Below are positions 1 to 64,000 of a stretch of 64,000 nt of DNA, in pieces (position 1 is the first letter of the stretch; every line of letters starts with the position of its first letter). Location of the stretch: positions 875,247-939,246 of the forward strand of contig CAWJWT010000002.1 in assembly GCA_963846655.1 (NCBI GenBank). Reading direction: 5' to 3'. This DNA comes from an uncultured beta proteobacterium (GTDB lineage Bacteria > Pseudomonadota > Gammaproteobacteria > Burkholderiales > JACQAP01). The translations under genes were made by a program, and so were the position numbers. The notes beneath the pieces are model-generated. The model had not been told where the DNA came from. It saw only the letters and a program-made list of their open reading frames with translations, and made no database searches.

Positions 1-441
1 CTCGTCAAGGTGCTCGCCCCCGCGTTCTACGCCAGGCAAAACATCCGCACGCCCGTGAAGATCGCGCTGATTACGCTCGCGGCGACGCAATTGATGAACC
101 TGGCTTTTATCTGGCCGTTGCGCCATGCGGGACTGGCGTTGGCGATTTCACTCGGTGCCTGCCTGAATGCCGGACTGCTTTATTATCAGCTGCGACGCCA
201 CGATATTTTTCGACCTCTGGCTGGCTGGGGAATCTTTGTTGCGAAAATCGCCGCTGCATTGCTGGCGATGGGCGCAGGGTTGTGGTGGGCGATGGGCCCT
301 GACGCTCAATGGCTGAGCGCGGGGGTGTGGTGGCGCATTGCGCGGCTGTCGATGCTCGTGGTGCTGGGTGCTGCCACCTATTTCGCCAGTCTGTGGCTGC
401 TGGGGTTGCGGCCGCGGGATTTTGTTAAGCGCTCGGCCTGA
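1..441 (+). CDS. murJ: Lipid II flippase MurJ (MviN), C-terminal part; 5' end lies outside the window
   Basis: Frame 1 is open from base 1. Hydrophobic polytopic sequence with MurJ-like VLAPAFYARQNIRTPVKIA. Stop at 439-441. Confidence 0.85.
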   Translation, partial: LVKVLAPAFYARQNIRTPVKIALITLAATQLMNLAFIWPLRHAGLALAISLGACLNAGLLYYQLRRHDIFRPLAGWGIFVAKIAAALLAMGAGLWWAMGPDAQWLSAGVWWRIARLSMLVVLGAATYFASLWLLGLRPRDFVKRSA

Positions 442-489
442 ACTGTGGCTCGCTTCGCGCGGCCCGACAGGTCGCCAGGACGGCCAGCC

Positions 490-518
490 AAAAAAAAGCC
501 CCCGCTTTTGACGGGGGC
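490..518 (-). terminator. Rho-independent terminator for the minus-strand gene ending at 546 (may also stop murJ)
   Basis: GC stem gcccccg (498-504) pairs with cgggggc (512-518) around a 7-nt loop. The A8 run at 490-497 on the + strand gives a U-tract on the minus-strand transcript. Confidence 0.55.
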
Positions 519-545
519 GAAGCACAAACAGCTAGTTCAGGATGG

Positions 546-1653
546 TTAGTTGCGGCGCTTTTCCTTTTCGCGCTTGCGGTCGTGACGCTTGTCATGCCGC
601 TTGAAGCCGCGTTTTTCGGTCGGCACCGAAAAGATCTTCAGCGCCGCGGTGCCTTCAATCTGTTCACCCGACATGGTCTTGCCTTTGAGCAAGCCATTCA
701 AATCGCCTGGCTGGAAGTTGGCGACATCGCCCTTGAAATAGCACACCTTGTCCATGCGACCGTCGCGATTGATGTCATGCGATTGCTTGCGGCAGCGGTA
801 CAGGCTCTTCTCGTAGCCGGTCTTGCCGAACGACAGCGAATTCGGATTGACCGTCGTCGCGTCGAAGCCATCCATGGTCAATATGGCCACGGCGATCGGG
901 TCGATGCCCCGTGCGCTTCTCTATATCGCGCTCGTCCTGGTGCCAGCGCCTGACTTCGATCGGCACTTGCTTGGCGGCTGACGGCGGTGGCAATTGCACC
1001 GGCGGTACGGAAGGCGGCGATTCAGCCGGCGGAGATTCGGCCGGCGGGGTTTGCGCCGGGGGCGTTTCCACGGGAGGCGGAGTCTGCGCCGGCGGATTGG
1101 GATTGCGCACGCCGCTGATTTGCAGCACATAGGTTCCGCCCGGCGTCGCATACTCCATATTCTGCAGGACGCCATCCTGATCCGCCCAATGCGGATAGGC
1201 GCTGACTACGACCGTATAGGTTCCGGTTGTGGGTAAGGTCGACCCCGTGATGCGCGGTTCCGTTCCCGTTTCGCATTCGGCGTCGGACATGGCGCGCACG
1301 TTGCCCATCGAGTCATAGAGGGCGAGAAGGCTGGGAAAACCTGCACAGCTTCCAGCCCCATCGGGTTGCAGCGATCCAACGATCTGGATCAAGGGCGTAT
1401 CACCTGCGGTGCCCTCGAAAGTGAAGTAATCCGCATCCGTTGAGGGATCGCCCGCGCTGTTGCCGATTGAGCCAGAAACGCTAAGTCCTTCGGCAGGAAT
1501 GGGCGTTTGTTGCGCGCCGGAAAGCGAGTCATTGGGTTCCGTCTCGGTAATCGAGGCAGCGCCGGCAACTCCACTGGCACCCAGCACACAGACAAACAGA
1601 CCACGCGCAAACAGCGATAGAAAAGACCGCTGCATTTCGGTATTCATGATCAC
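546..1653 (-). pseudogene. Secreted PPC (bacterial pre-peptidase C-terminal)-domain protein with a proline-rich linker, a C-terminal beta-type domain and a polybasic tail; frame broken near 907-910
   Basis: N-terminal signal peptide (MQRSFLSLFARGLFVCVLGASGVAGAAS). PPC signature ETEPNDSLSGAQ...DADYFTF. Linker PPAQTPPPVETPPAQTPPAESPPAESPP. ORF 775-1653 runs into an Arg-rich tail, while ORF 546-890 in another frame carries IDPIAVAILTMDGFDATTVNP...DINRDGRMD. The two pieces join cleanly if one base is removed from the C4 run at 907-910. Confidence 0.7.
1013..1095 (-). repeat. Imperfect 15-nt tandem repeats encoding the Pro-Pro-Ala-Glu/Gln-Ser/Thr linker
   Basis: ggcggcgattcagcc (1013-1027) and ggcggagattcggcc (1028-1042) are followed by more diverged units. 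They are coding (PPAESPPAESPP, PPAQTPP). Confidence 0.7.
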
Positions 1654-2063
1654 TTTCTCCTGTTATCAAACATTTGATTCGTTACTGGTGTAACGCCATT
1701 GGAATACGCAATGTCTGTACCCAAACTCGTAGCCCATGCCAGTCAAATGCACATGTTTTTATTGGCTCTGCGTTCAAGTAGTTACAGGGAATTTGCAAGG
1801 AAAGGCGACTATTCGGCCGGCGGTGAATGCCGAAAACACGCCTGTGGTGGCGGGAAATGCGTCACGCGCCGAAATTCGTCCGAAGTGACGAAAAACGGAC
1901 GTGAAATCGCTATGCAATGCGCATGGCTGTCGCGAATGCAGGCCTTGCGGGAAACGCAGAAAACCGCGACCTCAGGGCGTCTCGCGCCGGCCCAGAACTA
2001 CGGCAGCGGCAAGCAGTGCATCGCGTCTGTGGGCGGCGCGAACCCGTTCATTGGTTGGTACGG

Positions 2064-2990
2064 TCAGGCTTTGCCGTGCATCGCGTCATCGACCACCGGG
2101 CGGGTTAGATGCGGCGCGAACATCTCGATGAAATCGTACGTGTAGCCACGCAGATAACTGTTCTTGCGAATGCCGATTCGCGTTGTGCTGGGCTCGAACA
2201 AATGACTCGCGTCGATCGCGCGCACATGCGTATCGCGTTTTGGATCGTAAGCCATCATCGCCACGATCCCCACGCCCATTCCGAGTTCCACGTACGTCTT
2301 GATCACGTCGGCATCGATCGCCGTGAGCACGACATTCGGTGCCAGCCCTTTGTCGGCAAAGGCCTGGTTGATCTTCGATCGCCCGGTAAACGCAAAGTCA
2401 TAAGTGATGACCGGGAATGTCGCGATTGCCTCGACCGTGAGTTTCTTGACCTTCAACAAGGGATGACCCGGCTGCACCAGCACGCAGCGATTCCATTTGT
2501 AGCAGGGCAGCATCACCAGATCTTCGTACAACTCGATGGCCTCGGTTGCGATCGCGATATCGGCTTCGCCGGAGGCGACCATCTCGGAAATCTGCGTCGG
2601 ACTGCCCTGGCGCAGTGAAAGGCGAACGGCCGGATAACGTTTGGTGAAACGCTGGACGACCTGGGGCAGCGCATAGCGGGCCTGGGTATGCGTGGTGGCT
2701 ATCGTCAAGCGTCCCTTGTCCTCTTCCGTGAATTGCTCGCCAACCTGCCTGAGATTCTCGGCGTCCTTCAATATCCGCCGCGCGATATCCAGAATTGCCT
2801 TGCCGGGTTCAGTCACAGCGACGACCCGTTTGCCATGGCGCACGAAGATATCGACGCCGAGTTCTTCCTCGAGACTGCGGATCTGCTTGCTGATACCCGG
2901 TTGCGAGGTATGCAGAATTTCGGCCGCATTCGAGAGATTGAGATTCTGCCGTGCGACTTCGCAGATATAACGCAATTGCTGAAGTTTCAT
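2064..2990 (-). CDS. cysB: LysR-family transcriptional regulator CysB/Cbl (sulfur assimilation)
   Basis: Starts MKLQQLRYICEVARQNLNLSNAAEILHTSQPGISKQIRSLEEELGV (LysR helix-turn-helix). The length and C-terminal half look CysB-like. The ATG at 2990-2988 is preferred over the 363-aa ORF-track extension. Divergent from the cys structural genes. Confidence 0.85.
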   Translation of the reverse strand: MKLQQLRYICEVARQNLNLSNAAEILHTSQPGISKQIRSLEEELGVDIFVRHGKRVVAVTEPGKAILDIARRILKDAENLRQVGEQFTEEDKGRLTIATTHTQARYALPQVVQRFTKRYPAVRLSLRQGSPTQISEMVASGEADIAIATEAIELYEDLVMLPCYKWNRCVLVQPGHPLLKVKKLTVEAIATFPVITYDFAFTGRSKINQAFADKGLAPNVVLTAIDADVIKTYVELGMGVGIVAMMAYDPKRDTHVRAIDASHLFEPSTTRIGIRKNSYLRGYTYDFIEMFAPHLTRPVVDDAMHGKA

Positions 2991-3136
2991 GTGGTCCCGA
3001 GCATCTACGCTTAATAAGATAATCGTATTTAATACTAACAGAATATTCATAAGCAATATAAGGCCGCCGGTACCATGCCTTCTTCGATGCACAGGCGGGG
3101 TGGGATCGCACGTGGCGCGGCGGCTCGCCAGGGAAA
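2991..3136. promoter_or_regulatory. Divergent cysB / cys-operon control region
   Basis: Locally AT-rich patch (ttaataagataatcgtatttaatactaacagaatattcataagcaatataagg) in a GC-rich genome, lying between divergent cysB and the TauE-like/cysI genes. Specific CysB sites cannot be assigned by eye. Confidence 0.5.
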
Positions 3137-3910
3137 ATGGAAATCGGTTACGCATTATCGGGGTTATTGGTGGGGTTCATCGTCGGGCTCACGGGCGTCG
3201 GCGGCGGCTCCTTGATGACCCCGCTGCTGGTAATGGGGTTCGGCATTCCACCGGCAACGGCCGTGGGCACCGACCTGCTCTATGCCTCCTTCACCAAAGC
3301 GACCGGTGTGTGGGTCCATGGCCGCCGCGGCAACGTGGAGTGGAAACTGGTGAGCTGGCTTGCCGCGGGCAGTATCCCCGCGGCAATAGTCGCACTCATC
3401 GCCTTGCATCTTCTCGGGGTCGGCAGTCACAAGGTGGGCGGGCTGATCACCGGCTCGCTGGGCATCGCGCTGATTTTGACCGCCCTCGCTATTTTGTTCA
3501 AAGACAGGCTCCAGCGTCTGGGACAGAACAGCGCCGGAAAGCGCTGGCGGGAGCGCCATGTCGTTGCGGCCACGATCGCGACCGGCGCGGTGATTGGCGC
3601 GTTGGTTGCGTTGAGCTCGGTGGGCGCGGGAGCACTCGGTGTCGCGGCATTATTCTGGTTGTTCCCGCTGTTGCCCGCCTCGCGCATCGTCGGCAGCGAT
3701 ATCGCCCACGCGGTACCGCTGACCGCCGTGGCAGGCGTGGGGCACTTCTTCATGGGGAGCGTTGACTGGTCACTGCTGTTGAATCTTCTGATCGGCTCGC
3801 TGCCCGGAATCTACCTCGGGAGCCACCTGAGCGGACGGATTGCCGAGCGCTGGCTACGACCGGCGCTGGCTTCCATGCTGGTGCTGGTCGGGGCCAAGCT
3901 GGTCCTCTGA
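3137..3910 (+). CDS. TauE/SafE (DUF81) family anion permease, probably sulfite/sulfate-related
   Basis: 257-aa polytopic membrane protein with Gly-rich helices (GFIVGLTGVGGGSLMTPLLV...; second half GALVALSSVGAGALGVAALF). First gene of the cys structural cluster. Confidence 0.75.
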   Translation: MEIGYALSGLLVGFIVGLTGVGGGSLMTPLLVMGFGIPPATAVGTDLLYASFTKATGVWVHGRRGNVEWKLVSWLAAGSIPAAIVALIALHLLGVGSHKVGGLITGSLGIALILTALAILFKDRLQRLGQNSAGKRWRERHVVAATIATGAVIGALVALSSVGAGALGVAALFWLFPLLPASRIVGSDIAHAVPLTAVAGVGHFFMGSVDWSLLLNLLIGSLPGIYLGSHLSGRIAERWLRPALASMLVLVGAKLVL

Positions 3911-3947
3911 TCAGACCGTTCCAAAGGTCATCCTTAAAAGGGTTGTC

Positions 3948-5662
3948 ATGTACGTATACGATCAAGTCGACCGCAATCTGGTCAACGAGCGCGTGGCGCA
4001 GTACCGGGACCAGGTCGAAAGATTTCTCGCCGGGAGCTGAGCGAGGACGAATTCCGGCCCCTGCGCCTGCAGAACGGGCTGTATATGCAGCGCCATGCAC
4101 ATATGTTGCGCGTGGCGATCCCGTATGGGTTGCTCTCGGCCAGGCAGTTGCGCATGCTGGCGCAGATCGCCAAACGCTACGACCGGGGCTACGGGCATTT
4201 CACGACGCGGCAGAATATCCAGTACAACTGGCCCCGCCTCGAAGACACGCCCGCAATTCTTGCCGATCTCGCGTCGGTGGAAATGCATGCGATCCAGACC
4301 AGCGGCAATTGCGTGCGCAATATTACGTCCGACGAGTTTGCCGGCGTTGCGCCCGACGAAATCCTGGATCCGCGCCCGTTCGCCGAGATCCTGCGGCAGT
4401 GGTCCACCTTTCATCCCGAGTTCGCCTTTCTTCCGCGCAAGTTCAAGATTGCCGTAAACGGTGCTGTGGAAGACCGGGCTGCAACGGCGTTTCACGATAT
4501 CGGGTTGTATTTGCGCCGCGGGCCCGAGGGCGACGTCGGCCTGCGTGTCCTGGTCGGCGGCGGCATGGGACGCACGCCGATCGTCGGGCCCGTGATCCGC
4601 GAGTTCCTGCCGTGGCGGCACATGAATACCTATGTCGAAGCCATCCTGCGCGTCTATAACCGGTACGGTCGGCGCGATAATCTGTACAAGGCGCGCATCA
4701 AGATCCTGGTCAAGGCGCTAGGTACCGAGGAATTCGCGCGCCAGGTCGAACAGGAATGGTCGCTGATCAAGGACGGGCCGGACACCCTGACGGATCAGGA
4801 ACTGGCGCGGGTATCGGCGTATTTTGCGGCTCCCGATTACGCAGCTTTCCCGTCGAGCGACGTGAAGTTCAATAGGGATGTCATGGAAAGTGCCGGATTT
4901 GCCCGCTGGGCCGGTCGCGCCGTCAAGGGCCACCGCGTTCCGGGCTATCGATCCGTCGTGCTGTCCCTCAAGAAAACCGGCATCCCCCCGGGCGATGCGA
5001 CCACGGAACAAATGGAGCTGGTCGCCGATTGGTCCGAGCGTTTCGGCTTCGGCGAAGTGCGTGTGTCGCACGAGCAGAATCTGATTCTGCCCGACGTGCG
5101 CGCTGATGACTTGTTCACGCTCTGGCAGGAAGCGCGCAAGGCCGGCCTGGCGACACCCAATCTGGGCTTGCTCACGGATATCATTGCCTGCCCCGGCGGC
5201 GATTTCTGTTCGCTCGCGAACGCCAAGTCCATTCCTGTTGCCGAGGCCATCCAGCGGCGCTTCGATGATCTGGATTTCGTGCACGACATCGGTGAACTCA
5301 ATATCAACATATCGGGTTGCATGAATTCCTGCGGCCATCACCATGCCGGTCACATCGGCATCCTCGGCGTCGATAAGGATGGCGAGGAGTGGTACCAGGT
5401 TTCGGTCGGGGGTGCCGACGGATCCCAGGCCGGGCGCGGGCGCAGCGCCATCGGCAAAGTCATCGGACCGTCGTTCAAGGCGGACGACATGCCCGACGTG
5501 ATCTCACGCTTGGTCGACATTTACCTCGAGCAGCGCCAGGAAGACGAGCGCTTCATCGATACGGTCGGCCGTCTCGGCATCGCTCCATTCAAGACAGGCG
5601 TATACGGTTCGCCATTGCGGGCTAGCCGGCGCGCTGCCGAAGGAGTCGTCGCCGATGTCTGA
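3948..5662 (+). pseudogene. cysI: Assimilatory sulfite reductase hemoprotein (siroheme/[4Fe-4S]) CysI; one apparent frameshift at 4032-4034
   Basis: ORF 4085-5662 has the Cys cluster CPGGDFCSLA...SGCMNSCGHH. The missing N-terminus MYVYDQVDRNLVNERVAQYRDQVERFLAG is in another frame (ATG 3948) and ends at TGA 4038-4040. Adding one G to the G3 run at 4032-4034 gives a continuous ...FLAGELSEDEFRPLRLQNGLYMQRHAHMLRV. Confidence 0.85.
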
Positions 5663-6180
5663 GATCATTCTGCGTGATGCGGTCGTGGTGGACGACTGGC
5701 AAATCCTGCGGCCGGGCGCGGACGAATCGCTGTCGTTCCAGCGGGACGCTTCATCGTGCCTCTGCGCGTGTGGCTGGACCGAAGCGCGAGGACTTGAACG
5801 CGCGGCGAAATATCGGCGTCTGGCTGAGCGGTGACGATGATCCGGCGGCGCTCGCGCCGTGGCTGGCGTCGCTTTCGATGGTGGCGGTCGATTTTCCAAA
5901 GTTCACCGACGGACGCGGCTATTCGATTGCCTATCTGTTGCGTTCGCGATTCGGCTACACGGGTCAGCTCCGCGCCATCGGCGACGTGCTTCCGGATCAG
6001 CTTTTTTACATGAAACGCGTGGGCTTCGACGCCTTTGCAGTGCGCTCGGACAAAGACATCCGCAAGGCCTTGCGCAGTCTGCAGCCGTTTACAGACGCTT
6101 ATCAAGGTTCCTGGGACAATGCGGTGCCCGCCTACCGGCGCCACCAGCGTGCCTGGCCGGCGGCGCCCGGCAAATCATGA
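5655..6180 (+). pseudogene. DUF934-family protein usually found next to cysI; two apparent frameshifts (~5715-5735 and ~5775-5790)
   Basis: ATG 5655 gives MSEIILRDAVVVDDWQILRPGADESL. A second frame gives VPAGRFIVPLRVWLDR. A third frame (ORF 5674-6180) gives REDLNARRNIGVWLSGDDDPAALAPWL...FPKFTDGRGYSIAYLLRSRFGYTGQLRAIGDVLPDQLFYMKRVGFDAF. Overlaps the cysI stop by 8 nt. Confidence 0.75.
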
Positions 6181-6926
6181 ACTCGGCCGCGCAGCCGCAC
6201 GCCCGGACCGTGCCGGCCACTACAGATTCACGCATCAGCCTTCTGACCGCCCGACTGAAAGACGTGGTGGGTGAGTTTCACAGCGTCGCATTTGCCAGCA
6301 GCCTCGGCGCGGAAGACATGGTCGTGGCGGACGCAATCTATGGGGCGCAACTGCCGATCGCCGTCTTCACGCTCGATACCGGACGTCTCCCACGCGAAAC
6401 GCTCGATCTGCTCGATCGCATGCGAACTCGCTACGCCCGCATGCCGGAGATCATCCGGCCGGCCGAACAGGACATCACGCAATATGTCTCCGTCCATGGT
6501 CTCAACGCGTTCTACGAAAACGTCGAGCTGCGCAAGAAATGCTGCGGTATCCGCAAGGTTGCCCCGCTGGCACGCGCGCTGGACGGACGGGATGCGTGGG
6601 TGACGGGGCTGCGCCGCGCGCAGTCGATCACACGCACTGAACTGCCGCTGCGCGAATTCGATTCCACGCATGGCCTGGTCAAATTCAACCCGCTGGCGGA
6701 TTGGAGCCAAGAGGATGTCTGGACCTACATCCGGAGTCGCGATGTCCCCTACAACGCCCTGCATGACCGCGGCTATCCGTCTATCGGTTGCGAACCGTGT
6801 ACGCGCGCGGTCCGGCCCGGCGAGGATATCCGCGCGGGGCGCTGGTGGTGGGAATCGAAGGACAGCAAGGAATGCGGCCTTCATGTCTCGCCGATAGTCG
6901 TAACGGACAGGGGAAAAGCAACGTGA
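6177..6926 (+). CDS. cysH: Adenylyl-sulfate (APS) reductase, thioredoxin-dependent, Fe-S type
   Basis: Contains KKCCGIRKVAPL and SIGCEPCTRAV (the Cys pairs typical of bacterial APS reductases) plus the C-terminal KECGLH. The ATG overlaps the DUF934 stop (ATGA). Confidence 0.85.
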   Translation: MNSAAQPHARTVPATTDSRISLLTARLKDVVGEFHSVAFASSLGAEDMVVADAIYGAQLPIAVFTLDTGRLPRETLDLLDRMRTRYARMPEIIRPAEQDITQYVSVHGLNAFYENVELRKKCCGIRKVAPLARALDGRDAWVTGLRRAQSITRTELPLREFDSTHGLVKFNPLADWSQEDVWTYIRSRDVPYNALHDRGYPSIGCEPCTRAVRPGEDIRAGRWWWESKDSKECGLHVSPIVVTDRGKAT

Positions 6927-7846
6927 GTGCGCTATTGCAAATCGATGCAACGCGAATCAATCATCTCGATTGGCTGGAATCGGAATCGATTCACATCCTG
7001 CGCGAAGTGGCCGCGGAATGCAGTAATCCTGCGCTGCTGTTCTCGGGCGGGAAGGATTCCATCGTGATGTTGCGGCTCGCGGAGAAAGCCTTCCGGCCGG
7101 GCAAGTTCCCGTTTCCGCTGCTGCATATCGATACCGGGCACAACTTTCCCGAAGTCATCAGTTTTCGCGACTTCCGCGCGGCCGAACTGGGCGAGCGGCT
7201 GGTGATAGGTCATATGGACGATTCGATCCGGTCCGGACGGGTCCGGCTGCGCTCGGCGGAGGAAAGCCGCAACGTGCATCAATCGACGACGCTTCTCGAC
7301 ACTATCGCCGAGTACGGATTCGACGCCTGCATCGGCGGGGCGCGCCGCGACGAGGAAAAGGCGCGGGCCAAGGAACGTATCTTCTCGTTCCGGGACGAGT
7401 TCGGCCAATGGGATCCAAAAAATCAGCGACCGGAATTGTGGAGCCTGTACAACACGAAGGTGCACAAGGGCGAGAATATTCGCGTGTTTCCGATCAGCAA
7501 CTGGACCGAACTGGATGTGTGGCAGTACATCGCGCGCGAAGGGCTCGCAGTGCCGTCGATTTATTACGCTCATCCGCGTGAAGTCGTCCGCAGGCCCGGA
7601 GGGCTGTTGCCTGTCTCGGAGCTGGTGCGTCCGAAAGCAGGCGAGGTCGTGGAAACTTTATCGGTGCGCTTTCGCACGGTGGGCGACATGACCTGCACTT
7701 GCCCGGTGGAGTCCATTGCGGCCAACGCGCAACAGATCATTCTCGAAACGGCTACGACCCGCATCACCGAACGCGGCGCAACGCGCATGGACGACCAGAC
7801 TTCAGAGGCGTCCATGGAGCTGCGCAAAAAAGAAGGATACTTTTAA
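6923..7846 (+). CDS. cysD: Sulfate adenylyltransferase subunit 2
   Basis: GTG at 6923 overlaps the cysH stop. Sequence LDWLESESIHILREVAAECSNPALLFSGGKDSIVMLRLA...HIDTGHNFPE (PAPS-reductase-fold ATP pyrophosphatase motif SGGKDS). Confidence 0.9.
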   Translation: MSALLQIDATRINHLDWLESESIHILREVAAECSNPALLFSGGKDSIVMLRLAEKAFRPGKFPFPLLHIDTGHNFPEVISFRDFRAAELGERLVIGHMDDSIRSGRVRLRSAEESRNVHQSTTLLDTIAEYGFDACIGGARRDEEKARAKERIFSFRDEFGQWDPKNQRPELWSLYNTKVHKGENIRVFPISNWTELDVWQYIAREGLAVPSIYYAHPREVVRRPGGLLPVSELVRPKAGEVVETLSVRFRTVGDMTCTCPVESIAANAQQIILETATTRITERGATRMDDQTSEASMELRKKEGYF

Positions 7847-7847
7847 C

Positions 7848-9119
7848 ATGTCAGCCATCGAAACCATGTCGCCGGTCGACACCGGGATGCTGCGCTTCAG
7901 CAGCGCCGGCAGCGTCGATGACGGGAAGAGCACGCTGATCGGACGGCTCCTTTACGACACTAAAGCCATATTCGAAGATCAGCTCTCGTCGATCGAGAAA
8001 TCCAGCCAGCGGCGCGGCCACACCAGCATCGATCTTTCGTTGTTGACCGATGGCCTGCTCGCCGAACGCGAGCAAGGTATTACGATCGATGTCGCGTATC
8101 GTTATTTCGCCACACCTTCGCGCAAATTCATCATCGCGGATACGCCCGGCCACGAGCAATACACGCGCAACATGGTGACCGGCGCATCCACCGCGGATCT
8201 GGCGATCGTGCTCGTCGACGCACGCAAGGGATTGCTTACGCAGTCCAGGCGTCACGCGTACATCGCCAGCCTGCTGCGCATTCCGCATGTGGTGCTTGCG
8301 GTCAACAAGATGGATCTGGTGGATTATTCGCAGTCTGTATTCGACGAAATCCGAGAAACCTTCTCGGGCTTTGTTCGAGACCTGGATTTTCATCGGGTCG
8401 ATGCGCTGCCGATGTCGGCGTTGCAAGGCGACATGGTCGTCGGGCGCGGCGACAACTTGTCGTGGTATCGCGGGCCTACGTTGCTGGAAGTGCTCGAGAG
8501 CGCCGAAGTAGCCCGCTCTGCGGTGCACGGCAGACTGTTCTTCCCGGTGCAGTTGGTTTCCCGGCCGGGCGACAGCGGCATTGACGACGCGCGCGGCTAC
8601 GCGGGGCGCATAGAATCCGGCAGTATCGGCGCCGGCGATACCGTGACGGTCCTGCCTTCCGGGCAGGTGTCGCGTGTGCGTTGCGTGCGCACGTTCGACG
8701 GCGCGATCGAGCGCGCGCAGGCGCCGCAGTCGGTGACGGTGGTGCTCGAAGACCAACTCGATATCTCGCGCGGGGACGTTCTCGCCGCGACCGGGGCCCT
8801 ACCGAGCGTGGCCCGCGAGTTCGAAGCGACCGTCTGCTGGCTGGCGACCGAACCCTTCAACCGCAGCCGGCGCTATCTGGTCAAACAGGGCACGCGCGTG
8901 GTCAAGTCCCTGCTGGGTTCGCCGCAGTTTCGCGTGAACGTCAACACGTTGGCGAGAGAGCCCGCCGACACGTTCATGCTGAACGACATTGGTCGTATCT
9001 CGGTCAAGACCGCCCAGCCGATCGCATTCGAATCCTATCGCCTCAATCGCGCAGCGGGGAGTTTCATCGTCATCGACGAGACCAGCAACAACACGGTCGC
9101 GGCCGGACTGATCGAATAA
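7848..9119 (+). CDS. cysN: Sulfate adenylyltransferase subunit 1 (GTPase), without a fused APS-kinase domain
   Basis: G1 [15 protein letters not shown]3 DTPGHEQY, G4 NKMD. 423 aa, so there is no CysC extension. ATG lies 1 nt after the cysD stop. Confidence 0.9.
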
Positions 9120-9148
9120 TCCGGGGCCTGGCGGCACAGGAATACGCC

Positions 9149-9475
9149 ATGACTTATGTAGTAACCGAATCGTGCATCAACTGCAAACATACCGACTGCG
9201 TCGACGTGTGTCCTGTCGACTGCTTTGTCGAAGGCCCGAACTTTCTGGCAATTGATCCGGATAATTGCATCGATTGCAGCTTGTGCGTGGCCGAGTGTCC
9301 CGTAGAGGCCATATGTGCTGAAGAGGATGTGCCCGAGGCGCAGCGCGATTTCATCCGCATCAATGCGCAGGCAGCCAAAGTGTGGCCCGCCATCACGGAG
9401 AGGAAATCCGCGCCGGCCGATGCCGATCATTGGGCAGCGATCAAGCAGAAACGTCCTTATCTGGAGGCGGTGTGA
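9149..9475 (+). CDS. fdxA: 7Fe ferredoxin (Azotobacter FdxA type)
   Basis: [26 protein letters not shown]...[16 protein letters not shown]. Cys spacing matches a [3Fe-4S][4Fe-4S] ferredoxin. 108 aa. Confidence 0.85.
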
Positions 9476-10245
9476 TGGGCAAGGTGTACCTGATTGGCGC
9501 GGGGCCGGGGGCGGCTGATTTGATTACGCTGCGCGGCGCCGAATTATTGAAGCGGGCGGATATCGTGTATTACGACGCGCTGGTGCAGCCGGAAATGCTT
9601 GCATTGGCCTCGCGCGCCAGGCAGGTTGCCGTGGGCAAGCGTTGCAGCCGTATTTCGACCGACCAACGCTTCATCAATCGCAGCCTGGTCGAGGCGGCGT
9701 CCAAATACGATACCGTTGTCAGGCTCAAGGGCGGGGATCCGATGCTGTTCGGCAGGGCGCAGGAAGAACTTCAGGCGTTGACGGCCGCCGGCGTTGACTG
9801 CGAGATCGTGCCAGGCGTTACTTCGGCGCTGGCGGCCAGTGCGGAACTGGGCGTTTCACTCACCGAGCGTGGCGTCAGTCGCAGCGTGGTGTTTGCCACG
9901 CCTCGCATCGGTGAAGGCGAAGATGCCAGCGATTGGGCGCCGGCCGTGGTCAGCGCCGATACCGCCGTCCTGTACATGGCAGTTGGCCAGGCCGCTGCGA
10001 TTGCAGCAGTTCTGGAAGCGCACGGCATGTCCGGGGCGACGCCGGTGATTCTGGTCGAGAATGCATCGCTGCCGGCCGCGCGCCATATCGGCAGCACGCT
10101 GCGTGGACTGCGCAGTGGGGCTGCGTGCGAATTGACGGGTCCGGCGTTGTTGCTATTCGGCGCGGTATTTCGCAAGCGCGCCCATGCGCTGATCGGGCAA
10201 GCGTTGCTCAGTGCGGTGATACCCCGCCAGGTTCTGCCCGGCTGA
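9475..10245 (+). CDS. cobA: Uroporphyrinogen-III C-methyltransferase (siroheme branch)
   Basis: [37 protein letters not shown]...VRLKGGDPMLFGRAQEE...VPGVTSA. 256 aa, so methyltransferase domain only. ATG overlaps the fdxA stop. Confidence 0.85.
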   Translation: MGKVYLIGAGPGAADLITLRGAELLKRADIVYYDALVQPEMLALASRARQVAVGKRCSRISTDQRFINRSLVEAASKYDTVVRLKGGDPMLFGRAQEELQALTAAGVDCEIVPGVTSALAASAELGVSLTERGVSRSVVFATPRIGEGEDASDWAPAVVSADTAVLYMAVGQAAAIAAVLEAHGMSGATPVILVENASLPAARHIGSTLRGLRSGAACELTGPALLLFGAVFRKRAHALIGQALLSAVIPRQVLPG

Positions 10246-10324
10246 TCCACCCCGCCCGTCGTCGCCGTCACGCCGCCAGGCCGTCCGTTACACTAGAGGG
10301 CATGGCATACATTCGAGTATCGCG

Positions 10325-10717
10325 GTGACTCCGGCGTCAGACTCGGCGATCATCCTGTTCGCACATGGTGCGCGCGATCCGGCATGGGCCGAGCCCTTCC
10401 GGCGGATCGTGGAGCGGTTACGCCATACCCGGCCCGGTACGCGCGTGGAACTGGCGTTTCTGGAAATGATGCAACCCACCCTGGCCTCGGCTGTCGCCAC
10501 ATTGGCTGCCGAACACTTTACTCGGCTCACGGTGGTCCCGCTTTTTCTGGCCCAAGGGGGGCATCTGCGGGAAGATCTGCCGCGCTTGCTGGAGGCCATT
10601 CGCTCAGATAACCCGCGTCTGCGCATCACGGTAACCAGTGCCATCGGCGACTCGGAAACTCTTACCAACGCCATTGCCGACTGGGCACTCGACCAGCACT
10701 TGTCCCGCATTGATTGA
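10325..10717 (+). CDS. cbiX: Small CbiX-type sirohydrochlorin chelatase
   Basis: 130 aa, GTG start. AIILFAHGARDPAWAEPF...VVPLFLAQGGHLREDLP is typical of CbiX(S)/SirB-like chelatases. Confidence 0.7.
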   Translation: MTPASDSAIILFAHGARDPAWAEPFRRIVERLRHTRPGTRVELAFLEMMQPTLASAVATLAAEHFTRLTVVPLFLAQGGHLREDLPRLLEAIRSDNPRLRITVTSAIGDSETLTNAIADWALDQHLSRID

Positions 10718-10797
10718 CAGCCGGCCGGGCAGGGCGCTTTAAAACCATGCTCCGGCAAGTGGAAAGCCGCTAGAATCCTGCCTTTTGGCTGTCGGAC

Positions 10798-11736
10798 ATG
10801 CGAGTTTTTCGGGGCATCCCGGCGCGGGCGGACGTCCCTATCGCGCTGACCATCGGTAACTTCGACGGGGTTCATCTCGGCCACCGTGCGATGATCGCGC
10901 GCCTGGCCGACGTGGCGCGTCGGCGAGGGTTGCCTGTGGCGGTCATGACTTTCGAACCCCAGCCTCAGGAATTTTTCGCGCCGGATCAGGCGCCCGCGCG
11001 CCTGACCGCCCTGCGCGAAAAATTGGACCTGCTGTGCGAGTGCGGCGTGGAGCGTGTGTACGTCTGCCATTTCGACTACGCCTTTGCGCAATTGACCGCC
11101 GACGAATTCATTTCGCGGATCCTGCACGACGGGCTGGCGGCGCGCTGGTTGCTGGTGGGGGACGATTTCCGGTTCGGCGCCCGACGCGCCGGGGATTTCA
11201 CCTTGCTCAAGTCGCTGGCGCCGTCGTTCTCCTTTGAAGTCGAAGCCATGGCGAGTGTGGTGGCCGCGGGTGGGCGTGTGTCCAGCACGGCAATTCGCGC
11301 CCGCCTGCAGCAAGGCGATTTGCGCGGTGCCCAGCAATTACTCGGCCGGCCGTATTCGATCAGCGGTCGCGTGGTGGATGGCGACAAACTGGGCGCCAGA
11401 CTCGGCTACCCGACCGCGAACGTACAGCTCAAGCGCGCCAAGGCGCCGCTGTCGGGGATTTTCGTAGTGGAAGTAGAGGGCCTTGGTCCGGCGCCTTTGC
11501 CGGGTGTGGCGAGCCTTGGCGTGCGTCCCACCGTCAAGGAGCGGGGTCAACCCACGCTGGAGGTCTACCTGTTTGAATTCAATGAGCGCATTTACGGACG
11601 GCGCATCGGCGTGCGTTTCCTCGAGAAGTTGCGCGACGAGCAGAAGTTCGCCGATATCGAATTGCTGGTGGCGCAGATGGACCGCGATGCCGAGCAAGCA
11701 AGGCAGTATTTTGCGCGGCGGTCCGCGCACGCATGA
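10798..11736 (+). CDS. ribF: Bifunctional riboflavin kinase / FMN adenylyltransferase
   Basis: LTIGNFDGVHLGHRAMI motif in the N-terminal FAD synthetase domain; C-terminal riboflavin kinase domain (GRPYSISGRVVDGDKLGARLGYPTAN). Confidence 0.9.
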   Translation: MRVFRGIPARADVPIALTIGNFDGVHLGHRAMIARLADVARRRGLPVAVMTFEPQPQEFFAPDQAPARLTALREKLDLLCECGVERVYVCHFDYAFAQLTADEFISRILHDGLAARWLLVGDDFRFGARRAGDFTLLKSLAPSFSFEVEAMASVVAAGGRVSSTAIRARLQQGDLRGAQQLLGRPYSISGRVVDGDKLGARLGYPTANVQLKRAKAPLSGIFVVEVEGLGPAPLPGVASLGVRPTVKERGQPTLEVYLFEFNERIYGRRIGVRFLEKLRDEQKFADIELLVAQMDRDAEQARQYFARRSAHA

Positions 11737-11765
11737 GCCCGTCTGAGTGAGGATTCGAAAAAAGC

Positions 11766-14522
11766 ATGGCTGACTACAAGAACACATTGAACCTTCCTGA
11801 CACGCCGTTCCCGATGCGCGGGGATCTGTCCCGGCGTGAGCCCGCCTGGGTACAGCAGTGGCAGGAGAGCAAGCTGTACGAGCGCATACGCGAGGCGTCC
11901 CAGGGACGGCCGAAATTCATTCTTCACGACGGGCCGCCCTATGCCAACGGTGATATTCACATCGGCCATGCCGTCAACAAGATACTCAAGGACATCGTGG
12001 TCAAGTCCAAAACCCTGGCGGGCTTTGACGCCCCCTATGTGCCGGGATGGGATTGCCACGGCCTGCCCATCGAGCATCAGGTCGAAAAGAAGCACGGAAA
12101 GAATATTCCTGCCGCGCAGTTTCGCAAGCTTTGCCGCGATTTTGCCGCCGAGCAAATCGAGCGCCAGCGCAAGGACTTTATCCGCCTGGGCGTTCTCGGC
12201 GACTGGCTGAATCCCTACCAGACAATGGATTTCAAGACCGAGGCCGATACCATCCGGGCCCTGGATGCGATCCGGCGCCGGGGCTTTCTCTATCAGGGGG
12301 CGAAACCGGTGCACTGGTGTCTGGATTGCCGGTCGGCCCTTGCCGAAGCGGAAGTCGAGTACGAGGATCGCACGTCACCGGCGATCGATGTCGCTTTCAA
12401 GGTGCATGACAATGCCGCGCTGGCGAAAATCCTGCGATTTACGCACATCTATGAGCCGGTGTTCGCGATCATCTGGACGACGACGCCCTGGACATTGCCG
12501 GCCAATCAGGCCGTCTCCGTGCACCCCGATTTCGATTATGTGCTGGTGCATTTCTCCGCGGGTTTCCTGATTCTCGCCAAGGATCTTGCAGACCAGTGCC
12601 TGCAGTCGTATCAGATACAGGAACGCGAAATCGTCGCCGAGTTCAAGGGCGCGGACATCGAGAACCTGGCGCTCGAGCACCCGTTCTACGAGCGACTCGT
12701 GCCGGTCGTGCTGGGCGATCATGTGACACTCGATTCGGGTACCGGCCTGGTTCACACGGCGCCGGCCCACGGCGTGGAAGATTTTGCAGTCGGCCTGCGT
12801 TACCAACTGCCGGTGGAAAATCCGGTGGATGACGACGGCCGGTTTTTCCCGAAGGTCCCGCTCGTTGGGGGGCAGACAGTGTGGCAGTCCAATGATGTGG
12901 TCGTCCAGGCGCTCAAGGACCACGAGCGCTTGTTACGCATCGAAAGCTACCGGCACAGTTATCCGCATTGCTGGCGCCACAAGTCGCCGCTGATTTTTCG
13001 CGCCACGCGCCAATGGTTCATCGGTATGGATCTCGATGGCGCGCGCAACTTGCGACAGATCGCGGCGAAGGCAGTTAAGGCGACGGCGTTCTATCCTTCC
13101 TGGGGGGAAGCGCGCCTGCAGGGGATGATTGCCACCCGGCCCGACTGGTGTGTATCGCGCCAGCGTCACTGGGGCACACCCATGGCTTACTTCGTTCACA
13201 AGGAATCCGGGGAGTTGCATCCACGTACCGATGAACTCGTCGAGCAGGTCGCGCAGCGCGTGGAGCGCCAGGGCATCGAAGGCTGGTTCTCGCTTGACGC
13301 TGCCGAATTGCTGGGCGACGAGGCGACTACCTACCGCAAGGTGCCCGATACGCTCGATGTGTGGTTCGATTCCGGCACCACCCATCGGTCGGTTCTCCAG
13401 CGGCGCGAGGAACTGTGCAAACCGGCCGATCTGTACCTGGAGGGTTCCGACCAGCATCGCGGCTGGTTTCAGTCGTCGTTGCTGACCGGCTGCGCCATAG
13501 ACGGGCAGGCGCCCTTCAAAGGCTTGCTGACACACGGCTTCGTGGTCGACGGCCAGGGGCGCAAGATGTCGAAATCGGTGGGCAATGTCATTGCGCCGCA
13601 GAAAGTCATGGATACGCTCGGCGCCGATGTGCTGCGTCTGTGGATCGCATCGACCGACTACTCGGGCGAATTGTCGCTGTCCGACGAAATATTGAAGCGT
13701 GTGGTCGAATCGTACCGGCGCATCCGCAACACGCTGCGCTTCCTGCTGGCCAATCTGGATGACTTCGATCCCAAGGCGCATGCGTTGCCCGTGACGGAAT
13801 GGATCGAGATCGACCGCTACGCGCTGCAGATGGCCGCACGGCTCCAACGCCAGGTACTCAAGGATTACGACGAGTTCGAATTTCATTTTGTCGTGCAAAA
13901 ACTGCAGACCTTCTGTTCCGAAGACCTCGGCGGGTTCTATCTGGACGTCCTCAAGGATCGCCTGTATACGGCCGCGAAAGATTCCCGTGCGCGCCGCTCC
14001 GCACAAAGCGCGCTGTATCACATCGCGCACAGCCTGCTGCGCCTGGTGGCCCCCATCCTGTCGTTCACAGCGGATGAAGCGTGGCCGGTGGTCACACGCA
14101 ACGAGGGCGATAGCGTGCTGCTGTACACCTGGCATGCGTTCCCTGATTCGGGCGCGGACCTGTGCCCGCGCTGGGACGAGATCCGGGTCGCGCGCTCCGA
14201 AGCCCAGAAGGAGATCGAGGCCGTCCGGGCCGCCGGCAAAATAGGCTCCTCGTTGCAGGCAGAGGTCGAGTTCCAGGCCTCGGGGGAACGCCTCGCGTTG
14301 CTGCAATCCCTGGACGACGATCTGCGCTTCGTGTTCGTCACCTCGCAAGCCACGGTCGTCGAGGGCACAAACGAAATAAGGGTCAAGCCGAGCGCTTACC
14401 GTAAATGCGAGCGCTGCTGGCATTACCGCGAGGATGTGGGCGCGGACGCCGGTCATCCCGAGATCTGCGGGCGGTGCACGGCGAATCTGTTTGGTTCCGG
14501 CGAGCGGCGCGTTCATGCGTAG
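11766..14522 (+). CDS. ileS: Isoleucine--tRNA ligase
   Basis: 918 aa. HIGH motif ([16 protein letters not shown]), KMSKS motif ([10 protein letters not shown]), C-terminal zinc knuckles (CERCWHY...CGRC). Uninterrupted frame. Confidence 0.95.
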
Positions 14523-15009
14523 CCTGCGCATCTGGTTCGGCTTCAGCGCGCTGCTCGTCGCCCTCGACCAGATCACAAAGATCCTCATTCAGCGCGCACT
14601 GGGGCCCGGCGAAACCATCGACGTATTGCCGCCGGTGGTGACACTGGTGCTCGCCTACAATCCCGGCGCGGCATTCAGCTTCCTTGCATCCGCGGGGGGC
14701 TGGCAGCGTTATTTTTTCCTGGTCATTGCGCTGGTCGCCTCGGCGTTGATCACCTATATGATGGTCAAGCATCATTCGAACCGTTTCCTGTGCTTTGCGC
14801 TTGCACTCGTGCTTGGGGGCGCGGTGGGCAATCTCATCGACCGTGTCGTTTACGGCAAGGTGGTGGATTTCCTGCTGCTGCGCTGGCCCGGCGGGCCGGC
14901 CTTGTTCGATCCCTGGCCGGCATTCAACCTGGCCGATTCCTGCATCACCATCGGCGCCGTGTTGTTGATCTGGGATAGTTTCCGCAGACCGCGTGTCCAA
15001 GGGGCGTGA
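14515..15009 (+). CDS. lspA: Lipoprotein signal peptidase II
   Basis: ATG 14515 overlaps the ileS end. Four TM helices and conserved GNLIDR and FNLADS motifs. Confidence 0.9.
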
Positions 15010-15677
15010 GTTCGTTACCGGATGAGTCGATGCCGAACTGGATGAAAATGATTGACGCCAAGATCGCGTTGGCGAGGCGCGGCGCGAAACCGTCGAAGGT
15101 GGGCGACAATCCGCGAATTCCGCCGGGGCAAAAGCAGGTGCACGATTTTCCCGTCCTCGATCTGGGACTCGAGCCCGACGTCTCGCCGTCGAACTGGAAT
15201 CTGCGCATATTCGGCCTGGTCGAGCACGAACTCGAATTCGGGTGGAAGGCTTTTCAACAGCTTCCGCAAGTCGGGCGGACGACCGATTTCCACTGTGTCA
15301 CGCGCTGGTCGCAACTCGACATGCACTGGAAGGGCGTCTCGGCACGTGAACTTCTTTTGCGTGCGCGCCCCCTGCGCGAGGCCGCTTTTGTCACGCTGCA
15401 TTGTGCAGACGAGTACACAACTAATTTGCCGCTGGACGCGTTGCTCGACGATGACGTGTTGCTCGCGCACAGCGTATTGAGCAAGCCATTGACCCCCGAA
15501 CATGGCGGACCGGTGCGCCTGGTGGTACCCAAACGCTATGCATGGAAGAGCGCCAAGTGGCTGACCGGCATCGAATTGCACGCCGCGGACCGCCCGGGGT
15601 TCTGGGAAGTGCGCGGCTATCACAATGAGGCGGACCCGTGGCAGGAACAGCGCTTCTCCCACGCCGCTTTGGATTAA
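15006..15677 (+). CDS. Sulfite-oxidase-family molybdopterin oxidoreductase domain protein (cytoplasmic; no signal peptide seen)
   Basis: ...TDFHCVTRWSQLDMHWKGVSARELL...EHGGPVRLVVPKRYAWKSAKWLTGIEL...GFWEVRGYH is the Oxidored_molyb fold signature. Start codon (GTG 15006 or a downstream ATG) is uncertain. Confidence 0.7.
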   Translation: MSSLPDESMPNWMKMIDAKIALARRGAKPSKVGDNPRIPPGQKQVHDFPVLDLGLEPDVSPSNWNLRIFGLVEHELEFGWKAFQQLPQVGRTTDFHCVTRWSQLDMHWKGVSARELLLRARPLREAAFVTLHCADEYTTNLPLDALLDDDVLLAHSVLSKPLTPEHGGPVRLVVPKRYAWKSAKWLTGIELHAADRPGFWEVRGYHNEADPWQEQRFSHAALD

Positions 15678-15723
15678 TCGGCACGGCGTATAATTCCGGC
15701 CTGCCTTTTTGATTGCCGTGTCC

Positions 15724-16659
15724 ATGGAAGTCCTGCTTGCCAATCCCCGCGGTTTTTGCGCCGGCGTAGACCGCGCCATCGAGATCGTCGAACGTGCCTT
15801 GAAACTGCATGGGGCGCCGATCTATGTGCGCCACGAGGTGGTCCACAACAAGTACGTGGTGGAGGATTTGCGCGCCAAGGGTGCGGTGTTCGTGGAAGCG
15901 CTGAGCGAGATTCCGCAAGGCGCGACCGTCGTGTTCAGCGCCCATGGCGTATCGCAAGCGGTGCGTCGCGATGCCGAAGCGCGCGGCTTGAATGTCTTCG
16001 ATGCCACGTGTCCGTTGGTGACCAAGGTCCATGTCGAAGTCGGCAAGATGCACCAGGGTCGGCGGGAGATCGTGATGATCGGCCATGCGGGCCATCCGGA
16101 AGTGGAAGGCACCATGGGCCAGGTCGACGCTCAGGGTGGACGCGGCATGTATCTGGTGGAATCCGTCGAGGACGTCGCACGCCTTGAGGTGAGCAATCCG
16201 GACAATCTTGCGTTCGTGACCCAGACGACTTTATCGGTGGACGACGCGCGCGCGATCACCGAGGCGCTGCGGCGGCGTTATCCGTCCATCATCGGCCCCA
16301 AAAAAGACGATATCTGCTACGCGACGCAGAACCGCCAGGATGCAGTCAAGGCGCTGGCGAAACACAGTGATGTGTTGATCGTCGTCGGCTCGCCGAACAG
16401 TTCGAATTCCAACCGCTTGCGAGAAGTCGCCGCCAATCTCGGCGTGCCCGCCTACATGCTTGACGATGCCGCCGATCTGAAGCCCGAGTGGGTGAAAGGC
16501 AAGCAGGTTGTGGGCGTCACGGCGGGCGCCTCCGCGCCGGAAGTGCTCGTCCAGGCGGTCATATCGAGGCTCAGGACCTTGGGCGCGCAAACGGTCCGGG
16601 AGCTCGACGGGATTGCGGAGCGGGTCACGTTCCCCCTGCCCAAGGCACTGAGCCGCTGA
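15724..16659 (+). CDS. ispH: 4-hydroxy-3-methylbut-2-enyl diphosphate reductase
   Basis: [26 protein letters not shown]..., conserved Cys/His ligand regions, 311 aa. The ORF-track TTG at 15709 is less likely than the ATG at 15724. Confidence 0.9.
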
Positions 16660-16680
16660 CGCTGCGGCCCGGCCAGAAAG

Positions 16681-16713
16681 AAAAGCGGCTCGCATTGCGA
16701 GCCGCTTTTTGTT
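16681..16713. terminator. Bidirectional rho-independent terminator between convergent ispH and pilY1
   Basis: Perfect 9-bp stem gcggctcgc (16685-16693) pairs with gcgagccgc (16697-16705) around a 3-nt loop. Flanked by aaaa upstream and tttttgttt downstream. Confidence 0.8.
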
Positions 16714-16726
16714 TGCCTTGACCTGG

Positions 16727-19700
16727 CTACTGCGACAACTCTCGCCAGGAACTGCGGCGGCCGGTCGGGCTCGGTGAGGAGAACGGCGGCGCCAGGTTGG
16801 GATATTTGTTATCCGATGTGGTCACGATCGCAACCGTCTTGTTGTTCGGCAGGCGCACCACGCTGATACCGACCACCAGCGAGTTGCCGATCAGCACGCC
16901 GGCAAGCGTGCTGCCCGAGGATACGACGTAGCCCCCCGTCTTGTAATCCAGGAAGTTCAGATACGAGGTGCCGCCCGACGTGCAGGCGCTCGACGCCGGA
17001 ATATTCGAACCGATGATCAGCGTGCCCAGTTGCAATTTCGGATCCACGTTGACCCGTTCACCCAGGTCCGGAAGATCCACCCGCCACCCGTTCTTCGAGG
17101 CATCGACCGTATTCGATGTCGCCGTGCGCGTTCCTGCACCGACGCCGGTCGTCGTGTTCGTCAACGTCTGGGCGACAATCGTGCCGCCGCGCACATTGAT
17201 CGGTGAGGCGGGCGCAGTGCCGTTGGTCGCATCCTTGATGCCGTAGATCGTCTGAGTCTGCGTGGAGGGCAGGTCGCTGGTGCCCAGATAACGCCCGGTG
17301 CCCACATAGATGAACGGCACCCCGTTGACTTCGCCCAGTTCCGGCTTGGTCGTCACCGGCTGTCCAACGCCGGACGGATCGGTATAGCGCGCGACTGCGT
17401 ACGCAGTGGCTGTATCCAGATTGAAGCGCCACAGATAACCCTGCAAGTCCGCGCCGTACACTCTGAGCGTGGTGTTGTCCACACTGGTGTCATCCACCCA
17501 GTTATTGAGGCGGGAGAGGCCCAGCGGCGTGGTGGTGCTGCCCGGGTTGAGGAACTGCGAGGCATTGGCGGCCTGGATCTTTTTCAGGATCACGCCGGTG
17601 ACCGGGATTCAGCACATACACGTAGCCTTTGCCGTCTCCGGGACTGACGTTGTTATAGCCGGAGGTGACGACCACGACCCAGGTGCCATTGCCAAGCTTG
17701 GTGATGATCGGGTTGCCGTAGGAGAGCCCCAGGTCGCAGTCGTCGGTGCTGACGCCGAGTGTCACGGACGACGGGCAGCTTGCCGTGGGCCTGACATTGA
17801 ATTCCCACAAGCCGACGGGCGTCGCCGGATCGGTGACATCGAGCGCGTAAAACCCGCGTCCGCCCGCACTCAGACCGCCCACCAGAATCGTCTTCCATTT
17901 AGCGGCGACCGGATCGTAGATGTCGCCGACGGTTGGCGAGCCATCGACATAGTACTGGTGACGGTTGCCGTAGTCCTTGTCGGCAAGGCGATACAGGTTC
18001 GGGATCAGGATATTGGGGATGAACGCCCAGCGCTCGTCACCAGTGTCGCCGTTGAAGGCATGCAGCATGCCGTCGTTGGCGGCGATGTACACGCTGGAAC
18101 TGCGCGGACCGCTGAATATCCCGGTACAACCTGCACCGCCAGTGTTGACGCACTCCTTGAAGTTCGCGCCGGCCGGTGCACGCGAATCCGGCGTCGGTGT
18201 AGGCAGCCGAAATCTGCTTCACGTAGACCGGTGCGCCATTGACCACGTCGCCCAGCACATGCTGCCGGTCGCGATACAACTGATTCGCCGTGGCAACCGA
18301 GGCCTGGCTTTCGAAAGAGCCATCGCCCCGGATGAAGTTGACGAGGTTCAGGCCCGCAGCGGCTGCCTGTTGGGCGGCATTCAAGCTTCCCCACTGGGTC
18401 AGCGGATTTGCACCGGTTCCGATCCAGCCGGCATCGAAGTAGGCCTGCTCGGCGCCGCTGAGGTTCGCGTAAGTGAAGTCCTGCAGTTTATTGGTGCTGC
18501 CGGAATTGAACCGCTTGATGGCGCGGCTGCTGCCGCCCGGCGTGGTCGAATTGTTCAGGGTATCGAGCTGGGTCTTGTGCGCTCCAGAGCGCCGTCGGGC
18601 TCACCGCACCGGTGTTCAGGTCGATGGTGCGCGCTTCGACGTCCCCGTTCCAGCGCACGGTCTCGTAACTCGCGACATAGGCGAAGTTGTCGCCGGCCAC
18701 GGGCTCGAGGTTACTGGTTGCCGCAGCGGCCGCCGAACCCGAGACTGCCGTGACGCCCACCAGTGCGTTCGACAGGCCGGTCACCAACTGCGCCGGATCG
18801 CGGGCGCTGAAATAGGTGCCCCGGCCGTTGACCGCGGCGTGCCACAGATCGTCCACGGCGGTGACGGTGTCTGCAACCGGTTGCGGCCAGTTCTTGGCGC
18901 CGTTCTTGATGGCCAGAAAATCCCCGGTCGGATTGGTGCGATAGTCCGACGCATAATTCAGCGCGCCGTCCACGCCCAGGCCCAAAGTCAGGGTCGTCAT
19001 ATGCTGCCAGCTCGCGCTGTCGTTCTGCGGGTCGGTGCCCGGCTGCCCCGGTACGTTATTGGTCGTGCCGACATCGAGCTGGGTAGCGGGGCTGCCGACG
19101 GCAGCGCCCAGCGAGCCCGGCGCGCGCAAGTCGGTGATGTAGTAATACTGCGCGACGTCTGCCAGCGTGTCTGCATAACCCAGCGGGCCGGATGTCGAGG
19201 ACACCGTGTTGGTATTCGCGGCCCCTGCGGTCGTGGACGAAGTCACCGGTCCGATGGTGAAGTCGGCGGAAGTGATGGTTGCGCCGATGGAGTTGCTCGA
19301 CGGTGCGCCGTTCGTGCTCGGTCGACGCACCGGCGGACGGGCCGCCTGTCGTAGTTGTTGGAGATCACGCTGCTGCTGCTGCTTGTCGCCGCGGCGCCGG
19401 GGTGCCCGGTGACTACGGGTGCCGAAGTGCCGCCTACGACCGTGCTGGTCGCAGCTGCGGTTTTTCCCGAGGTATCGCAAGAATTCACAGTGCTGAACGT
19501 CGGGCCGCTGGTCGTCCCGCTGTAAGCTCGTCGTCGCGGCACCTCCGCCAACGGTCGTGCTGATTCTGTTGTAACCCATGATGCGCTGCAGTTTCACTGT
19601 GCGTGCGCCCGAACCCGAGCACGTATAGGTCGTCTGCGGATTGGGACTGCCCCCGAACGCGGCACTGAACGAACTGGCGACATTCGTGCCCTCGGTGCTG

Positions 19701-21839
19701 CTCACCCATTGCGCGGTCTCGGTGATCGGCGTGGTCGTCGTCGAGGTCAGATTGGTGCAGCCCCCGCCCAAAGCGCTCAGCGCATAGGTATTGCCGCCGA
19801 ATGTCGTGGTCGTAGGCCCGGCGCCAACCGTGGTGTCGGTCTGATCGTAGGTCGTGGTCCTGCGCCAGACGCGCGCCCGGTTGGCCCCGCATGTGCCGGT
19901 TGCTTGCGTGCCGCCTGGCACTCCGGAAACGTTCGGCCCGAACGTCGTGGCGGTTACGTTGCCAAAACTGCTTGCGGCGGTTGCCGTCAGGGTTTGTTCC
20001 TGAATGACCGTGAACTGCGTCACTCGCGTGTTGGTCTGGGCAACACAGGCGCCGTTGCTGAAGTTATAGGTGGTTCCGCTCGTGGTCGGCGCACCCGCAA
20101 CGCCGTCAGTCGTGACGACCGTCGTGTTGTAGGTCGTGGTACGCGTTTTGACGTTCGCAAAATTCGAAGCGCAACTGCCCGACTGGTTCGCACCCGCGGC
20201 GACGCCGTTGACCGCGCTGAACGTGGACATGGCATTGCCGCTCAGTTTCTGCTGGTCGGTCATGGTGGTCGGCGTGACGGTGGTCACGACCGTCGCGTTA
20301 CACGCCGTGATGTCCTGATAGGTCGTGGCGCTGCTGGGCGTCGTGCTCAGGACCACGCCGTCGCGCGAGACGACCGTACTGATCGAGGCGGACGTCTGCT
20401 GCTTGACGCGCTTGAAATTCGCCGAGCAACCGCAAGGCGAGGCACCGAAAGCGTTGGCGTTGCCGGTACAAATCTGCTGGTTCAGCGTATTGGTGGTGTT
20501 GACGGTTGTGAGCTGGAATGAACCGTCCAGCAACGGGCGCGGCGCGGTGGTCGGATCGGAGTCCTGATTGCCGATGGCGCTGCCATCAAGGCGCTGTCCG
20601 GCATTGCCGTTCCAGAAACCGTCTGTGGACAACAACGTGAAATTCTGCTGGCACGAATACTGGACCGGATCGTCCGTGATGCCGTTATTGATACCGGTCT
20701 TCACATTGCCATAGTAGCGGCCGACCCGGGACAAGGCTTCGCGCAGCGGCGTCCCACTGGCCGCATCCTGTGCGTAAAACTTGGTAAACCACTGGTCCTT
20801 TTGTCCGCCTGCGCCGGCCGTAAAATCCGCGATCGGCAGGAATTTCGATGTCAGAACGGGATTGCCAGGATTGATCGTAATGAAACCGACGCGGAAGTTA
20901 TCGGTCACCTGCTTGAACGTCAGCCCCGTCGCCGTCTTCATCGTTTGCATGCGGCTGCGATAGTAGGCATACCAGTTGGCGAAGTTCGTCATTTCCTGCG
21001 CGTAGCTGCAACCGGTGGCGCCGACAGCGCCGGTGCAGTCTGTGCGCGAAGCCGCGCGCGGATAGTTGGCGGTCGACGAAACGATATCCGTCCGCGTGAA
21101 GCCGTTGTCTGCCGCTGCCGAATTTCGGATACTGGAAAGTCGCGGTTTTCTTCGGCTGGCAGGTGCCGTTGCCGAAGCCCTTGGTGCCGTCTCTGGTGCT
21201 GCACCAGGCGAGCGCGCTGATGGTGTAGTAATACGGAGTCCGGCGTGCCGGTCACGGCGAACTTCCGGTTATATGTCCCGTTCGGATAAGTCCACACACC
21301 GCCCACGATGGGCAGTCTGCACACGCCGCTGGAGAACGGCGGGGTGCGGTCGGTCGCTGAAGGGGAGTTGGTGTTGCACCAGACCGTATCCGGATAAGCC
21401 GCCGTCAAGATCGATGTTGCCCGAGAACTGGACTCCGTAGGCGTCGTTCGGCACTGCCGTCCAGGTGGTATAGCTGGTCCGGCTGGTTCCGTCATAGTTA
21501 ACCGCGGGCGTATAGGTGATGGCCGGGTTGTAGTACATGCCGTTGAACAGCGCGGCGTTGTACGCCGGGTCGGCAAAACTGCAGGTTCGCAGCGTGGCGT
21601 CGTCGTCCTTGCAGGCGGGATCGTCGGAAACCGAGTCCGGCATGTAATCCCGATCCATACTGCCGGAGCCATCCAGCACGAACATCAGGTTGGGCTTCAC
21701 GACTGCGCTGGCCGTGTTGGCCATCGGTGCGGGTGCGATGTCGGTCAACGCCGCGTTGACTGTGGTCATGGCCAGTCCCAAGCCGAGGACAAGGGCCATC
21801 TCTGGTCATAGTCAGGCTCGTCGGTGCAGTGCGCTTCAT
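16727..21839 (-). pseudogene. pilY1: Type IV pilus tip adhesin / biogenesis factor PilY1 (~1700 codons), fragmented by at least 8 frameshifts as sequenced
   Basis: Pieces in three frames: 21269-21799 (signal peptide, vWA MIDAS KPNLMFVLDGSGSMD), part of 20989-21672, 18488-20992 (EMTNFANWYAYYRSRM...), part of 19243-19551, 18037-18384+, 17502-18092 ([26 protein letters not shown], beta-propeller) and 16727-17593 (VYGADLQGYLWRFNL). Conserved sequence continues across each junction only after a frame change. Confidence 0.85.
19310..20470 (-). repeat. Four ~90-aa Thr/Ser/Gly-rich two-cysteine modules inside pilY1 (coding repeat)
   Basis: Recurrent pattern C-x(5-8)-VK-x-(R/Q)-T-T-x-Y...TT..G......TTS.TTY.FS...C. 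First Cys of each module is at residues ~187/189, 274, 368 and 458 of the 834-aa ORF. Confidence 0.6.
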
Positions 21840-21872
21840 GATAGCTCCCGGATGCATAACGGATCAGGTCGA

Positions 21873-22451
21873 TCAGTAAATAAAAGCTTGCAGATAACTG
21901 TTGGTGAATTTGGGTCCTTCGATCTTTGCGGTGATGCGGTAAAACACCAGCGAGGTGCCGGACAGCGGTGAGCTGCCGTAGGAACTGCCGCCTTTGGTGC
22001 TGCCGACCGATACCGTGGCTACTTTCACGCAGTCGGTTGCGTCGATGGATTTGCCGGATTCGTTGCACATGCGATGGGCCACGTAGTAAATGGTGTTGCC
22101 GTAGCTGTCGGTGCCCACCAGTGTTGAACTGGCGAGCCAGTCGAAGGACTTCGCGTCGAAAGAAGGTTGCCAGTTCGCGAAATAGCCTCCCTGGTCGGCT
22201 TCCAGTTGTCCCGGTGTCTTGGTCGTCAGCCAGGCGCGCGCGGATTCGATCGCGGCGTCGCCCGCGCTTGCGGCGGCGTTCTTGAAGGCCAGGTTGCCCG
22301 CAATCAGATTATTTGTGTCGACCGAGCGCATCATGCCGAGTCCCGCCAAAGTCATGGCGACCAGGACGATCAGTGCGATAAACAGCACCACGCCGCGCTG
22401 CGCACCGCGTGCACTGCGGAGCCGGACGATTCTGCAAGAAGAGGAGGTCAT
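21873..22451 (-). CDS. pilX: Type IV pilus minor pilin PilX
   Basis: ATG 22451 overlaps the pilW stop by 1 nt. N-terminus MTSSSCRIVRLRSARGAQRGVVLFIALIVLVAMTLAGLGMMRS (PilX_N-type hydrophobic segment). Sits between pilW and pilY1. Confidence 0.75.
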   Translation of the reverse strand: MTSSSCRIVRLRSARGAQRGVVLFIALIVLVAMTLAGLGMMRSVDTNNLIAGNLAFKNAAASAGDAAIESARAWLTTKTPGQLEADQGGYFANWQPSFDAKSFDWLASSTLVGTDSYGNTIYYVAHRMCNESGKSIDATDCVKVATVSVGSTKGGSSYGSSPLSGTSLVFYRITAKIEGPKFTNSYLQAFIY

Positions 22452-23569
22452 CAGTTGCTCCAGATCATGTTGCGCAAAGGCACGACGGTTTCGTACACGC
22501 GATAGCGGTAGTTGCGCCAATCGGTACCATCGGCAGGATTCGACATGGTGAATGCGCCACCGAACCAGGTGGGCGCGGCAGCGGTCACCGCGGTTTTCTC
22601 GAATTGCGCACTGCGCGCCAGCACTGCGATACGCAGTGCGCGCACCTGCATCCATTCGGCCGAGGTGGTGGGGGCGGTCGTATTCCACGCATCGACGACG
22701 CTGTCGGCATTGGTGTCTTTGCCGTATTGGGCTTTGAGTTGCACGATGCCATCACCGATGTCGGCATCGGAAGTGCCGTCGCCATCGCCGTCTTGCGCGG
22801 CGACGTACGGGATCAAGGTCCGGGTCTGGAGCCTGTCGTTGCCGATTTGATAAGTGACGACGGTCGGTGCGCGTCCGAGCGTGAAGAGCATTGCGGCCGT
22901 CGAGTAATCGACTCCGGACCCACCGCCCTTGTTGTACGTCGCGGTGGGGCTGATCGTGTTGCCGGCATTGTCGACATAGCTGTAGGCAACCCCGCTGGCA
23001 TGTTCGACTGTGTTGATGGCGGCAGGTACGAAACCCGTGACTTCGGCCATCGAACAGTCCAGTCCCGACTCGCTTGCCACCACCAGGTCACCCAAGAGGA
23101 CGCCTGCCGCGTTCTTCAGCGGGAAGTCCGCGCCGGATAAGGCAGCACCGACAAATGCATTTCCCTCCACGACGTTGGGCGAATCGCCGTAGATCACGGT
23201 AATCGAGTCCGGCGCACCGGCCGCACCGACCGTGATCGACACCGGCGCCATCGGGAAAGTGAAGTCGGGAGCGGGCCGGTCGCTGTTGTACGCGCGCGTG
23301 GTGCAGCCGAGCATGTTGCTGCCCGGCGAAACCATGCCGAACCCGGCACTGCGAATCGAACTTTCCAGCGTGAACAAGGCAATGTTGCCGTTGATCTGCG
23401 CGTCACTGGTCCCGGTGGTGGTGCGCTTTCTTTCCTCGGAGGTCGCGTACACCTGCATGATGACGACCATGCCCACCAGGCCGATCAGTACCGCGGCCAG
23501 GATTTCCGGCAGGCTCATGCCGCGCATGAGCCGGGGGTTTTGGGGTATCCGCTTTGATGGCTGCCTCAT
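22451..23569 (-). CDS. pilW: Type IV pilus minor pilin PilW
   Basis: Prepilin-like N-terminus ...MRGMSLPEILAAVLIGLVGMVVIM (Glu at +5). ~372 aa. ATG lies 8 nt after the pilV stop. Confidence 0.8.
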   Translation of the reverse strand: MRQPSKRIPQNPRLMRGMSLPEILAAVLIGLVGMVVIMQVYATSEERKRTTTGTSDAQINGNIALFTLESSIRSAGFGMVSPGSNMLGCTTRAYNSDRPAPDFTFPMAPVSITVGAAGAPDSITVIYGDSPNVVEGNAFVGAALSGADFPLKNAAGVLLGDLVVASESGLDCSMAEVTGFVPAAINTVEHASGVAYSYVDNAGNTISPTATYNKGGGSGVDYSTAAMLFTLGRAPTVVTYQIGNDRLQTRTLIPYVAAQDGDGDGTSDADIGDGIVQLKAQYGKDTNADSVVDAWNTTAPTTSAEWMQVRALRIAVLARSAQFEKTAVTAAAPTWFGGAFTMSNPADGTDWRNYRYRVYETVVPLRNMIWSN

Positions 23570-23577
23570 GATTGGCC

Positions 23578-24024
23578 TCAATTGATGTATGCCGTCATGA
23601 CGTACTGGTGCACCGACGTATCGCTCGGATTGCGCCAGCGCAGGGTCACCGTGGTCTGGGTGCCCACCGCCGCGCCCAGGGGGCTGACACCGACCGTAAC
23701 GATCGGCGGGTTGGCGGCAGCATCCGGCAGGGAGGCATTGACCCGCGCGACCCAGTTGGTCAGTGCTGCGGGCGCGGTACCGCTGCCCGAATACTGATAA
23801 GTCGCCAGCGCGGTGCGGTTCACCCACATTTCGCCGACGAGCTGGCTCGCGAGGCTGCTCGCTTCGGCACGGTCGCGCGAGTCGGTGGCCAGCCGGATGC
23901 TCATGGCTTGCATGCCGACCATGGCCAGAATGCCGAGCGAGAAAATAAGAATACCGATGAGCGCTTCCAGCAGCATCACGCCCGACTGGGCGTTACGCGA
24001 AGAGCGTCTTGATTTGGATGTCAT
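23578..24024 (-). CDS. pilV: Type IV pilus minor pilin PilV
   Basis: MTSKSRRSSRNAQSGVMLLEALIGILIFSLGILAM (prepilin N-terminal motif). GGGGGG Shine-Dalgarno upstream. 148 aa. Confidence 0.8.
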   Translation of the reverse strand: MTSKSRRSSRNAQSGVMLLEALIGILIFSLGILAMVGMQAMSIRLATDSRDRAEASSLASQLVGEMWVNRTALATYQYSGSGTAPAALTNWVARVNASLPDAAANPPIVTVGVSPLGAAVGTQTTVTLRWRNPSDTSVHQYVMTAYIN

Positions 24025-24037
24025 TGCGTGCCCCCCT

Positions 24038-24573
24038 TTAGCATCTGCGCGAATCGCCGGCCGTGGCGACTTGCGGATCGCACATCTTGATCTGGCCGCC
24101 AACCGCCACTGTCAGAGTTCAAGCAGCGCATATTGGTGGTGCCGGTGCCGCAGGCGCCACCGGTCGGATTGGTGACCTGGATGGTTGCGGCCGCCGCAAG
24201 ATTGGTCTTTGCCCAGGCCGTCGAAGGTGATCGTTGGATTGGTGGTGGCAATGACCGCGTTCGGCGTACCTTCGGCCGCGGAACGCGTTTGCACCGTTCC
24301 ATTTTCCAGCGCGGACGGGCTGTCGATCGTGACCGTCCAGCTTGAATCGGGGCCGGCCATGCTGAAGGTCACGGCTTTGTTGCGCTGTACTGCGTTGGCG
24401 CGCGCCAGTTGCAGTCCGTTCAAGACGGATTCGGCGGCATTGCGCACTTGCACGTTCTGCAGCCAGGCGGTGAAACTCGGCACACCCAGGCCCAGCAGTA
24501 CGCCGATGATGACGAAGCCGATCAGCAGTTCGATCAGCGTCAGGCCAGCCGAAAAACGGGCGCGCATCAGCAT
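24038..24573 (-). pseudogene. fimT: GspH/FimT(FimU)-family minor pilin; two apparent frameshifts (~24205-24210 and ~24112-24125)
   Basis: [34 protein letters not shown]...NPTITFDGLG in frame a; KTNLAAAATIQVTNPTGGACGTGTTNMRCL in frame b; TLTVAVGGQIKMCDPQVATAGDSRRC-stop (typical family C-terminus) in frame c, ending at TAA 24040-24038. Confidence 0.75.
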
Positions 24574-24986
24574 GTGCCGTTCTTCCTGACGATCCAGCAG
24601 CTGGCATTGCCGATCCAGCCTTTGGTTGCAGCGCCCCCGGTGATGACCGTAGCTCGTGCATTGCTCTGGTCGATGGAAAAGGCGAATCCGGAAAGGTCGC
24701 TTTGGCCGGTGGCGGTGACCGTATAGGTAGTGGCGCTCAGGTTCGAGCAGGCATAAGTGAAGTATTTGGCGTTCGTCGTCGAGCACGGCATACCTGCATA
24801 CGACCGATTGTCCTGAAACCACTGTTCGGATTGCACGCGGATCGCGAGCAGATTCGAATAGGCTTCGGGCAACTTGCCGCGGAGGACGTACTGGTTATAG
24901 GAAGGCAGCGCAACGGCGGCCAGAACGCCGACAATCGCGACTGCGATCAACAGTTCGATCAACGTGAATCCGCCCGACTTCTTCAT
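24567..24986 (-). CDS. pilE: Type IV pilin-like protein PilE
   Basis: [33 protein letters not shown] (class III signal / N-methylation motif, Glu +5). C-terminal Cys pair. Strong AAGGAGG Shine-Dalgarno at 24991-24997. Confidence 0.85.
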
Positions 24987-25247
24987 GCAATCCTCCTTTT
25001 TTGGTGCATGAAGACTAGCGGTCGCGGAATCGGTATGCCATCGTCTTCCGACGAGAGGTCAGTTTGGCAGAACGAACGGCAGGCCAAACGCTAGCCAACA
25101 AACGCGGAACGCTTTATCGTTGGCAGACGTTTTTTGTCAGTCCCGGACGTTTTCGCGCCTGACTCGAAAGTCACCGAAAAGCCCTTGAACATACCGATGC
25201 AATTTGCTGGACTCTCGATTCTGCGCCCGCAGCGGCCGACTGCCGAC

Positions 25248-25943
25248 ATGCGACTTGCGATGGCGGTGGTGGCGTCCTTGCTGCTGCATGCAATCATGCT
25301 GATGACATTGTCTTCGGTTTCGTTGGCGGGCAACGGGTTTACCTGGCCGGTTCAGATGCCTTTAAGCGTCCTGATCGAGAAGCCGACGCCCGCGCGGAAA
25401 GCAACGCCACCCGTGCACGTTTCCAATCCAATGGTGGTCAACGCGAAGCGAGCGCCGCCCGCCCGGAGTGCCGAGGCTGCAAGCGCCTCGCCACCAAGCG
25501 CGGTGGATGTCCCGCAATACCCGGCGCAACCCGGGGTGAGCGTATCCGAGATGCTCTATCCGGGTTCCATTCCGGCGCGGGTCACCAGTCCACTGCTGCT
25601 TGATGAGACTTATCGACCCGCGACCGACATCAGCGAACCCCCGTCGGCGATAGCGATCAGGATTCCAACGTATCCGTTGCCGGCGCAGGAGCAAAAATCG
25701 TCCGGATGGGTGATCGTCATGCTATTCCTCGACGAACGCGGAAGGGTCGTCGATACGGTCGCACTCACGTCCAGCGAATCGTTCAGTGCGTACGAGGAAA
25801 GTGTCGCCGCGCAACTGCAAGGCTCTTTCTATGCGCCGGGAAAATTGGATGGGCAAGCGGTGAAAACACGCATGTTCGCGAAGGTGCGGTTCGATTTCGG
25901 GCGCTCTGACGTCCATTGCGGCCGGCGACGCGCTGCCGCATGA
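25248..25943 (+). CDS. TonB-family energy transducer-like protein
   Basis: N-terminal anchor MRLAMAVVASLLLHAIMLM, Pro/Ala-rich spacer, C-terminal TonB_C-like IPTYPLPAQEQKSSGWVIVMLFLDERGRVVDTVAL...APGKLDGQAVKTRMFAKVRFDF. The start was chosen at the ATG before the TM helix (the ORF track starts at 25134). Confidence 0.65.
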   Translation: MRLAMAVVASLLLHAIMLMTLSSVSLAGNGFTWPVQMPLSVLIEKPTPARKATPPVHVSNPMVVNAKRAPPARSAEAASASPPSAVDVPQYPAQPGVSVSEMLYPGSIPARVTSPLLLDETYRPATDISEPPSAIAIRIPTYPLPAQEQKSSGWVIVMLFLDERGRVVDTVALTSSESFSAYEESVAAQLQGSFYAPGKLDGQAVKTRMFAKVRFDFGRSDVHCGRRRAAA

Positions 25944-25992
25944 AGATTAGGCGCGTTCGACAGCGTCCGACACGTACCCTATAATCGATTTC

Positions 25993-26421
25993 ATGCAACA
26001 GCAGTACAACCGCGAAAATCTGGCCGAGAAACTGCGGCTCCACGGGATCAATCCGACGCACCAGCGCATCGAGATTGCCTATGCGCTGTTTTCGCGATGC
26101 GAGCACTTGTCCGCGGATCAGATCATGGCGATCGTCAACGAACACCACTCCGAATCGTCCAAAGCCACGATTTACAATACCCTTAATCTTTTTCTGGAAA
26201 AGAAGCTGATCCGGGAAGTGATCGTCGATCCCAACAAGGTTTTCTACGATCCGAATACTTCCGCCCACTATCATCTGTACGATGTGGGGACCGGCAGGCT
26301 CACCGATATCGATGCCGCGGACGTGCGCATTTCGGGACTGCCATCGTTGCCCGTTGGAATGATCAGCGAGGGCATGGACATCGTCATCCGCGTTCGGTCC
26401 GCGAACTCGTCCCGTTCCTAG
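25993..26421 (+). CDS. Fur-family transcriptional regulator lacking CxxC zinc motifs (Irr/PerR-like)
   Basis: 142 aa. Winged-helix part LRLHGINPTHQRIEIAYALF...SADQIMAIV...SKATIYNTLNLFLEKKLIREV and HYHLYD. Only one Cys in the protein. A tataat hexamer lies just upstream (~25979). Confidence 0.7.
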   Translation: MQQQYNRENLAEKLRLHGINPTHQRIEIAYALFSRCEHLSADQIMAIVNEHHSESSKATIYNTLNLFLEKKLIREVIVDPNKVFYDPNTSAHYHLYDVGTGRLTDIDAADVRISGLPSLPVGMISEGMDIVIRVRSANSSRS

Positions 26422-26423
26422 CT

Positions 26424-27212
26424 TCAGCGGCCGGTAAATCGCGCCGGGCGTTTTTCCTTGAACGCCGTCACGCCTTCGCGGAAATCCTCACTGGCCGCGG
26501 CTTCGCGCTGCAGGTCTCGCTCGAGATCGAGCTGCTGGTCGAACGTGTGGGCCGCCGCGGCATAGATTGCACGCTTGGTCAGCCCCAGTGCGCGCGTGGC
26601 CTGGGAGGCGAGTTGCCGCGCCAGCGCCATGGCCTCGGGCATGAGCCGCTCATCGTCGACACATTTCCAGATCATGCCCCAGGCTTGCGCTCGTTCGGCG
26701 TCAACTTTCTCCGCCAGCATGGCCGCGGCCATGGCGCGGGCCGTGCCGATCAGACGCGGCAGCGTGAACGTGCCTCCCGCGTCGGGGATCAGGCCGATGC
26801 GGCTGAATGCCTGAATGAAGCTCGCCGATCGCGCCGCAATCACGATGTCGCAGGCCAGCGCCAGGTTACAACCGGCGCCCGCTGCCACGCCATTGACCGC
26901 GCAGAGCACGGGATAGGGCAGCGCACGCAACTGCCTCAGCAGCGGGTTGTAATTCTTCTCCAGAGAACTGCCGACATCTGTCTGCTCTCCCGGATTGCGT
27001 TCGGACAGATCCTGTCCGGCGCAGAAGCCGCGGCCTGCGCCGGTTATCATCATTGCGCGCACGCTCGAATCGGCCTGGATGCGCTGCATGGCCTGCTTCA
27101 ATTCCCCATGCATTTCGCCGGTGAATGCGTTCAGGCGTTCCGGACGATTCAGCGTGATCGTCGCAACGCCTTCGGCAATATCCAATAAAATGGTATTGAA
27201 ATTCACAAGCAT
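26424..27212 (-). CDS. Enoyl-CoA hydratase/isomerase family protein (PaaG-like)
   Basis: ATG at 27212 with a GAGGAA Shine-Dalgarno. [14 protein letters not shown]...[14 protein letters not shown]...[14 protein letters not shown] (crotonase-fold oxyanion-hole motifs). The 519-aa ORF-track version is an antisense read-through extension. Confidence 0.8.
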
Positions 27213-27281
27213 TTCCTCTTCTTGTCTTCCGGACGCGGATGCGGCCGTCGACGAATTATAAAACTCACCGGAAGGACCAGC

Positions 27282-28064
27282 ATGGCCTACGAAAACATAA
27301 TCGTTGAAACCCGCGGCAAGGTTGGCTTGATCACGCTCAATCGGCCCAAGGCGCTGAACGCGCTCTCGCCGGAGCTGATGCGCGAAATGGCGGTGGCGCT
27401 CGACGCCTTCGAGAGTGACGAGAACATCGGCTGCATCGTTCTGACCGGCGGCGAAAAGGCCTTTGCAGCGGGCGCTGACATCAAGGCCATGAAGCAAAAA
27501 ACCTACATGGATGTCTACAAGGAGGATTTCATCACGGCCGACTGGGAGCGCGTCGCACTTTGCCGCAAGCCGGTCATCGCCGCCGTGGCAGGCTACGCGC
27601 TGGGCGGCGGATGCGAACTGGCCATGATGTGCGACTTCATCATCGCGGCCGACAACGCAAGATTCGGCCAGCCCGAGATCAACCTCGGCGTGATCCCGGG
27701 GGCCGGCGGCACCCAGCGGCTGCCACGCTTTGTCGGCAAATCCAAGGCCATGGAGATGGTGCTGCTCGGCCAGGCGCGCATGATGGACGCCGCCGAAGCC
27801 GAACGGGTCGGTCTGGTCAGCCGCATCGTGCCGGTTGCGCAACTCATGGACGACGCGCTGCAGACTGCGAACCGCATTTGTGCGCTGTCGCTGCCGGTGG
27901 TCATGATGGCCAAGGAAGCGGTGAATCGCGCATTCGAGACGACCCTTGGCGAAGGGGTCCGCTTCGAGCGGCGCTTGTTCCACTCCGGCTTTGCCATCGA
28001 CGACCAGAAGGAGGGCATGGCGGCTTTCATCGAAAAGCGCCCGCCCGTTTTCAAGAACCGCTGA
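27282..28064 (+). CDS. Enoyl-CoA hydratase (short-chain crotonase)
   Basis: [28 protein letters not shown]...[17 protein letters not shown]...[18 protein letters not shown]. 260 aa. Confidence 0.85.
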
Positions 28065-28116
28065 CGGGATTTCGCGTTGCCCGCCGGCCCGCGCGCACCG
28101 TATAATGCGCGCCCAC

Positions 28117-28192
28117 GCCGCTGTAGCTCAGTTGGTAGAGCAGCGCATTCGTAATGCGAAGGTCGCCAGTTCGACTCCGGCCAGCGGCACCA
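28117..28192 (+). tRNA. tRNA-Thr (anticodon CGU)
   Basis: Manual cloverleaf. 7-bp acceptor stem GCCGCTG/CAGCGGC, D-arm GCTC/GAGC with AGTTGGTA loop, anticodon loop TTCGTAA, T-loop TTCGACT, encoded CCA. One A-C mismatch in the T-stem (positions 52:62 = nt 28168/28178) and a G-A at 27:43. Confidence 0.9.
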
Positions 28193-28773
28193 GAACAAAA
28201 GAATTCCGCCTCAATACCTTAGGCTTTCCCAATCGACCTGGCGTATCTCGCAGCGGGACACGCCCATGCGGATCGCACCGCAAGCCCGGTGCTGCCCCGC
28301 CCGGACCTGCCTGGTCTGCCGTACCTGCCCGGCGTCGCGCGCTGCGCGATTCAAGCCTGCTCAAGTTCCAACATTTGCTGCCGTTATCAGCATCAGCGGA
28401 CCCGCAAGAGGGGCGAAGCCATCGCCACGCGCGAGAGGTCTGCAAGCGCGGCAGCCTTTGACAGGACGGTGTTTCCTTACCGGCATGACGGCATTGAAAA
28501 TTTGCAATTGATCTAGCAAATAGAACGACTTCTGCACTATTACCCATCCCGTTGTGCCAGCGCGGTGGGGCCTTGCCACGCCCTCATGTAAGGAAATCCT
28601 TACGTCCCGGCAGGAAATAAACATACAGCATATTTGGCGTACGACTACTTCAACTCGTCCTTGGCTTGGCGTTCAATGTCGCCGGACAGAGACGGGATCG
28701 TTCGTGCGGGCTTCGTCCGCACAAGCCGGTTCCGAAAAAAAATTGACGCAGGGGCCTTCAAGGGGGGCGCTAA
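28193..28773 (+). promoter_or_regulatory. Long non-coding leader/control region upstream of flhDC
   Basis: ~580 nt without a credible ORF. Has a locally AT-rich patch, an inverted repeat ATTTGC-N10-GCAAAT (28500-28521), an A8 tract at ~28733-28740, and an AAGGGGGG Shine-Dalgarno before the flhD ATG. Confidence 0.5.
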
Positions 28774-29091
28774 ATGAGCACAGCCAAATTGTTGGACGAA
28801 ATCCGTGACGCAAACCTGAATTATCTCCTGCTTGCCCAGTCGCTGATACGCGAGGACCGTGACGCGGCGATCTATCGTCTGGGCGTGAGCGAGGAACTCG
28901 CGGAATTGCTCGATGCGCTCAGTCCCCTGCAGCTGATGAAGATTGCGTCATCGTCGACATTGCTGTGCCGGTTGCGTTATGACGATCGCCTGATCTTCGA
29001 CATGCTGGTGAGCCACAGCAAGGACAAGCCGATGGCGCGCACCCATGCCGCGATTCTTGGTGCCAGCCGGCCCGTGGAAGTGCTGGCCTGA
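28774..29091 (+). CDS. flhD: Flagellar master regulator subunit FlhD
   Basis: MSTAKLLDEIRDANLNYLLLAQSLIREDRDAAIYRLGVSEELAELL...; 105 aa; immediately upstream of flhC. Confidence 0.9.
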   Translation: MSTAKLLDEIRDANLNYLLLAQSLIREDRDAAIYRLGVSEELAELLDALSPLQLMKIASSSTLLCRLRYDDRLIFDMLVSHSKDKPMARTHAAILGASRPVEVLA

Positions 29092-29123
29092 AGCGGGCCC
29101 ACGACCCGTTCGAACACAGGGCC

Positions 29124-29675
29124 ATGACCATGAAAAGCATCATCAACGAAGCCCAGCAAATCGAGCTCGCGATCGACCTGATCGAACTGGGCGCCAGACT
29201 CCAGGTGCTGGAAGTGGAAACCACGCTCAGCCGCGAACGCCTGCTGCGCCTTTACAAGGAAGTCAAAGGCGTATCGCCTCCCAAAGGCATGCTGCCGTTT
29301 TCAACGGACTGGTTTCTGACCTGGCAGCCGAACATCCACGCCTCGCTGTTCATGGAAATTCACCGCTTCCTGATCGCAAACACGGCGACCCGCGGTATCC
29401 ATGCGACGGTCAAGGCGTTCAAACTCTATCAGGAACATGCGCTGATGGATGGTATGGAGCCGATTCTGACCTTCACCCGCGCCTGGACGTTGCGCCGTTA
29501 CTTTGATTCGAAGTTGCTGACCCTGGCGCCCTGCCGGGAATGTTCCGGTCATTTCGTCGTCAACTCGCTCGACCTGCATTGCGCGTTCGTCTGCGGGTTG
29601 TGCGCGCCGCCTTCCCGGGCCGGCAAGACCCGCAAGGCTGTCGTAACCGCCTCAGCGCTCGCCGTTCCGGTCTAG
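29124..29675 (+). CDS. flhC: Flagellar master regulator subunit FlhC
   Basis: SIINEAQQIELAIDLIELGARLQVLEVETTLSRERLLRLYKEVKG...; C-terminal zinc-site cysteines CRECSGHF...CGLC. Confidence 0.9.
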   Translation: MTMKSIINEAQQIELAIDLIELGARLQVLEVETTLSRERLLRLYKEVKGVSPPKGMLPFSTDWFLTWQPNIHASLFMEIHRFLIANTATRGIHATVKAFKLYQEHALMDGMEPILTFTRAWTLRRYFDSKLLTLAPCRECSGHFVVNSLDLHCAFVCGLCAPPSRAGKTRKAVVTASALAVPV

Positions 29676-29796
29676 CCGCGTAGCCCCGCCGGGGGATTAG
29701 CCGGGCGTTTCCCCCGCTTTTCCGGGTATTGAGGGCGCCGCCCCGCTGTTAGCCTTCCGTTCAGATTCCACCTTCTGCCTGCGGGCGGCGCAATCC

Positions 29797-30657
29797 ATGC
29801 TGGTTATCATTGGTTATATTGTCGTCTGCCTTTCCGTGTTCGGAGGGTTCGCGCTGGCGGGCGGGCACCTCTCCGCGCTGGCGCAGCCGATCGAGCTGCT
29901 CATGATCGGTGGCGCTGCCACGGGCGCTTTCTTCGTCGGCAACTCGATGAAGGGCATCAAGGCCACGTTTCGAAGCCTTCCTTCCCTGTTCAAAGGGTCC
30001 CGCTACAGCAAACGGGTGTTCATGCAGCTCATGGGCCTGCTGTATGAGATTCTGGCCAAAGTCCGCAAAGAAGGATTGATGGCCATCGAAGCGGATGTGG
30101 AGTCCCCGAAAGAAAGTCCGATCTTCTCCAAATACCCAAATATCCTCGACGATCATCATGCAGTCGAGTTTCTGACCGATTACCTGCGCCTCATGGTCAG
30201 CGGAAACCTGAACGCTTTCGAAATCGAGAATCTGATGGACAACGAAATCGAAACACACCACCGCGAAGGCGAGATTCCGGTCCACATCATCCAGAAACTC
30301 GGAGATGGCCTGCCCGCGTTCGGCATCGTGGCCGCAGTGATGGGCGTCGTGCACACCATGGCCTCGGTCGGCCTGCCGCCCTCGGAACTCGGCATGCTCA
30401 TCGCGCATGCGCTGGTAGGGACGTTCCTGGGCATCTTGCTCGCGTATGGCTTCGTTGGTCCGCTCGCGAGCCTGCTCGAACAGAAACTGAACGAATCGAG
30501 CAAACCGCTAGAGTGCATCAAGGTTACCCTGCTCGCGAGCTTGAACGGCTATGCGCCGGCGCTGGCCGTCGAGTTCGGCCGCAAGGTCCTGTTCTCGACG
30601 GAGCGGCCGTCCTTCGCCGAGCTCGAAGAACACGTCAAGCAGGCCAAGAAAAAATAG
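29797..30657 (+). CDS. motA: Flagellar stator protein MotA
   Basis: 286 aa, four TM helices, conserved C-terminal region ...PAFGIVAAVMGVVHTMASV...ALVGTFLGILLAYGFVGPLA. Confidence 0.9.
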   Translation: MLVIIGYIVVCLSVFGGFALAGGHLSALAQPIELLMIGGAATGAFFVGNSMKGIKATFRSLPSLFKGSRYSKRVFMQLMGLLYEILAKVRKEGLMAIEADVESPKESPIFSKYPNILDDHHAVEFLTDYLRLMVSGNLNAFEIENLMDNEIETHHREGEIPVHIIQKLGDGLPAFGIVAAVMGVVHTMASVGLPPSELGMLIAHALVGTFLGILLAYGFVGPLASLLEQKLNESSKPLECIKVTLLASLNGYAPALAVEFGRKVLFSTERPSFAELEEHVKQAKKK

Positions 30658-30696
30658 TTCCGGCTCACCCACTCCGTCATTTCCCGGGAATCCATC

Positions 30697-31620
30697 GTGC
30701 AAGACGAAAGCCAGCGACCGATCATCGTCAGACGGCGAAAGGTAGTCAAAGGCGGAGCGCACGGCGGCGCATGGAAAATCGCCTACGCCGACTTCGTCAC
30801 GGCGATGATGGCGTTCTTTCTGCTCATGTGGCTGCTGGGCTCGACGACCAAGGGCGAACTCGAAGGCATCGCGGACTATTTCAAGAATCCGTTGCGCGTG
30901 ACCATGCAGGGCGGTTCGGGTGCCGGTGACGCATCGAGCGTGATCAAGGGCGGCGGCCGCGACCTCACGCGGCAAGCCGGACAGATGGACCGGGGTGAAA
31001 TTCGCGACCGCAAGCGGCCGATCGACATCAAGGCCGCCCAGGCCGAACTCGACAGGATGGAAATGCTGCGGCTGCAGGATCTGAAAGGAAAGCTCGATGC
31101 CGCCATCGACGCGATCCCCGCACTGCAGCCGTACCGCAACCAGTTGCTCATCGACATCACCTCCGAGGGATTGCGCATCCAGATCGTGGATGAGAAAAAC
31201 CGGCCGATGTTCGAACTCGGCCGCGCGCGGCTGCTCGCGCACACGCGCGACATCCTGCATGAGATCGGCAAAGTCCTGAACGATGTACCCAACCGCATCA
31301 GCCTCGCCGGCCACACGGACGCTACGCCGTACTTCGGCGGCGAGCGGGGGTACAGCAACTGGGAACTGTCGACCGACCGCGCCAACGCGTCGCGGCGCGA
31401 ACTGATTGCAGGCGGCATGCGCGAGGACAAGATCATGCGCGTCGTCGGATTGTCCTCGGCGGTGCTGTTCGACAAAACGGACCCGCACAATCCGATCAAT
31501 CGGCGCGTGAGCATCATCGTCATGAAAAAGCGCATCGAGGAAGCGGTGGGCAGCGATGGCCAGCAGGTCGATGTCGGCGAAGCCGGCATCGCCGAACCGG
31601 CCACGCTGGTGCCGCAATAA
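30697..31620 (+). CDS. motB: Flagellar stator protein MotB
   Basis: GTG start. GGAWKIAYADFVTAMMAFFLLMWLL (plug/TM with the conserved Asp) and a C-terminal OmpA-like peptidoglycan-binding domain (SNWELSTDRANASRREL). Confidence 0.9.
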   Translation: MQDESQRPIIVRRRKVVKGGAHGGAWKIAYADFVTAMMAFFLLMWLLGSTTKGELEGIADYFKNPLRVTMQGGSGAGDASSVIKGGGRDLTRQAGQMDRGEIRDRKRPIDIKAAQAELDRMEMLRLQDLKGKLDAAIDAIPALQPYRNQLLIDITSEGLRIQIVDEKNRPMFELGRARLLAHTRDILHEIGKVLNDVPNRISLAGHTDATPYFGGERGYSNWELSTDRANASRRELIAGGMREDKIMRVVGLSSAVLFDKTDPHNPINRRVSIIVMKKRIEEAVGSDGQQVDVGEAGIAEPATLVPQ

Positions 31621-31657
31621 GGCGCGCGATGAACGACCAAGGTTCAAGACAGACAGC

Positions 31658-32449
31658 ATGATCACTTCGACCACGACCAAGCCCGTTTCATCGCCTGGAT
31701 TCGATAACGGCCCGTTGCGTCGAGCGATGCTCGCGCAGCTCGCGGGCACGGTCGTTGCCATCCTGGCCGCGGCGCTGTGGTCCCTGCATGCCGGTACAGC
31801 GATGACGACGATGCACTGGCTACTCGTCCAGGCCGTGGCCTCAGCCGTCTTTGCCGCGCTCGCCGGCCTGGCGTGGTGGTGGGTGCTACTGAATCTGGTG
31901 TTCGCGCCTGCGCTTGGCGCAGGCGTGGAAGGAGCGCTCGCACCGGGCTGGTCCGCCGCCGCACTGGTTGCGTTGCTGCTCGTTTACGGCGGCACGCAAG
32001 CCACGCGGGTCCCGCTTTATTTGTCCAGCGCGGCGGCCGTGCAGACCTTGCGCGATCTGCTTCCAGCCGACCGGGCGCTGTCGTTTCTGGATCTGGGCGC
32101 TGGCACCGGTACCGTGCTTGCAGCCATTGCGGCGAGCCATCCGAACGCGAGAGTCTGCGGCGTAGAGCGCGCGCCCTTGCCGTGCCTGATCGCTGCACTG
32201 CGGGCGCGACTGCAGGCGATTGCCTACCATGTCCGCTGGGCGAATTTCTGGACGACGGACCTGGCCCCGCATGACGTCGTCTACGCCTATCTGTCTCCCC
32301 AACCCATGAACCGGTTATGGGAGAAAGCGCAGCGTGAAATGCGGCCGGGGTCGCTGCTCGTGAGTTTTCGTTTCGCCATTCCCGGCGTGATGCCCACGAC
32401 TATCGTGGCTGCGGGCGGCAACTGGATGTACGTGTGGCGGCTGCCATGA
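31658..32449 (+). CDS. Membrane-anchored class I SAM-dependent methyltransferase-like protein
   Basis: N-terminal ~120 aa has 3-4 hydrophobic helices. The C-terminal half carries SAM motif I FLDLGAGTGTV and a following acidic loop (VCGVERAP). ATG at 31658; its stop overlaps the next gene's ATG (ATGA). Confidence 0.6.
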   Translation: MITSTTTKPVSSPGFDNGPLRRAMLAQLAGTVVAILAAALWSLHAGTAMTTMHWLLVQAVASAVFAALAGLAWWWVLLNLVFAPALGAGVEGALAPGWSAAALVALLLVYGGTQATRVPLYLSSAAAVQTLRDLLPADRALSFLDLGAGTGTVLAAIAASHPNARVCGVERAPLPCLIAALRARLQAIAYHVRWANFWTTDLAPHDVVYAYLSPQPMNRLWEKAQREMRPGSLLVSFRFAIPGVMPTTIVAAGGNWMYVWRLP

Positions 32450-33990
32450 TCCTGGATACGCCGGGCCGGCATCCGATCCAGCTCTGGATCGAAGTCATGA
32501 GCGGTGCCCAACTCCCGGTGCTCGGGCAAACCCTGCGCCAGATTGCACAGCTGCGCAAGGATGAGGAAAGCGTGCGGCCGCGCGATCTGTCCCAGGTCGT
32601 CCTTCACGATCCACTGATGGCGGTGCGGGTGCTGCGTTTCCTGAAGAATCTGCCCGAAGAACGCCTGATGACGGAAATAACGACCGTCGAACATGCCATC
32701 ATGATGCTCGGCGTCTCGCCCTTCTTCCGGACGTTCACCAATCTGCGGTCGCTCGATACGGAACTCGCGTCCAGCAGAAACGCATTGCAGGGCCTGATTG
32801 CGGTGGTTGGTCGCGCCCGCCATGCGGCGCTGCATGCGCAGGAGTGGGCGCGCCTGCGACACGACATAAAATCCGACGAAGTCGTCATTGCCACGTTGCT
32901 GCACGACATGGCCGAAATGCTGCTCTGGCTTTTCGCGCCGTCCAAGGCCGAAGAAATCGAGGCCCGTCTGGCGGGCGATGCCACTCTGCGCAGCGTCGAG
33001 GTCCAGCGCGCCGTGCTGGGCTTCGCGCTGAACGAATTGCAACTCGCGCTGGCGGCGCAATGGGGCCTGCCGCCGCTCATCACGTCGCTGATGGACGATT
33101 ATCGCGCCGAGCGACCCCGCGCCCGAAATGTCCTGCTGGCGGTCAAACTCACGCGCCATGCCAACAATGGCTGGGAAGATGCGGCGCTGCCCGATGATAT
33201 CGAGGGCATCCGCCGCCTGGTAAGCCGGCCGCTAGCCGAAGTCAGGCAGCGCATATTCAATACGGCGCTCGACGCCAGCCGCGATCACGAATGGTATGGA
33301 GAGCGTGCGCCGGCGACGTGGCTGCCGCCGTTTCCGCTGGCAATGGAAGGCGTCGCGTCCCCGCCGGGTCCGCGCAGCGTCCTTTCGATCCACAATCGGG
33401 TCAAGCGGCTGCTCGCGTCGGACGCGGACGAGCATCTCATCAACTGGGCGGCCTCCGGAGCGCCGAGCACACAAACACCGACCCCCGGCCTCGCGGCGCT
33501 GGTCGCGCTGACGTTCCATGGCCTCTACAAAGGGATCGGGCTTGCGCGTCAGATATTTTTTGTTCTGGATGCGTCCGGGGCGGTGGCGCGGTCCCGTTAT
33601 CTTGGGGGCGCACGCGAGAGCAGCAAATTCATGCGCCACACATTGCCCATGGGGATGGCCAATGCGTTGACGCGCAGGCTCATGCAGGACGGAGCGATCT
33701 GGTGGAGCAGGGCGGAAAACGAGATTGCGTTGACGGATTTGCCGCGTGAATGGCGCCTGGTCAGTGACGGGGAAGCCTTCTTCGCCGGCTTGATACGCAC
33801 GGACGACGGCCGCGGCGCACTGCTGTACTGCGACGCCAACAAGGGATCCATGGCGCTGAACGAGGAACGTTTCGGCCAGTTCCGCGAAATTTGCGATCTG
33901 CTCAGTACCAAGCTGGCAGGCCCGCTGCCCGAAGTGCTCCCGCCGGTGGAGCCGGGCGCATCCTTGCGCCCCTTGGGGCCTGCTGCTTAA
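32446..33990 (+). CDS. HDOD-domain signalling protein with an uncharacterised C-terminal (possibly GAF-like) domain
   Basis: N-terminal ~270 aa: ...LPVLGQTLRQIAQL...DLSQVVLHDPLMAVRVLRFLKN...ATLLHDMAEMLLW (HD-related output domain pattern). C-terminal ~200 aa has no motif I can name. Confidence 0.65.
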   Translation: MILDTPGRHPIQLWIEVMSGAQLPVLGQTLRQIAQLRKDEESVRPRDLSQVVLHDPLMAVRVLRFLKNLPEERLMTEITTVEHAIMMLGVSPFFRTFTNLRSLDTELASSRNALQGLIAVVGRARHAALHAQEWARLRHDIKSDEVVIATLLHDMAEMLLWLFAPSKAEEIEARLAGDATLRSVEVQRAVLGFALNELQLALAAQWGLPPLITSLMDDYRAERPRARNVLLAVKLTRHANNGWEDAALPDDIEGIRRLVSRPLAEVRQRIFNTALDASRDHEWYGERAPATWLPPFPLAMEGVASPPGPRSVLSIHNRVKRLLASDADEHLINWAASGAPSTQTPTPGLAALVALTFHGLYKGIGLARQIFFVLDASGAVARSRYLGGARESSKFMRHTLPMGMANALTRRLMQDGAIWWSRAENEIALTDLPREWRLVSDGEAFFAGLIRTDDGRGALLYCDANKGSMALNEERFGQFREICDLLSTKLAGPLPEVLPPVEPGASLRPLGPAA

Positions 33991-34169
33991 GCTGTCTCGC
34001 GCACACACAGTCAGGACCGTTGCACGGCTTTTGGCCGGATACCGCTCGCGGACGGCACGCACGTCAGACCGGCTGGCAGGGGTGAATTGGGGCCGAATCG
34101 CCCTCCTGTTTGTCCGATTGATCCCGCCCCGTGCCCCTGATACTCGCAGCCATTGGCATTGGATTGTTC

Positions 34170-35312
34170 ATGGCTGAAGAAAACGATTTCGAGAAGACGG
34201 AACCCGCGTCACCCCGGCGTCTCGAGCAGGCGCGCGAGGAAGGCCAGGTCGCACGCTCGCAGGAACTCAATACATTCGCGCTGCTCGCGACAGTCGGCCT
34301 GTCGGTCTGGCTGCTGGGCGGACCGATGCTGGCAAGCCTCACCGCCATGATGCGAAACGCCCTCACATTGTCTGCCGCCGACAGCTTTCAACCCGAGCAC
34401 ATGCTCAGCTTGCTGGGGCGCCATGGCGCGCAGGCTTTCACCAGCATCGCGCCGGTGTTGCTCACGGCATTTGTTGCCGCCCTGGCGGCACCGCTGCTGC
34501 TCAGCGGGTGGCTGTTTACGCTCAAGCCGCTGCAGCCGAATTTTTCCCGGATGAATCCGCTGAACGGCCTGGGCCGCATTTTCTCTTCCCACGGCCTGGT
34601 GGAGCTGATCAAGGGAATCGCCAAGGTCGCGGCGGTTGGGGGCGTGGCTGCCCTTGTCGTCTGGAACAATCTCGATGCCGTGTTTGCGCTGCTGCGCGAG
34701 AACGCCTCCAACGCGTTCATTCACGCGGCGCGCCTGGTCGGCTGGATGCTGCTCATTACGATCGGCGGCATGGCGGCGATCGTTGCCATCGACGTTCCAT
34801 TTCAGCTCTGGAGCCACTTTCGAAAACTGCGCATGTCGAAGGCAGAACTCAAGCGCGAAGCGAAAGAAACCGAAGGCGACCCGCAGATCAAGGCGCGCAT
34901 CCGCAGCCTGCAGCGCGAAGCCGCGCGCAAGCGCATGATGGCCGAAGTCCCCAAGGCGGACGTCGTCATCACCAATCCGGCCCATTTCTCGGTCGCGCTG
35001 TCGTACCGGGAGAGCTCCATGCGCGCACCGCGCGTCATCGCCAAGGGCCGCGATCTGACCGCGCTGCGCATCCGGGAACTGGCGCGCGAGCATCGCGTGC
35101 CCATCATCGAAGCGCCGCCGCTGGCGCGCGCGCTATATCGCCATACCGATCTCGAACAAGAGATTCCCGAAGCGCTGTACACCGCTGTGGCTGAGGTGCT
35201 CGCCTACATATTCCAGTTGCGCCGTTTCAATGCCGAAGGCGGCCGTGCGCCGGAAATGCCCGGCGACATCGTGGTTCCTGCCGGCCTCGATCCACAGGAA
35301 GGTAACCTGTAA
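34170..35312 (+). CDS. flhB: Flagellar export apparatus switch protein FlhB
   Basis: MAEENDFEKTEPASPRRLEQAREEGQVARSQEL (canonical FlhB N-terminus), four TM helices. The autocleavage site reads NPAH (34974-34985) instead of NPTH. Confidence 0.9.
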   Translation: MAEENDFEKTEPASPRRLEQAREEGQVARSQELNTFALLATVGLSVWLLGGPMLASLTAMMRNALTLSAADSFQPEHMLSLLGRHGAQAFTSIAPVLLTAFVAALAAPLLLSGWLFTLKPLQPNFSRMNPLNGLGRIFSSHGLVELIKGIAKVAAVGGVAALVVWNNLDAVFALLRENASNAFIHAARLVGWMLLITIGGMAAIVAIDVPFQLWSHFRKLRMSKAELKREAKETEGDPQIKARIRSLQREAARKRMMAEVPKADVVITNPAHFSVALSYRESSMRAPRVIAKGRDLTALRIRELAREHRVPIIEAPPLARALYRHTDLEQEIPEALYTAVAEVLAYIFQLRRFNAEGGRAPEMPGDIVVPAGLDPQEGNL

Positions 35313-37387
35313 TGGCCACCGCGCAACTCCTGCCGCTGCCGAACCGCCACCTGAGCCTCATGGCGGGGCCGGTATTGATCGTCATGATCATGGCGATGAT
35401 GGTGCTGCCGTTGCCGCCCTTTGCGCTAGACGTCCTGTTCACGTTCAACATCGCGCTGTCGATCATGGTCATGCTGGTCGCGCTTTACACGGTGCGCCCG
35501 CTGGATTTCTCTATTTTCCCGGTGGTGCTGCTCATCACCACGTTGTTGCGATTGTCGTTGAACGTCGCCTCGACCCGGGTGGTATTGCTGCAGGGACATA
35601 CCGGCGGGGATGCCGCCGGCAAGGTCATCGAGGCCTTCGGGCATTTCATGATCGGCGGCAACTACGCGGTGGGTCTGGTCGTGTTCATCATCCTCGTGGT
35701 GATCAACTTCGTCGTGATCACCAAGGGTGCCGGCCGTATCGCCGAAGTCGGCGCCCGCTTTACCCTCGATGCGATGCCCGGAAAACAGATGGCCATCGAT
35801 GCCGATCTGAATGCCGGCCTGATCGGAGAGGATGTCGCGCGCAAGCGGCGCGCGGACATATCGCAGGAAGCGGATTTCTACGGCGCCATGGACGGCGCCA
35901 GCAAGTTCGTGCGCGGCGACGCCATAGCGGGCATTCTGGTGATGGTCATCAACGTCATCGGCGGTCTGGTGGTCGGTGTCATCCAGCATGACATGTCGAT
36001 GGGCGACGCCGCGCACAATTACATCCTGCTCGCCATCGGCGACGGCCTCGTGGCGCAGATCCCGGCGCTGCTGATTTCCGTGGCTGCCGGCATCGTGGTC
36101 AGCCGGGTCGGCTCGGAGCAGCCGCTCGGCGAACAATTCATCGGCCAGTTGCTGCGCCGGCCCGAAGCGCTGGCGGTCACGGCGGCCATCGTGGGCGCGC
36201 TGGGCATCGTGCCAGGCATGCCGCATGTTGCGTTTCTGCTGCTGGCGGCCGCCATGGGAGGGGTTGCCTACGTGATGCGCGGCGTGAACGCGGCCGAACC
36301 GCAGGCCGCCGCACCGCTTCCCGCGGAAGCCAAAACGGCGGAAACGCAGGACGCAACCTGGGGCGATGTCACACCCGTCGATACGCTTGGGCTTGAAGTC
36401 GGGTACCGGCTGATCCCGCTGGTCGATCAGGCACAGAACGGCGAACTGCTGCGCCGGATCAAGGCCATTCGCCGCAAGTTCGCGCAGGACATCGGCTTCT
36501 TGCCGCCTTCCGTGCACATCCGCGACAACCTCGAGCTCAAACCCGGTGCCTATCGCATTGCGCTCAAGGGCGTGGAAGTCGGCCGCGGCGATGCATTGCC
36601 GGGACAGTTTCTCGCGATCAACCCCGGCCGCGTCAGCGGCTCGCTGCAAGGCACGCCTACCACCGATCCGGCGTTCGGCTTGCCGGCCGTCTGGATCGAA
36701 TCGGCCGAGCGCGAACATGCGCAGGTGCTCGGCTATACCGTGGTCGACGCGAGTACCGTCATCGCCACGCATCTGAATCATATCGTGCAGCAGCATGCAG
36801 CCGAGCTGCTCGGGCGCCAGGAAGTCCAGCAACTGCTGGATCATCTGGGCAAGGAAGCACCCAAGCTCGTCGAAGACCTGGTGCCCAAGACCGTCCCGCT
36901 GTCGGTCCTGCATAAAACCTTGCGATCCCTGCTCGAGGAAGGCGTGCATATCCGCGACATGCGCTCCATCCTGGAGACCATTGCGGAGCATGGACCGCGC
37001 ACGCAGGATCCCCAGGAGCTCGCAGCACAGGTTCGCATTGCCCTGGGCCGTGCCATTGCCCAGCAGATCGCGCCGGCGGGCAACGAAGTGCAGGTCGTCG
37101 CCCTGTCGCCCGATCTCGAACGTTTGCTGGTTCAGGCCATGCAAAATGGCGGCGCGCCGGGCATCGAACCGGGGCTTGCCGATGCGCTTGCAACAGAGGC
37201 TGCCGCGGCGGCGGCCAAAATGGACCAGCTGGGCCACTCCCCGGTGCTGCTGGTCGCGCCGCAGTTGCGCGCGTCGCTATCGCGTTTCCTGCGCCGCACG
37301 ATTCCCACCCTGCGCGTGATTGCGCACACTGAAATTCCCGACAGCCACAAGATCCGCGTTGCATCCATTCTCGGAGGTAGGTCATGA
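35312..37387 (+). CDS. flhA: Flagellar export apparatus protein FlhA
   Basis: 691 aa. FHIPEP-region sequence ...ITKGAGRIAEVGARFTLDAMPGKQMAIDADL... ATG overlaps the flhB stop. Uninterrupted frame. Confidence 0.95.
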   Translation: MATAQLLPLPNRHLSLMAGPVLIVMIMAMMVLPLPPFALDVLFTFNIALSIMVMLVALYTVRPLDFSIFPVVLLITTLLRLSLNVASTRVVLLQGHTGGDAAGKVIEAFGHFMIGGNYAVGLVVFIILVVINFVVITKGAGRIAEVGARFTLDAMPGKQMAIDADLNAGLIGEDVARKRRADISQEADFYGAMDGASKFVRGDAIAGILVMVINVIGGLVVGVIQHDMSMGDAAHNYILLAIGDGLVAQIPALLISVAAGIVVSRVGSEQPLGEQFIGQLLRRPEALAVTAAIVGALGIVPGMPHVAFLLLAAAMGGVAYVMRGVNAAEPQAAAPLPAEAKTAETQDATWGDVTPVDTLGLEVGYRLIPLVDQAQNGELLRRIKAIRRKFAQDIGFLPPSVHIRDNLELKPGAYRIALKGVEVGRGDALPGQFLAINPGRVSGSLQGTPTTDPAFGLPAVWIESAEREHAQVLGYTVVDASTVIATHLNHIVQQHAAELLGRQEVQQLLDHLGKEAPKLVEDLVPKTVPLSVLHKTLRSLLEEGVHIRDMRSILETIAEHGPRTQDPQELAAQVRIALGRAIAQQIAPAGNEVQVVALSPDLERLLVQAMQNGGAPGIEPGLADALATEAAAAAAKMDQLGHSPVLLVAPQLRASLSRFLRRTIPTLRVIAHTEIPDSHKIRVASILGGRS

Positions 37388-38685
37388 ACGTCAAACAATT
37401 CGTTGCCACCAATGCCCGCGAGGCGCTGCGCCAGGTCAAGCGCGAACTCGGCGCGGATGCCGTGATCCTTTCGAACCGGCGCGTCGAAGCCGGGGTCGAG
37501 ATTCTCGCCCTGGCCCATGCCGAAGCGCGGGCGCTCGATGCCGCGGCGCGAGAACCGGTGGTTACGAAACCAGCGCCGGTACGCACGGCCATGAACAATA
37601 GCGCGGCGATACCATCGCAGTCGAAAAACGTGCGCGTAACAATACCGGGCGCCGCAGCATTGCACCGCATCCAGGCAAAGGCGCCCGCCGCGGGGGCCGT
37701 GCCGGTTCCGCCAGTCGCCGCCGCGCCGATCGTGGCGTCCGCGGGCGATCAGATCGCGCGCACCGTGATCCAGGAGATCCGTTCGATGCGCGGCCTGATC
37801 AACGAACAGCTTTCAGGTCTCGTGTTCGGCGAAATGCAGCGCCGCGAGCCGGACAAGTTGCGCATGATGTCCACGCTGCTGGCCAGCGGGTTCAGCCCCG
37901 CGCTGTCGCGCCGCTTGCTGGACAAGGCGCCCGCCGAGCGGCGCTTGCAGGATTTGCGCGCATGGATCAAGAAAGCGCTCGACAAGAATCTGATCACCAG
38001 CACCGCAGACGATATCGTGGCCAAAGGCGGCGTGTATGCGCTGCTCGGCCCCACCGGGGTGGGCAAGACCACGACCACCGCCAAGCTGGCCGCCCGTTGT
38101 GTGGTCCGGCACGGCGCCGACAAGCTGGCGCTGCTCACGACCGACAATTATCGCGTTGGCGCCCACGAGCACCTGCGCATTTATGGGCGCATCCTGGGCG
38201 TATCGGTGCATGCGGTGCGCGATGCGGCCGATCTCGAGATTGCGCTGTCGGAGTTGCGCAACAAGCACATGGTGCTGATCGATACGGTGGGCATGAGCCA
38301 GAAGGACCGCCATGTCGCGGAACAGGTCGCGATGTTCAGCGGTCAGGGCGAGGGCATTCGCCGGCTGCTGTTGCTCAACGCGACCTGCCAGGGCGATACC
38401 CTCGAAGACGTCGTGAACGCCTACAACAAGGAAGGCCTCGCCGGCTGCGTGATCACCAAGACCGATGAGGCCGCCAGCCTGGGCGCCGTGCTCGACACCG
38501 TGATCCGCCACCGCCTGCCCGTGCATTACGTCGCCAACGGCCAGCGCGTGCCCGAAGACATCCATCCGGCCAATCGCGAATACCTGTTGCATCGCGCGAT
38601 CGGCATGCCCCGGGACAATCCGGTGCGCGCGCTGGCCGAGCAGGACATTCCGGCTGCCCTGATGGGCGCGGCATTCGCGGCATGA
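37384..38685 (+). CDS. flhF: Flagellar SRP-type GTPase FlhF
   Basis: G-domain LLGPTGVGKTTTTAKLAAR, DTVGMSQ, ITKTDEA. ATGA overlap with flhA. Confidence 0.9.
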   Translation: MNVKQFVATNAREALRQVKRELGADAVILSNRRVEAGVEILALAHAEARALDAAAREPVVTKPAPVRTAMNNSAAIPSQSKNVRVTIPGAAALHRIQAKAPAAGAVPVPPVAAAPIVASAGDQIARTVIQEIRSMRGLINEQLSGLVFGEMQRREPDKLRMMSTLLASGFSPALSRRLLDKAPAERRLQDLRAWIKKALDKNLITSTADDIVAKGGVYALLGPTGVGKTTTTAKLAARCVVRHGADKLALLTTDNYRVGAHEHLRIYGRILGVSVHAVRDAADLEIALSELRNKHMVLIDTVGMSQKDRHVAEQVAMFSGQGEGIRRLLLLNATCQGDTLEDVVNAYNKEGLAGCVITKTDEAASLGAVLDTVIRHRLPVHYVANGQRVPEDIHPANREYLLHRAIGMPRDNPVRALAEQDIPAALMGAAFAA

Positions 38686-38695
38686 GAGGCGGCGC

Positions 38696-39589
38696 ATGAA
38701 CATACAAGCCTCCGATCAAGCTGAAGGATTGCGCCGCCTGCTGGGCAAGCAGATGCCCAAGATCATCACGTTGGTGTCCGGTTGTGCACGCACCGGCAAG
38801 ACTTGCGCAACGATCAATCTGGCGGTAGCCATTGCGCAGGCCGGCCGCAGCGTGATGCTGTTTGACGAGAACTGCGGCCCGCGCAACGTCACGGGCACGC
38901 TCGGGATCGATACCGTGGCCGACATGGCCGACACCATTCGCGGCAACCGTGCGCTCGAACACACGCTCGTTCCCGGACCCGAGGGCCTCGTGATCCTTCC
39001 GGCCGGAAACGGCGTGCGCGCCCTGGCCGATATCGATGAAGCCGGATGCGCAAGACTGCGGGAAGGATTCGCGCGCATCGCGGGAGCCCTGGATTTCATC
39101 CTCGTGGACACCGCTGCCGGATCCTCGAGCCGGCTGCTCCCGCTGGTGCATCCGGAGGACGAAACCATCCTGGTTACGACCGGCAGCGGTGCCGGCCAGG
39201 CCGATGCGCTGGGTATGATCAAGCTCATGCACCGCGAACTGGGCACGCGCAATCTGCAAGTGCTGGTCTCGCTGACGCGCGCGGAAGTCGAGGCCGAGGC
39301 TGCGTACTGCAACCTTGCCGGCGTCGCCAGCAGACATCTTGGCGCGCGTCTCGAATACTTCGGTGCCGCGTGCGCGGACGAGCACATCGCACGGGCCGCC
39401 AAAGTGGGGCGCAGTGCGCTCGAAATGTTTCCGCATGCACACGGCTCCGAGCAATGGCGCGCGCAGGCGCGGGACGTCATGCGCTGGCCGCTGCCGCGGG
39501 ACGCGGCGCAAGGCATGGATCGCTTTGTGCAGCGCTTGATTCTGGGCAGCCGCGTACGCATGGGCGCAGCAGCGCTCTCGGCGGCGTAA
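38696..39589 (+). CDS. flhG: MinD/ParA-family flagellar number regulator FlhG (FleN), atypical P-loop
   Basis: DQAEGLRRLL N-terminus and position after flhF. P-loop reads GCARTGKT (38780-38803), which fits GxxxxGKT but lacks the signature first Lys of the deviant Walker A KGGxGK[ST]. Confidence 0.75.
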   Translation: MNIQASDQAEGLRRLLGKQMPKIITLVSGCARTGKTCATINLAVAIAQAGRSVMLFDENCGPRNVTGTLGIDTVADMADTIRGNRALEHTLVPGPEGLVILPAGNGVRALADIDEAGCARLREGFARIAGALDFILVDTAAGSSSRLLPLVHPEDETILVTTGSGAGQADALGMIKLMHRELGTRNLQVLVSLTRAEVEAEAAYCNLAGVASRHLGARLEYFGAACADEHIARAAKVGRSALEMFPHAHGSEQWRAQARDVMRWPLPRDAAQGMDRFVQRLILGSRVRMGAAALSAA

Positions 39590-39630
39590 AGCGCCCGCAT
39601 CGGCGCAGGCACGGCAGGGAGATCGGGATA

Positions 39631-40344
39631 ATGTATACGGCAACCGGAACGCAGAACCGGCAGGAGTGGATCAAGCAGTACGCTCCGCTGGTGAAGCGCA
39701 TTGCGCATCACATCATGGCGAAGCTGCCGGCAAGCGTCGAGATCGACGATATCGTCCAGGCCGGCATGATCGGGCTGATGGACGCCGTGGAACGCTACGA
39801 AGACTCGCAGGGCGCGCAATTCGAAACCTACGCGGCGCAACGCATTCGCGGGGCCATGCTCGATGAGCTGCGCAGTTGTGACTGGGTGCCGCGGGGCATC
39901 CGCAAGAACATGCGCACCATCGAGAAATCGATCCGTACGCTGGAGCAGCGCCTTGGCCGCCAGCCCGGCGAAAAGGAAATTGCCGACTTCATGCAGTTGC
40001 CCCTGGCCGAATACCAGCAAATGCTGCAGGACGCGCGCGGCCATCAACTGGTGTATTACGAAGATTTCTCCGAAGACGATGACGGCAGTTTTCTCGATCG
40101 CCATTCCGGGCGCGCGCATCCGAGCCCGCTCGACTCGCTGATCGACGACGGCCTGCGCGGCCGGCTCATCGAGGCGATCGAAACCCTGCCCGAGCGCGAA
40201 AAAACCATGATGGGGTTGTACTACGAACAGGATCTGAACTTGCGCGAAATCGGCGAGATCCTCGGCGTCACGGAATCGCGCGTATGCCAGATCCACACCC
40301 AGGCGATTGCGCGTCTGCGCACGATGCTGCGCGAACAACGTTGA
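39631..40344 (+). CDS. fliA: Flagellar sigma factor FliA (sigma-28)
   Basis: YAPLVKRIAHHIMAKLPASVEIDDIVQAGMIGLMDAVERYE (region 2) and ...LNLREIGEILGVTESRVCQIHTQAIARLR (region 4.2 helix-turn-helix). 237 aa. Confidence 0.9.
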   Translation: MYTATGTQNRQEWIKQYAPLVKRIAHHIMAKLPASVEIDDIVQAGMIGLMDAVERYEDSQGAQFETYAAQRIRGAMLDELRSCDWVPRGIRKNMRTIEKSIRTLEQRLGRQPGEKEIADFMQLPLAEYQQMLQDARGHQLVYYEDFSEDDDGSFLDRHSGRAHPSPLDSLIDDGLRGRLIEAIETLPEREKTMMGLYYEQDLNLREIGEILGVTESRVCQIHTQAIARLRTMLREQR

Positions 40345-40375
40345 GGTGCACCGTCGCCGCACGGCGGCACTGACG

Positions 40376-40403
40376 AAAACGCCGGCAGCTGCCGGCGTTT
40401 TTT
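40376..40403. terminator. Bidirectional rho-independent terminator between convergent fliA and flgN
   Basis: Palindrome acgccggcag/ctgccggcgt (40379-40398), flanked by aaaa on the 5' side and ttttt on the 3' side. Confidence 0.8.
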
Positions 40404-40423
40404 CCTTGGCGAGAACCGCCTGT

Positions 40424-40918
40424 TCAGCCTTGCGCCAGGCTGCGGGAAATCCCGGATTCGTAGGCGCTGATGCCGTTCATGCCGTACAAGCTTGTCCCGC
40501 GCACGCCCAGCGTATCCATCGCGCGGCGGACCTGGCCGAGCTTCAAGTCGACGACACAACTATTCGCGGCATTGAGATCCGCGGCGCGGCGCGCGGCGTC
40601 GAGCAGACTGTTCCAATTGGCCCGCACACTGGCATCCTTGCCGATGCGTTGCCGCAGGCCGTCTGTTTGCGCCGGGCCCGGTGCCCCGAGGAGCACGGCC
40701 CGCTGTTCGGCACAGCGCGACAGAATTTCCAGCAGCGTGGTTTTTTCCGCAGCCAGGCCACTCAGCGTATCTGCATTGCCGCCGGTGAGGGCGGCGCTTT
40801 CCTGGTCGAGCAGTGCCACGAACGCGCGCATGGCACTGAGCTCTTGCGTCACTGCGTCGGCGAATTCCTGTCGTGACATGGACTTGATGTGATCGGCATT
40901 GGTGCGATCGGCATTCAT
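40424..40918 (-). CDS. flgN: Flagellar export chaperone FlgN
   Basis: Follows flgM by 4 nt. Helical 164-aa protein ...ELSAMRAFVALLDQESAALTGGNADTLSGLAAEKTTLLEIL... Start could also be the downstream ATG (MSRQEF) at 40879. Confidence 0.75.
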   Translation of the reverse strand: MNADRTNADHIKSMSRQEFADAVTQELSAMRAFVALLDQESAALTGGNADTLSGLAAEKTTLLEILSRCAEQRAVLLGAPGPAQTDGLRQRIGKDASVRANWNSLLDAARRAADLNAANSCVVDLKLGQVRRAMDTLGVRGTSLYGMNGISAYESGISRSLAQG

Positions 40919-40922
40919 GTGA

Positions 40923-41210
40923 TCAGCGCTTGGCGGAGAAGATGAGTTCCTGAACCGTCTGCAGCAGCCGGTCCGCCACGACCTCCGAATTGACCTGAAA
41001 ATGGCCTTCTGCAATGGCCTGCTTGATATCCGCTATCCGTGCCGCATCCATCACGGGGCCGCCGGCTTGTGCGGAGCCCAGCGCGGACGAGAGCCCGCTC
41101 AGTTCAACGCTGACGCCCGCTTTGGGTTTGGCCGCGTCGCCGTGGGCGCTCTTGCCCGTGCCGCCCGGATTGGCCGGGCTGATCGAATTCAGCGAGTTAT
41201 CTATTTTCAT
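40923..41210 (-). CDS. flgM: Anti-sigma-28 factor FlgM
   Basis: 95 aa, low complexity. C-terminal ...IADIKQAIAEGHFQVNSEVVADRLLQTVQELI matches the FlgM sigma-28-binding helices. Confidence 0.85.
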   Translation of the reverse strand: MKIDNSLNSISPANPGGTGKSAHGDAAKPKAGVSVELSGLSSALGSAQAGGPVMDAARIADIKQAIAEGHFQVNSEVVADRLLQTVQELIFSAKR

Positions 41211-41245
41211 GATGCTTTTCCCTATTCCGGAGCCTGATGGCTAAG

Positions 41246-41272
41246 TTATCGGCACTTTCCAGGACAACTTTA
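41246..41272 (-). promoter_or_regulatory. Sigma-28 (FliA) class-3 promoter for flgMN
   Basis: The minus strand reads TAAAGTTG-N11-GCCGATAA (-35 at 41272-41265, -10 at 41253-41246). The consensus is TAAAGTTT-N11-GCCGATAA. It lies ~36 nt upstream of the flgM ATG, between flgA and flgM. Confidence 0.8.
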
Positions 41273-41346
41273 GGAACAAGCTTTTCCCCTGTTCAACATA
41301 TAGTACGTCAACTGCCTATCGACCTCTTGCGCAGGCGGGTTGAGCC

Positions 41347-42030
41347 CTAGCGGACGATTTCCACCACAGGGCCGGGCCGTACGATCCCGCTGATTACACT
41401 GCCCGACCCGGTCCTGACTTGCACGCGATCACCTTCCGGGGCCTTGCCCAGAGCGACGCCTTGAGAACTGATCTTGAAGCCGGGTCCATGCACGATCAAC
41501 GCGACCGCCTGGCCTTGAACGACGGCCGGGGGTTCGCGCACGGCGTCGCGTCGCAGCGGTTGGCCGGCTTGCACGCCGTGGGCGAGGCGCCGGCCGATTG
41601 CCTGCGAGGTTGTCGTGAGGACGCCCGCGGGAAGTTGGGTCAATTCACCCTGCTGCACGACCAGGTCCGTGGCGGTAATTTCCTGGCCGAGCGCGAGCGG
41701 GCGCGCGGCGACCAGATAGTCGCCAGAAACCGTGACCCGCGCCGGAAGATAAAGGGTCCAGGCGGGCGATGCGCAACGCACGCCGACGCTGGTTTGTCCC
41801 CACGCGCGGCTGCCGGCCGGGAAAAACGCCTGCAGGCGTGCACAGGCGGGCCGCGATACGCGGGCATCGAGCTTGCCGATCTCCAGGCTGATGCGCCCCG
41901 GCAGGCCTGCGCTTTCCCGGCGCAGCAACTCGTCGGCCGCGGCATATATAGGCGCGGCGTCCTGCTGTAACGCCGCCGCCTGCAGCGTCCCCGCCGCCAA
42001 TATGAGTGCCAGTCCTGCGATCCCTCTCAA
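41347..42030 (-). CDS. flgA: Flagellar P-ring assembly chaperone FlgA
   Basis: Signal peptide LRGIAGLALILAAGTLQAAA; C-terminal SAF domain ...GQPLRRDAVREPPAVVQGQAVALIV...GDRVQVR... TTG at 42030 is preceded by AAGGAG, so it is preferred over the ORF-track start at 42093. Confidence 0.8.
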   Translation of the reverse strand: MRGIAGLALILAAGTLQAAALQQDAAPIYAAADELLRRESAGLPGRISLEIGKLDARVSRPACARLQAFFPAGSRAWGQTSVGVRCASPAWTLYLPARVTVSGDYLVAARPLALGQEITATDLVVQQGELTQLPAGVLTTTSQAIGRRLAHGVQAGQPLRRDAVREPPAVVQGQAVALIVHGPGFKISSQGVALGKAPEGDRVQVRTGSGSVISGIVRPGPVVEIVR

Positions 42031-42219
42031 ATGCGACTCCTTACGATTGCATGTCAGCGGCAAATATTGCCGCGGGAGTAATGATCTGCCCAAAGCGCGC
42101 GGCGCGGTGTTCCGAATTGAGGGGCCTTTAGGTCTCTATTCGAAAAATTGCGGACGTGCGCCAAGGCCTAGCATGGGCTCCGTGAAAAAGCGGGTAAAGG
42201 CCCGCGGAGGGTCAGGCAC

Positions 42220-42594
42220 ATGAACAAACTCGACGAATTGCTGAACTTCAACCATCAGGCATTGAACCTGCGCTCGCAGCGCCAGCAGGTGCTCGCGTCG
42301 AACATCGCCAATGCCGACACGCCCGGTTTCAAGGCGCGCGATTTCGATTTCAAGTCCGCGCTGGCGGCGGCGGTCGCCGTGCCGGCGCAGGGCGCCAAGG
42401 CAGCGGCCCCCGCGGTCGGGCAGCCGCAGCCGGAGTTGCTTTACCGAAGCGTGATACAGCCGTCGATCGACGGCAACACCGTTGATATGGATGTGGAGCG
42501 TGCCCAGTTTGCCGAGAACACGCTGCATTACGAAGCCAACATCACGATGCTCACGCATCAGATCCGCATGATGATCGCTGCGATCCAGGGGTAA
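42220..42594 (+). CDS. flgB: Flagellar proximal rod protein FlgB
   Basis: ...RQQVLASNIANADTPGFKARD (rod-family N-terminal motif). 124 aa. Confidence 0.9.
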   Translation: MNKLDELLNFNHQALNLRSQRQQVLASNIANADTPGFKARDFDFKSALAAAVAVPAQGAKAAAPAVGQPQPELLYRSVIQPSIDGNTVDMDVERAQFAENTLHYEANITMLTHQIRMMIAAIQG

Positions 42595-42600
42595 GCAACC

Positions 42601-43008
42601 ATGCCTTCACTCTTGAAGATATTCGATATTGCCGCTTCCGCGATGACCGCGCAGTCGCAACGGCTGAACGTCGTTGCCAGCAACCTGGCCAACGCGGACA
42701 GCGCGACCGGACCGGATGGCAAGGCCTACAAGGCGAAACAGGTCGTGTTCGCCACGCAGAATCTCGGCGGCGCCGAAAACGCCGGCGTGCGCGTGACGGG
42801 AGTGGTTGAAGATCCCTCGCCGATGAAGCAGGTATTCGAGCCCAACCACCCGATGGCGGATGCCAAGGGCTACGTCACCATGCCCAATGTCAACGTCGTC
42901 GAGGAAATGGTCAACATGATTTCGGCTTCGCGCTCCTACCAGAACAACGTCGAAGCAATGAACACCGCCAAGACGCTGTTGGCGAAGACGCTCACGATCG
43001 GCCAATAG
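42601..43008 (+). CDS. flgC: Flagellar proximal rod protein FlgC
   Basis: [27 protein letters not shown]... and C-terminal [26 protein letters not shown]. Confidence 0.9.
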
Positions 43009-43024
43009 CCGCGGATAAACCCTC

Positions 43025-43684
43025 ATGACCACGATTGCAGATCTGCAAAGCCTTTCGAGCAGTCCTGCCGCCAAGGCTGCGCCCAATACGCGCTCCGAAG
43101 CGCAGGACCGCTTCCTCAAGCTGCTGGTCACGCAAATGCAGAACCAGGACCCGCTCAACCCGATGGACAACGCGCAGGTGACTACCCAGCTTGCGCAACT
43201 CAACACGGTGAGCGGCATCGAGCAGCTCAACAAAACACTCGGACAAATGGCCGCTTCCAGTGCCGCGCAGCAGGCGCTGCAGGCGGCGATGCTGGTGGGG
43301 CGCGACGTGCTTGTGGCGGGCGACAGATTGAGTTTCACCGGCCAGCCGGCGCGCTTCGGCATTGAAGTGCCCCAGGCCGTCGATGGGTTGACGATCACCA
43401 TCACGGACGCCAAGGGCCAGGTCGTCCAGGCGTTCCAGGCCGGTGCGCAGGCGCAGGGCGCAACCACCTTCCAGTGGGACGGCCTCGATAGCGCCGGCAA
43501 TGCCGTACCGCACGGTGTGTATGGTCTCTCGGCAAGCGCGCGGGCAGGCAGCGCCGCGGTCACGCCGGTCACGCTCGTGGGCGAAACCGTGCAATCGGTG
43601 GGCAGCGCGGCCGACGGCAGCATCCAGTTGCAGTTGTTGGGCCTCGGCAGTGTGGGCATCGCCGATATCAAACGATTTCTGTAA
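43025..43684 (+). CDS. flgD: Flagellar hook capping protein FlgD
   Basis: FLKLLVTQMQNQDPLNPMDNAQVTTQLAQLNTVSGIEQL motif. Confidence 0.9.
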   Translation: MTTIADLQSLSSSPAAKAAPNTRSEAQDRFLKLLVTQMQNQDPLNPMDNAQVTTQLAQLNTVSGIEQLNKTLGQMAASSAAQQALQAAMLVGRDVLVAGDRLSFTGQPARFGIEVPQAVDGLTITITDAKGQVVQAFQAGAQAQGATTFQWDGLDSAGNAVPHGVYGLSASARAGSAAVTPVTLVGETVQSVGSAADGSIQLQLLGLGSVGIADIKRFL

Positions 43685-43701
43685 TCCGGCAAGGAGACAT
43701 C

Positions 43702-44964
43702 ATGGCATTCCAGCAAGGTCTGAGCGGTCTTAATGCGGCATCCAAGGGTTTGGACGTCGTGGGCAACAACATCGCCAACTCGAATACGGTGGGCTTCAAA
43801 TCCTCGCAGGCACAGTTCGCGGACGTGTATGCCAATTCGATCCTGGGCGGGGGCAATGCCGTGGGCATCGGTACGCAGGTTTCCACCGTCGCCCAGCAGT
43901 TCTCCCAAGGCAACATTTCCTCGTCGAGCAATCCGCTGGATGTGGCCATCAACGGCAACGGCTTTTACCGCATGAGCGACAACGGCGCCATCACTTATAC
44001 GCGCAACGGCCAGTTTCATGTCGACAAAGACGGCGTCATCGTCAACGCGGACGGCCGCCAGCTCACCGGCTATCCGGTGGATGCAAACGGCCTGATCGTG
44101 CCCTCTTCGCCGCTCCCGCTGCAGATTTCGACCGGCGACATCGCGCCCCAAGTCACCAGCACCATGGATGCCACGCTGAACCTCGATGCGCGCCTGGCGC
44201 AGCCGGCCACGGCGATCTTCAATCCGGCCGATCCGACCAGCTACAACAACTCGACGTCGCTGACGTTGTACGACACGCTGGGTAATCCGCATTTGTTCTC
44301 GCTGTTCTTCGTCAGGACCGCGACGCCCAATCAATGGAGCACGTTCGCCACCGTCGATGGTACGCCGGCTGCAAACGTGGATCTGGGTGCCGGCGCCGGC
44401 GCGCCAGCCACGCTTGATTTCAACACCAGCGGCACCCTGACGACGGCCATGCCGATTACGGCGACTGTCGATCTGAATGCGGTCGCGACCGATCTGGGCC
44501 TGGTCAACGGCGCGGCCTCACCGCTGAGTTTCGCGATGGATTTCGGCCCGACTTCCCAGTTCGGTTCCAATTTCGGCGTCAATTCGCTGGCGCAGAACGG
44601 TTACACCTCGGGCCGGCTGGCCGGCCTCGCCGTCGGGCAGGACGGCATCATCCAGGGCCGCTACAGCAACGGTCAGTCGCGCAACATCGGCCAGATCGTG
44701 CTGGCGAATTTCAACGATCCGCAGGGGCTCAAGCCCCTGGGCGACAACCAGTGGGGCGAGACGTCGCGTTCGGGCCCGGCTGCAGTGGGCGCGCCGAACA
44801 CCGGTTCGCTGGGCGGATTGCAATCGGCCGCGGTCGAGGAATCCAACGTCGACCTGACTGCCGAGCTGGTCAATCTGATCACCATGCAGCGCGCCTACCA
44901 GGCCAATGCGCAGACCATCAAGACCGAAGACTCCATATTGCAAACGCTGGTCAACCTGCGATAG
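43702..44964 (+). CDS. flgE: Flagellar hook protein FlgE
   Basis: MAFQQGLSGLNAASKGLDVVGNNIANSNTVGFK... and C-terminal AELVNLITMQRAYQANAQTIKTEDSILQTLVNLR. Confidence 0.9.
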   Translation: MAFQQGLSGLNAASKGLDVVGNNIANSNTVGFKSSQAQFADVYANSILGGGNAVGIGTQVSTVAQQFSQGNISSSSNPLDVAINGNGFYRMSDNGAITYTRNGQFHVDKDGVIVNADGRQLTGYPVDANGLIVPSSPLPLQISTGDIAPQVTSTMDATLNLDARLAQPATAIFNPADPTSYNNSTSLTLYDTLGNPHLFSLFFVRTATPNQWSTFATVDGTPAANVDLGAGAGAPATLDFNTSGTLTTAMPITATVDLNAVATDLGLVNGAASPLSFAMDFGPTSQFGSNFGVNSLAQNGYTSGRLAGLAVGQDGIIQGRYSNGQSRNIGQIVLANFNDPQGLKPLGDNQWGETSRSGPAAVGAPNTGSLGGLQSAAVEESNVDLTAELVNLITMQRAYQANAQTIKTEDSILQTLVNLR

Positions 44965-45029
44965 GAATGGCTAACAGCGGATTGACCGGGCACTGATCGG
45001 CACGATTACCCACGGGTTCAGGAACCTCC

Positions 45030-45770
45030 ATGGATCGACTCATCTATACCGCCATGACCGGCGCCAAACACCTGCTCGAACAGCAGGCAGTCGTGGCGCA
45101 CAACCTGGCCAATGTGAATACCACCGGGTTTCGCGCCGAGCTGGGCGCGTTTCGCGCCGTGCCGGTCATCGGTGAGGGGGCCAATACGCGCACCTTCGTG
45201 GTCGATTCGACGGTCGGCTCGGATTTGACGCCCGGTGTCCTGCAACAAACCGGGCGCCCGCTCGACGTAGCGTTACAGGGTCACGGGTTCATCGCGGTCC
45301 AGACCGGTGACGGCGCCGAAGCCTACACGCGCGCAGGCGATCTGCAGGTCAGTGTCAATGGGCAACTGCAGACGCGCAATGGCAATGCCGTGCTGGGCGA
45401 CGGCGGACCGATCGCGATCCCGCCGGATTCCAGCCTGACCATCGCGCCCGACGGCACCATCTCAACGGTATCCACTATCGGTGCGCCCAACGCAGTGACC
45501 ACCGTGGGCCGCATCAAACTGGTCAATCCGCAGGAAAGCGAGATCGTGCGCGGCGGCGACGGCTTGTTTCGCCTGAAAAGCGGCAATCCCGCCGAAGCCG
45601 ATGCGAGCGTGGCGCTCGCATCGGGCGCGCTCGAAGGAAGCAATGTCAATGTGGTCGAGGCGATGGTTCGCCTGATCGAAAACGCTCGCCAGTTCGACAT
45701 GCAGATGAAGATGCTGCAGAACGCAGAAAACAATGCCACGCAGGCGACTTCGGTGATGGCGGCGCGATGA
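45030..45770 (+). CDS. flgF: Flagellar proximal rod protein FlgF
   Basis: [36 protein letters not shown]...; C-terminal [21 protein letters not shown]. Confidence 0.9.
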
Positions 45771-45858
45771 CCCTGCGCAGGCCAAACCGCACGTCCATCG
45801 GGCCGCCCGGCGTTACGCCGCGCAGCCATCATTTCAATGCAATGCAAGGAGCCGAATC

Positions 45859-46641
45859 ATGATCCGCTCGCTTTGGATAGCCAAGACCGGCCTGGAAGCG
45901 CAACAGATGCAGATGGATGTCATCGCGCACAATCTGGCCAACGTCAGTACCAACGGTTTCAAACGCCAGCGCGCCGTGTTCGAGGATCTGCTGTACCAGA
46001 CCCTGCGCCAGCCCGGTGCGCAATCGTCCCAGCAATCCGAAGTGCCCTCCGGCCTGCAGATCGGCACCGGTGTGCAGCCGATTGCGACCGAACGCATCTT
46101 CACGCAGGGCAACTTGCAGCAAACCGGCAATTCGCTGGACGTGGCCATCCAGGGCGAGGGCTTCTTTCAGGTGCTGTTGCCGGACGGCACCAACGCCTTC
46201 ACGCGCGACGGGGCGTTCCAGCTCAACAGCCAGGGCCAGCTCGTGACCTCGAGCGGCTACCAGGTTCAGCCCCCCATCACGCTGCCCGCGAACGTGGTGA
46301 CGGTGACCATCGCCAAGGACGGCATCGTGTCGGTGACCCAGGCAGGCGCCAGCGCGCCCACGCAAGTCGGACAGATGCAGCTCGCGACGTTCATCAACGC
46401 CGGCGGCTTGCAATCCCGCGGCGAGAACCTGTACGTCGAAACCGCCTCGTCCGGTGCGCCTTCGCCGAACGCGCCCGGAGCGAACGGGGCGGGACTGCTC
46501 AACCAGGCCTACGTGGAAACCTCCAACGTCAATGTCGCCGAGGAACTGGTCAATATGATCCAGACGCAGCGCGCCTACGAGATCAACTCCAAGGCGATCC
46601 AGACGGCCGACCAGATGCTGGCGAAACTGTCGCAACTGTAA
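45859..46641 (+). CDS. flgG: Flagellar distal rod protein FlgG
   Basis: [36 protein letters not shown]...; C-terminal [33 protein letters not shown] Shine-Dalgarno. Confidence 0.95.
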
Positions 46642-46679
46642 TGATGCGTCGGCAGAGCCGCGGCAAACTTAGGAACATC

Positions 46680-47354
46680 ATGGAAAAAACTCTGCCCAGG
46701 ATTCTGGCGGCGCTGATATGCCTGCTGCTTCCCGCCTGCGCGATCAACCAGACCCCGATCGTCCACCAGCCGATGACCGCGCGGCCGGTGGCCGAGCCGG
46801 CGGTGCCGTTCCAGGCCGATGGCTCGATCTACCAGCAGGGCAATTATCGACCCCTGTTCGAAGACCGACGCGCACGCTACACCGGCGACACGCTGACGAT
46901 CCTCATTTCCGAGAAAACAGCGGCGAACAAGAAGTCCGGCGCAAGTGCGGAGCGCACCAGCGCCATATCGGCCGCGGTGCCGATCGTGCAGGGTTTGCCC
47001 GGCAAGTCGTTGCAGGGCACTGCGCTGGAGGCGAGCACATCGAACAAGTTCGATGGCAAAGGCCAGGCGGCCGCCAGCAACGATTTCACCGGCGTCATTA
47101 CCGTCACCGTCATCGAAGTGCTGGCCAACGGCAATATGCTCGTCAGCGGCGAGAAGCAGATCGCCATGAGCCAGGGATCGGAATTCATTCGTTTCTCGGG
47201 CATCGTCAATCCGGTCACGGTCACCCCGGACAATGCCGTGGTCTCCACGTTGGTGGCGGACGCGCGCATCGAATACCGCGCCAACGGCTACATCGACGAG
47301 GCGCAGACCATGGGTTGGCTGGCGCGGTTCTTCAACAATGTCTCGCCGTTCTAA
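46680..47354 (+). CDS. flgH: Flagellar L-ring lipoprotein FlgH
   Basis: MEKTLPRILAALICLLLPAC (lipobox LPAC), then ...LFEDRRARYTGDTLTILISEKT...GNMLVSGEKQI... An in-frame ATG at 46641 is a less likely start. Confidence 0.9.
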   Translation: MEKTLPRILAALICLLLPACAINQTPIVHQPMTARPVAEPAVPFQADGSIYQQGNYRPLFEDRRARYTGDTLTILISEKTAANKKSGASAERTSAISAAVPIVQGLPGKSLQGTALEASTSNKFDGKGQAAASNDFTGVITVTVIEVLANGNMLVSGEKQIAMSQGSEFIRFSGIVNPVTVTPDNAVVSTLVADARIEYRANGYIDEAQTMGWLARFFNNVSPF

Positions 47355-47375
47355 ACGCGCGACAACGGGACGGCA

Positions 47376-48515
47376 ATGAACACATTCGACAAAATCAAGA
47401 CGTTGGGCTGGCTGCTGATCGCCCTCAGTGCGCTGACATTCGGACCGCTGGCAAAGTCGAGCCATGCCGAGCGGCTCAAGGAAGTCGCCAAGGTGCAAGG
47501 CGTGCGCGACAACCAGTTGATCGGCTACGGCCTGGTGGTCGGGCTGGACGGCACTGGCGATCAGACGACGCAGACCCCGTTCACGACCCAGAGCCTGCAA
47601 GCCATGCTCTCGCAATTGGGCGTGCAATTGCCGCCGGGCACCGGCAGCAGCCTGCAACTGAAAAACGTCGCGGCCGTGGTCGTCACGGCGACGCTGGAGG
47701 CATTCACGCGCGCCGGACAAACCATCGACCTGACCGTGTCTTCGTTGGGCAACGCGAAAAGCCTGCGCGGGGGCACCTTGCTGATGACCCCGCTCAAAGG
47801 CGTCGATGGCCAGGTTTATGCCATTGCGCAAGGCAATCTGCTGGTCGGTGGCGTGGGCGCGTCGGCCAATGGCAGCAAGGTACAGGTCAACCACCTCGCC
47901 GTGGGTCGCATCCCCAACGGCGCGACGGTGGAGCGCGAAGTCGCCACCAGCCTGGGCCGCGGGGAGTTCATCTATCTGCAGTCGAACACCACGGATTTCG
48001 ATACGTCGCGGCAGATCGCCGTGGCGATCAATGCGTTCGTGGGACCGGACCTCGCCACGGCCGTCGACGGCCGCGTCGTGCGTGTGCGCGCACCGGCGGA
48101 GCCGGACAAGCGCGTGGAATTCCTTGCGCTGCTGGAGAACATCGATATTGTGCCCGCCAGAGCCGCCGCTAAAGTCATCGTCAACGCCCGCACGGGGTCG
48201 GTCGTCATGAACCAGACCGTGTCAATCGAGGCGTGCGCCGTCGCACACGGCAACCTGTCGGTGATCATCAGCACCGAACCGGTCATCAGCCAGCCCAACC
48301 CGCTGTCGCCGCGCGGCACCACGGTGCAGGCGCAACGCTCCACCATCGAGATCCGCGAAGACCGCGGCGGTCTGGTCACGATGCCCGCGGGCGTATCGCT
48401 GGCCGAAGTCGTCAAGGCGCTCAATTCGATCGGGGCGACGCCGCAGGATCTGCTTGCCATTTTGCAGGCCATGAAATCGGCGGGCGTGCTACGCGCCGAG
48501 CTCGAGATCATCTGA
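47376..48515 (+). CDS. flgI: Flagellar P-ring protein FlgI
   Basis: Signal peptide, then RLKEVAKVQGVRDNQLIGYGLVVGLDGTGD... Confidence 0.95.
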   Translation: MNTFDKIKTLGWLLIALSALTFGPLAKSSHAERLKEVAKVQGVRDNQLIGYGLVVGLDGTGDQTTQTPFTTQSLQAMLSQLGVQLPPGTGSSLQLKNVAAVVVTATLEAFTRAGQTIDLTVSSLGNAKSLRGGTLLMTPLKGVDGQVYAIAQGNLLVGGVGASANGSKVQVNHLAVGRIPNGATVEREVATSLGRGEFIYLQSNTTDFDTSRQIAVAINAFVGPDLATAVDGRVVRVRAPAEPDKRVEFLALLENIDIVPARAAAKVIVNARTGSVVMNQTVSIEACAVAHGNLSVIISTEPVISQPNPLSPRGTTVQAQRSTIEIREDRGGLVTMPAGVSLAEVVKALNSIGATPQDLLAILQAMKSAGVLRAELEII

Positions 48516-48524
48516 CCGGCAACC

Positions 48525-49400
48525 ATGACGATCGGTCCTGATCCCAACACCCTTTTTCTGGCGGCGCAGACGCGTGCGGTTGATGCGTTGCGCGCGAATA
48601 CCGGACCGCAAGCGACAGGCGCGATCAAGGAAACGGCGCGCCAGTTCGAAGCCTTGCTGATGAATGTCATGCTCAAGAGCATGCGGGCGACCGTCGCACA
48701 GGATGGCTTGTTCGACAGCGAGCAGACGCGCCTTTACACGACCATGCTCGACGAGCAGCTCGCGCAGTCGATGTCCCGGCGCGGCATGGGACTCGCAGAG
48801 GTGATCGAGCGGCAACTCGGTCCCGCGGCGCAAGCGCGCCCGTCCGGCGCTATGGAAGCCGCCACGGCCGGTGCCCACGCCGCCCGCGCAGAACCGGGTC
48901 ACCTGGCCCCGGACGCGGCGCGCCCGGGCGCCGCGCAAGACTTCATCCAACGCCTGGAGCCCGATGCCCAGGCGGTCAGCCGCGAAACCGGCATTCCTGC
49001 GCGCTTCCTGCTTGGGCATGCTGCACTCGAAACCGGTTGGGGCCGCGCCGAAAGTCGCGCGCCCGATGGCGCACCCAGCCGCAATCTCTTCGGCATCAAG
49101 GCGGGGCCGGGATGGCACGGAAAAACCGTCGACGTGTTGACCACCGAGTATGCGGGCGGCGTGGCTTACCGCAAGGTCGCGACGTTCCGCGCCTACGATT
49201 CGTACCAGGATTCCATGCGGGATTACGCCGCCCTGCTGGCAGGCAGCCCGCGCTATGCCCAGGTGCTGCAGAACACCACCGACGCTCGCGCCTACGCGCG
49301 CGAACTGCAGGCGGGCGGCTACGCCACGGATCCGCACTACGCGCAAAAGCTCGCGGCGGTCATCGACGGCAAGTCGCTGCGTCTTGCCGGCCTCGCATGA
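48525..49400 (+). CDS. flgJ: Flagellar rod assembly protein / peptidoglycan hydrolase FlgJ
   Basis: N-terminal rod-binding region (ETARQFEALLMNVMLKSMR) and C-terminal glucosaminidase domain (FLLGHAALETGWG...NLFGIKAG...YATDPHYAQKL). Confidence 0.9.
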   Translation: MTIGPDPNTLFLAAQTRAVDALRANTGPQATGAIKETARQFEALLMNVMLKSMRATVAQDGLFDSEQTRLYTTMLDEQLAQSMSRRGMGLAEVIERQLGPAAQARPSGAMEAATAGAHAARAEPGHLAPDAARPGAAQDFIQRLEPDAQAVSRETGIPARFLLGHAALETGWGRAESRAPDGAPSRNLFGIKAGPGWHGKTVDVLTTEYAGGVAYRKVATFRAYDSYQDSMRDYAALLAGSPRYAQVLQNTTDARAYARELQAGGYATDPHYAQKLAAVIDGKSLRLAGLA

Positions 49401-49402
49401 GT

Positions 49403-49429
49403 TCAAGTCAGGCCGCGGCCTGCCGTTAA
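49403..49429 (+). promoter_or_regulatory. Candidate sigma-28 promoter for flgKL
   Basis: TCAAGTCA-N11-GCCGTTAA. The -10 matches 7/8 of GCCGATAA, the -35 matches about 5/8 of TAAAGTTT, and the spacer is the correct 11 nt. It lies 30 nt upstream of the flgK start, in the flgJ-flgK gap. Confidence 0.55.
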
Positions 49430-49459
49430 TCAAGCAGGAGCAGAGGAAGGAAACCGCGT

Positions 49460-51364
49460 TTGGCTACCAACATCTTCGGCATTGGCATCACCGGCCTGCA
49501 GGCGGCGCAGGCTGGGCTCGTTACGGCCGGCCATAACATTTCCAATGCGAACACGCCCGGCTATACGCGCCAGCAAGTGGATTTCCGCAATGCGCTGCCG
49601 GTCGGCACGGGCAGTGGCTTCTTCGGCACGGGCGTGGAGATCGTCACGGTGCGCCGGCTTTACAGCTCGTTTCTGGCCAACGAAGTGCTCGGTGCTTCCA
49701 CGCAATCGAGTTCACTCGAGGCGGGTTATGCGCAAATCCAGCAGCTCGACAACCTGTTGGCCGATCCGTCGTCCGGTTTGTCGCCCGCAGTGCAGGAATT
49801 CTTCACCGCAGTGCAGGGTGTTGCCACGACCCCGAATATCGCGTCCTCGCGCCAGGTCCTGCTATCCTCGGCCGAAGCGCTCAAGGCGAGGTTTCAGCTC
49901 ATCGACCAGCGCCTGGGCGATCTTCGCGCAGGCATCAATGACGACATCGGCGCCACGGCGCGGGAGATCAGCAGTTACGCCGTACAGATCGCCGATCTCA
50001 ACCAACGCATCATTGCTGCGCGCGGCGCCACCGGCGGCCAGCCGCCCAACGATCTGCTCGACCAGCGCGATCAACTGGTCGCGGAACTGAACAAGGACAT
50101 CCGTGCCACGGTCGTGGTGCAGGACGATGGCACCTACAACGTGTTCATTGGCAGCGGGCAACCACTGGTCGCCGGCGCGCTCGCCTATTCGCTGACGACA
50201 TTGCGCGACCCATTCGACGCTACGCGCATGACCATCGGTTATCGCACGCCTGCGGGCATCGTCCAACTGCCTGAGCCGACCCTGACGGGCGGCAAGCTCG
50301 GCGGATTGCTGGCATTCCGCCGCGATTCCCTGGATCCGGCGCAAAACGCGCTGGGTCGCGTTGCCATCAGCCTCGCGCAGACGTTCAATGCCCAGCATCG
50401 TCTGGGCCTGGATTTGAACGCCCAGATGGGCACGGATTTCTTCTCCATCGGCACGCCCCAGGTTGCAGCCAATCTCAACAATACCGGCAATGCGGTGATC
50501 GCCGCGGCATTCGATCCTGCCAACGTCGGCGGGCTGACGACGAGCGATTACCGCATCAGCTACGACGGCGCGAACTACACCCTGACGCGGCTCGCGGACA
50601 ACACTAACCAAAGCTTCGCGAGCTTCCCGCAAACGGTGGACGGTTTCACGCTCTCGCTGGGGTCGGGCACGGCCGCGGCGGGCGATACGTTCTTGCTGCG
50701 TCCGACCGCCATTGGCGCGTCCACGCTGGGCGTGGCGTTGAAAGATCCGGCCCACGTTGCAGCTGCCGCCCCGATTCGCACGGCCCAGGCGCAGACCAAC
50801 ACCGGTTCCGCGAAAATCAGCGCCGGAAGCGTCGAGGCGCTGGACCCGAACCTGCAGCAACCCGTCACGATTACGTTTACCAGCGCGACGACGTTCGACG
50901 TCACCGGTGCCGGCACCGGCAATCCTGCGGGCGTGGCCTATGTGGCGGGTCAGGACATCACGTTCAACGGGTGGACCGTGCAAATCAGCGGGACGGCCGC
51001 CAACGGGGATTCGTTCAGCATCGGACCCAACACGGGCGGCAGCGGCGACAATCGCAATGCCTTGTTGCTCGCCGGGCTGCAGACCGCCAAGCTCATCAAC
51101 GGCGGCAGCGCTTCCTACCAAGGCGCCTATGCGGCGCTCGTGGGCCAGGTCGGCGCGCAAACGCGTCAGTTGCAAGTCACCGCGGCTGCGCAAGCTGCCG
51201 TGCTCGAGCACTCTCGCACCGCGCAGCAATCCATGTCGGGCGTGAACCTCGACGAGGAAGCCGCCAACCTGATTCGATTCCAGCAAGCCTACCAGGCTTC
51301 GGGAAAAGTACTGCAGATCGCGTCGTCGCTGTTCGACACCTTGCTGCAGCTGGGCCACTCCTAA
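49460..51364 (+). CDS. flgK: Flagellar hook-filament junction protein 1 FlgK
   Basis: TTG start at 49460 with a GAGGAAGG Shine-Dalgarno 8 nt upstream. ...IFGIGITGLQAAQAGLVTAGHNISNANTPGYTRQ...; C-terminal GVNLDEEAANLIRFQQAYQASGKVLQ. Confidence 0.9.
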   Translation: MATNIFGIGITGLQAAQAGLVTAGHNISNANTPGYTRQQVDFRNALPVGTGSGFFGTGVEIVTVRRLYSSFLANEVLGASTQSSSLEAGYAQIQQLDNLLADPSSGLSPAVQEFFTAVQGVATTPNIASSRQVLLSSAEALKARFQLIDQRLGDLRAGINDDIGATAREISSYAVQIADLNQRIIAARGATGGQPPNDLLDQRDQLVAELNKDIRATVVVQDDGTYNVFIGSGQPLVAGALAYSLTTLRDPFDATRMTIGYRTPAGIVQLPEPTLTGGKLGGLLAFRRDSLDPAQNALGRVAISLAQTFNAQHRLGLDLNAQMGTDFFSIGTPQVAANLNNTGNAVIAAAFDPANVGGLTTSDYRISYDGANYTLTRLADNTNQSFASFPQTVDGFTLSLGSGTAAAGDTFLLRPTAIGASTLGVALKDPAHVAAAAPIRTAQAQTNTGSAKISAGSVEALDPNLQQPVTITFTSATTFDVTGAGTGNPAGVAYVAGQDITFNGWTVQISGTAANGDSFSIGPNTGGSGDNRNALLLAGLQTAKLINGGSASYQGAYAALVGQVGAQTRQLQVTAAAQAAVLEHSRTAQQSMSGVNLDEEAANLIRFQQAYQASGKVLQIASSLFDTLLQLGHS

Positions 51365-51376
51365 AGGGCAACCGCC

Positions 51377-52585
51377 ATGCGTATCAGCACCAATACCCTC
51401 TACGAACTCAGCGTCAGCGCCATGAACCGGCAACAGACGCAACTGCTGAAGACGCAGCAGCAAATAGCTGCCAATCGGCGCATCCTCACGCCTTCCGACG
51501 ATCCGATCGCTTCGGCGCGCGCGCTCGAAATCACGCAGGCCGACGGCATCAATACGCAGTACGGCAGCAATGCGCAGACGGCAGCGGGTCGCCTCGCGCT
51601 CACCGAGCAGGCTTTGGGACGGGTCACCGGTTTGCTGCAATCGGCCCGGGAGAATGCCGTCGCCGCGGGCAACGGCAGTTTCACCGACGCGGACCGCCGT
51701 ACCGTGGCACAGGATCTCCAGTCGCTCGCCGACGAAATGCTGGCGGTGGCCAATACCACCGACGGCGAAAGCAACTATCTTTTTTCGGGTTTTCAGACCG
51801 ACGTGAAACCGTTTTCTGCGAACGCAACCGGCATGCAGTATCTCGGCGACGACGGTCAGCGGCTGGTCCAGGTTGCCAGCGGCCGGCAGATCGCCATCAG
51901 TGAATCCGGCGCCGATGTGTTCATGCGCATCCGCACCGGCAACGGCCGTTTCGCGGTGTCAGCCCCGGCCACCAATGCGGGTTCGGCCACCTATGGCGCC
52001 GGCACGGTAACCGACGCGGCGGCACTGACTGGTGACCAGTACCGGGTCACGTTCAGCGTGACCGGTGCGGCGACGACTTACGACGTGGTGAACGTGACCA
52101 CGGGCGCGACGGTCGCAGCCGCCCAACCTTACAGCAGTGGCGCGTACATCGGCTTCGACGGCATGCGCATCGAGATCAGCGGTGTCCCCGCTGCCGGCGA
52201 TAGCGTGCAGATCGATCCCAGCGTCAATCGGGATGTTTTCAGGACGCTGTCGGATCTGATCGCGGCACTGCGGGCGCCGGCGGGCGATGCGGCCGCGCGT
52301 GCGCGCCTGCACAACGCGCTGACCGACGGGTTGACCAATCTCGACCAGAATCTCGACACCGTCAATTCGGTGCGGGCCGGCGTCGGAACGCGCATGCGCG
52401 AAACCGAAAACCTGCAGAACAGCAGCGAAGACCTGTCGCTGCAGTACAAGCAGGTCCTGTCGAATCTGCAGGACCTGGATTTTGCCAAAGCCGTGAGCGA
52501 CCTGACCCAGCAGCAGAACAACCTGGTGGCGGCCCAGAAGACTTTCGTGCAGACCGCGCAGCTCTCGATCTTCCAATTTCTGTAA
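51377..52585 (+). CDS. flgL: Flagellar hook-filament junction protein 3 FlgL
   Basis: MRISTNTLYELSVSAMNRQQTQLLKTQQQIAANRRILTPSDDPIASA (flagellin-N-like) and C-terminal ...DFAKAVSDLTQQQNNLVAAQKTFVQ. Confidence 0.9.
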   Translation: MRISTNTLYELSVSAMNRQQTQLLKTQQQIAANRRILTPSDDPIASARALEITQADGINTQYGSNAQTAAGRLALTEQALGRVTGLLQSARENAVAAGNGSFTDADRRTVAQDLQSLADEMLAVANTTDGESNYLFSGFQTDVKPFSANATGMQYLGDDGQRLVQVASGRQIAISESGADVFMRIRTGNGRFAVSAPATNAGSATYGAGTVTDAAALTGDQYRVTFSVTGAATTYDVVNVTTGATVAAAQPYSSGAYIGFDGMRIEISGVPAAGDSVQIDPSVNRDVFRTLSDLIAALRAPAGDAAARARLHNALTDGLTNLDQNLDTVNSVRAGVGTRMRETENLQNSSEDLSLQYKQVLSNLQDLDFAKAVSDLTQQQNNLVAAQKTFVQTAQLSIFQFL

Positions 52586-52595
52586 GCCCACCGCG

Positions 52596-52615
52596 GCTGC
52601 CCGCATCAGGGCAGC
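52596..52615 (+). terminator. Possible hairpin terminator after flgL
   Basis: gctgccc (52596-52602) pairs with gggcagc (52609-52615) around a 6-nt loop. The T-tract that follows is weak (ttcag). Confidence 0.35.
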
Positions 52616-52706
52616 TTCAGCCACCGCGCTCAAGCGACGCGTCGGCGCCGGCGTCATCCCTCTGGACTTGCGTGGCACCGGGCGCTTGCCTTCCTGCCGC
52701 ATGCGG

Positions 52707-53489
52707 CTAGCGCGCAGGCTTCAGTATTTCCAGGGCCGCGGAGACGCCCGATGTCAGCAGGTTTTCCAGCGGCATGGTCAGGTGCGGCAGGGCGAGTGCG
52801 AGCATGGCGAACCCCAGCATCAGGGTGATGGGAAAGCCCACCGCGAAGATATTGAGCTGGGGGGCCGCACGGGTCAGCACGCCCAGTGCGAGGTTGGTGA
52901 TCAGCAGCGCGGCGACCACGGGTAATGCCAGCATCAGGCCGGCGCCGAAAATCTGCGCACCCCAGCTGACCAGGTTGTAAGCGGCAGTCGGCCCGAACAG
53001 TCCCGTGCCGATCGGCAGTTGCGCAAAACTTTGCGCAAGCGTCGAGATGACCAGCAGGTGGCCGTTGAGCGCCAGGAAGAACAGCACGGCCAGCAGGCTC
53101 ATGAGCTCTGCCACGACGGGCGCGTTGGTGCCTCGCTCCGGGTCGAAGAACGTGGCAAAGCCCAATCCCATTTGCAGACCGATCAGTTCGCCCGCGGCAT
53201 CGACGGCTGCAAACGCGACCGCCATCGCGAGCCCGATCGCGGTACCGATGATGATCTGCTCGATCAGTATGACCAGGCCTTCATACGACGACGGTGAAAC
53301 GGACGGGATCGGCCCCGCGAGCGGTGCGATGACCACCGTCAGCGCCAGCCCGACGCCGAGTCGCACACGCCGCGGCACCGAGCGGTTGGCAAACATGGGC
53401 GCCGTCATGACCACGGCCAGGATGCGCGCCATGGGAAACACCATGGCGGCGAGAAAGGCAGTGAGCTGGGCGGACGTGACCGAAAACAT
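52707..53489 (-). CDS. fliR: Flagellar export apparatus protein FliR
   Basis: 260-aa polytopic membrane protein; position after fliQ; ...FLAAMVFPMARILAVVMTAPMF... Confidence 0.9.
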   Translation of the reverse strand: MFSVTSAQLTAFLAAMVFPMARILAVVMTAPMFANRSVPRRVRLGVGLALTVVIAPLAGPIPSVSPSSYEGLVILIEQIIIGTAIGLAMAVAFAAVDAAGELIGLQMGLGFATFFDPERGTNAPVVAELMSLLAVLFFLALNGHLLVISTLAQSFAQLPIGTGLFGPTAAYNLVSWGAQIFGAGLMLALPVVAALLITNLALGVLTRAAPQLNIFAVGFPITLMLGFAMLALALPHLTMPLENLLTSGVSAALEILKPAR

Positions 53490-53552
53490 GAATGGGTGAT
53501 CAGGGCAGGGCCGGGATTACTGGATGCTTTGCCGCAAGCGCAACGGCGGCCT

Positions 53553-53822
53553 TCACCCGATCATGAACGGCAGGTTTTCGAGCAAGCGCCGGATGTATTC
53601 GACCATCATCGTGATCATCCACGGACCGGCAAACACCAGCATGACCAGGATCGCGACCAGTTTGGGGATGAAAGACAGTGTCATTTCATTGATCTGCGTG
53701 GCGGCCTGGAACACGCTGACCAGCAGGCCGACCGCCAGCGCGGAGAGCAGCAGCGGTGCCGAGATCAGCAAGGTGAGTTCGAGCGCCTGGCGCCCGAGCG
53801 TCATCACCGATTCCGGGGTCAT
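53553..53822 (-). CDS. fliQ: Flagellar export apparatus protein FliQ
   Basis: 89 aa. [54 protein letters not shown]. Confidence 0.95.
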
Positions 53823-54580
53823 GGCGAGAAGCTCCGGACCAGCGAGCCGATCAGCAGGTTCCAGCCATCCGCCAGCACGAACAGCATGATCTTGAACGGC
53901 AGGGAAATCATGACCGGCGAAAGCATCATCATGCCCATCGACATCAGCACGCTCGATACCACCATGTCGATGATCAGGAACGGGATGAAAATCAGGAATC
54001 CGATCTGGAAGGCGGTTTTGAGTTCGGAGGTCACGAAGGCCGGGATCATGACTTTCATCGGCACCTGTTCAGGCGTCTGCACTTCGACATCGGCGAGTTT
54101 CATGAACAGACCCAGATCTGCTTCACGCGTCTGCTTCAACATGAACTGGCGCAACGGCGCCGACGCGCGTTCGATGGCTTCGCCGGAATCGATCTTGTTC
54201 TGCGAGAACGGCTGGTAGGCGTTCTGGTAGATGGCATCCAGCGTCGGGGCCATCACGAACAGGTTCAGGAACAGGGCCAGCCCGATGAGCACCTGGTTGG
54301 GCGGGGCGGTGGGCGTGCCGATCGCCTGGCGCACCAGCGAGAGCACGATGATGATGCGCGTAAACCCCGTCATCATCAGCAGTAGCGCCGGCAGGAACGT
54401 CAGCGCAGTCAGGAACAGCAGCGTCTGCACGGGCAGCGAATACGTTTGCGTGCCGCCGGGGCCCGGCGCGCTGGTCAAGGCCGGCAGGCTTGCTTGCTGC
54501 GCAAAGGCCGGCAGCGCGGCCAGCAACAGCAACAGGCCAAGCGGCCAGCCCCGGGCCATCTGGCGCAAGCAATTACGCAT
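53819..54580 (-). CDS. fliP: Flagellar export apparatus protein FliP
   Basis: Signal-like [29 protein letters not shown], then ...[28 protein letters not shown]...[27 protein letters not shown]. The ORF-track N-terminal 130 aa are read-through over fliO. Confidence 0.9.
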
Positions 54581-55082
54581 TATTGCGCCGCTCGATCGTC
54601 TGTTTGAGCCAACCTGCGAATCCCCCCGGCGCAGCGGCGCTCTGGGCCGGCTGGAAATTCTCGGGCTTGGGCATGGTGTGCAGCGGCGACACCTGGCCTG
54701 GCGCCACCCCGACGACGAGCCAGGTATCGTTGACTTCCACCAGCAGCACGCGCTCGCGGTTGCCCACTGCGGTACCCGCCACGATGCGCAGTGCGCTGCC
54801 GCCGGTGGCGATGTTCGGATTGAAGCGACGCATGACCCAGGCAGCGGCGAACACCATGCCGAGCACGATGGCCAGGCCCAGAAAGACCTGCAAGACACTG
54901 CCGGCGCCCACCGGTGAGGGCAGTGCGTCGGCCGCCGCCAGCGTATCGGCGGAATACACCAGGAATCCAACCGCCGTTCGAGCGCCGCGCCTGCCCCAAC
55001 GATGCCGGGCGCTGGGGTGCCGCCATTGGGGAAGGCGTGACTGGAAGCCTGTGTTGCCAGGGTTAATTACACGGGTTTGCAT
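54573..55082 (-). CDS. fliO: Flagellar export apparatus protein FliO (start uncertain)
   Basis: Core [26 protein letters not shown]...[29 protein letters not shown] is FliO-like. The first ~45 aa from ATG 55082 are Arg/Trp/His-rich and unconvincing. A GTG at 54960 is an alternative start. Confidence 0.7.
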
Positions 55083-55112
55083 GGCACGATTCTCTGGGTG
55101 ACCGGGGCTGCA

Positions 55113-55574
55113 TCAACGATTCAGTTGCCGCATGCGTTCCGAGGGCGTCACGATATCGGTCAGGCGGATGCCGAACTTGTCGTTGACCACGACGACTTCG
55201 CCTTGTGCGATCAGGCAGCCGTTGACCAGTACATCCATCGGTTCACCGGCCAGTCCGTCGAGTTCGACCACCGAACCCTGGGCGAGCTGCAGCAGGTTCT
55301 TGATCGTGATCTTGGTGCGGCCGAGTTCCACGGTGAGCTGCACCGGGATGTTGAGAATCATGTCGATGTCGTTCTTGACCCCCGCCGTGGCGCCGCGCGC
55401 AAGTTCCTGGAACGCCGGTGCCGCCGTCGGTTCGGCCGCACCCGGTTCCGCGACCGCGGTGTGCCCTTCGTCGTTGTGGAGTCCTGCATTGGTCGGTTCT
55501 GGCATTTCTGCCTCCGTGGGTTTGGATTGAAAAGGCCGCTTTTCGCGGTCCCGGCGTTCCTGTTCAGTGGTCAT
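55113..55574 (-). CDS. fliN: Flagellar motor switch protein FliN
   Basis: C-terminal SpoA domain ...ILNIPVQLTVELGRTKITIKNLLQLAQGSVVELDGLAGEPMDVLVNGCLIAQGEVVVVNDKFGIRLTDI. Confidence 0.9.
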   Translation of the reverse strand: MTTEQERRDREKRPFQSKPTEAEMPEPTNAGLHNDEGHTAVAEPGAAEPTAAPAFQELARGATAGVKNDIDMILNIPVQLTVELGRTKITIKNLLQLAQGSVVELDGLAGEPMDVLVNGCLIAQGEVVVVNDKFGIRLTDIVTPSERMRQLNR

Positions 55575-56559
55575 TCTGTTCCGCGACGCTGTGATTGATC
55601 ATTCGCTGCACGCGCAATGCGTACTGGCCGTTGAACACGCCATGGTTGCATTCCATGACCGGTACGCCATCGACGGTGGCGATCAATTCCGCGGGGATCT
55701 GCAGCGGGATGACATCGCCCACTTGCAGGCCGTTTACCTGGCTCAAGGTGAGCTTCGCGCAGCCCAGATTGGCCACCAGTTCCACTTCCGCTGACTGGAC
55801 CTGGCGCGACAGCAGGCGTAACCAGCGCTTGTCGGCCTTGTTGCGCTCGCCCTGCGCCGTCGAGTTCAGGACGTCGCGAATCGGTTCGATCATTGCGTAG
55901 GGCAGGCACAGATGAAAGTCGCCGCTGGTGCCGCCCAGTTCGATGGTGAAGGTCGTGGTGATGACGATTTCGTTCGGTGTCGCAATGCTGGCGACCTGCG
56001 GGTCCGGCTCGGCGCGCACGCTCTCGAACTTCACCGGGTAAACCGGTTTCCACGATTGCTCGAGGTTCTCGAACGCCACCTCCATGAGCCGCTCGACGAT
56101 GCGCCGCTCCGTGGGCGTGAATTCGCGTGCTTCATCCCGCGCCGGGAAACGCCCGTCGCCGCCGAACAGCGTATCGATCACCAGGGCGACCAGGGCGGGG
56201 TCGAAAACGAACACGCCGTTGCCGCGCAGCGGCTTGAGTTCCACCATGTTCAGATGGACCGGCGCCGCCAGGCTGCGCAGGAATTCGCCGTATTTCTGCG
56301 CACGTACCGGACCGACGGAAATCTCCGCGCTGCGGCGCATGAAGTTGAACAGCCCGACGCGCATCAGCCGTGCAAAGCGCTCGTTGATGAGTTCAAACGT
56401 GGGCATGCGCCCGCGTACGATGCGCTCCTGGGTCGCGACGTTGTAGGGCTGAACCTGCGCCTCCCCGCCCGCTTTCGCCGGTGCGGCGGCGGGCGCTTCG
56501 CCGGACACGCCTTCGAGCAGCGCGTCGACTTCGTTCTGGGTCAGAAATTCTTTGGCCAT
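55564..56559 (-). CDS. fliM: Flagellar motor switch protein FliM
   Basis: MAKEFLTQNEVDALLEG (CheY-P binding-type N-terminus). 331 aa. Confidence 0.9.
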   Translation of the reverse strand: MAKEFLTQNEVDALLEGVSGEAPAAAPAKAGGEAQVQPYNVATQERIVRGRMPTFELINERFARLMRVGLFNFMRRSAEISVGPVRAQKYGEFLRSLAAPVHLNMVELKPLRGNGVFVFDPALVALVIDTLFGGDGRFPARDEAREFTPTERRIVERLMEVAFENLEQSWKPVYPVKFESVRAEPDPQVASIATPNEIVITTTFTIELGGTSGDFHLCLPYAMIEPIRDVLNSTAQGERNKADKRWLRLLSRQVQSAEVELVANLGCAKLTLSQVNGLQVGDVIPLQIPAELIATVDGVPVMECNHGVFNGQYALRVQRMINHSVAEQNDH

Positions 56560-57254
56560 GCTCGCGGAGCGGATCTACTGGATGATGAAGGAAGTGAACA
56601 GCACGCTCTTGACCAGATAGTCCTCGGGCGACTGCGCTTCGCTCTCTTCTTCGTCGCCGGCTTCGGCTTCGGTGGCCTCGTCCTCGGCCGCTTCGCCTCG
56701 GCCGCTTCGCCCTCCGCCGCCACCCTGGTGATCTTGAGCGGGGCCGGGGCCGGGATGGACTCGGGGTCGACGACCGCCGTGATTTCCAGGCGCACGGCTT
56801 CGGCGAGTTTCAATTTACCGTCGGTCGTGAGCACTTCCTGCGAGGTCTTGTTCGCGAGCAGCATCAGGATGCGATTGCGCACTTCAGGCATGTGCGCCTT
56901 GACCGCGTCCACGACGCCGGGCCCGGCGAGCCGCAGCGTCATCTCGGTCTGCAGAAACTGATCGTTGCCCTGCGCCTGCGGATTGCGCAAGTTTACGACG
57001 AACGCTTCCAGCGGCAGATAGACCGGAGGTCCGGCCCGATTGACCTGCTTGACGGGATTTTTTTTGACCGGTTCGGCCTTGGCTTCACCCGGCGCGGCCG
57101 GGAACAACCGGAGGGCGAACCAGGTGCCGCCGCTGCCCAGCACGCAGCACAGCGCCGCGATGAGGATCATCGTTTTCTTGCCAGCCGGTTTCTTGGCCGG
57201 GACGTCGGGGATTTCCTCTTGCGTTTCGGCGTCGGCTTTCGGATTCTTTGCCAT
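56541..57254 (-). pseudogene. fliL: Flagellar basal-body-associated protein FliL, C-terminus frameshifted by a 14-bp tandem duplication (native stop would be at 56577-56579)
   Basis: N-terminal 190 aa are FliL-like (TM ILIAALCCVLGSGGTWFAL; YLPLEAFVVNL...FLQTEMTLRL). After 56708 the frame gives an Arg/Lys/Pro-rich tail, whereas another frame encodes ...DYLVKSVLFTSFIIQ-stop, the usual FliL ending. Confidence 0.85.
56681..56708. repeat. Exact 14-bp tandem duplication (cctcggccgcttcg x2) inside fliL
   Basis: 56681-56694 and 56695-56708 are identical. Removing one copy restores a continuous FliL frame ending in LFTSFIIQ. Confidence 0.95.
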
Positions 57255-57363
57255 GGCGTGCCCTGTTCTTGGATGCTGCCATTATTCCGCCGGGCAGCCG
57301 GCATCCATTGGGCGAATAGAGCGGCAAAAAATGCCTAATTCAACGGGCCGGCCCTTACAGGCC

Positions 57364-58528
57364 TCAGGCGAACGTGTCCACCAGGGCGTTGCCGCGTCTA
57401 GTGGGTGGCGTGGATGTGGTTTCCAGCGCGTCCTCGCGCCCGGATTGCGCCGTGGTGCGAGGGGTGCCGCTGAATTGCCGGCCCGGGTCGGCGAACGCGT
57501 TGCCGTTTCCGGCCGTTCCCGCGTCCACGCTGGCCTGACCCAGTGCAATGCCGCTGGCCTGGAGCATTTCGCGCAATTTCGGCAACGCCGCTTCGATGGC
57601 CTCGCGCGTGCTCGCGTTGAGGGCACTGAATTGCACGGCGGCCGATGAACGGGAGCCTTCGGGGTCGCTGGTGAGCGTCAGTTTGATTTCGATGGGGCCG
57701 AGGTCCTCCGGATTCAGGCGAATGGCCGCGGACTGCACATCGTTTTTTGCCATCCAGACCACGCGCGCCGATAACCCGTCGTCCCACGCGGGCGTGCCGA
57801 ACGGCTGCGCCAGATAGTCCAGGTGCGCGGCCCCTGCAGCCGGCGCGTGGGAGGCTCCCGGATGCGTGGCTGACAGCAGCGGTCCATGCGCATTGACGGA
57901 AGGCGAGGGCGGTGCCGGCCGGACGGGATCGCGCGCAACGGACATATCCGGTTTGACGGCCGCGGCCAATCCGGCGTCCGCGAGCGGCGACCTTGCGGCG
58001 GTGCCGGGCTCGGGCAACTCCCCGCGCTGCGGGCCCCGCCCGTTGACGTCCATCGACTGCGGTAGCGCTGCGTTGTCCGCGGGCACGTCGGCGTCGATCG
58101 CGGGATTCGCAGCGCCGGATGCAGCGCCGAGCCCCGCGTCGTTGCGCCCGCGTGCGGGCAGCGCCGCGGATGGATCCGCTATTGCGACATTCAGTCGCCG
58201 GGGGCGGCGCAGGATTTGCGGGCGTGCCTTGCGCGGGCGCGGCGTGTGCGGCCTGTGCAGTGGCCTGGCCGGCCGCGATCGCTTGCAACAGCGCGGCGGG
58301 ATCCCACGCTGCCGCGGGCCCGGATGCTTCCGTTGCCGGCATTGCGTCTAAGCCGGTCGCGGGAGCCTCCGGTGCAAGCCGCCCGATGCCGCTGTCGAGC
58401 AATTCGGCGAAATCCGCGTCGCCCTGACCGGCCGCCGCAGGCTCCTCGGGCGGCGCGCCCGCCGCCGCTGAAATGGCGTTGGCCGCCGTGGCGGGCTGCG
58501 AACTGTTCAACAAGGGCAATGTGCTCAT
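57364..58528 (-). pseudogene. fliK: Flagellar hook-length control protein FliK; one apparent frameshift at the G5 run 58200-58204
   Basis: N-terminal frame (from ATG 58528): MSTLPLLNSSQPATAANAISAAAG...GTPANPAPPPA. The C-terminal frame continues ...LNVAIADPSAALPA... through the conserved FliK C-domain (AWDDGLSARVVWMAKNDVQSAAIRLNPEDLGPIEIKLTL). Confidence 0.8.
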
Positions 58529-58549
58529 TGGTCAGGCGTCCGGGACGTG

Positions 58550-59023
58550 TCAGGAAGATTTCTGCAGGCGATGCGGGTGGCTCGACGCGCTGTGTTCGTC
58601 CTGGTCTTTTTGCTCATTGCGTGCTTCGCGCCGCGATTCGCCGAGATTGTGGCGCTCCAGCAGCACCTCGAAGGATTTCAGCTTCGCGCGCGCGGCCTGC
58701 CATGCCTCCAGGCCGGTGCGGCTTTGCTGCGCGCATTGCGCCAGGACCTGCTGCTGCTGCGCGAGGGCATAGTCGAGCTTGCCCAGAAAGTCGTAGTAGT
58801 TGCGCCACTGCTCGCTGCCCAGGCCGGCCTGGCTGCTGCGTTCGAGGCGGGCCTGGTAATCGAGCCGGCAGCTCTCGAGCATCTGCAGGGTCGAGGATGC
58901 GGCCGTTTCTTTTGCGCGCAATTGCGCCAGCGCGGCAGCGGCGGCATCCACCTGCTTGCGCGTGAGATCCATGATCACTTCCAACGGAAAACGTCTGGAC
59001 ATTTCGGTCGCCTTTTTCTTCAT
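58550..59023 (-). CDS. fliJ: Flagellar export chaperone/stalk protein FliJ
   Basis: Coiled-coil 157 aa ([30 protein letters not shown]...). ATG 59023 forms an ATGA overlap with the fliI stop. Confidence 0.8.
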
Positions 59024-60465
59024 GAACGCTTGTGGTCTGGCGCCGCGCCCGCAAACAGGCCATGCAGTTGCGCGACGGAAGCGCCAAATTGTTCGCGGCT
59101 GCGCATGTTCTGGCACAGGAACGCCTCCATGCGCGGCATCAGCGCGATGGCCTGGTCGAGTTGTGGATCGCTGCCGGCGACATAGGCGCCGACATTGATC
59201 AGATCGCGGCTGCGTTGATAGCGCGAGTACAGCGACTTGAGGCGACGCACGCTTTCCAGGTGCGCCTCGTCGACCAGCGAAGTCATCGCGCGGCTGATTG
59301 AGGCCTCGACATCGATGGCCGGATAGTGGCCCGATTCGGCCAGTTCCCGCGACAGTACGATGTGGCCGTCGAGAATCGCGCGGGCGGCATCCCCGATCGG
59401 ATCGGACGGGTCATCGCCTTCCGTCAGCACCGTGTAGAAAGCCGTGATCGAACCGCCGCCCGAGGTGCCGTTGCCGGCGCGTTCCACGAGCGCCGGCAGT
59501 TTGGCGAACACGGACGGGGGATAGCCTTTGGTCGCCGGCGGCTCGCCCACGGCCAGCGCGATTTCGCGCTGGGCCATGGCCACGCGGGTCAGCGAATCCA
59601 TGATCAGCAGCACGTTCTTGCCCTGGTCGCGGAAATATTCCGCCACCGCGGTGGCATAGGCGGCGCCCTGGATGCGCATCAGCGGCGACGTATCGGCCGG
59701 TGCCGCCACGACGACCGAGCGGGCCATGCCCTCGGCGCCCAGGATATGCTCGATGAATTCCTTGACTTCGCGCCCGCGTTCGCCGATCAGCCCGACGACG
59801 GTGACATCCGCCGTGGTATAGCGCGCCATCATGCCCAGCAACACGCTTTTGCCCACGCCCGAGCCGGCAAACAGACCCATGCGCTGGCCGCGGCCCACGG
59901 TGAGCAGCGCGTTGATGGCGCGCACGCCCACGTCGAGCGTTGCGGCGATGGGCGCGCGTTCCAGTGGGTTGATGGGCCGGCTGTACAGCGGCTGCATTTC
60001 CCGCGTGGTCAACGGCGCCAGGCGATCGAGCGGCTTGCCGGTGCCATCGAGCACGCGCCCCAGCAATTCCGTACCCACCGGCACATGTTTGCCGCGGTCG
60101 GCTGCGCGCCGGCGCGGCACTTCGACCTTGCCCATGCGCACCGGTGCAAGCGCGAGCTGCTGGGGTACCACGCGCGCCCCGGGCGTTACGCCATAAACGT
60201 CCTGGGTGGGCATCAGAAATAACCGATCGCCGGAGAATCCAACGACTTCGGCTTCGGCGCGATTGCCATTGGGAAGCAGCAGGGTACAGGTGCTGCCGAC
60301 GGCGAGCTTGAGGCCGACGGCCTCCATGACCAGTCCCGCGGCGCGGGTCAAATAGCCGCACGGCGCCAGGGGTTCACTGGCATCGATGCGCGCGCGGCAA
60401 TCCTGCAGAAACTCCGCGATGCGCGGTGCGCGTTGCGGCGCGAGTGCGCTGGCTGTCGTGCTCAT
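59020..60465 (-). CDS. fliI: Flagellum-specific ATPase FliI
   Basis: Walker [17 protein letters not shown], Walker [14 protein letters not shown] 60465 overlaps the fliH stop. The ORF-track N-terminal 41 aa are an extension. Confidence 0.95.
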
Positions 60466-61097
60466 GGGGCGACCCCGTGCGTATCCTGCACCAGCCATCC
60501 CTGATCCCGGCCCAGCGCGCCGACGACCTGGCGCCAGCGCGCGTCGAGCGTGGCATCGACTTCTCCGTGCGAGCAGGACACCACGCAACCGCCGCGCGCG
60601 ACACCCGCGTCTTCGACGATCGTCCAGCCGGCAAGCGTCAGCGATTCTCCGGCCAACTCCCGGGCGAGCGCCGCATCCTGCGGATTCAGGGATACGCGCC
60701 GCTCCTGCCCCAACACCGGCAAGCTGCGGATGGCCTCCTGCATGACCGGCAGAATCAGGTCCGGTTTGACGGTGAGCGCGCTGCGCAGCATCTGTTGCGC
60801 GACCGCAAGTGCGACATCCAACAATTGCTGGGCCAGAATCTGATCCAGTTCCGCGCTCTCCGCGGCAAATGCGTTGCCCAATGCGACGAAGCGCTCGACC
60901 TGCGCCATGGCACGCTGCCGGCCTTCACGCAGCCCCGCCTGATAGCCGTCCTGGTGGGCCTGCTGGTGGATTTTTTCGACCTGCGTGGCCGTGGTGAGCG
61001 AGACCGGCCCCTTCTTGCCCGGGACGTCGAAGCTGTCGAGCTCATAGCGCTCGTAGGCCGAGATCTGCTCCTTCGGAATCAGGGTGGCCGCTACCAT
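60462..61097 (-). CDS. fliH: Flagellar assembly protein FliH
   Basis: [24 protein letters not shown]... followed by a helical region and a C-terminal FliI-binding-type domain. The upstream ATG at 61130 is an alternative start. Confidence 0.8.
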
Positions 61098-61163
61098 GCT
61101 CAGAACACCGCCCGCAGGACGGCGCCGCATGCGTGCGCCTGGCGGCGGGCGTCCTGCTCACCC

Positions 61164-62162
61164 CTAGACGAACGCATCGTCGCCCCTGCCGCCAAGCGCA
61201 AGCTGGCCTTCGTCGGCCAGGCGGCGCACGAGTTTGAGGATCTCCTTCTGCTCGGTTTCGACTTCCGACAGGCGTACCGGTCCCTTGGACTCCAGGTCAT
61301 CGCGCAACATCTCGGCCGCGCGGCCCGACATGTTCTTGAATATCTTTTCGCGCAGTTCTTCGCTGGCGCCTTTCAGGGCCACGATCAGCGAATCCGATTG
61401 CACTTCGCGCAGCACCACCTGGATGCCGCGGTCATCGATGCCGATCAGGTTGTCGAACACGAACATTTCGTCGAGGATTTTTTGCGCAAGGTCGCCGTCG
61501 TGGGTGCGGATGTTTTCGATCACCGAACCTTCGATCGAACCCGACATGAAGTTCATGATTTCCGCGGCAGCGCGGATGCCGCCCTTCGGGCTTTTCTTCA
61601 GATTGACGTTGCCCGCAAGCAGTTTGGTCAATACTTCGTTGAGTTCCTTGAGCGCCGCCGGCTGGATGCCCTCAAGCGTGGCAATGCGCAGGATCACGTC
61701 GTTGCGCAGGGCCTCGGTGAACTGCGCGAGCACTTCGCTCGCCTGATCCCGGTCGAGGTGCACCAGGATGGTCGCAACGATCTGCGGATGTTCATTCTTG
61801 ATAAGCTCGGCGACCGAAGGCGAATCCATCCATTTGAGTCCTTCGATGCCCCCGCTGTCGTTGGCCTGGAGCATGCGGTCGATCAGGCCCGCGGCCTTGT
61901 CGTCGCCGAGTGCCTTGGTGAGCACCGTGCGAACGTAGCCGTCGGCATCCATGCCGACCGTGCTTTTCTTTTCCGCGGCCTCGTGGAAGGCGCCGATCAC
62001 GCTCTCGATGCTGTTCTTGCTGACGGTTTTCATCGACGCCATGGCCTGTCCGAGTTTCTGGACTTCGCGCGGACCGAGATGGCGCAGCACCGCTGCCGCC
62101 GCTTCCTCGCCCAGCGACATCAGCAGGATGGCGCTTTTTTCGATGCCCTCAGCGCTCATCAC
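61164..62162 (-). CDS. fliG: Flagellar motor switch protein FliG
   Basis: 332 aa. GIEKSAILLMSLGEEAAAAVLRHLGPREVQKLGQAM... and C-terminal torque-helix region ...MSGRAAEMLRDDLE... Confidence 0.95.
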   Translation of the reverse strand: MMSAEGIEKSAILLMSLGEEAAAAVLRHLGPREVQKLGQAMASMKTVSKNSIESVIGAFHEAAEKKSTVGMDADGYVRTVLTKALGDDKAAGLIDRMLQANDSGGIEGLKWMDSPSVAELIKNEHPQIVATILVHLDRDQASEVLAQFTEALRNDVILRIATLEGIQPAALKELNEVLTKLLAGNVNLKKSPKGGIRAAAEIMNFMSGSIEGSVIENIRTHDGDLAQKILDEMFVFDNLIGIDDRGIQVVLREVQSDSLIVALKGASEELREKIFKNMSGRAAEMLRDDLESKGPVRLSEVETEQKEILKLVRRLADEGQLALGGRGDDAFV

Positions 62163-63756
62163 CGGCTACCCAGGTTCGCACGATGTTGGCAACCAGTTTG
62201 GGTTCCTGCCGGGCGAGCTGTTTGGCGGAGTCGAGACTGGCCTGATGCGTCGAAGCCGCGCCGATCATGCCCGGCATGACGCCCGGCGGCAGCGCTTGCA
62301 TGCCGGGGGGCGGCGTCAAGGCGGTGCGAAACATGGGGCGCAGGACCTTGATGAACAGGAATAGCACGACGGCTGCAATCAGCAGATGCTTGGCGAGTTC
62401 CTGTGCCAGCGTCCAGGTGCCCGGTTGCTTCCACACCGGCACCGGTTCAAGGGTTTCGGCATCGGGCACCAGGAATGCGGTGTTGGCGACCGTCACCGTG
62501 TCGCCGCGCGTTTCGGTGAAGCCCATCGCTTCGCGCACCAGCTTGTTGATCTGCGCCATTTCATCTTCCGTGCGCGGTTTGTACGAGACCTTGCCGTTCT
62601 TCGCGGTGATCTTGCGATAGTTCACCACCACCGCGACCGACAGGCGCTTGACGTTGCCGGTGCTGTGGCGCACGTGCTTGAGCGTCTTGTCCACTTCATA
62701 ACTGATGGAGGAATTTCGGCTGCTGCTCACCGGGCCTGCCGAGGCAGTCTGCGTCGCCCCGGCTGCGGCGGGCGTCCCGTTGATCGGCGCCACGGCCGGT
62801 GCGGGGGGCTGATTCGACAAGGCACCGGGCACGCCGCCCGCCTGGGCGCCGGCCGCGCTGCTCGACTCGCTGGTATTCTGGCTGCGTATTGCGGCTGCCG
62901 CCGTATTCTGGTTCGGCCGATACACTTCCTCGGCCATTTCGGTCTGCGAGAAATCGACCTCCGCGCTGACTTGCGCATGGACGTTTTCGCCACCGACCAC
63001 CGGCATCACGATCGACTTGATGCGCTGCGCATAATCCTGTTCCATCGTCTTGATGTATTTGAGCTGACCCGGATCGAGCCCGGCCTGCAGCGGCGCATCG
63101 CTCTGCGCCGACAACAGATTGCCGTTCTGGTCGACGACCGTGACGTTCTTGACCAGCAGATCGGGGACGCTGCTCGACACCAGGTGGGCAATTGCGCTGA
63201 CCTGGCCGGGCTCCAGGGAGCGGCCGGCATTCAGATTGACCAGCACCGAGGCGCTTGGCTTCTGCTGGTCGCGGACGAACACGCTGGGTTTGGGAATCGC
63301 CAGGTGCACTCGCGCGGCGCCGACCGCGGCGACCGACTGGATCGATCGCGCAAGCTCGCCTTCCAGGGCACGATGGAAATTGATTTGCTCGAGAAACTGA
63401 CTGGTGCCGAGTTTGGAGGATTCCATCAATTCGAAACCCACCAGGCTGCCCTTGGGCAATCCCTGGCTGGCGAGTCTGAGGCGGGCCTCATGCACCATCG
63501 CGCCGGGCACCAGAATCGCACCACCGCTGTCGGCGAACTTGTAAGGCACGTTCATCTGGGTGAGCGCTGCGATGATGGCGCCGCCGTCGCGGTCGTTCAC
63601 GTTCGAGAACAGCACGCGATAGTCCGGCGTCTGGCTCCACATCCAGGCGCCGAGTGCGAGCGCCAGCGCCGTTGCCACAGCCATCATCAGCGCGAGCGCC
63701 TGCCGTCCACCCGGTCCGCCAAGTCGCTGCACGATCTCTGTTGCGCTTCCAGCCAT
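62149..63756 (-). CDS. fliF: Flagellar MS-ring protein FliF
   Basis: 535 aa. N-terminal TM, ...LFSNVNDRDGGAIIAALTQMNVPYKF..., second TM near the C-terminus. Overlaps the fliG start. Confidence 0.95.
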   Translation of the reverse strand: MAGSATEIVQRLGGPGGRQALALMMAVATALALALGAWMWSQTPDYRVLFSNVNDRDGGAIIAALTQMNVPYKFADSGGAILVPGAMVHEARLRLASQGLPKGSLVGFELMESSKLGTSQFLEQINFHRALEGELARSIQSVAAVGAARVHLAIPKPSVFVRDQQKPSASVLVNLNAGRSLEPGQVSAIAHLVSSSVPDLLVKNVTVVDQNGNLLSAQSDAPLQAGLDPGQLKYIKTMEQDYAQRIKSIVMPVVGGENVHAQVSAEVDFSQTEMAEEVYRPNQNTAAAAIRSQNTSESSSAAGAQAGGVPGALSNQPPAPAVAPINGTPAAAGATQTASAGPVSSSRNSSISYEVDKTLKHVRHSTGNVKRLSVAVVVNYRKITAKNGKVSYKPRTEDEMAQINKLVREAMGFTETRGDTVTVANTAFLVPDAETLEPVPVWKQPGTWTLAQELAKHLLIAAVVLFLFIKVLRPMFRTALTPPPGMQALPPGVMPGMIGAASTHQASLDSAKQLARQEPKLVANIVRTWVAGDER

Positions 63757-63945
63757 TGCCCATTCCTTTAATTGTGCGTTTTACGCCGGCCGCCGCGCCT
63801 GCCGTGGACGCAATCCGATGACGGCGATTATGGTTGGCGGATGGCAATTCAAACGCGTGAAAAGAGGGGGTTTTAGGTCCCTAATTCGCAGCAGGGGACT
63901 GGACCGGCCGGGGTATCGTGCCGCCATCGTGCAAAAGGGCAGGGA

Positions 63946-64000
63946 TATGCAGCACAGTGATCATGCGCAAGCCTCACAAGCGCCCGCCGCCGTGGCGGTG
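63946..64000 (+). CDS. Possible 5' end of a gene divergent from fliF (fliE would be expected here, but the 18 visible codons are not diagnostic)
   Basis: ATG at 63946 preceded by aaaagggcaggg. Open to the window edge (MQHSDHAQASQAPAAVAV). Confidence 0.25.

Follow-up and report, generated by a model that had tools for sequence, protein, structure and literature searches.

Tip adhesins of the PilY1/PilC type, such as PilY1 of Pseudomonas aeruginosa and PilC1/PilC2 of Neisseria, carry a signal peptide, a vWA-like region with a MIDAS motif (DxSxS) and a PF05567 beta-propeller with a calcium-binding site, and pilY1 genes are found in fimT-pilV-pilW-pilX-pilY1 operons. The PilY1 homolog PilC of Neisseria undergoes phase variation: slipped-strand mispairing in a poly-G tract shifts the frame within the signal-peptide region. 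Strains of P. aeruginosa carry divergent fimU-pilVWXY1E cassettes, which are horizontally exchanged alleles of the minor-pilin operon.

The window analyzed here, a whole stretch of 64,000 nucleotides from an uncultured beta proteobacterium, holds a locus of this type, with the propeller, a signal peptide and the same order of minor-pilin genes, a pilE-like gene standing first and pilY1 last. At about 1,700 aa, with a Thr/Ser/Gly-rich middle, its PilY1 is far longer than that of P. aeruginosa (1,160 aa), and, in contrast to the known adhesin genes, its reading frame as written is broken ten times. We estimate at roughly 0.8 the probability that the breaks in pilY1 and in the neighbouring gene fimT are artefacts of the consensus, made where the pilus island varies between strains, both genes being most likely intact in the organisms sampled.

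Reconstruction of pilY1 and its ten junctions

Four intact PilY1 proteins (P0001-P0004, 1687-1703 aa, all carrying the JGI name PilY1) were aligned to the minus strand of 16700-21900 by frameshift-aware protein-to-DNA alignment. All four followed the same colinear path, which runs from 21839 to 16733; 1306-1331 residues are identical, and each reference is aligned over its full length (100%) at 76-77% identity. This path requires exactly ten frame changes, each caused by one surplus base. The ten junctions cost the protein no residue, and the alignment to P0001-P0004 meets no stop codon in 1,699 codons. Once the ten extra bases are skipped, pilY1 occupies 16727-21839 (minus strand), from a start ATG at 21839 to a stop codon at 16727-16729, and is colinear with the four references.

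An earlier note, made from the sequence alone, had described pilY1 as split by at least eight frameshifts. Alignment to intact orthologs found ten and crossed all the proposed junctions colinearly, at ~21800, 21409, 21243, 21110-21113, 19525, 19356, 19319, 18571-18574, 18180 and 17606. The event near 21800, given there as possible, is a real frameshift in the alignment, and the "one or two events" placed within 19310-19355 are two, at 19356 and 19319. The note was also right that an Arg/Gln-rich stretch inside an 834-aa ORF is read in the wrong frame; this stretch spans 19525 to 19319.

All junctions are given here on the minus strand, with the extra base in square brackets. Junction 1 (21799-21803, ACC AGA[G]ATG) lies in the signal peptide, between T R and M A L V, at the very codon where the sister contig L004 has AAAT, composed of AAA + AAT. 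Junction 2 (21408-21410, GAT[C]TTG) and junction 3 (21242-21244, ACG[C]CGG) stand where the relatives have GAC and ACC, respectively, and junction 4 (21109-21114) has one extra base somewhere inside AGCGGCAGAC. Beyond junction 5 (19524-19527, ACGAGC[T]TAC) the 834-aa ORF remains open in the wrong frame; junction 6 (19355-19357, AAC[A]ACT) follows, and at junction 7 (19318-19321, ACC[G]AGC) the frame of this ORF is resumed. At junction 8 (18570-18575, CAA[G]ACCCAG) the relatives show CAA or CAG, then GCC or ACC, at junction 9 (18179-18182, GCG[T]GCA) they show GCT, GCG or GCC, then TCG or GCG, and at junction 10 (17604-17609, AAT[C]CCGG) they show AAC CCG. The 834-aa "protein" from the broken gene is already present in public protein collections, and an exact look-up places it, together with ileS, on one contig of 1,042,590 bp in NCBI and ENA; P0123 (54 aa), considered as a "cluster mate" of this ORF, is unrelated to it.

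The restored protein opens with a signal peptide and a vWA-like N-terminal region, continues through a middle of about 600 aa rich in Thr, Ser and Gly, and has the PilY1 beta-propeller in its C-terminal part. It matches Pfam PF05567 (E = 1.4e-41, profile positions 1-402 of 411, residues 1193-1560) in one stretch that spans two junctions, and the raw 288-aa ORF matches the same profile at positions 320-402 only. The DGSGS motif (MIDAS, DxSxS-type) is read directly at ~21650 in the N-terminal region, and the Pfam search gave no vWA match on the restored protein. Based on the propeller, the full-length colinearity and the place downstream of pilX, the product is predicted to be a pilus adhesin of the PilY1/PilC type. 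In 25 of the 26 related genomes examined the gene forms one long ORF, the lone exception being L023 (Noviherbaspirillum denitrificans), which is without a full-length pilY1 ORF.

Neighbouring genes and frameshifts elsewhere in the window

On the minus strand, pilX (21873-22451), pilW (22451-23569) and pilV (23578-24024) are uninterrupted, with 83%, 80% and 86% identity to their L001 orthologs, and no frameshift or stop was found in them against these orthologs. The pilE-like minor pilin gene (24567-24986, minus strand) is also uninterrupted and shares 78% identity with its ortholog. L001 and L003 are syntenic here, with the order pilE-like, fimT (GspH), pilV, pilW, pilX, pilY1, and the identity of pilY1 to its ortholog, about 78%, equals that of its intact neighbours pilW and pilE-like. 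The gene for the fimT/fimU-type minor pilin (GspH domain; 24038-24567, minus strand) carries two one-base insertions, at ~24210 (AAA[G]ACC) and ~24116 (AAC[T]CTG), and its restored protein matches PF12019 and N_methyl. A TonB_C-like gene (25197-25950, plus strand) has a probable one-base insertion at ~25899 (TTC[G]GGC); its C-terminal tail shows weak similarity. Thus, the view that the neighbours of pilY1 are intact holds for pilX, pilW, pilV and the pilE-like gene, but fimT has its two insertions and the TonB-like gene probably one. On the other side, ispH (15709-16659, plus strand), convergent with pilY1, marks the conserved edge of the variable island; the 154-aa ORF on its opposite strand (16231-16695) does not encode a pilin.

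Elsewhere in the window, frameshifts are scattered and go in both directions: 3 verified and 2 possible ones were found in about 55 kb outside the pilus island, against 10 in the 5.1 kb of pilY1. They affect cysI, fliL, a PPC-domain gene and probably fliK, near a C5 run. In cysI the window has GGG where GGGG is needed, and in a representative search more than 100 proteins were colinear across the junction; fliL is one G short, and restoring one base lifts its Pfam FliL coverage from 1-84 to 1-103 of 103. The frameshifts of cysI and fliL are ordinary run-length errors. NCBIfam and Pfam models miss the N-termini of CysI, FliK and DUF934 and so have no bearing on those shifts, and tblastn found no cysI in the fetched loci. 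The ORF overlaps at cysH/cysD/cysN, methyltransferase/HDOD, flgD/flgE, fliI/fliJ and fliP/fliQ were rejected as ordinary gene boundaries. A per-strand codon-usage Viterbi scan, which was noisy, showed antisense shadows and recovered 6 of the 10 pilY1 shifts, was used for nominating candidates only.

All 12 secure frameshifts of pilY1 and fimT are one-base insertions, with 0 deletions and 0 longer indels. This spectrum bears on the suggestion of a decaying gene, according to which pilY1 and fimT would be genuine, very recent pseudogenes in a lineage freed from selection for the pilus adhesin. Such a reading can call on the presence of the frameshifts in the deposited sequence, on the frequent inactivation of adhesin genes and on N. 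denitrificans, likewise without the full-length ORF; we nevertheless regard it as quite improbable. Bacterial gene decay is reportedly biased to deletions, and 12 insertions without any deletion go against this bias (p ≤ 2.4e-4 even at 50:50). Ten lesions in one gene also far exceed what inactivation requires, the operon partners pilX, pilW and pilV carry no lesion, conserved genes, cysI and fliL among them, are "broken" too, and the like damage in L004, presented below, is demonstrably artefactual. Pseudogene decay is therefore unsupported, because every insertion is of one base, no residue is lost, no nonsense codon occurs in the 1,699 codons, and pilY1 shows no excess divergence over pilW and the pilE-like gene.

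Sister assemblies and the origin of the extra bases

A search with the N-terminal 338 aa of PilY1 turned up fragmented sister copies, and it gave no fragment more than 90% identical that spans junctions 1-4, the best being at most 79% identical. The closest intact locus is contig_110277 of MFD10007.bin.2.188 in ERZ25039602 (L003, identical to L007), from Microflora Danica. This soil project, the source of the other sister assemblies too, is Nanopore-only, was assembled with Flye plus Medaka, and reported strain microdiversity (PMC12313526). The window is probably a long-read metagenome consensus as well, Nanopore-only and made with Flye and one round of Medaka.

The island is carried intact by L003. 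L004, which is contig_55558 of ERZ25039492, has the same flanks (0-1 mismatch per 500 nt) and differs from L003 across the island by 6-14% mismatches, with 149 insertions against 49 deletions. The comparison of these two contigs delimits a variable island about 11.5 kb long, with one end at the stop codon of pilY1, that also holds the TonB-like gene, fur and two enoyl-CoA hydratase genes. The damaged stretch of L004 runs from the enoyl-CoA hydratase genes through the end of pilY1, each gene in it being shattered, and ispH, lspA, ileS and ribF are intact. Of the 29 frameshifts in its pilY1, 20 are of type +1, and the true path is free of stops; in the window, +1 accounts for 100% of the island shifts. 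The locus is damaged in L005 too, with 5-6 frameshift sites in its pilY1. The 12-13 island frameshifts of the window all fall within the homologous island of the sister contigs, and the sites in L004 and L005 coincide with those of the window at two polymorphic codons only.

The bases of L004 give direct information on the origin of such insertions. Where L003 and L001 differ, L004 agrees with L003 at about 65% of positions and with L001 at about 25%, in an interleaved manner. Among its isolated one-base insertions, 18 of 42 put the alleles of L001 and L003 next to each other (null 4.8%), and 12 of 42 lengthen a run (null 47%). At PilY1 codon 13, for example, L003 has AAT, L001 has AAA and L004 has AAAT. 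Insertions of this type in L004 are both bases of a SNP written consecutively, and the apparent divergence of L004 is partly a blended consensus, not one true allele.

Inside the window, the same tandem-allele signature is only weakly significant (p about 0.02). The extra base is the base of the relatives at the adjacent codon position in 6 of the 10 junctions (null 0.26, p = 0.02). At all 7 evaluable junctions, deleting either of two different adjacent bases leads to the same peptide (null 0.55, p = 0.015), a count that becomes 5/7 (p = 0.37) with P0001 as reference; this "synonymous tandem" signature is weak on its own because 55% of simulated random insertions give it. The best-fitting deletion lies outside any run at five junctions, and at five junctions the strict best-scoring deletion fails to fix the exact inserted base, because the references are only 77% identical. 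No run of four or more identical bases occurs at the junctions, the longest at any of them being 3 nt.

These data also allow us to weigh generic long-read consensus errors, that is, random miscalls left by polishing where coverage was locally low or poor, without any mixture of strains. The typical long-read frameshifts of cysI, fliL and fliK speak for this explanation, as does the weak significance of the tandem-allele signature in the window, and we consider it unlikely. Most errors that remain in Nanopore sequence are deletions within homopolymer runs. The shifts of cysI and fliL are of this kind, but those of the island are 12/12 insertions, at least five of them outside any run. Moreover, two other assemblies with clean flanks show damage over this island, bounded by the same edges, and a tandem-allele origin is demonstrated in one of them (L004). 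The earlier note had alternatively proposed that pilY1 was badly assembled. This part of its claim agrees with errors that track the strain-variable island and with sister assemblies that are likewise corrupted, but the causes it named, a repetitive and GC-rich gene, do not stand: pilY1 has no tandem repeats or long direct repeats, only short chance direct repeats, and its G+C (0.60-0.66) equals that of the rest of the window.

Every shift goes in one direction and junction 1 falls within the signal peptide, as does the switch of Neisseria PilC, so that a biological bypass or use could be envisaged, through programmed +1 ribosomal frameshifting, transcriptional slippage or phase variation. We judge this extremely improbable. 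The ten junctions share neither a motif nor a slippery sequence, a stop or a rare codon, the sites have no homopolymer or repeat tracts and are not conserved in L004 and L005, where they overlap with those of the window only at the two polymorphic codons mentioned above, and the closest orthologs are uninterrupted. It also seems very doubtful that the insertions are truly present in the DNA of the natural population, where +1 variants of pilY1 and fimT would stem from a mutational process specific to the island and give a population-level on/off of the pilus tip complex.

For the consensus artefact, we propose that the type IV pilus island with minor pilins and PilY1 differs among co-existing strains with identical flanking genes, that the assembler merged the reads of these strains onto one path, and that the insertions in the window probably arose by the same process as the tandem SNP alleles of L004. 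The 2.6 kb of pilX, pilW, pilV and pilE-like genes inside the island have 0 frameshifts, against about 5 expected at the pilY1 rate; therefore, strain heterogeneity would have to be patchy. As the pattern is seen in assembled sequence and not in reads, the artefact is something that we infer.

Implications and comparison with known systems

Most likely, the organism's PilY1 adhesin is normal, and the biological weight of the broken frame would then be small. The locus matters more for the reading of long-read MAGs, in which strain-variable surface loci can be full of one-base insertions beside clean housekeeping flanks. Annotation pipelines would call such loci pseudogenes or many small ORFs. 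Pseudogene counts and "lost" pili or adhesins in long-read MAGs should be treated with care, and the tandem-allele signature offers a way to spot such artefacts from sequence.

Like the phase-variable pilC of Neisseria, pilY1 of the window belongs to the PilY1 family and is shifted in frame within its signal-peptide region, but it has no homopolymeric tract, its ten sites are scattered instead of forming one switch, and none of them is conserved in orthologs. The minor-pilin cassettes of P. aeruginosa are a parallel for L003 and L004, with their near-identical flanks and their 6-14% difference over the ~11.5-kb island, although the island here adds the TonB-like gene, fur and the two enoyl-CoA hydratase genes. 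With regard to the collapsed-strain pattern of L004, the pattern of the window is purer (+1 only) and sparser. As in the collapsed-haplotype consensus errors of long-read genome and metagenome assemblies, the damage is confined to the stretch in which strains differ, between clean flanks, and consists of single-base indels at polymorphic sites, with the two alleles written side by side in L004.

Reconstruction of pilY1

PilY1-like sequence moves between frames in the three minus-strand translations of positions 16600-22000. Searched as a stitched 1,687-aa protein, it matched intact full-length orthologs (P0001-P0004; 1687-1703 aa, 76-77% identity, 100% query coverage, with PF05567) from Betaproteobacteria/Burkholderiales metagenome genomes. 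A custom frameshift-aware protein-to-DNA dynamic programme, run once per ortholog, gave each time a single colinear path on the minus strand that starts at the ATG (21839) and finishes with the last codon (16733; stop codon 16727-16729), with 1306-1331 identities, no stop codon and ten frameshifts, at ~21800, 21409, 21243, 21110-13, 19525, 19356, 19319, 18571-74, 18180 and 17606. An earlier note had placed changes of frame at exactly these junctions, and all four orthologs cross each of them colinearly; the junction it doubted (~21800) is present, and its "one or two events" within 19310-19355 turned out to be two. The Arg/Gln-rich stretch that it took for a wrong-frame reading inside the 834-aa ORF is indeed one, lying between 19525 and 19319. 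This 834-aa fragment, like the other proteins of the window, is present in a public collection, where all of them map to one contig of 1,042,590 bp (NCBI and ENA).

Every one of the ten shifts is a single surplus base in the window; against P0002, one placement allows two missing bases as an alternative reading. Deleting one base at each junction gives the exact ortholog residue count (10/10). The restored PilY1 matches positions 1-402 of the 411 in the PF05567 propeller model as a single stretch spanning two junctions, against positions 320-402 for the unrestored C-terminal ORF. Of 26 related genomes examined, 25 have pilY1 as one long ORF. The sole other case is Noviherbaspirillum denitrificans TSA40 (locus L023, 9710-10783), where the PilY1 C-terminus sits in a short ORF of 357 codons, which may reflect a genuine disruption or an error in the draft assembly.

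Lesion spectrum and frameshift background

The neighbouring fimT (24041-24567) carries two frameshifts of one surplus base each, confirmed against two orthologs, and a TonB_C-like gene has a probable one-base insertion at ~25899. The operon neighbours had been described as mostly intact, which holds for pilX, pilW, pilV and the pilE-like gene (24567-24986) but not for fimT. A 154-aa ORF (16231-16695, minus) is no pilin but a high-GC shadow ORF antisense to ispH.

Across the rest of the window, cysH, cysD, cysN, cobA, flhDC, motAB, flhB, flhA, flhF, fliA, flgM, flgA-flgL, fliR, fliP, fliN, fliM, fliI, fliG and fliF are full-length single ORFs by HMM coverage, and ileS, lspA, ispH, ribF, fur and two enoyl-CoA hydratase genes are intact by ortholog alignment, in line with the earlier reading of ileS, flhA, flgK and fliF as uninterrupted. 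Candidate frameshifts outside the island were nominated by a codon-usage scan and then examined singly. Three were verified. The gene of a secreted PPC-domain protein (1647-549, minus) is split into ORFs of 292 and 114 aa by a surplus base at ~912 (CGC[A]CGG); the intact homologs used for comparison reach 87% identity (P0175) and are uninterrupted at 340-366 aa. In cysI, encoding the sulfite reductase hemoprotein (3948-5662, plus), the first 29 codons lie in a different frame through a run-length deletion at ~4033 (GGG where GGGG is needed), and once stitched, the N-terminus (118 aa) aligns colinearly, 1-118 to 1-118, to over 100 proteins. In fliL (~56541-57257, minus), one G is missing at ~56690-56700 within a direct repeat of ~14-15 nt (GAAGCGGCCGAGGC), leaving the conserved C-terminus ...VLFTSFIIQ out of frame; restoring the base extends the Pfam FliL match from 1-84 to 1-103 of 103. 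Two others are candidates. The N-terminal ~110 codons of fliK (57364-58556, minus; MSTLPLLNSSQPATAAN...) stand in another frame than the hook-length-control domain, with a possible +1-type shift near a C5 run at ~58219. The DUF934 gene downstream of cysI (~5700-6180, plus) may lack an A near its N-terminus, at ~5795 (AAA read as AA); its Pfam domain lies downstream of this site, and the gene could be intact if a GTG start is used. These frameshifts run in both directions and several fall in identical-base runs, which indicates a low frameshift background in the window. Such a pattern is typical of long-read assemblies. The pilY1 excess over this background is 20- to 35-fold, and of a different kind.

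We consider, with a probability of about 0.8, that the genes pilY1 and fimT are intact in the organisms themselves and that the insertions (ten, plus two or three more) are collapsed-strain consensus artefacts. Co-existing strains would hold different pilus-island alleles, and their reads would have been collapsed into a consensus whose artefacts appear as insertions in pilY1 and fimT. The earlier note had offered either a decaying pseudogene or bad assembly of a repetitive, GC-rich gene. A real pseudogene would have to be very recent, and we regard it as improbable. Bacterial decay is deletion-biased and yields stops as well as indels, and the lesions of pilY1 and fimT fit this poorly: 12 of 12 are one-base insertions (p <= 2.4e-4 even at even odds), with no deletion or longer indel, and there is no nonsense codon in the 1,699 restored codons of pilY1. 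Also, its identity to the L001 ortholog (~78%) resembles that of the intact neighbours (pilE-like 78%, pilW 80%, pilX 83%, pilV 86%). The assembly alternative survives as a consensus artefact but not in its stated cause, as no tandem or long direct repeats were found in pilY1 and its G+C content is unremarkable. We would not count the shattered pilY1 among real biological features; it serves as a practical warning for the annotation of long-read metagenome genomes.

No frameshift occurs in pilX, pilW, pilV and the pilE-like gene (21873-24024, 24567-24986), although they lie between or beside the damaged pilY1 and fimT and the pilY1 rate would predict about five. Clean genes inside the island would require that the strains differ in patches.

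Pilus loci of sister assemblies

The closest intact locus, L003 (ENA ERZ25039602 contig_110277), belongs to the MAG uncultured beta proteobacterium MFD10007.bin.2.188. The MFD genomes were obtained by deep, Nanopore-only sequencing of soils and sediments from Denmark. Assembly was by Flye with a single round of Medaka polishing, and the authors regard strain microdiversity as limiting (PMC12313526). The window would appear to derive from these data or from a comparable set.

When the N-terminal part of PilY1 was used as query, many truncated PilY1 pieces turned up on contigs of great length, and two loci were taken for study. In L005 (ERZ25039600 contig_64300, 515 kb), pilX is broken into two pieces and pilY1, here of a shorter type, into three, with 5-6 mixed-direction frameshifts (9222-13536). 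L004 (ERZ25039492 contig_55558, 235 kb) has the gene order of L003; its enoyl-CoA hydratase genes, fur, pilins and pilY1 are all fragmented, and ispH, lspA, ileS and ribF are intact. Reading its pilY1 through takes 29 frameshifts, of which 20 are +1, with no stop on the true path; the protein is 93% identical to that of L003. Flanking sequence is identical in the two loci, at 0-1 mismatch per 500 nt, against 6-14% mismatches, 149 inserted and 49 deleted bases over L003 3500-15000, and the damaged L004 stretch ends near the pilY1 stop codon, beside ispH. The two come from different samples of one project. Their differing island of ~11.5 kb (L003 3500-15000; in L004 the same coordinates minus ~75) contains two enoyl-CoA hydratase genes, fur, a TonB-like gene, pilE-like, fimT, pilV, pilW, pilX and pilY1, and looks like a strain-variable cassette exchanged via recombination.

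Where L003 and L001, a second uninterrupted locus, differ, L004 agrees with L003 in ~65% of positions and with L001 in ~25%, interleaved in every 500-nt bin, and is therefore a blended consensus. Among its isolated one-base insertions, 18 of 42 place the L001 base beside the L003 base (null 4.8%), as in GTG (L003) and GTC (L001) giving GTCG, or ACG and ACC giving ACGC; just 12 of 42 extend a run (null 47%). The frameshift positions of L004, L005 and the window disagree, two polymorphic codons excepted, which argues against programmed sites. A programmed or phase-variation mechanism, which we find scarcely credible, also fits the spectrum of the window poorly: the pilY1 sites share no common motif, and no junction has an identical-base run longer than 3.

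Possible tandem alleles in the window

Strain collapse would leave both alleles of one SNP side by side. The sequence of the window does no more than suggest this signature of L004, since its best references reach 77% identity. With P0003 as reference, deleting either of two different adjacent bases yields the same peptide at 7 of 7 evaluable junctions (for example GAT-C, ACG-C, CAA-G, GCG-T and AAT-C), a property found in 55% of random insertions simulated by the same procedure (p = 0.015); with P0001 it holds at 5 of 7 (p = 0.37). The surplus base is the relatives' base at the adjacent codon position in 6 of the 10 pilY1 junctions (null 0.26, p = 0.02). The fimT junctions (AAA-G, AAC-T) and the PPC-gene junction (CGC-A) also fit. 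PilY1 codon 13 reads AAT in L003, AAA in L001 and AAAT in L004, and the same codon is junction 1 of the window (AGA-G).

Follow-up and report, generated by a model that had tools for sequence, protein, structure and literature searches.

The fliL gene of the window (the whole 64-kb stretch of DNA analysed here) carries an exact 14-bp tandem duplication that throws the 3′ end of the gene out of frame, so that, as sequenced, the encoded FliL protein lacks a strand that is integral to the periplasmic domain. We consider it probable that this frameshift is an artefact of consensus calling or assembly, located in a strain-variable acidic linker with a 15-nt periodicity in a fliL that is intact apart from this, and we regard the biological reality of the lesion as doubtful.

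An exact 14-bp tandem duplication in fliL

The duplicated unit, CCTCGGCCGCTTCG on the forward strand and CGAAGCGGCCGAGG on the coding strand, is present in two tandem copies at positions 56682–56695 and 56696–56709, in a gene that is read from the reverse strand. Both copies were located in the sequence itself, and the exact back-to-back repeat reported in a preliminary description of this DNA is therefore confirmed. However, the coordinates given there (56681–56708) were off by one, and the correct start is one base to the right, at 56682. Identity at period 14 spans positions 56682–56711, which leaves a 2-nt microhomology, GG, at the junction.

A 14-bp repeat in fliL is beyond chance. Shuffles of the window gave an expectation of 0.21 matches to the unit, and the duplication is the sole exact tandem with a period of at least 10 in the 64 kb. 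Among second-order Markov simulations (n = 300), the maximum period was 13, reached in one simulation, and period 14 was seen in none. The window holds three other exact tandems, each of 9 bp and all in frame. One lies at 38916–38933, in an ORF not checked against Pfam (38696–39589, probably flhG/fleN); another is found at 43557–43574 in flgD; and the last is located at 56180–56197 in fliM, where it specifies ALVALV and probably does not represent an insertion.

The fliL duplication is located inside an imperfect 15-nt (5-codon) array at 56660–56720 on the reverse strand, for which Tandem Repeats Finder reported a period of 15, 4.1 copies and 80% matches. This array encodes the acidic linker of the protein (AAEGE/AAEDE/ATEAE/AGDEE). 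The nearest relative (L001, 73% amino acid identity) has a single unit at the position of the duplication, which argues that the extra copy is lineage-specific and derived, and the perfection of the copy argues that it is recent.

The last strand of FliL is encoded in the shifted frame

As sequenced, the fliL ORF extends from 57254 to 56541 on the reverse strand and encodes 237 amino acids. The protein departs from frame 40 codons before the end, exiting after ..VAAEGEAAE and running on as AKRPRTRPPKPKPATKKRAKRSRPRTIW.. to a stop that lies 16 nt beyond the fliM ATG. Acidic GAR-rich codons are thereby read out of frame as a 56-residue Lys/Arg/Pro tail, which takes the place of the last β-strand (..VKSVLFTSFIIQ) and overlaps the start of fliM by 19 nt. 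A basic tail overlapping fliM had been described previously, and the ORF as sequenced does indeed end within that gene. The C-terminal β-strand (..V.FT.F..Q) is missing from this frame and is present only in the shifted one, in which the true 3′ end of fliL is located at 56575–56681 on the reverse strand (EATEAEAGDEEESEAQSPEDYLVKSVLFTSFIIQ, stop at 56575–56577).

Two repairs recover this end. Deletion of 14 bp gives a FliL of 221 amino acids (..EGEAAED..) ending in ..SPEDYLVKSVLFTSFIIQ, and addition of one G to the junction GG converts the repeat into an in-frame 15-bp duplication and gives a protein of 226 amino acids (..EGEAAEGEAAED..). Both lead to the same conserved C-terminal end. The deletion of one copy was the repair put forward in the preliminary description, and it does restore the conserved FliL ending; the second repair had been missed. 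The restored stop, which had been placed at 56577–56579 with a 17-nt gap to fliM, is actually at 56575–56577, and 15 nt separate it from the fliM ATG (at 56559). Junction microhomology is 4 nt (GAGG) for the 15-bp duplication versus 2 nt for the 14-bp duplication.

Codon usage and profile matches also identify the shifted frame as that of FliL. The codon-usage score 3′ of the repeat was +24 bits in the shifted frame versus −31 bits in the frame as sequenced. Against the Pfam FliL profile (PF03748, cut-off 24.6 bits), the protein as sequenced scored 59.7 bits over profile positions 1–84 of 103, and the repaired protein scored 70.1 bits over positions 1–103 of 103; the NCBIfam FliL models match FliL below their equivalog cut-offs. 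These scores, together with the C-terminal ends of relatives described below, bear out the earlier claim that the duplication frameshifts fliL. No signs of pseudogene decay were found in the shifted-frame tail, in which the invariant motif is retained and codon usage is normal.

The C-terminal strand is conserved in relatives and in solved structures

The window gene resembles members of the FliL family (flagellar basal-body-associated stator-ring proteins) in its Pfam match, in the N-terminal hydrophobic helix of its product, and in its location between fliK and fliM. The C-terminal end ..SPEDYKVKSVLFTSF[IV]IQ (SVLFTSF[IV]IQ) is shared by 50 of 50 relatives. The last β-strand shows no variation among 30 relatives, and of the 29 invariant columns in a 31-member alignment, 9 fall within the last 12 residues. 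A comparison with the fliL genes of relatives had been proposed as a check in the preliminary description, and it revealed that neither the two-copy 14-bp repeat nor the basic tail occurs in any of the 50.

The solved FliL domains (PDB ID codes 7SGN, 6AHQ, and 9HMF) finish with the same terminal motif, vkxVlFTxFiiQ, which the window gene carries in its shifted frame. The first of these is the periplasmic domain of FliL from H. pylori and the last is from the C. jejuni motor; 6AHQ and the companion entry 6AHP are described only as FliL fragments 40–167 and 58–167, and we take them to be V. alginolyticus FliL. In an AlphaFold2 model of the repaired protein, the pLDDT was >90 in the core, <50 in the linker, and ~90 in the strand at residues 210–220. 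Foldseek matched this model to 7sgn, 6ahq, and 9hmf (E-values, 4e-7 to 1e-5; target-normalised TM-scores against the solved FliL domains, 0.8–0.94). Repaired FliL is thus predicted by modelling to take the SPFH-like fold of FliL. Since the C-terminal strand is conserved in relatives and solved structures, and is supported by the Pfam profile, codon usage and the model, the protein as sequenced is one that has lost an integral strand.

The FliL proteins of this clade of uncultured Betaproteobacteria differ from known FliL in that ~45 disordered, acidic residues are inserted after the domain core and ahead of the last strand, and the window gene as sequenced differs further in that its last strand is out of frame. 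Among relatives, the distance from the conserved VVDP motif to the last strand is 41–76 residues, with a mode of 47, and the linker lengths obtained after the two repairs (45 and 50 residues) are both inside this range. Across the clade (56578–56720 on the reverse strand of the window, and P0002–P0039), the length of the insertion varies partly through in-frame duplications. One relative, P0018, has an in-frame near-duplication within its FliL linker.

A search of 5.8 billion proteins recovered the protein as sequenced once, as an identical entry (P0001), and the next best match was 73% identical; the as-sequenced protein is known from a single contig, of 1,042,590 bp. An exact look-up of the same protein in Logan returned no contig. 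FliL from the same species was not found in genome and metagenome contig collections, in which the only matches were relatives with 47–59% identity. When the three possible C-termini were used as an alignment query, one distant match was obtained and P0001 was missed too, making this a weak negative.

Thirteen single-base insertions elsewhere in the window

Besides the fliL event, there are 13 single-base frameshifts, ten in pilY1, two in a minor pilin gene, and one in fliK, and every one of them is a +1 insertion. The pilY1 gene (16727–21836, reverse strand) is colinear with intact homologues of ~1,690 amino acids and needs ten +1 frame corrections, near 21800, 21406, 21240, 21110, 19526, ~19356, ~19316, 18571, 18178, and 17603. 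An apparent −1 event in this gene was rejected, as it resolved into two +1 steps. The pilY1 frameshifts were mapped with homologues obtained in a search with a chimeric query that spanned the frameshift sites. The gene for a GspH-domain minor pilin (FimU/FimT-like; 24041–24567, reverse strand) is interrupted twice by +1 insertions, at ~24207 (AAA-G-ACC) and ~24116 (AAC-T-CTG), and the pilE/V/W/X-like genes next to it are intact, each in a single frame. Lastly, fliK (57364–58528, reverse strand) is interrupted in its Pro/Ala-rich variable middle region by a +1 insertion, which lies near 58208 within GCCGCCCCCGGCG.

Frameshifted segments are 63–91% identical to their intact homologues (per segment). 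Restoring the frame left zero stop codons, both in fliK and in the 3′ 4.3 kb of pilY1, for which a C-terminal repair was made at three sites; the remaining seven pilY1 sites were traced by reading across frames. Most of the 13 frameshifts lie outside homopolymers (e.g., AGA-G-ATG, GGC-A-GAC, GCG-TGCA-CCG, and the two minor pilin sites), and all are within strain-variable genes. Approximately 16 kb of housekeeping genes in the window are intact, and those for IleRS, CysI/H/D/N, CobA, RibF, LspA, and IspH are each in a single frame. Real indel spectra are deletion-biased. A pattern made up of insertions only, which avoids homopolymers and spares housekeeping genes, is unlike bacterial pseudogene decay and resembles a consensus artefact.

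Ten of 12 +1 sites fit a reading in which two alleles, synonymous at the third codon position, abut one another, versus 43% of simulated random insertions (P ~0.005); restricting the test to the eight sites that are strictly comparable raised P to ~0.07. A first, permissive form of this test was dropped, since 93% of random insertions passed it. Such paired synonymous alleles suggest a consensus drawn from mixed strains, and the evidence as a whole points to the 13 frameshifts being consensus errors, perhaps arising from mixed strains.

A relative (contig_110277 of ENA assembly ERZ25039602) with 77–85% amino acid identity to the window in housekeeping genes is syntenic with it over ribF-ileS-lspA-ispH-pilY1 and the minor pilins, and there all of these genes are intact. 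The contig names in this ENA assembly are Flye-style, a weak hint toward a mixed-strain consensus. Rfam and ARAGORN gave a sole match in the window, a tRNA-Thr (CGT) at 28117–28192 on the forward strand.

The flagellar neighbourhood of fliL

The order of genes is fliK, fliL, fliM, and then fliN/O/P/Q/R. The fliM gene (55564–56559, reverse strand) is intact, with its start codon 15 nt beyond the restored stop of fliL. flgB-L, flhA/B/F, fliF-J, and fliM-R are each in a single frame, and ~35 other flagellar and chemotaxis genes in the window are intact. A candidate split in flgH was rejected, as that gene proved to be intact.

The Logan assembly of run ERR12037361, which is an independent one, also contains the exact FliM protein. 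The contig that encodes it is 1,307 bp long and corresponds to window positions ~55322–56628; one of its ends is inside the acidic linker of fliL (~56628), and the other is ~84 codons into fliN. These ends could reflect sequence heterogeneity in the sample, and the one inside the linker is a second weak hint toward a mixed-strain consensus.

Origin of the fliL frameshift

Frameshift and indel errors in the consensus are a known quality problem of draft and metagenome assemblies. The window is like such assemblies in its many single-base frameshifts that split genes colinear with intact homologues, in the absence of stops once the frame is restored, and in the clustering of the events in variable regions. 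The fliL event differs, in that it is a perfect 14-bp tandem copy where a single base is usual. Nor do we know of any documented mechanism by which a polisher would produce a perfect 14-bp tandem copy, and this counts against an artefact, as does the fact that real tandem duplications of ~14 bp with short microhomology are a common type of spontaneous mutation. We nevertheless favour an artefact because all 13 of the other frameshifts in the window look artefactual, and because the fliL event is itself an insertion, placed in a linker whose length varies among relatives and which in P0018 holds an in-frame near-duplication. A 15-bp duplication would have the longer microhomology and would keep the gene in frame, the rest of the flagellar regulon is intact, and the shifted fliL tail is free of decay, all of which argue in the same direction; the end of the Logan contig within the fliL linker would fit heterogeneity at this site. 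The preliminary description had ranked this disruption above others as a likely real mutation, on the grounds that a 14-bp duplication is not a typical homopolymer error, but that argument carries less weight here, since the 13 artefactual-looking frameshifts are mostly not homopolymer errors either.

If the frameshift is an artefact, the process behind the 13 single-base insertions would also have yielded an out-of-frame length for fliL, and this could have come about in either of two ways, to which we give nearly equal weight. We tentatively entertain the possibility that an in-frame 15-bp unit with GAGG microhomology (protein ..EGEAAEGEAAED..) was gained in the organism, or in a subset of a mixed population, and that the assembly rendered it one G short. 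This would, however, call for a single-base loss, and there are zero losses among the 13 other events. It is somewhat unlikely, though conceivable, that the true fliL has one copy of the unit and that the extra 14 bp are spurious. In either case, FliL would be functional in the cell.

Spontaneous short tandem duplications with microhomology at the junction are a general class of mutation that creates pseudogenes, and the fliL of the window is like them in its head-to-tail copy, its 2-nt microhomology, the resulting frameshift, and its freedom from decay; it differs in that the copy may exist in the assembly only. Because several species can swim without FliL, cells could tolerate a real loss. 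A genuine, very recent 14-bp duplication in the dominant genotype, made by replication slippage or by microhomology-mediated duplication at the GG junction, would make fliL a fresh pseudogene, and on balance we think this unlikely. The encoded protein would retain its transmembrane helix and the greater part of the periplasmic domain but not the last β-strand, and would probably be either unstable or incapable of assembling into the FliL ring that surrounds the stator. The gene would be restored if one copy were lost, and a reversal by slippage is possible in principle. The exactness of the repeat, far beyond chance, its difference in kind from the single-base events of the window, the single unit in the nearest relative (which makes the extra copy derived), and the lack of further decay, as would fit a recent event, all speak for a real duplication. 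So does the record of such lesions in other bacteria, as spontaneous fliL frameshifts have been documented in H. pylori (PMC9570263) and fliL mutations have been found in host-independent variants of Bdellovibrio (PMC11323537). Against it stand the 13 artefactual-looking frameshifts, which make the assembly unreliable in variable regions of this kind; the integrity of all flagellar genes except fliK and fliL, which argues for selection on motility; the 9-bp length and in-frame position of each of the other three exact tandems; and the origin of the as-sequenced protein from one contig only.

In other bacteria, motility genes are known to undergo repeat-based phase variation, with C. jejuni flgR/flgS/flhA and B. 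subtilis swrA as examples of the slipped-strand type. That the two-copy state of fliL is functional, either as a selected phase-variable switch or through a programmed frameshift that provides a basic C-terminus, is nonetheless extremely improbable. The only property in its favour is a formal one, that removal of one copy restores the frame and with it the conserved end, so that a change in repeat number toggles the reading frame. There are, however, just two copies of the 14-nt unit, and no relative carries the repeat or the basic tail (L001 has a single unit, and 0 of 50 relatives have the repeat). A functional basic tail was rejected because no homologue carries one and because its codon usage, at −31 bits, is strongly non-coding; inspection of the sequence alone revealed no slippery site or stimulatory structure that would point to a programmed frameshift. 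The fliL gene of H. pylori, in which slipped-strand phase variation involves a homopolymeric A run (PMC9570263), is comparable to the window gene insofar as the copy number of a repeat sets the frame. The window gene differs from such systems in having two long 14-nt units in place of a long tract of 1–7-nt units, in the lack of conservation of its repeat among relatives, and in the lack of evidence for switching. It is likewise highly improbable that a real 14-bp allele coexists with a one-copy allele in a natural population of this uncultured betaproteobacterium. If it did, FliL would be switched on and off reversibly by gain and loss of one unit in the repeat-prone acidic linker, and stator support and surface-related motility would be switched along with it.

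Implications for annotation and motility

For annotation and quality control, our analysis means that fliL, fliK, pilY1, and the minor pilin gene should not be called pseudogenes, nor the organism non-motile, from the sequence of the window alone. One-sided +1 insertions in variable genes are also a warning sign for the assembly as a whole. Either way, the fliL event is an ordinary one, whether an error of the assembly or a loss-of-function allele of recent date. If sequencing reads proved the duplication to be real, fliL, a non-essential gene for a motor accessory protein, would simply have acquired such an allele, with modest interest for how motility varies within populations.
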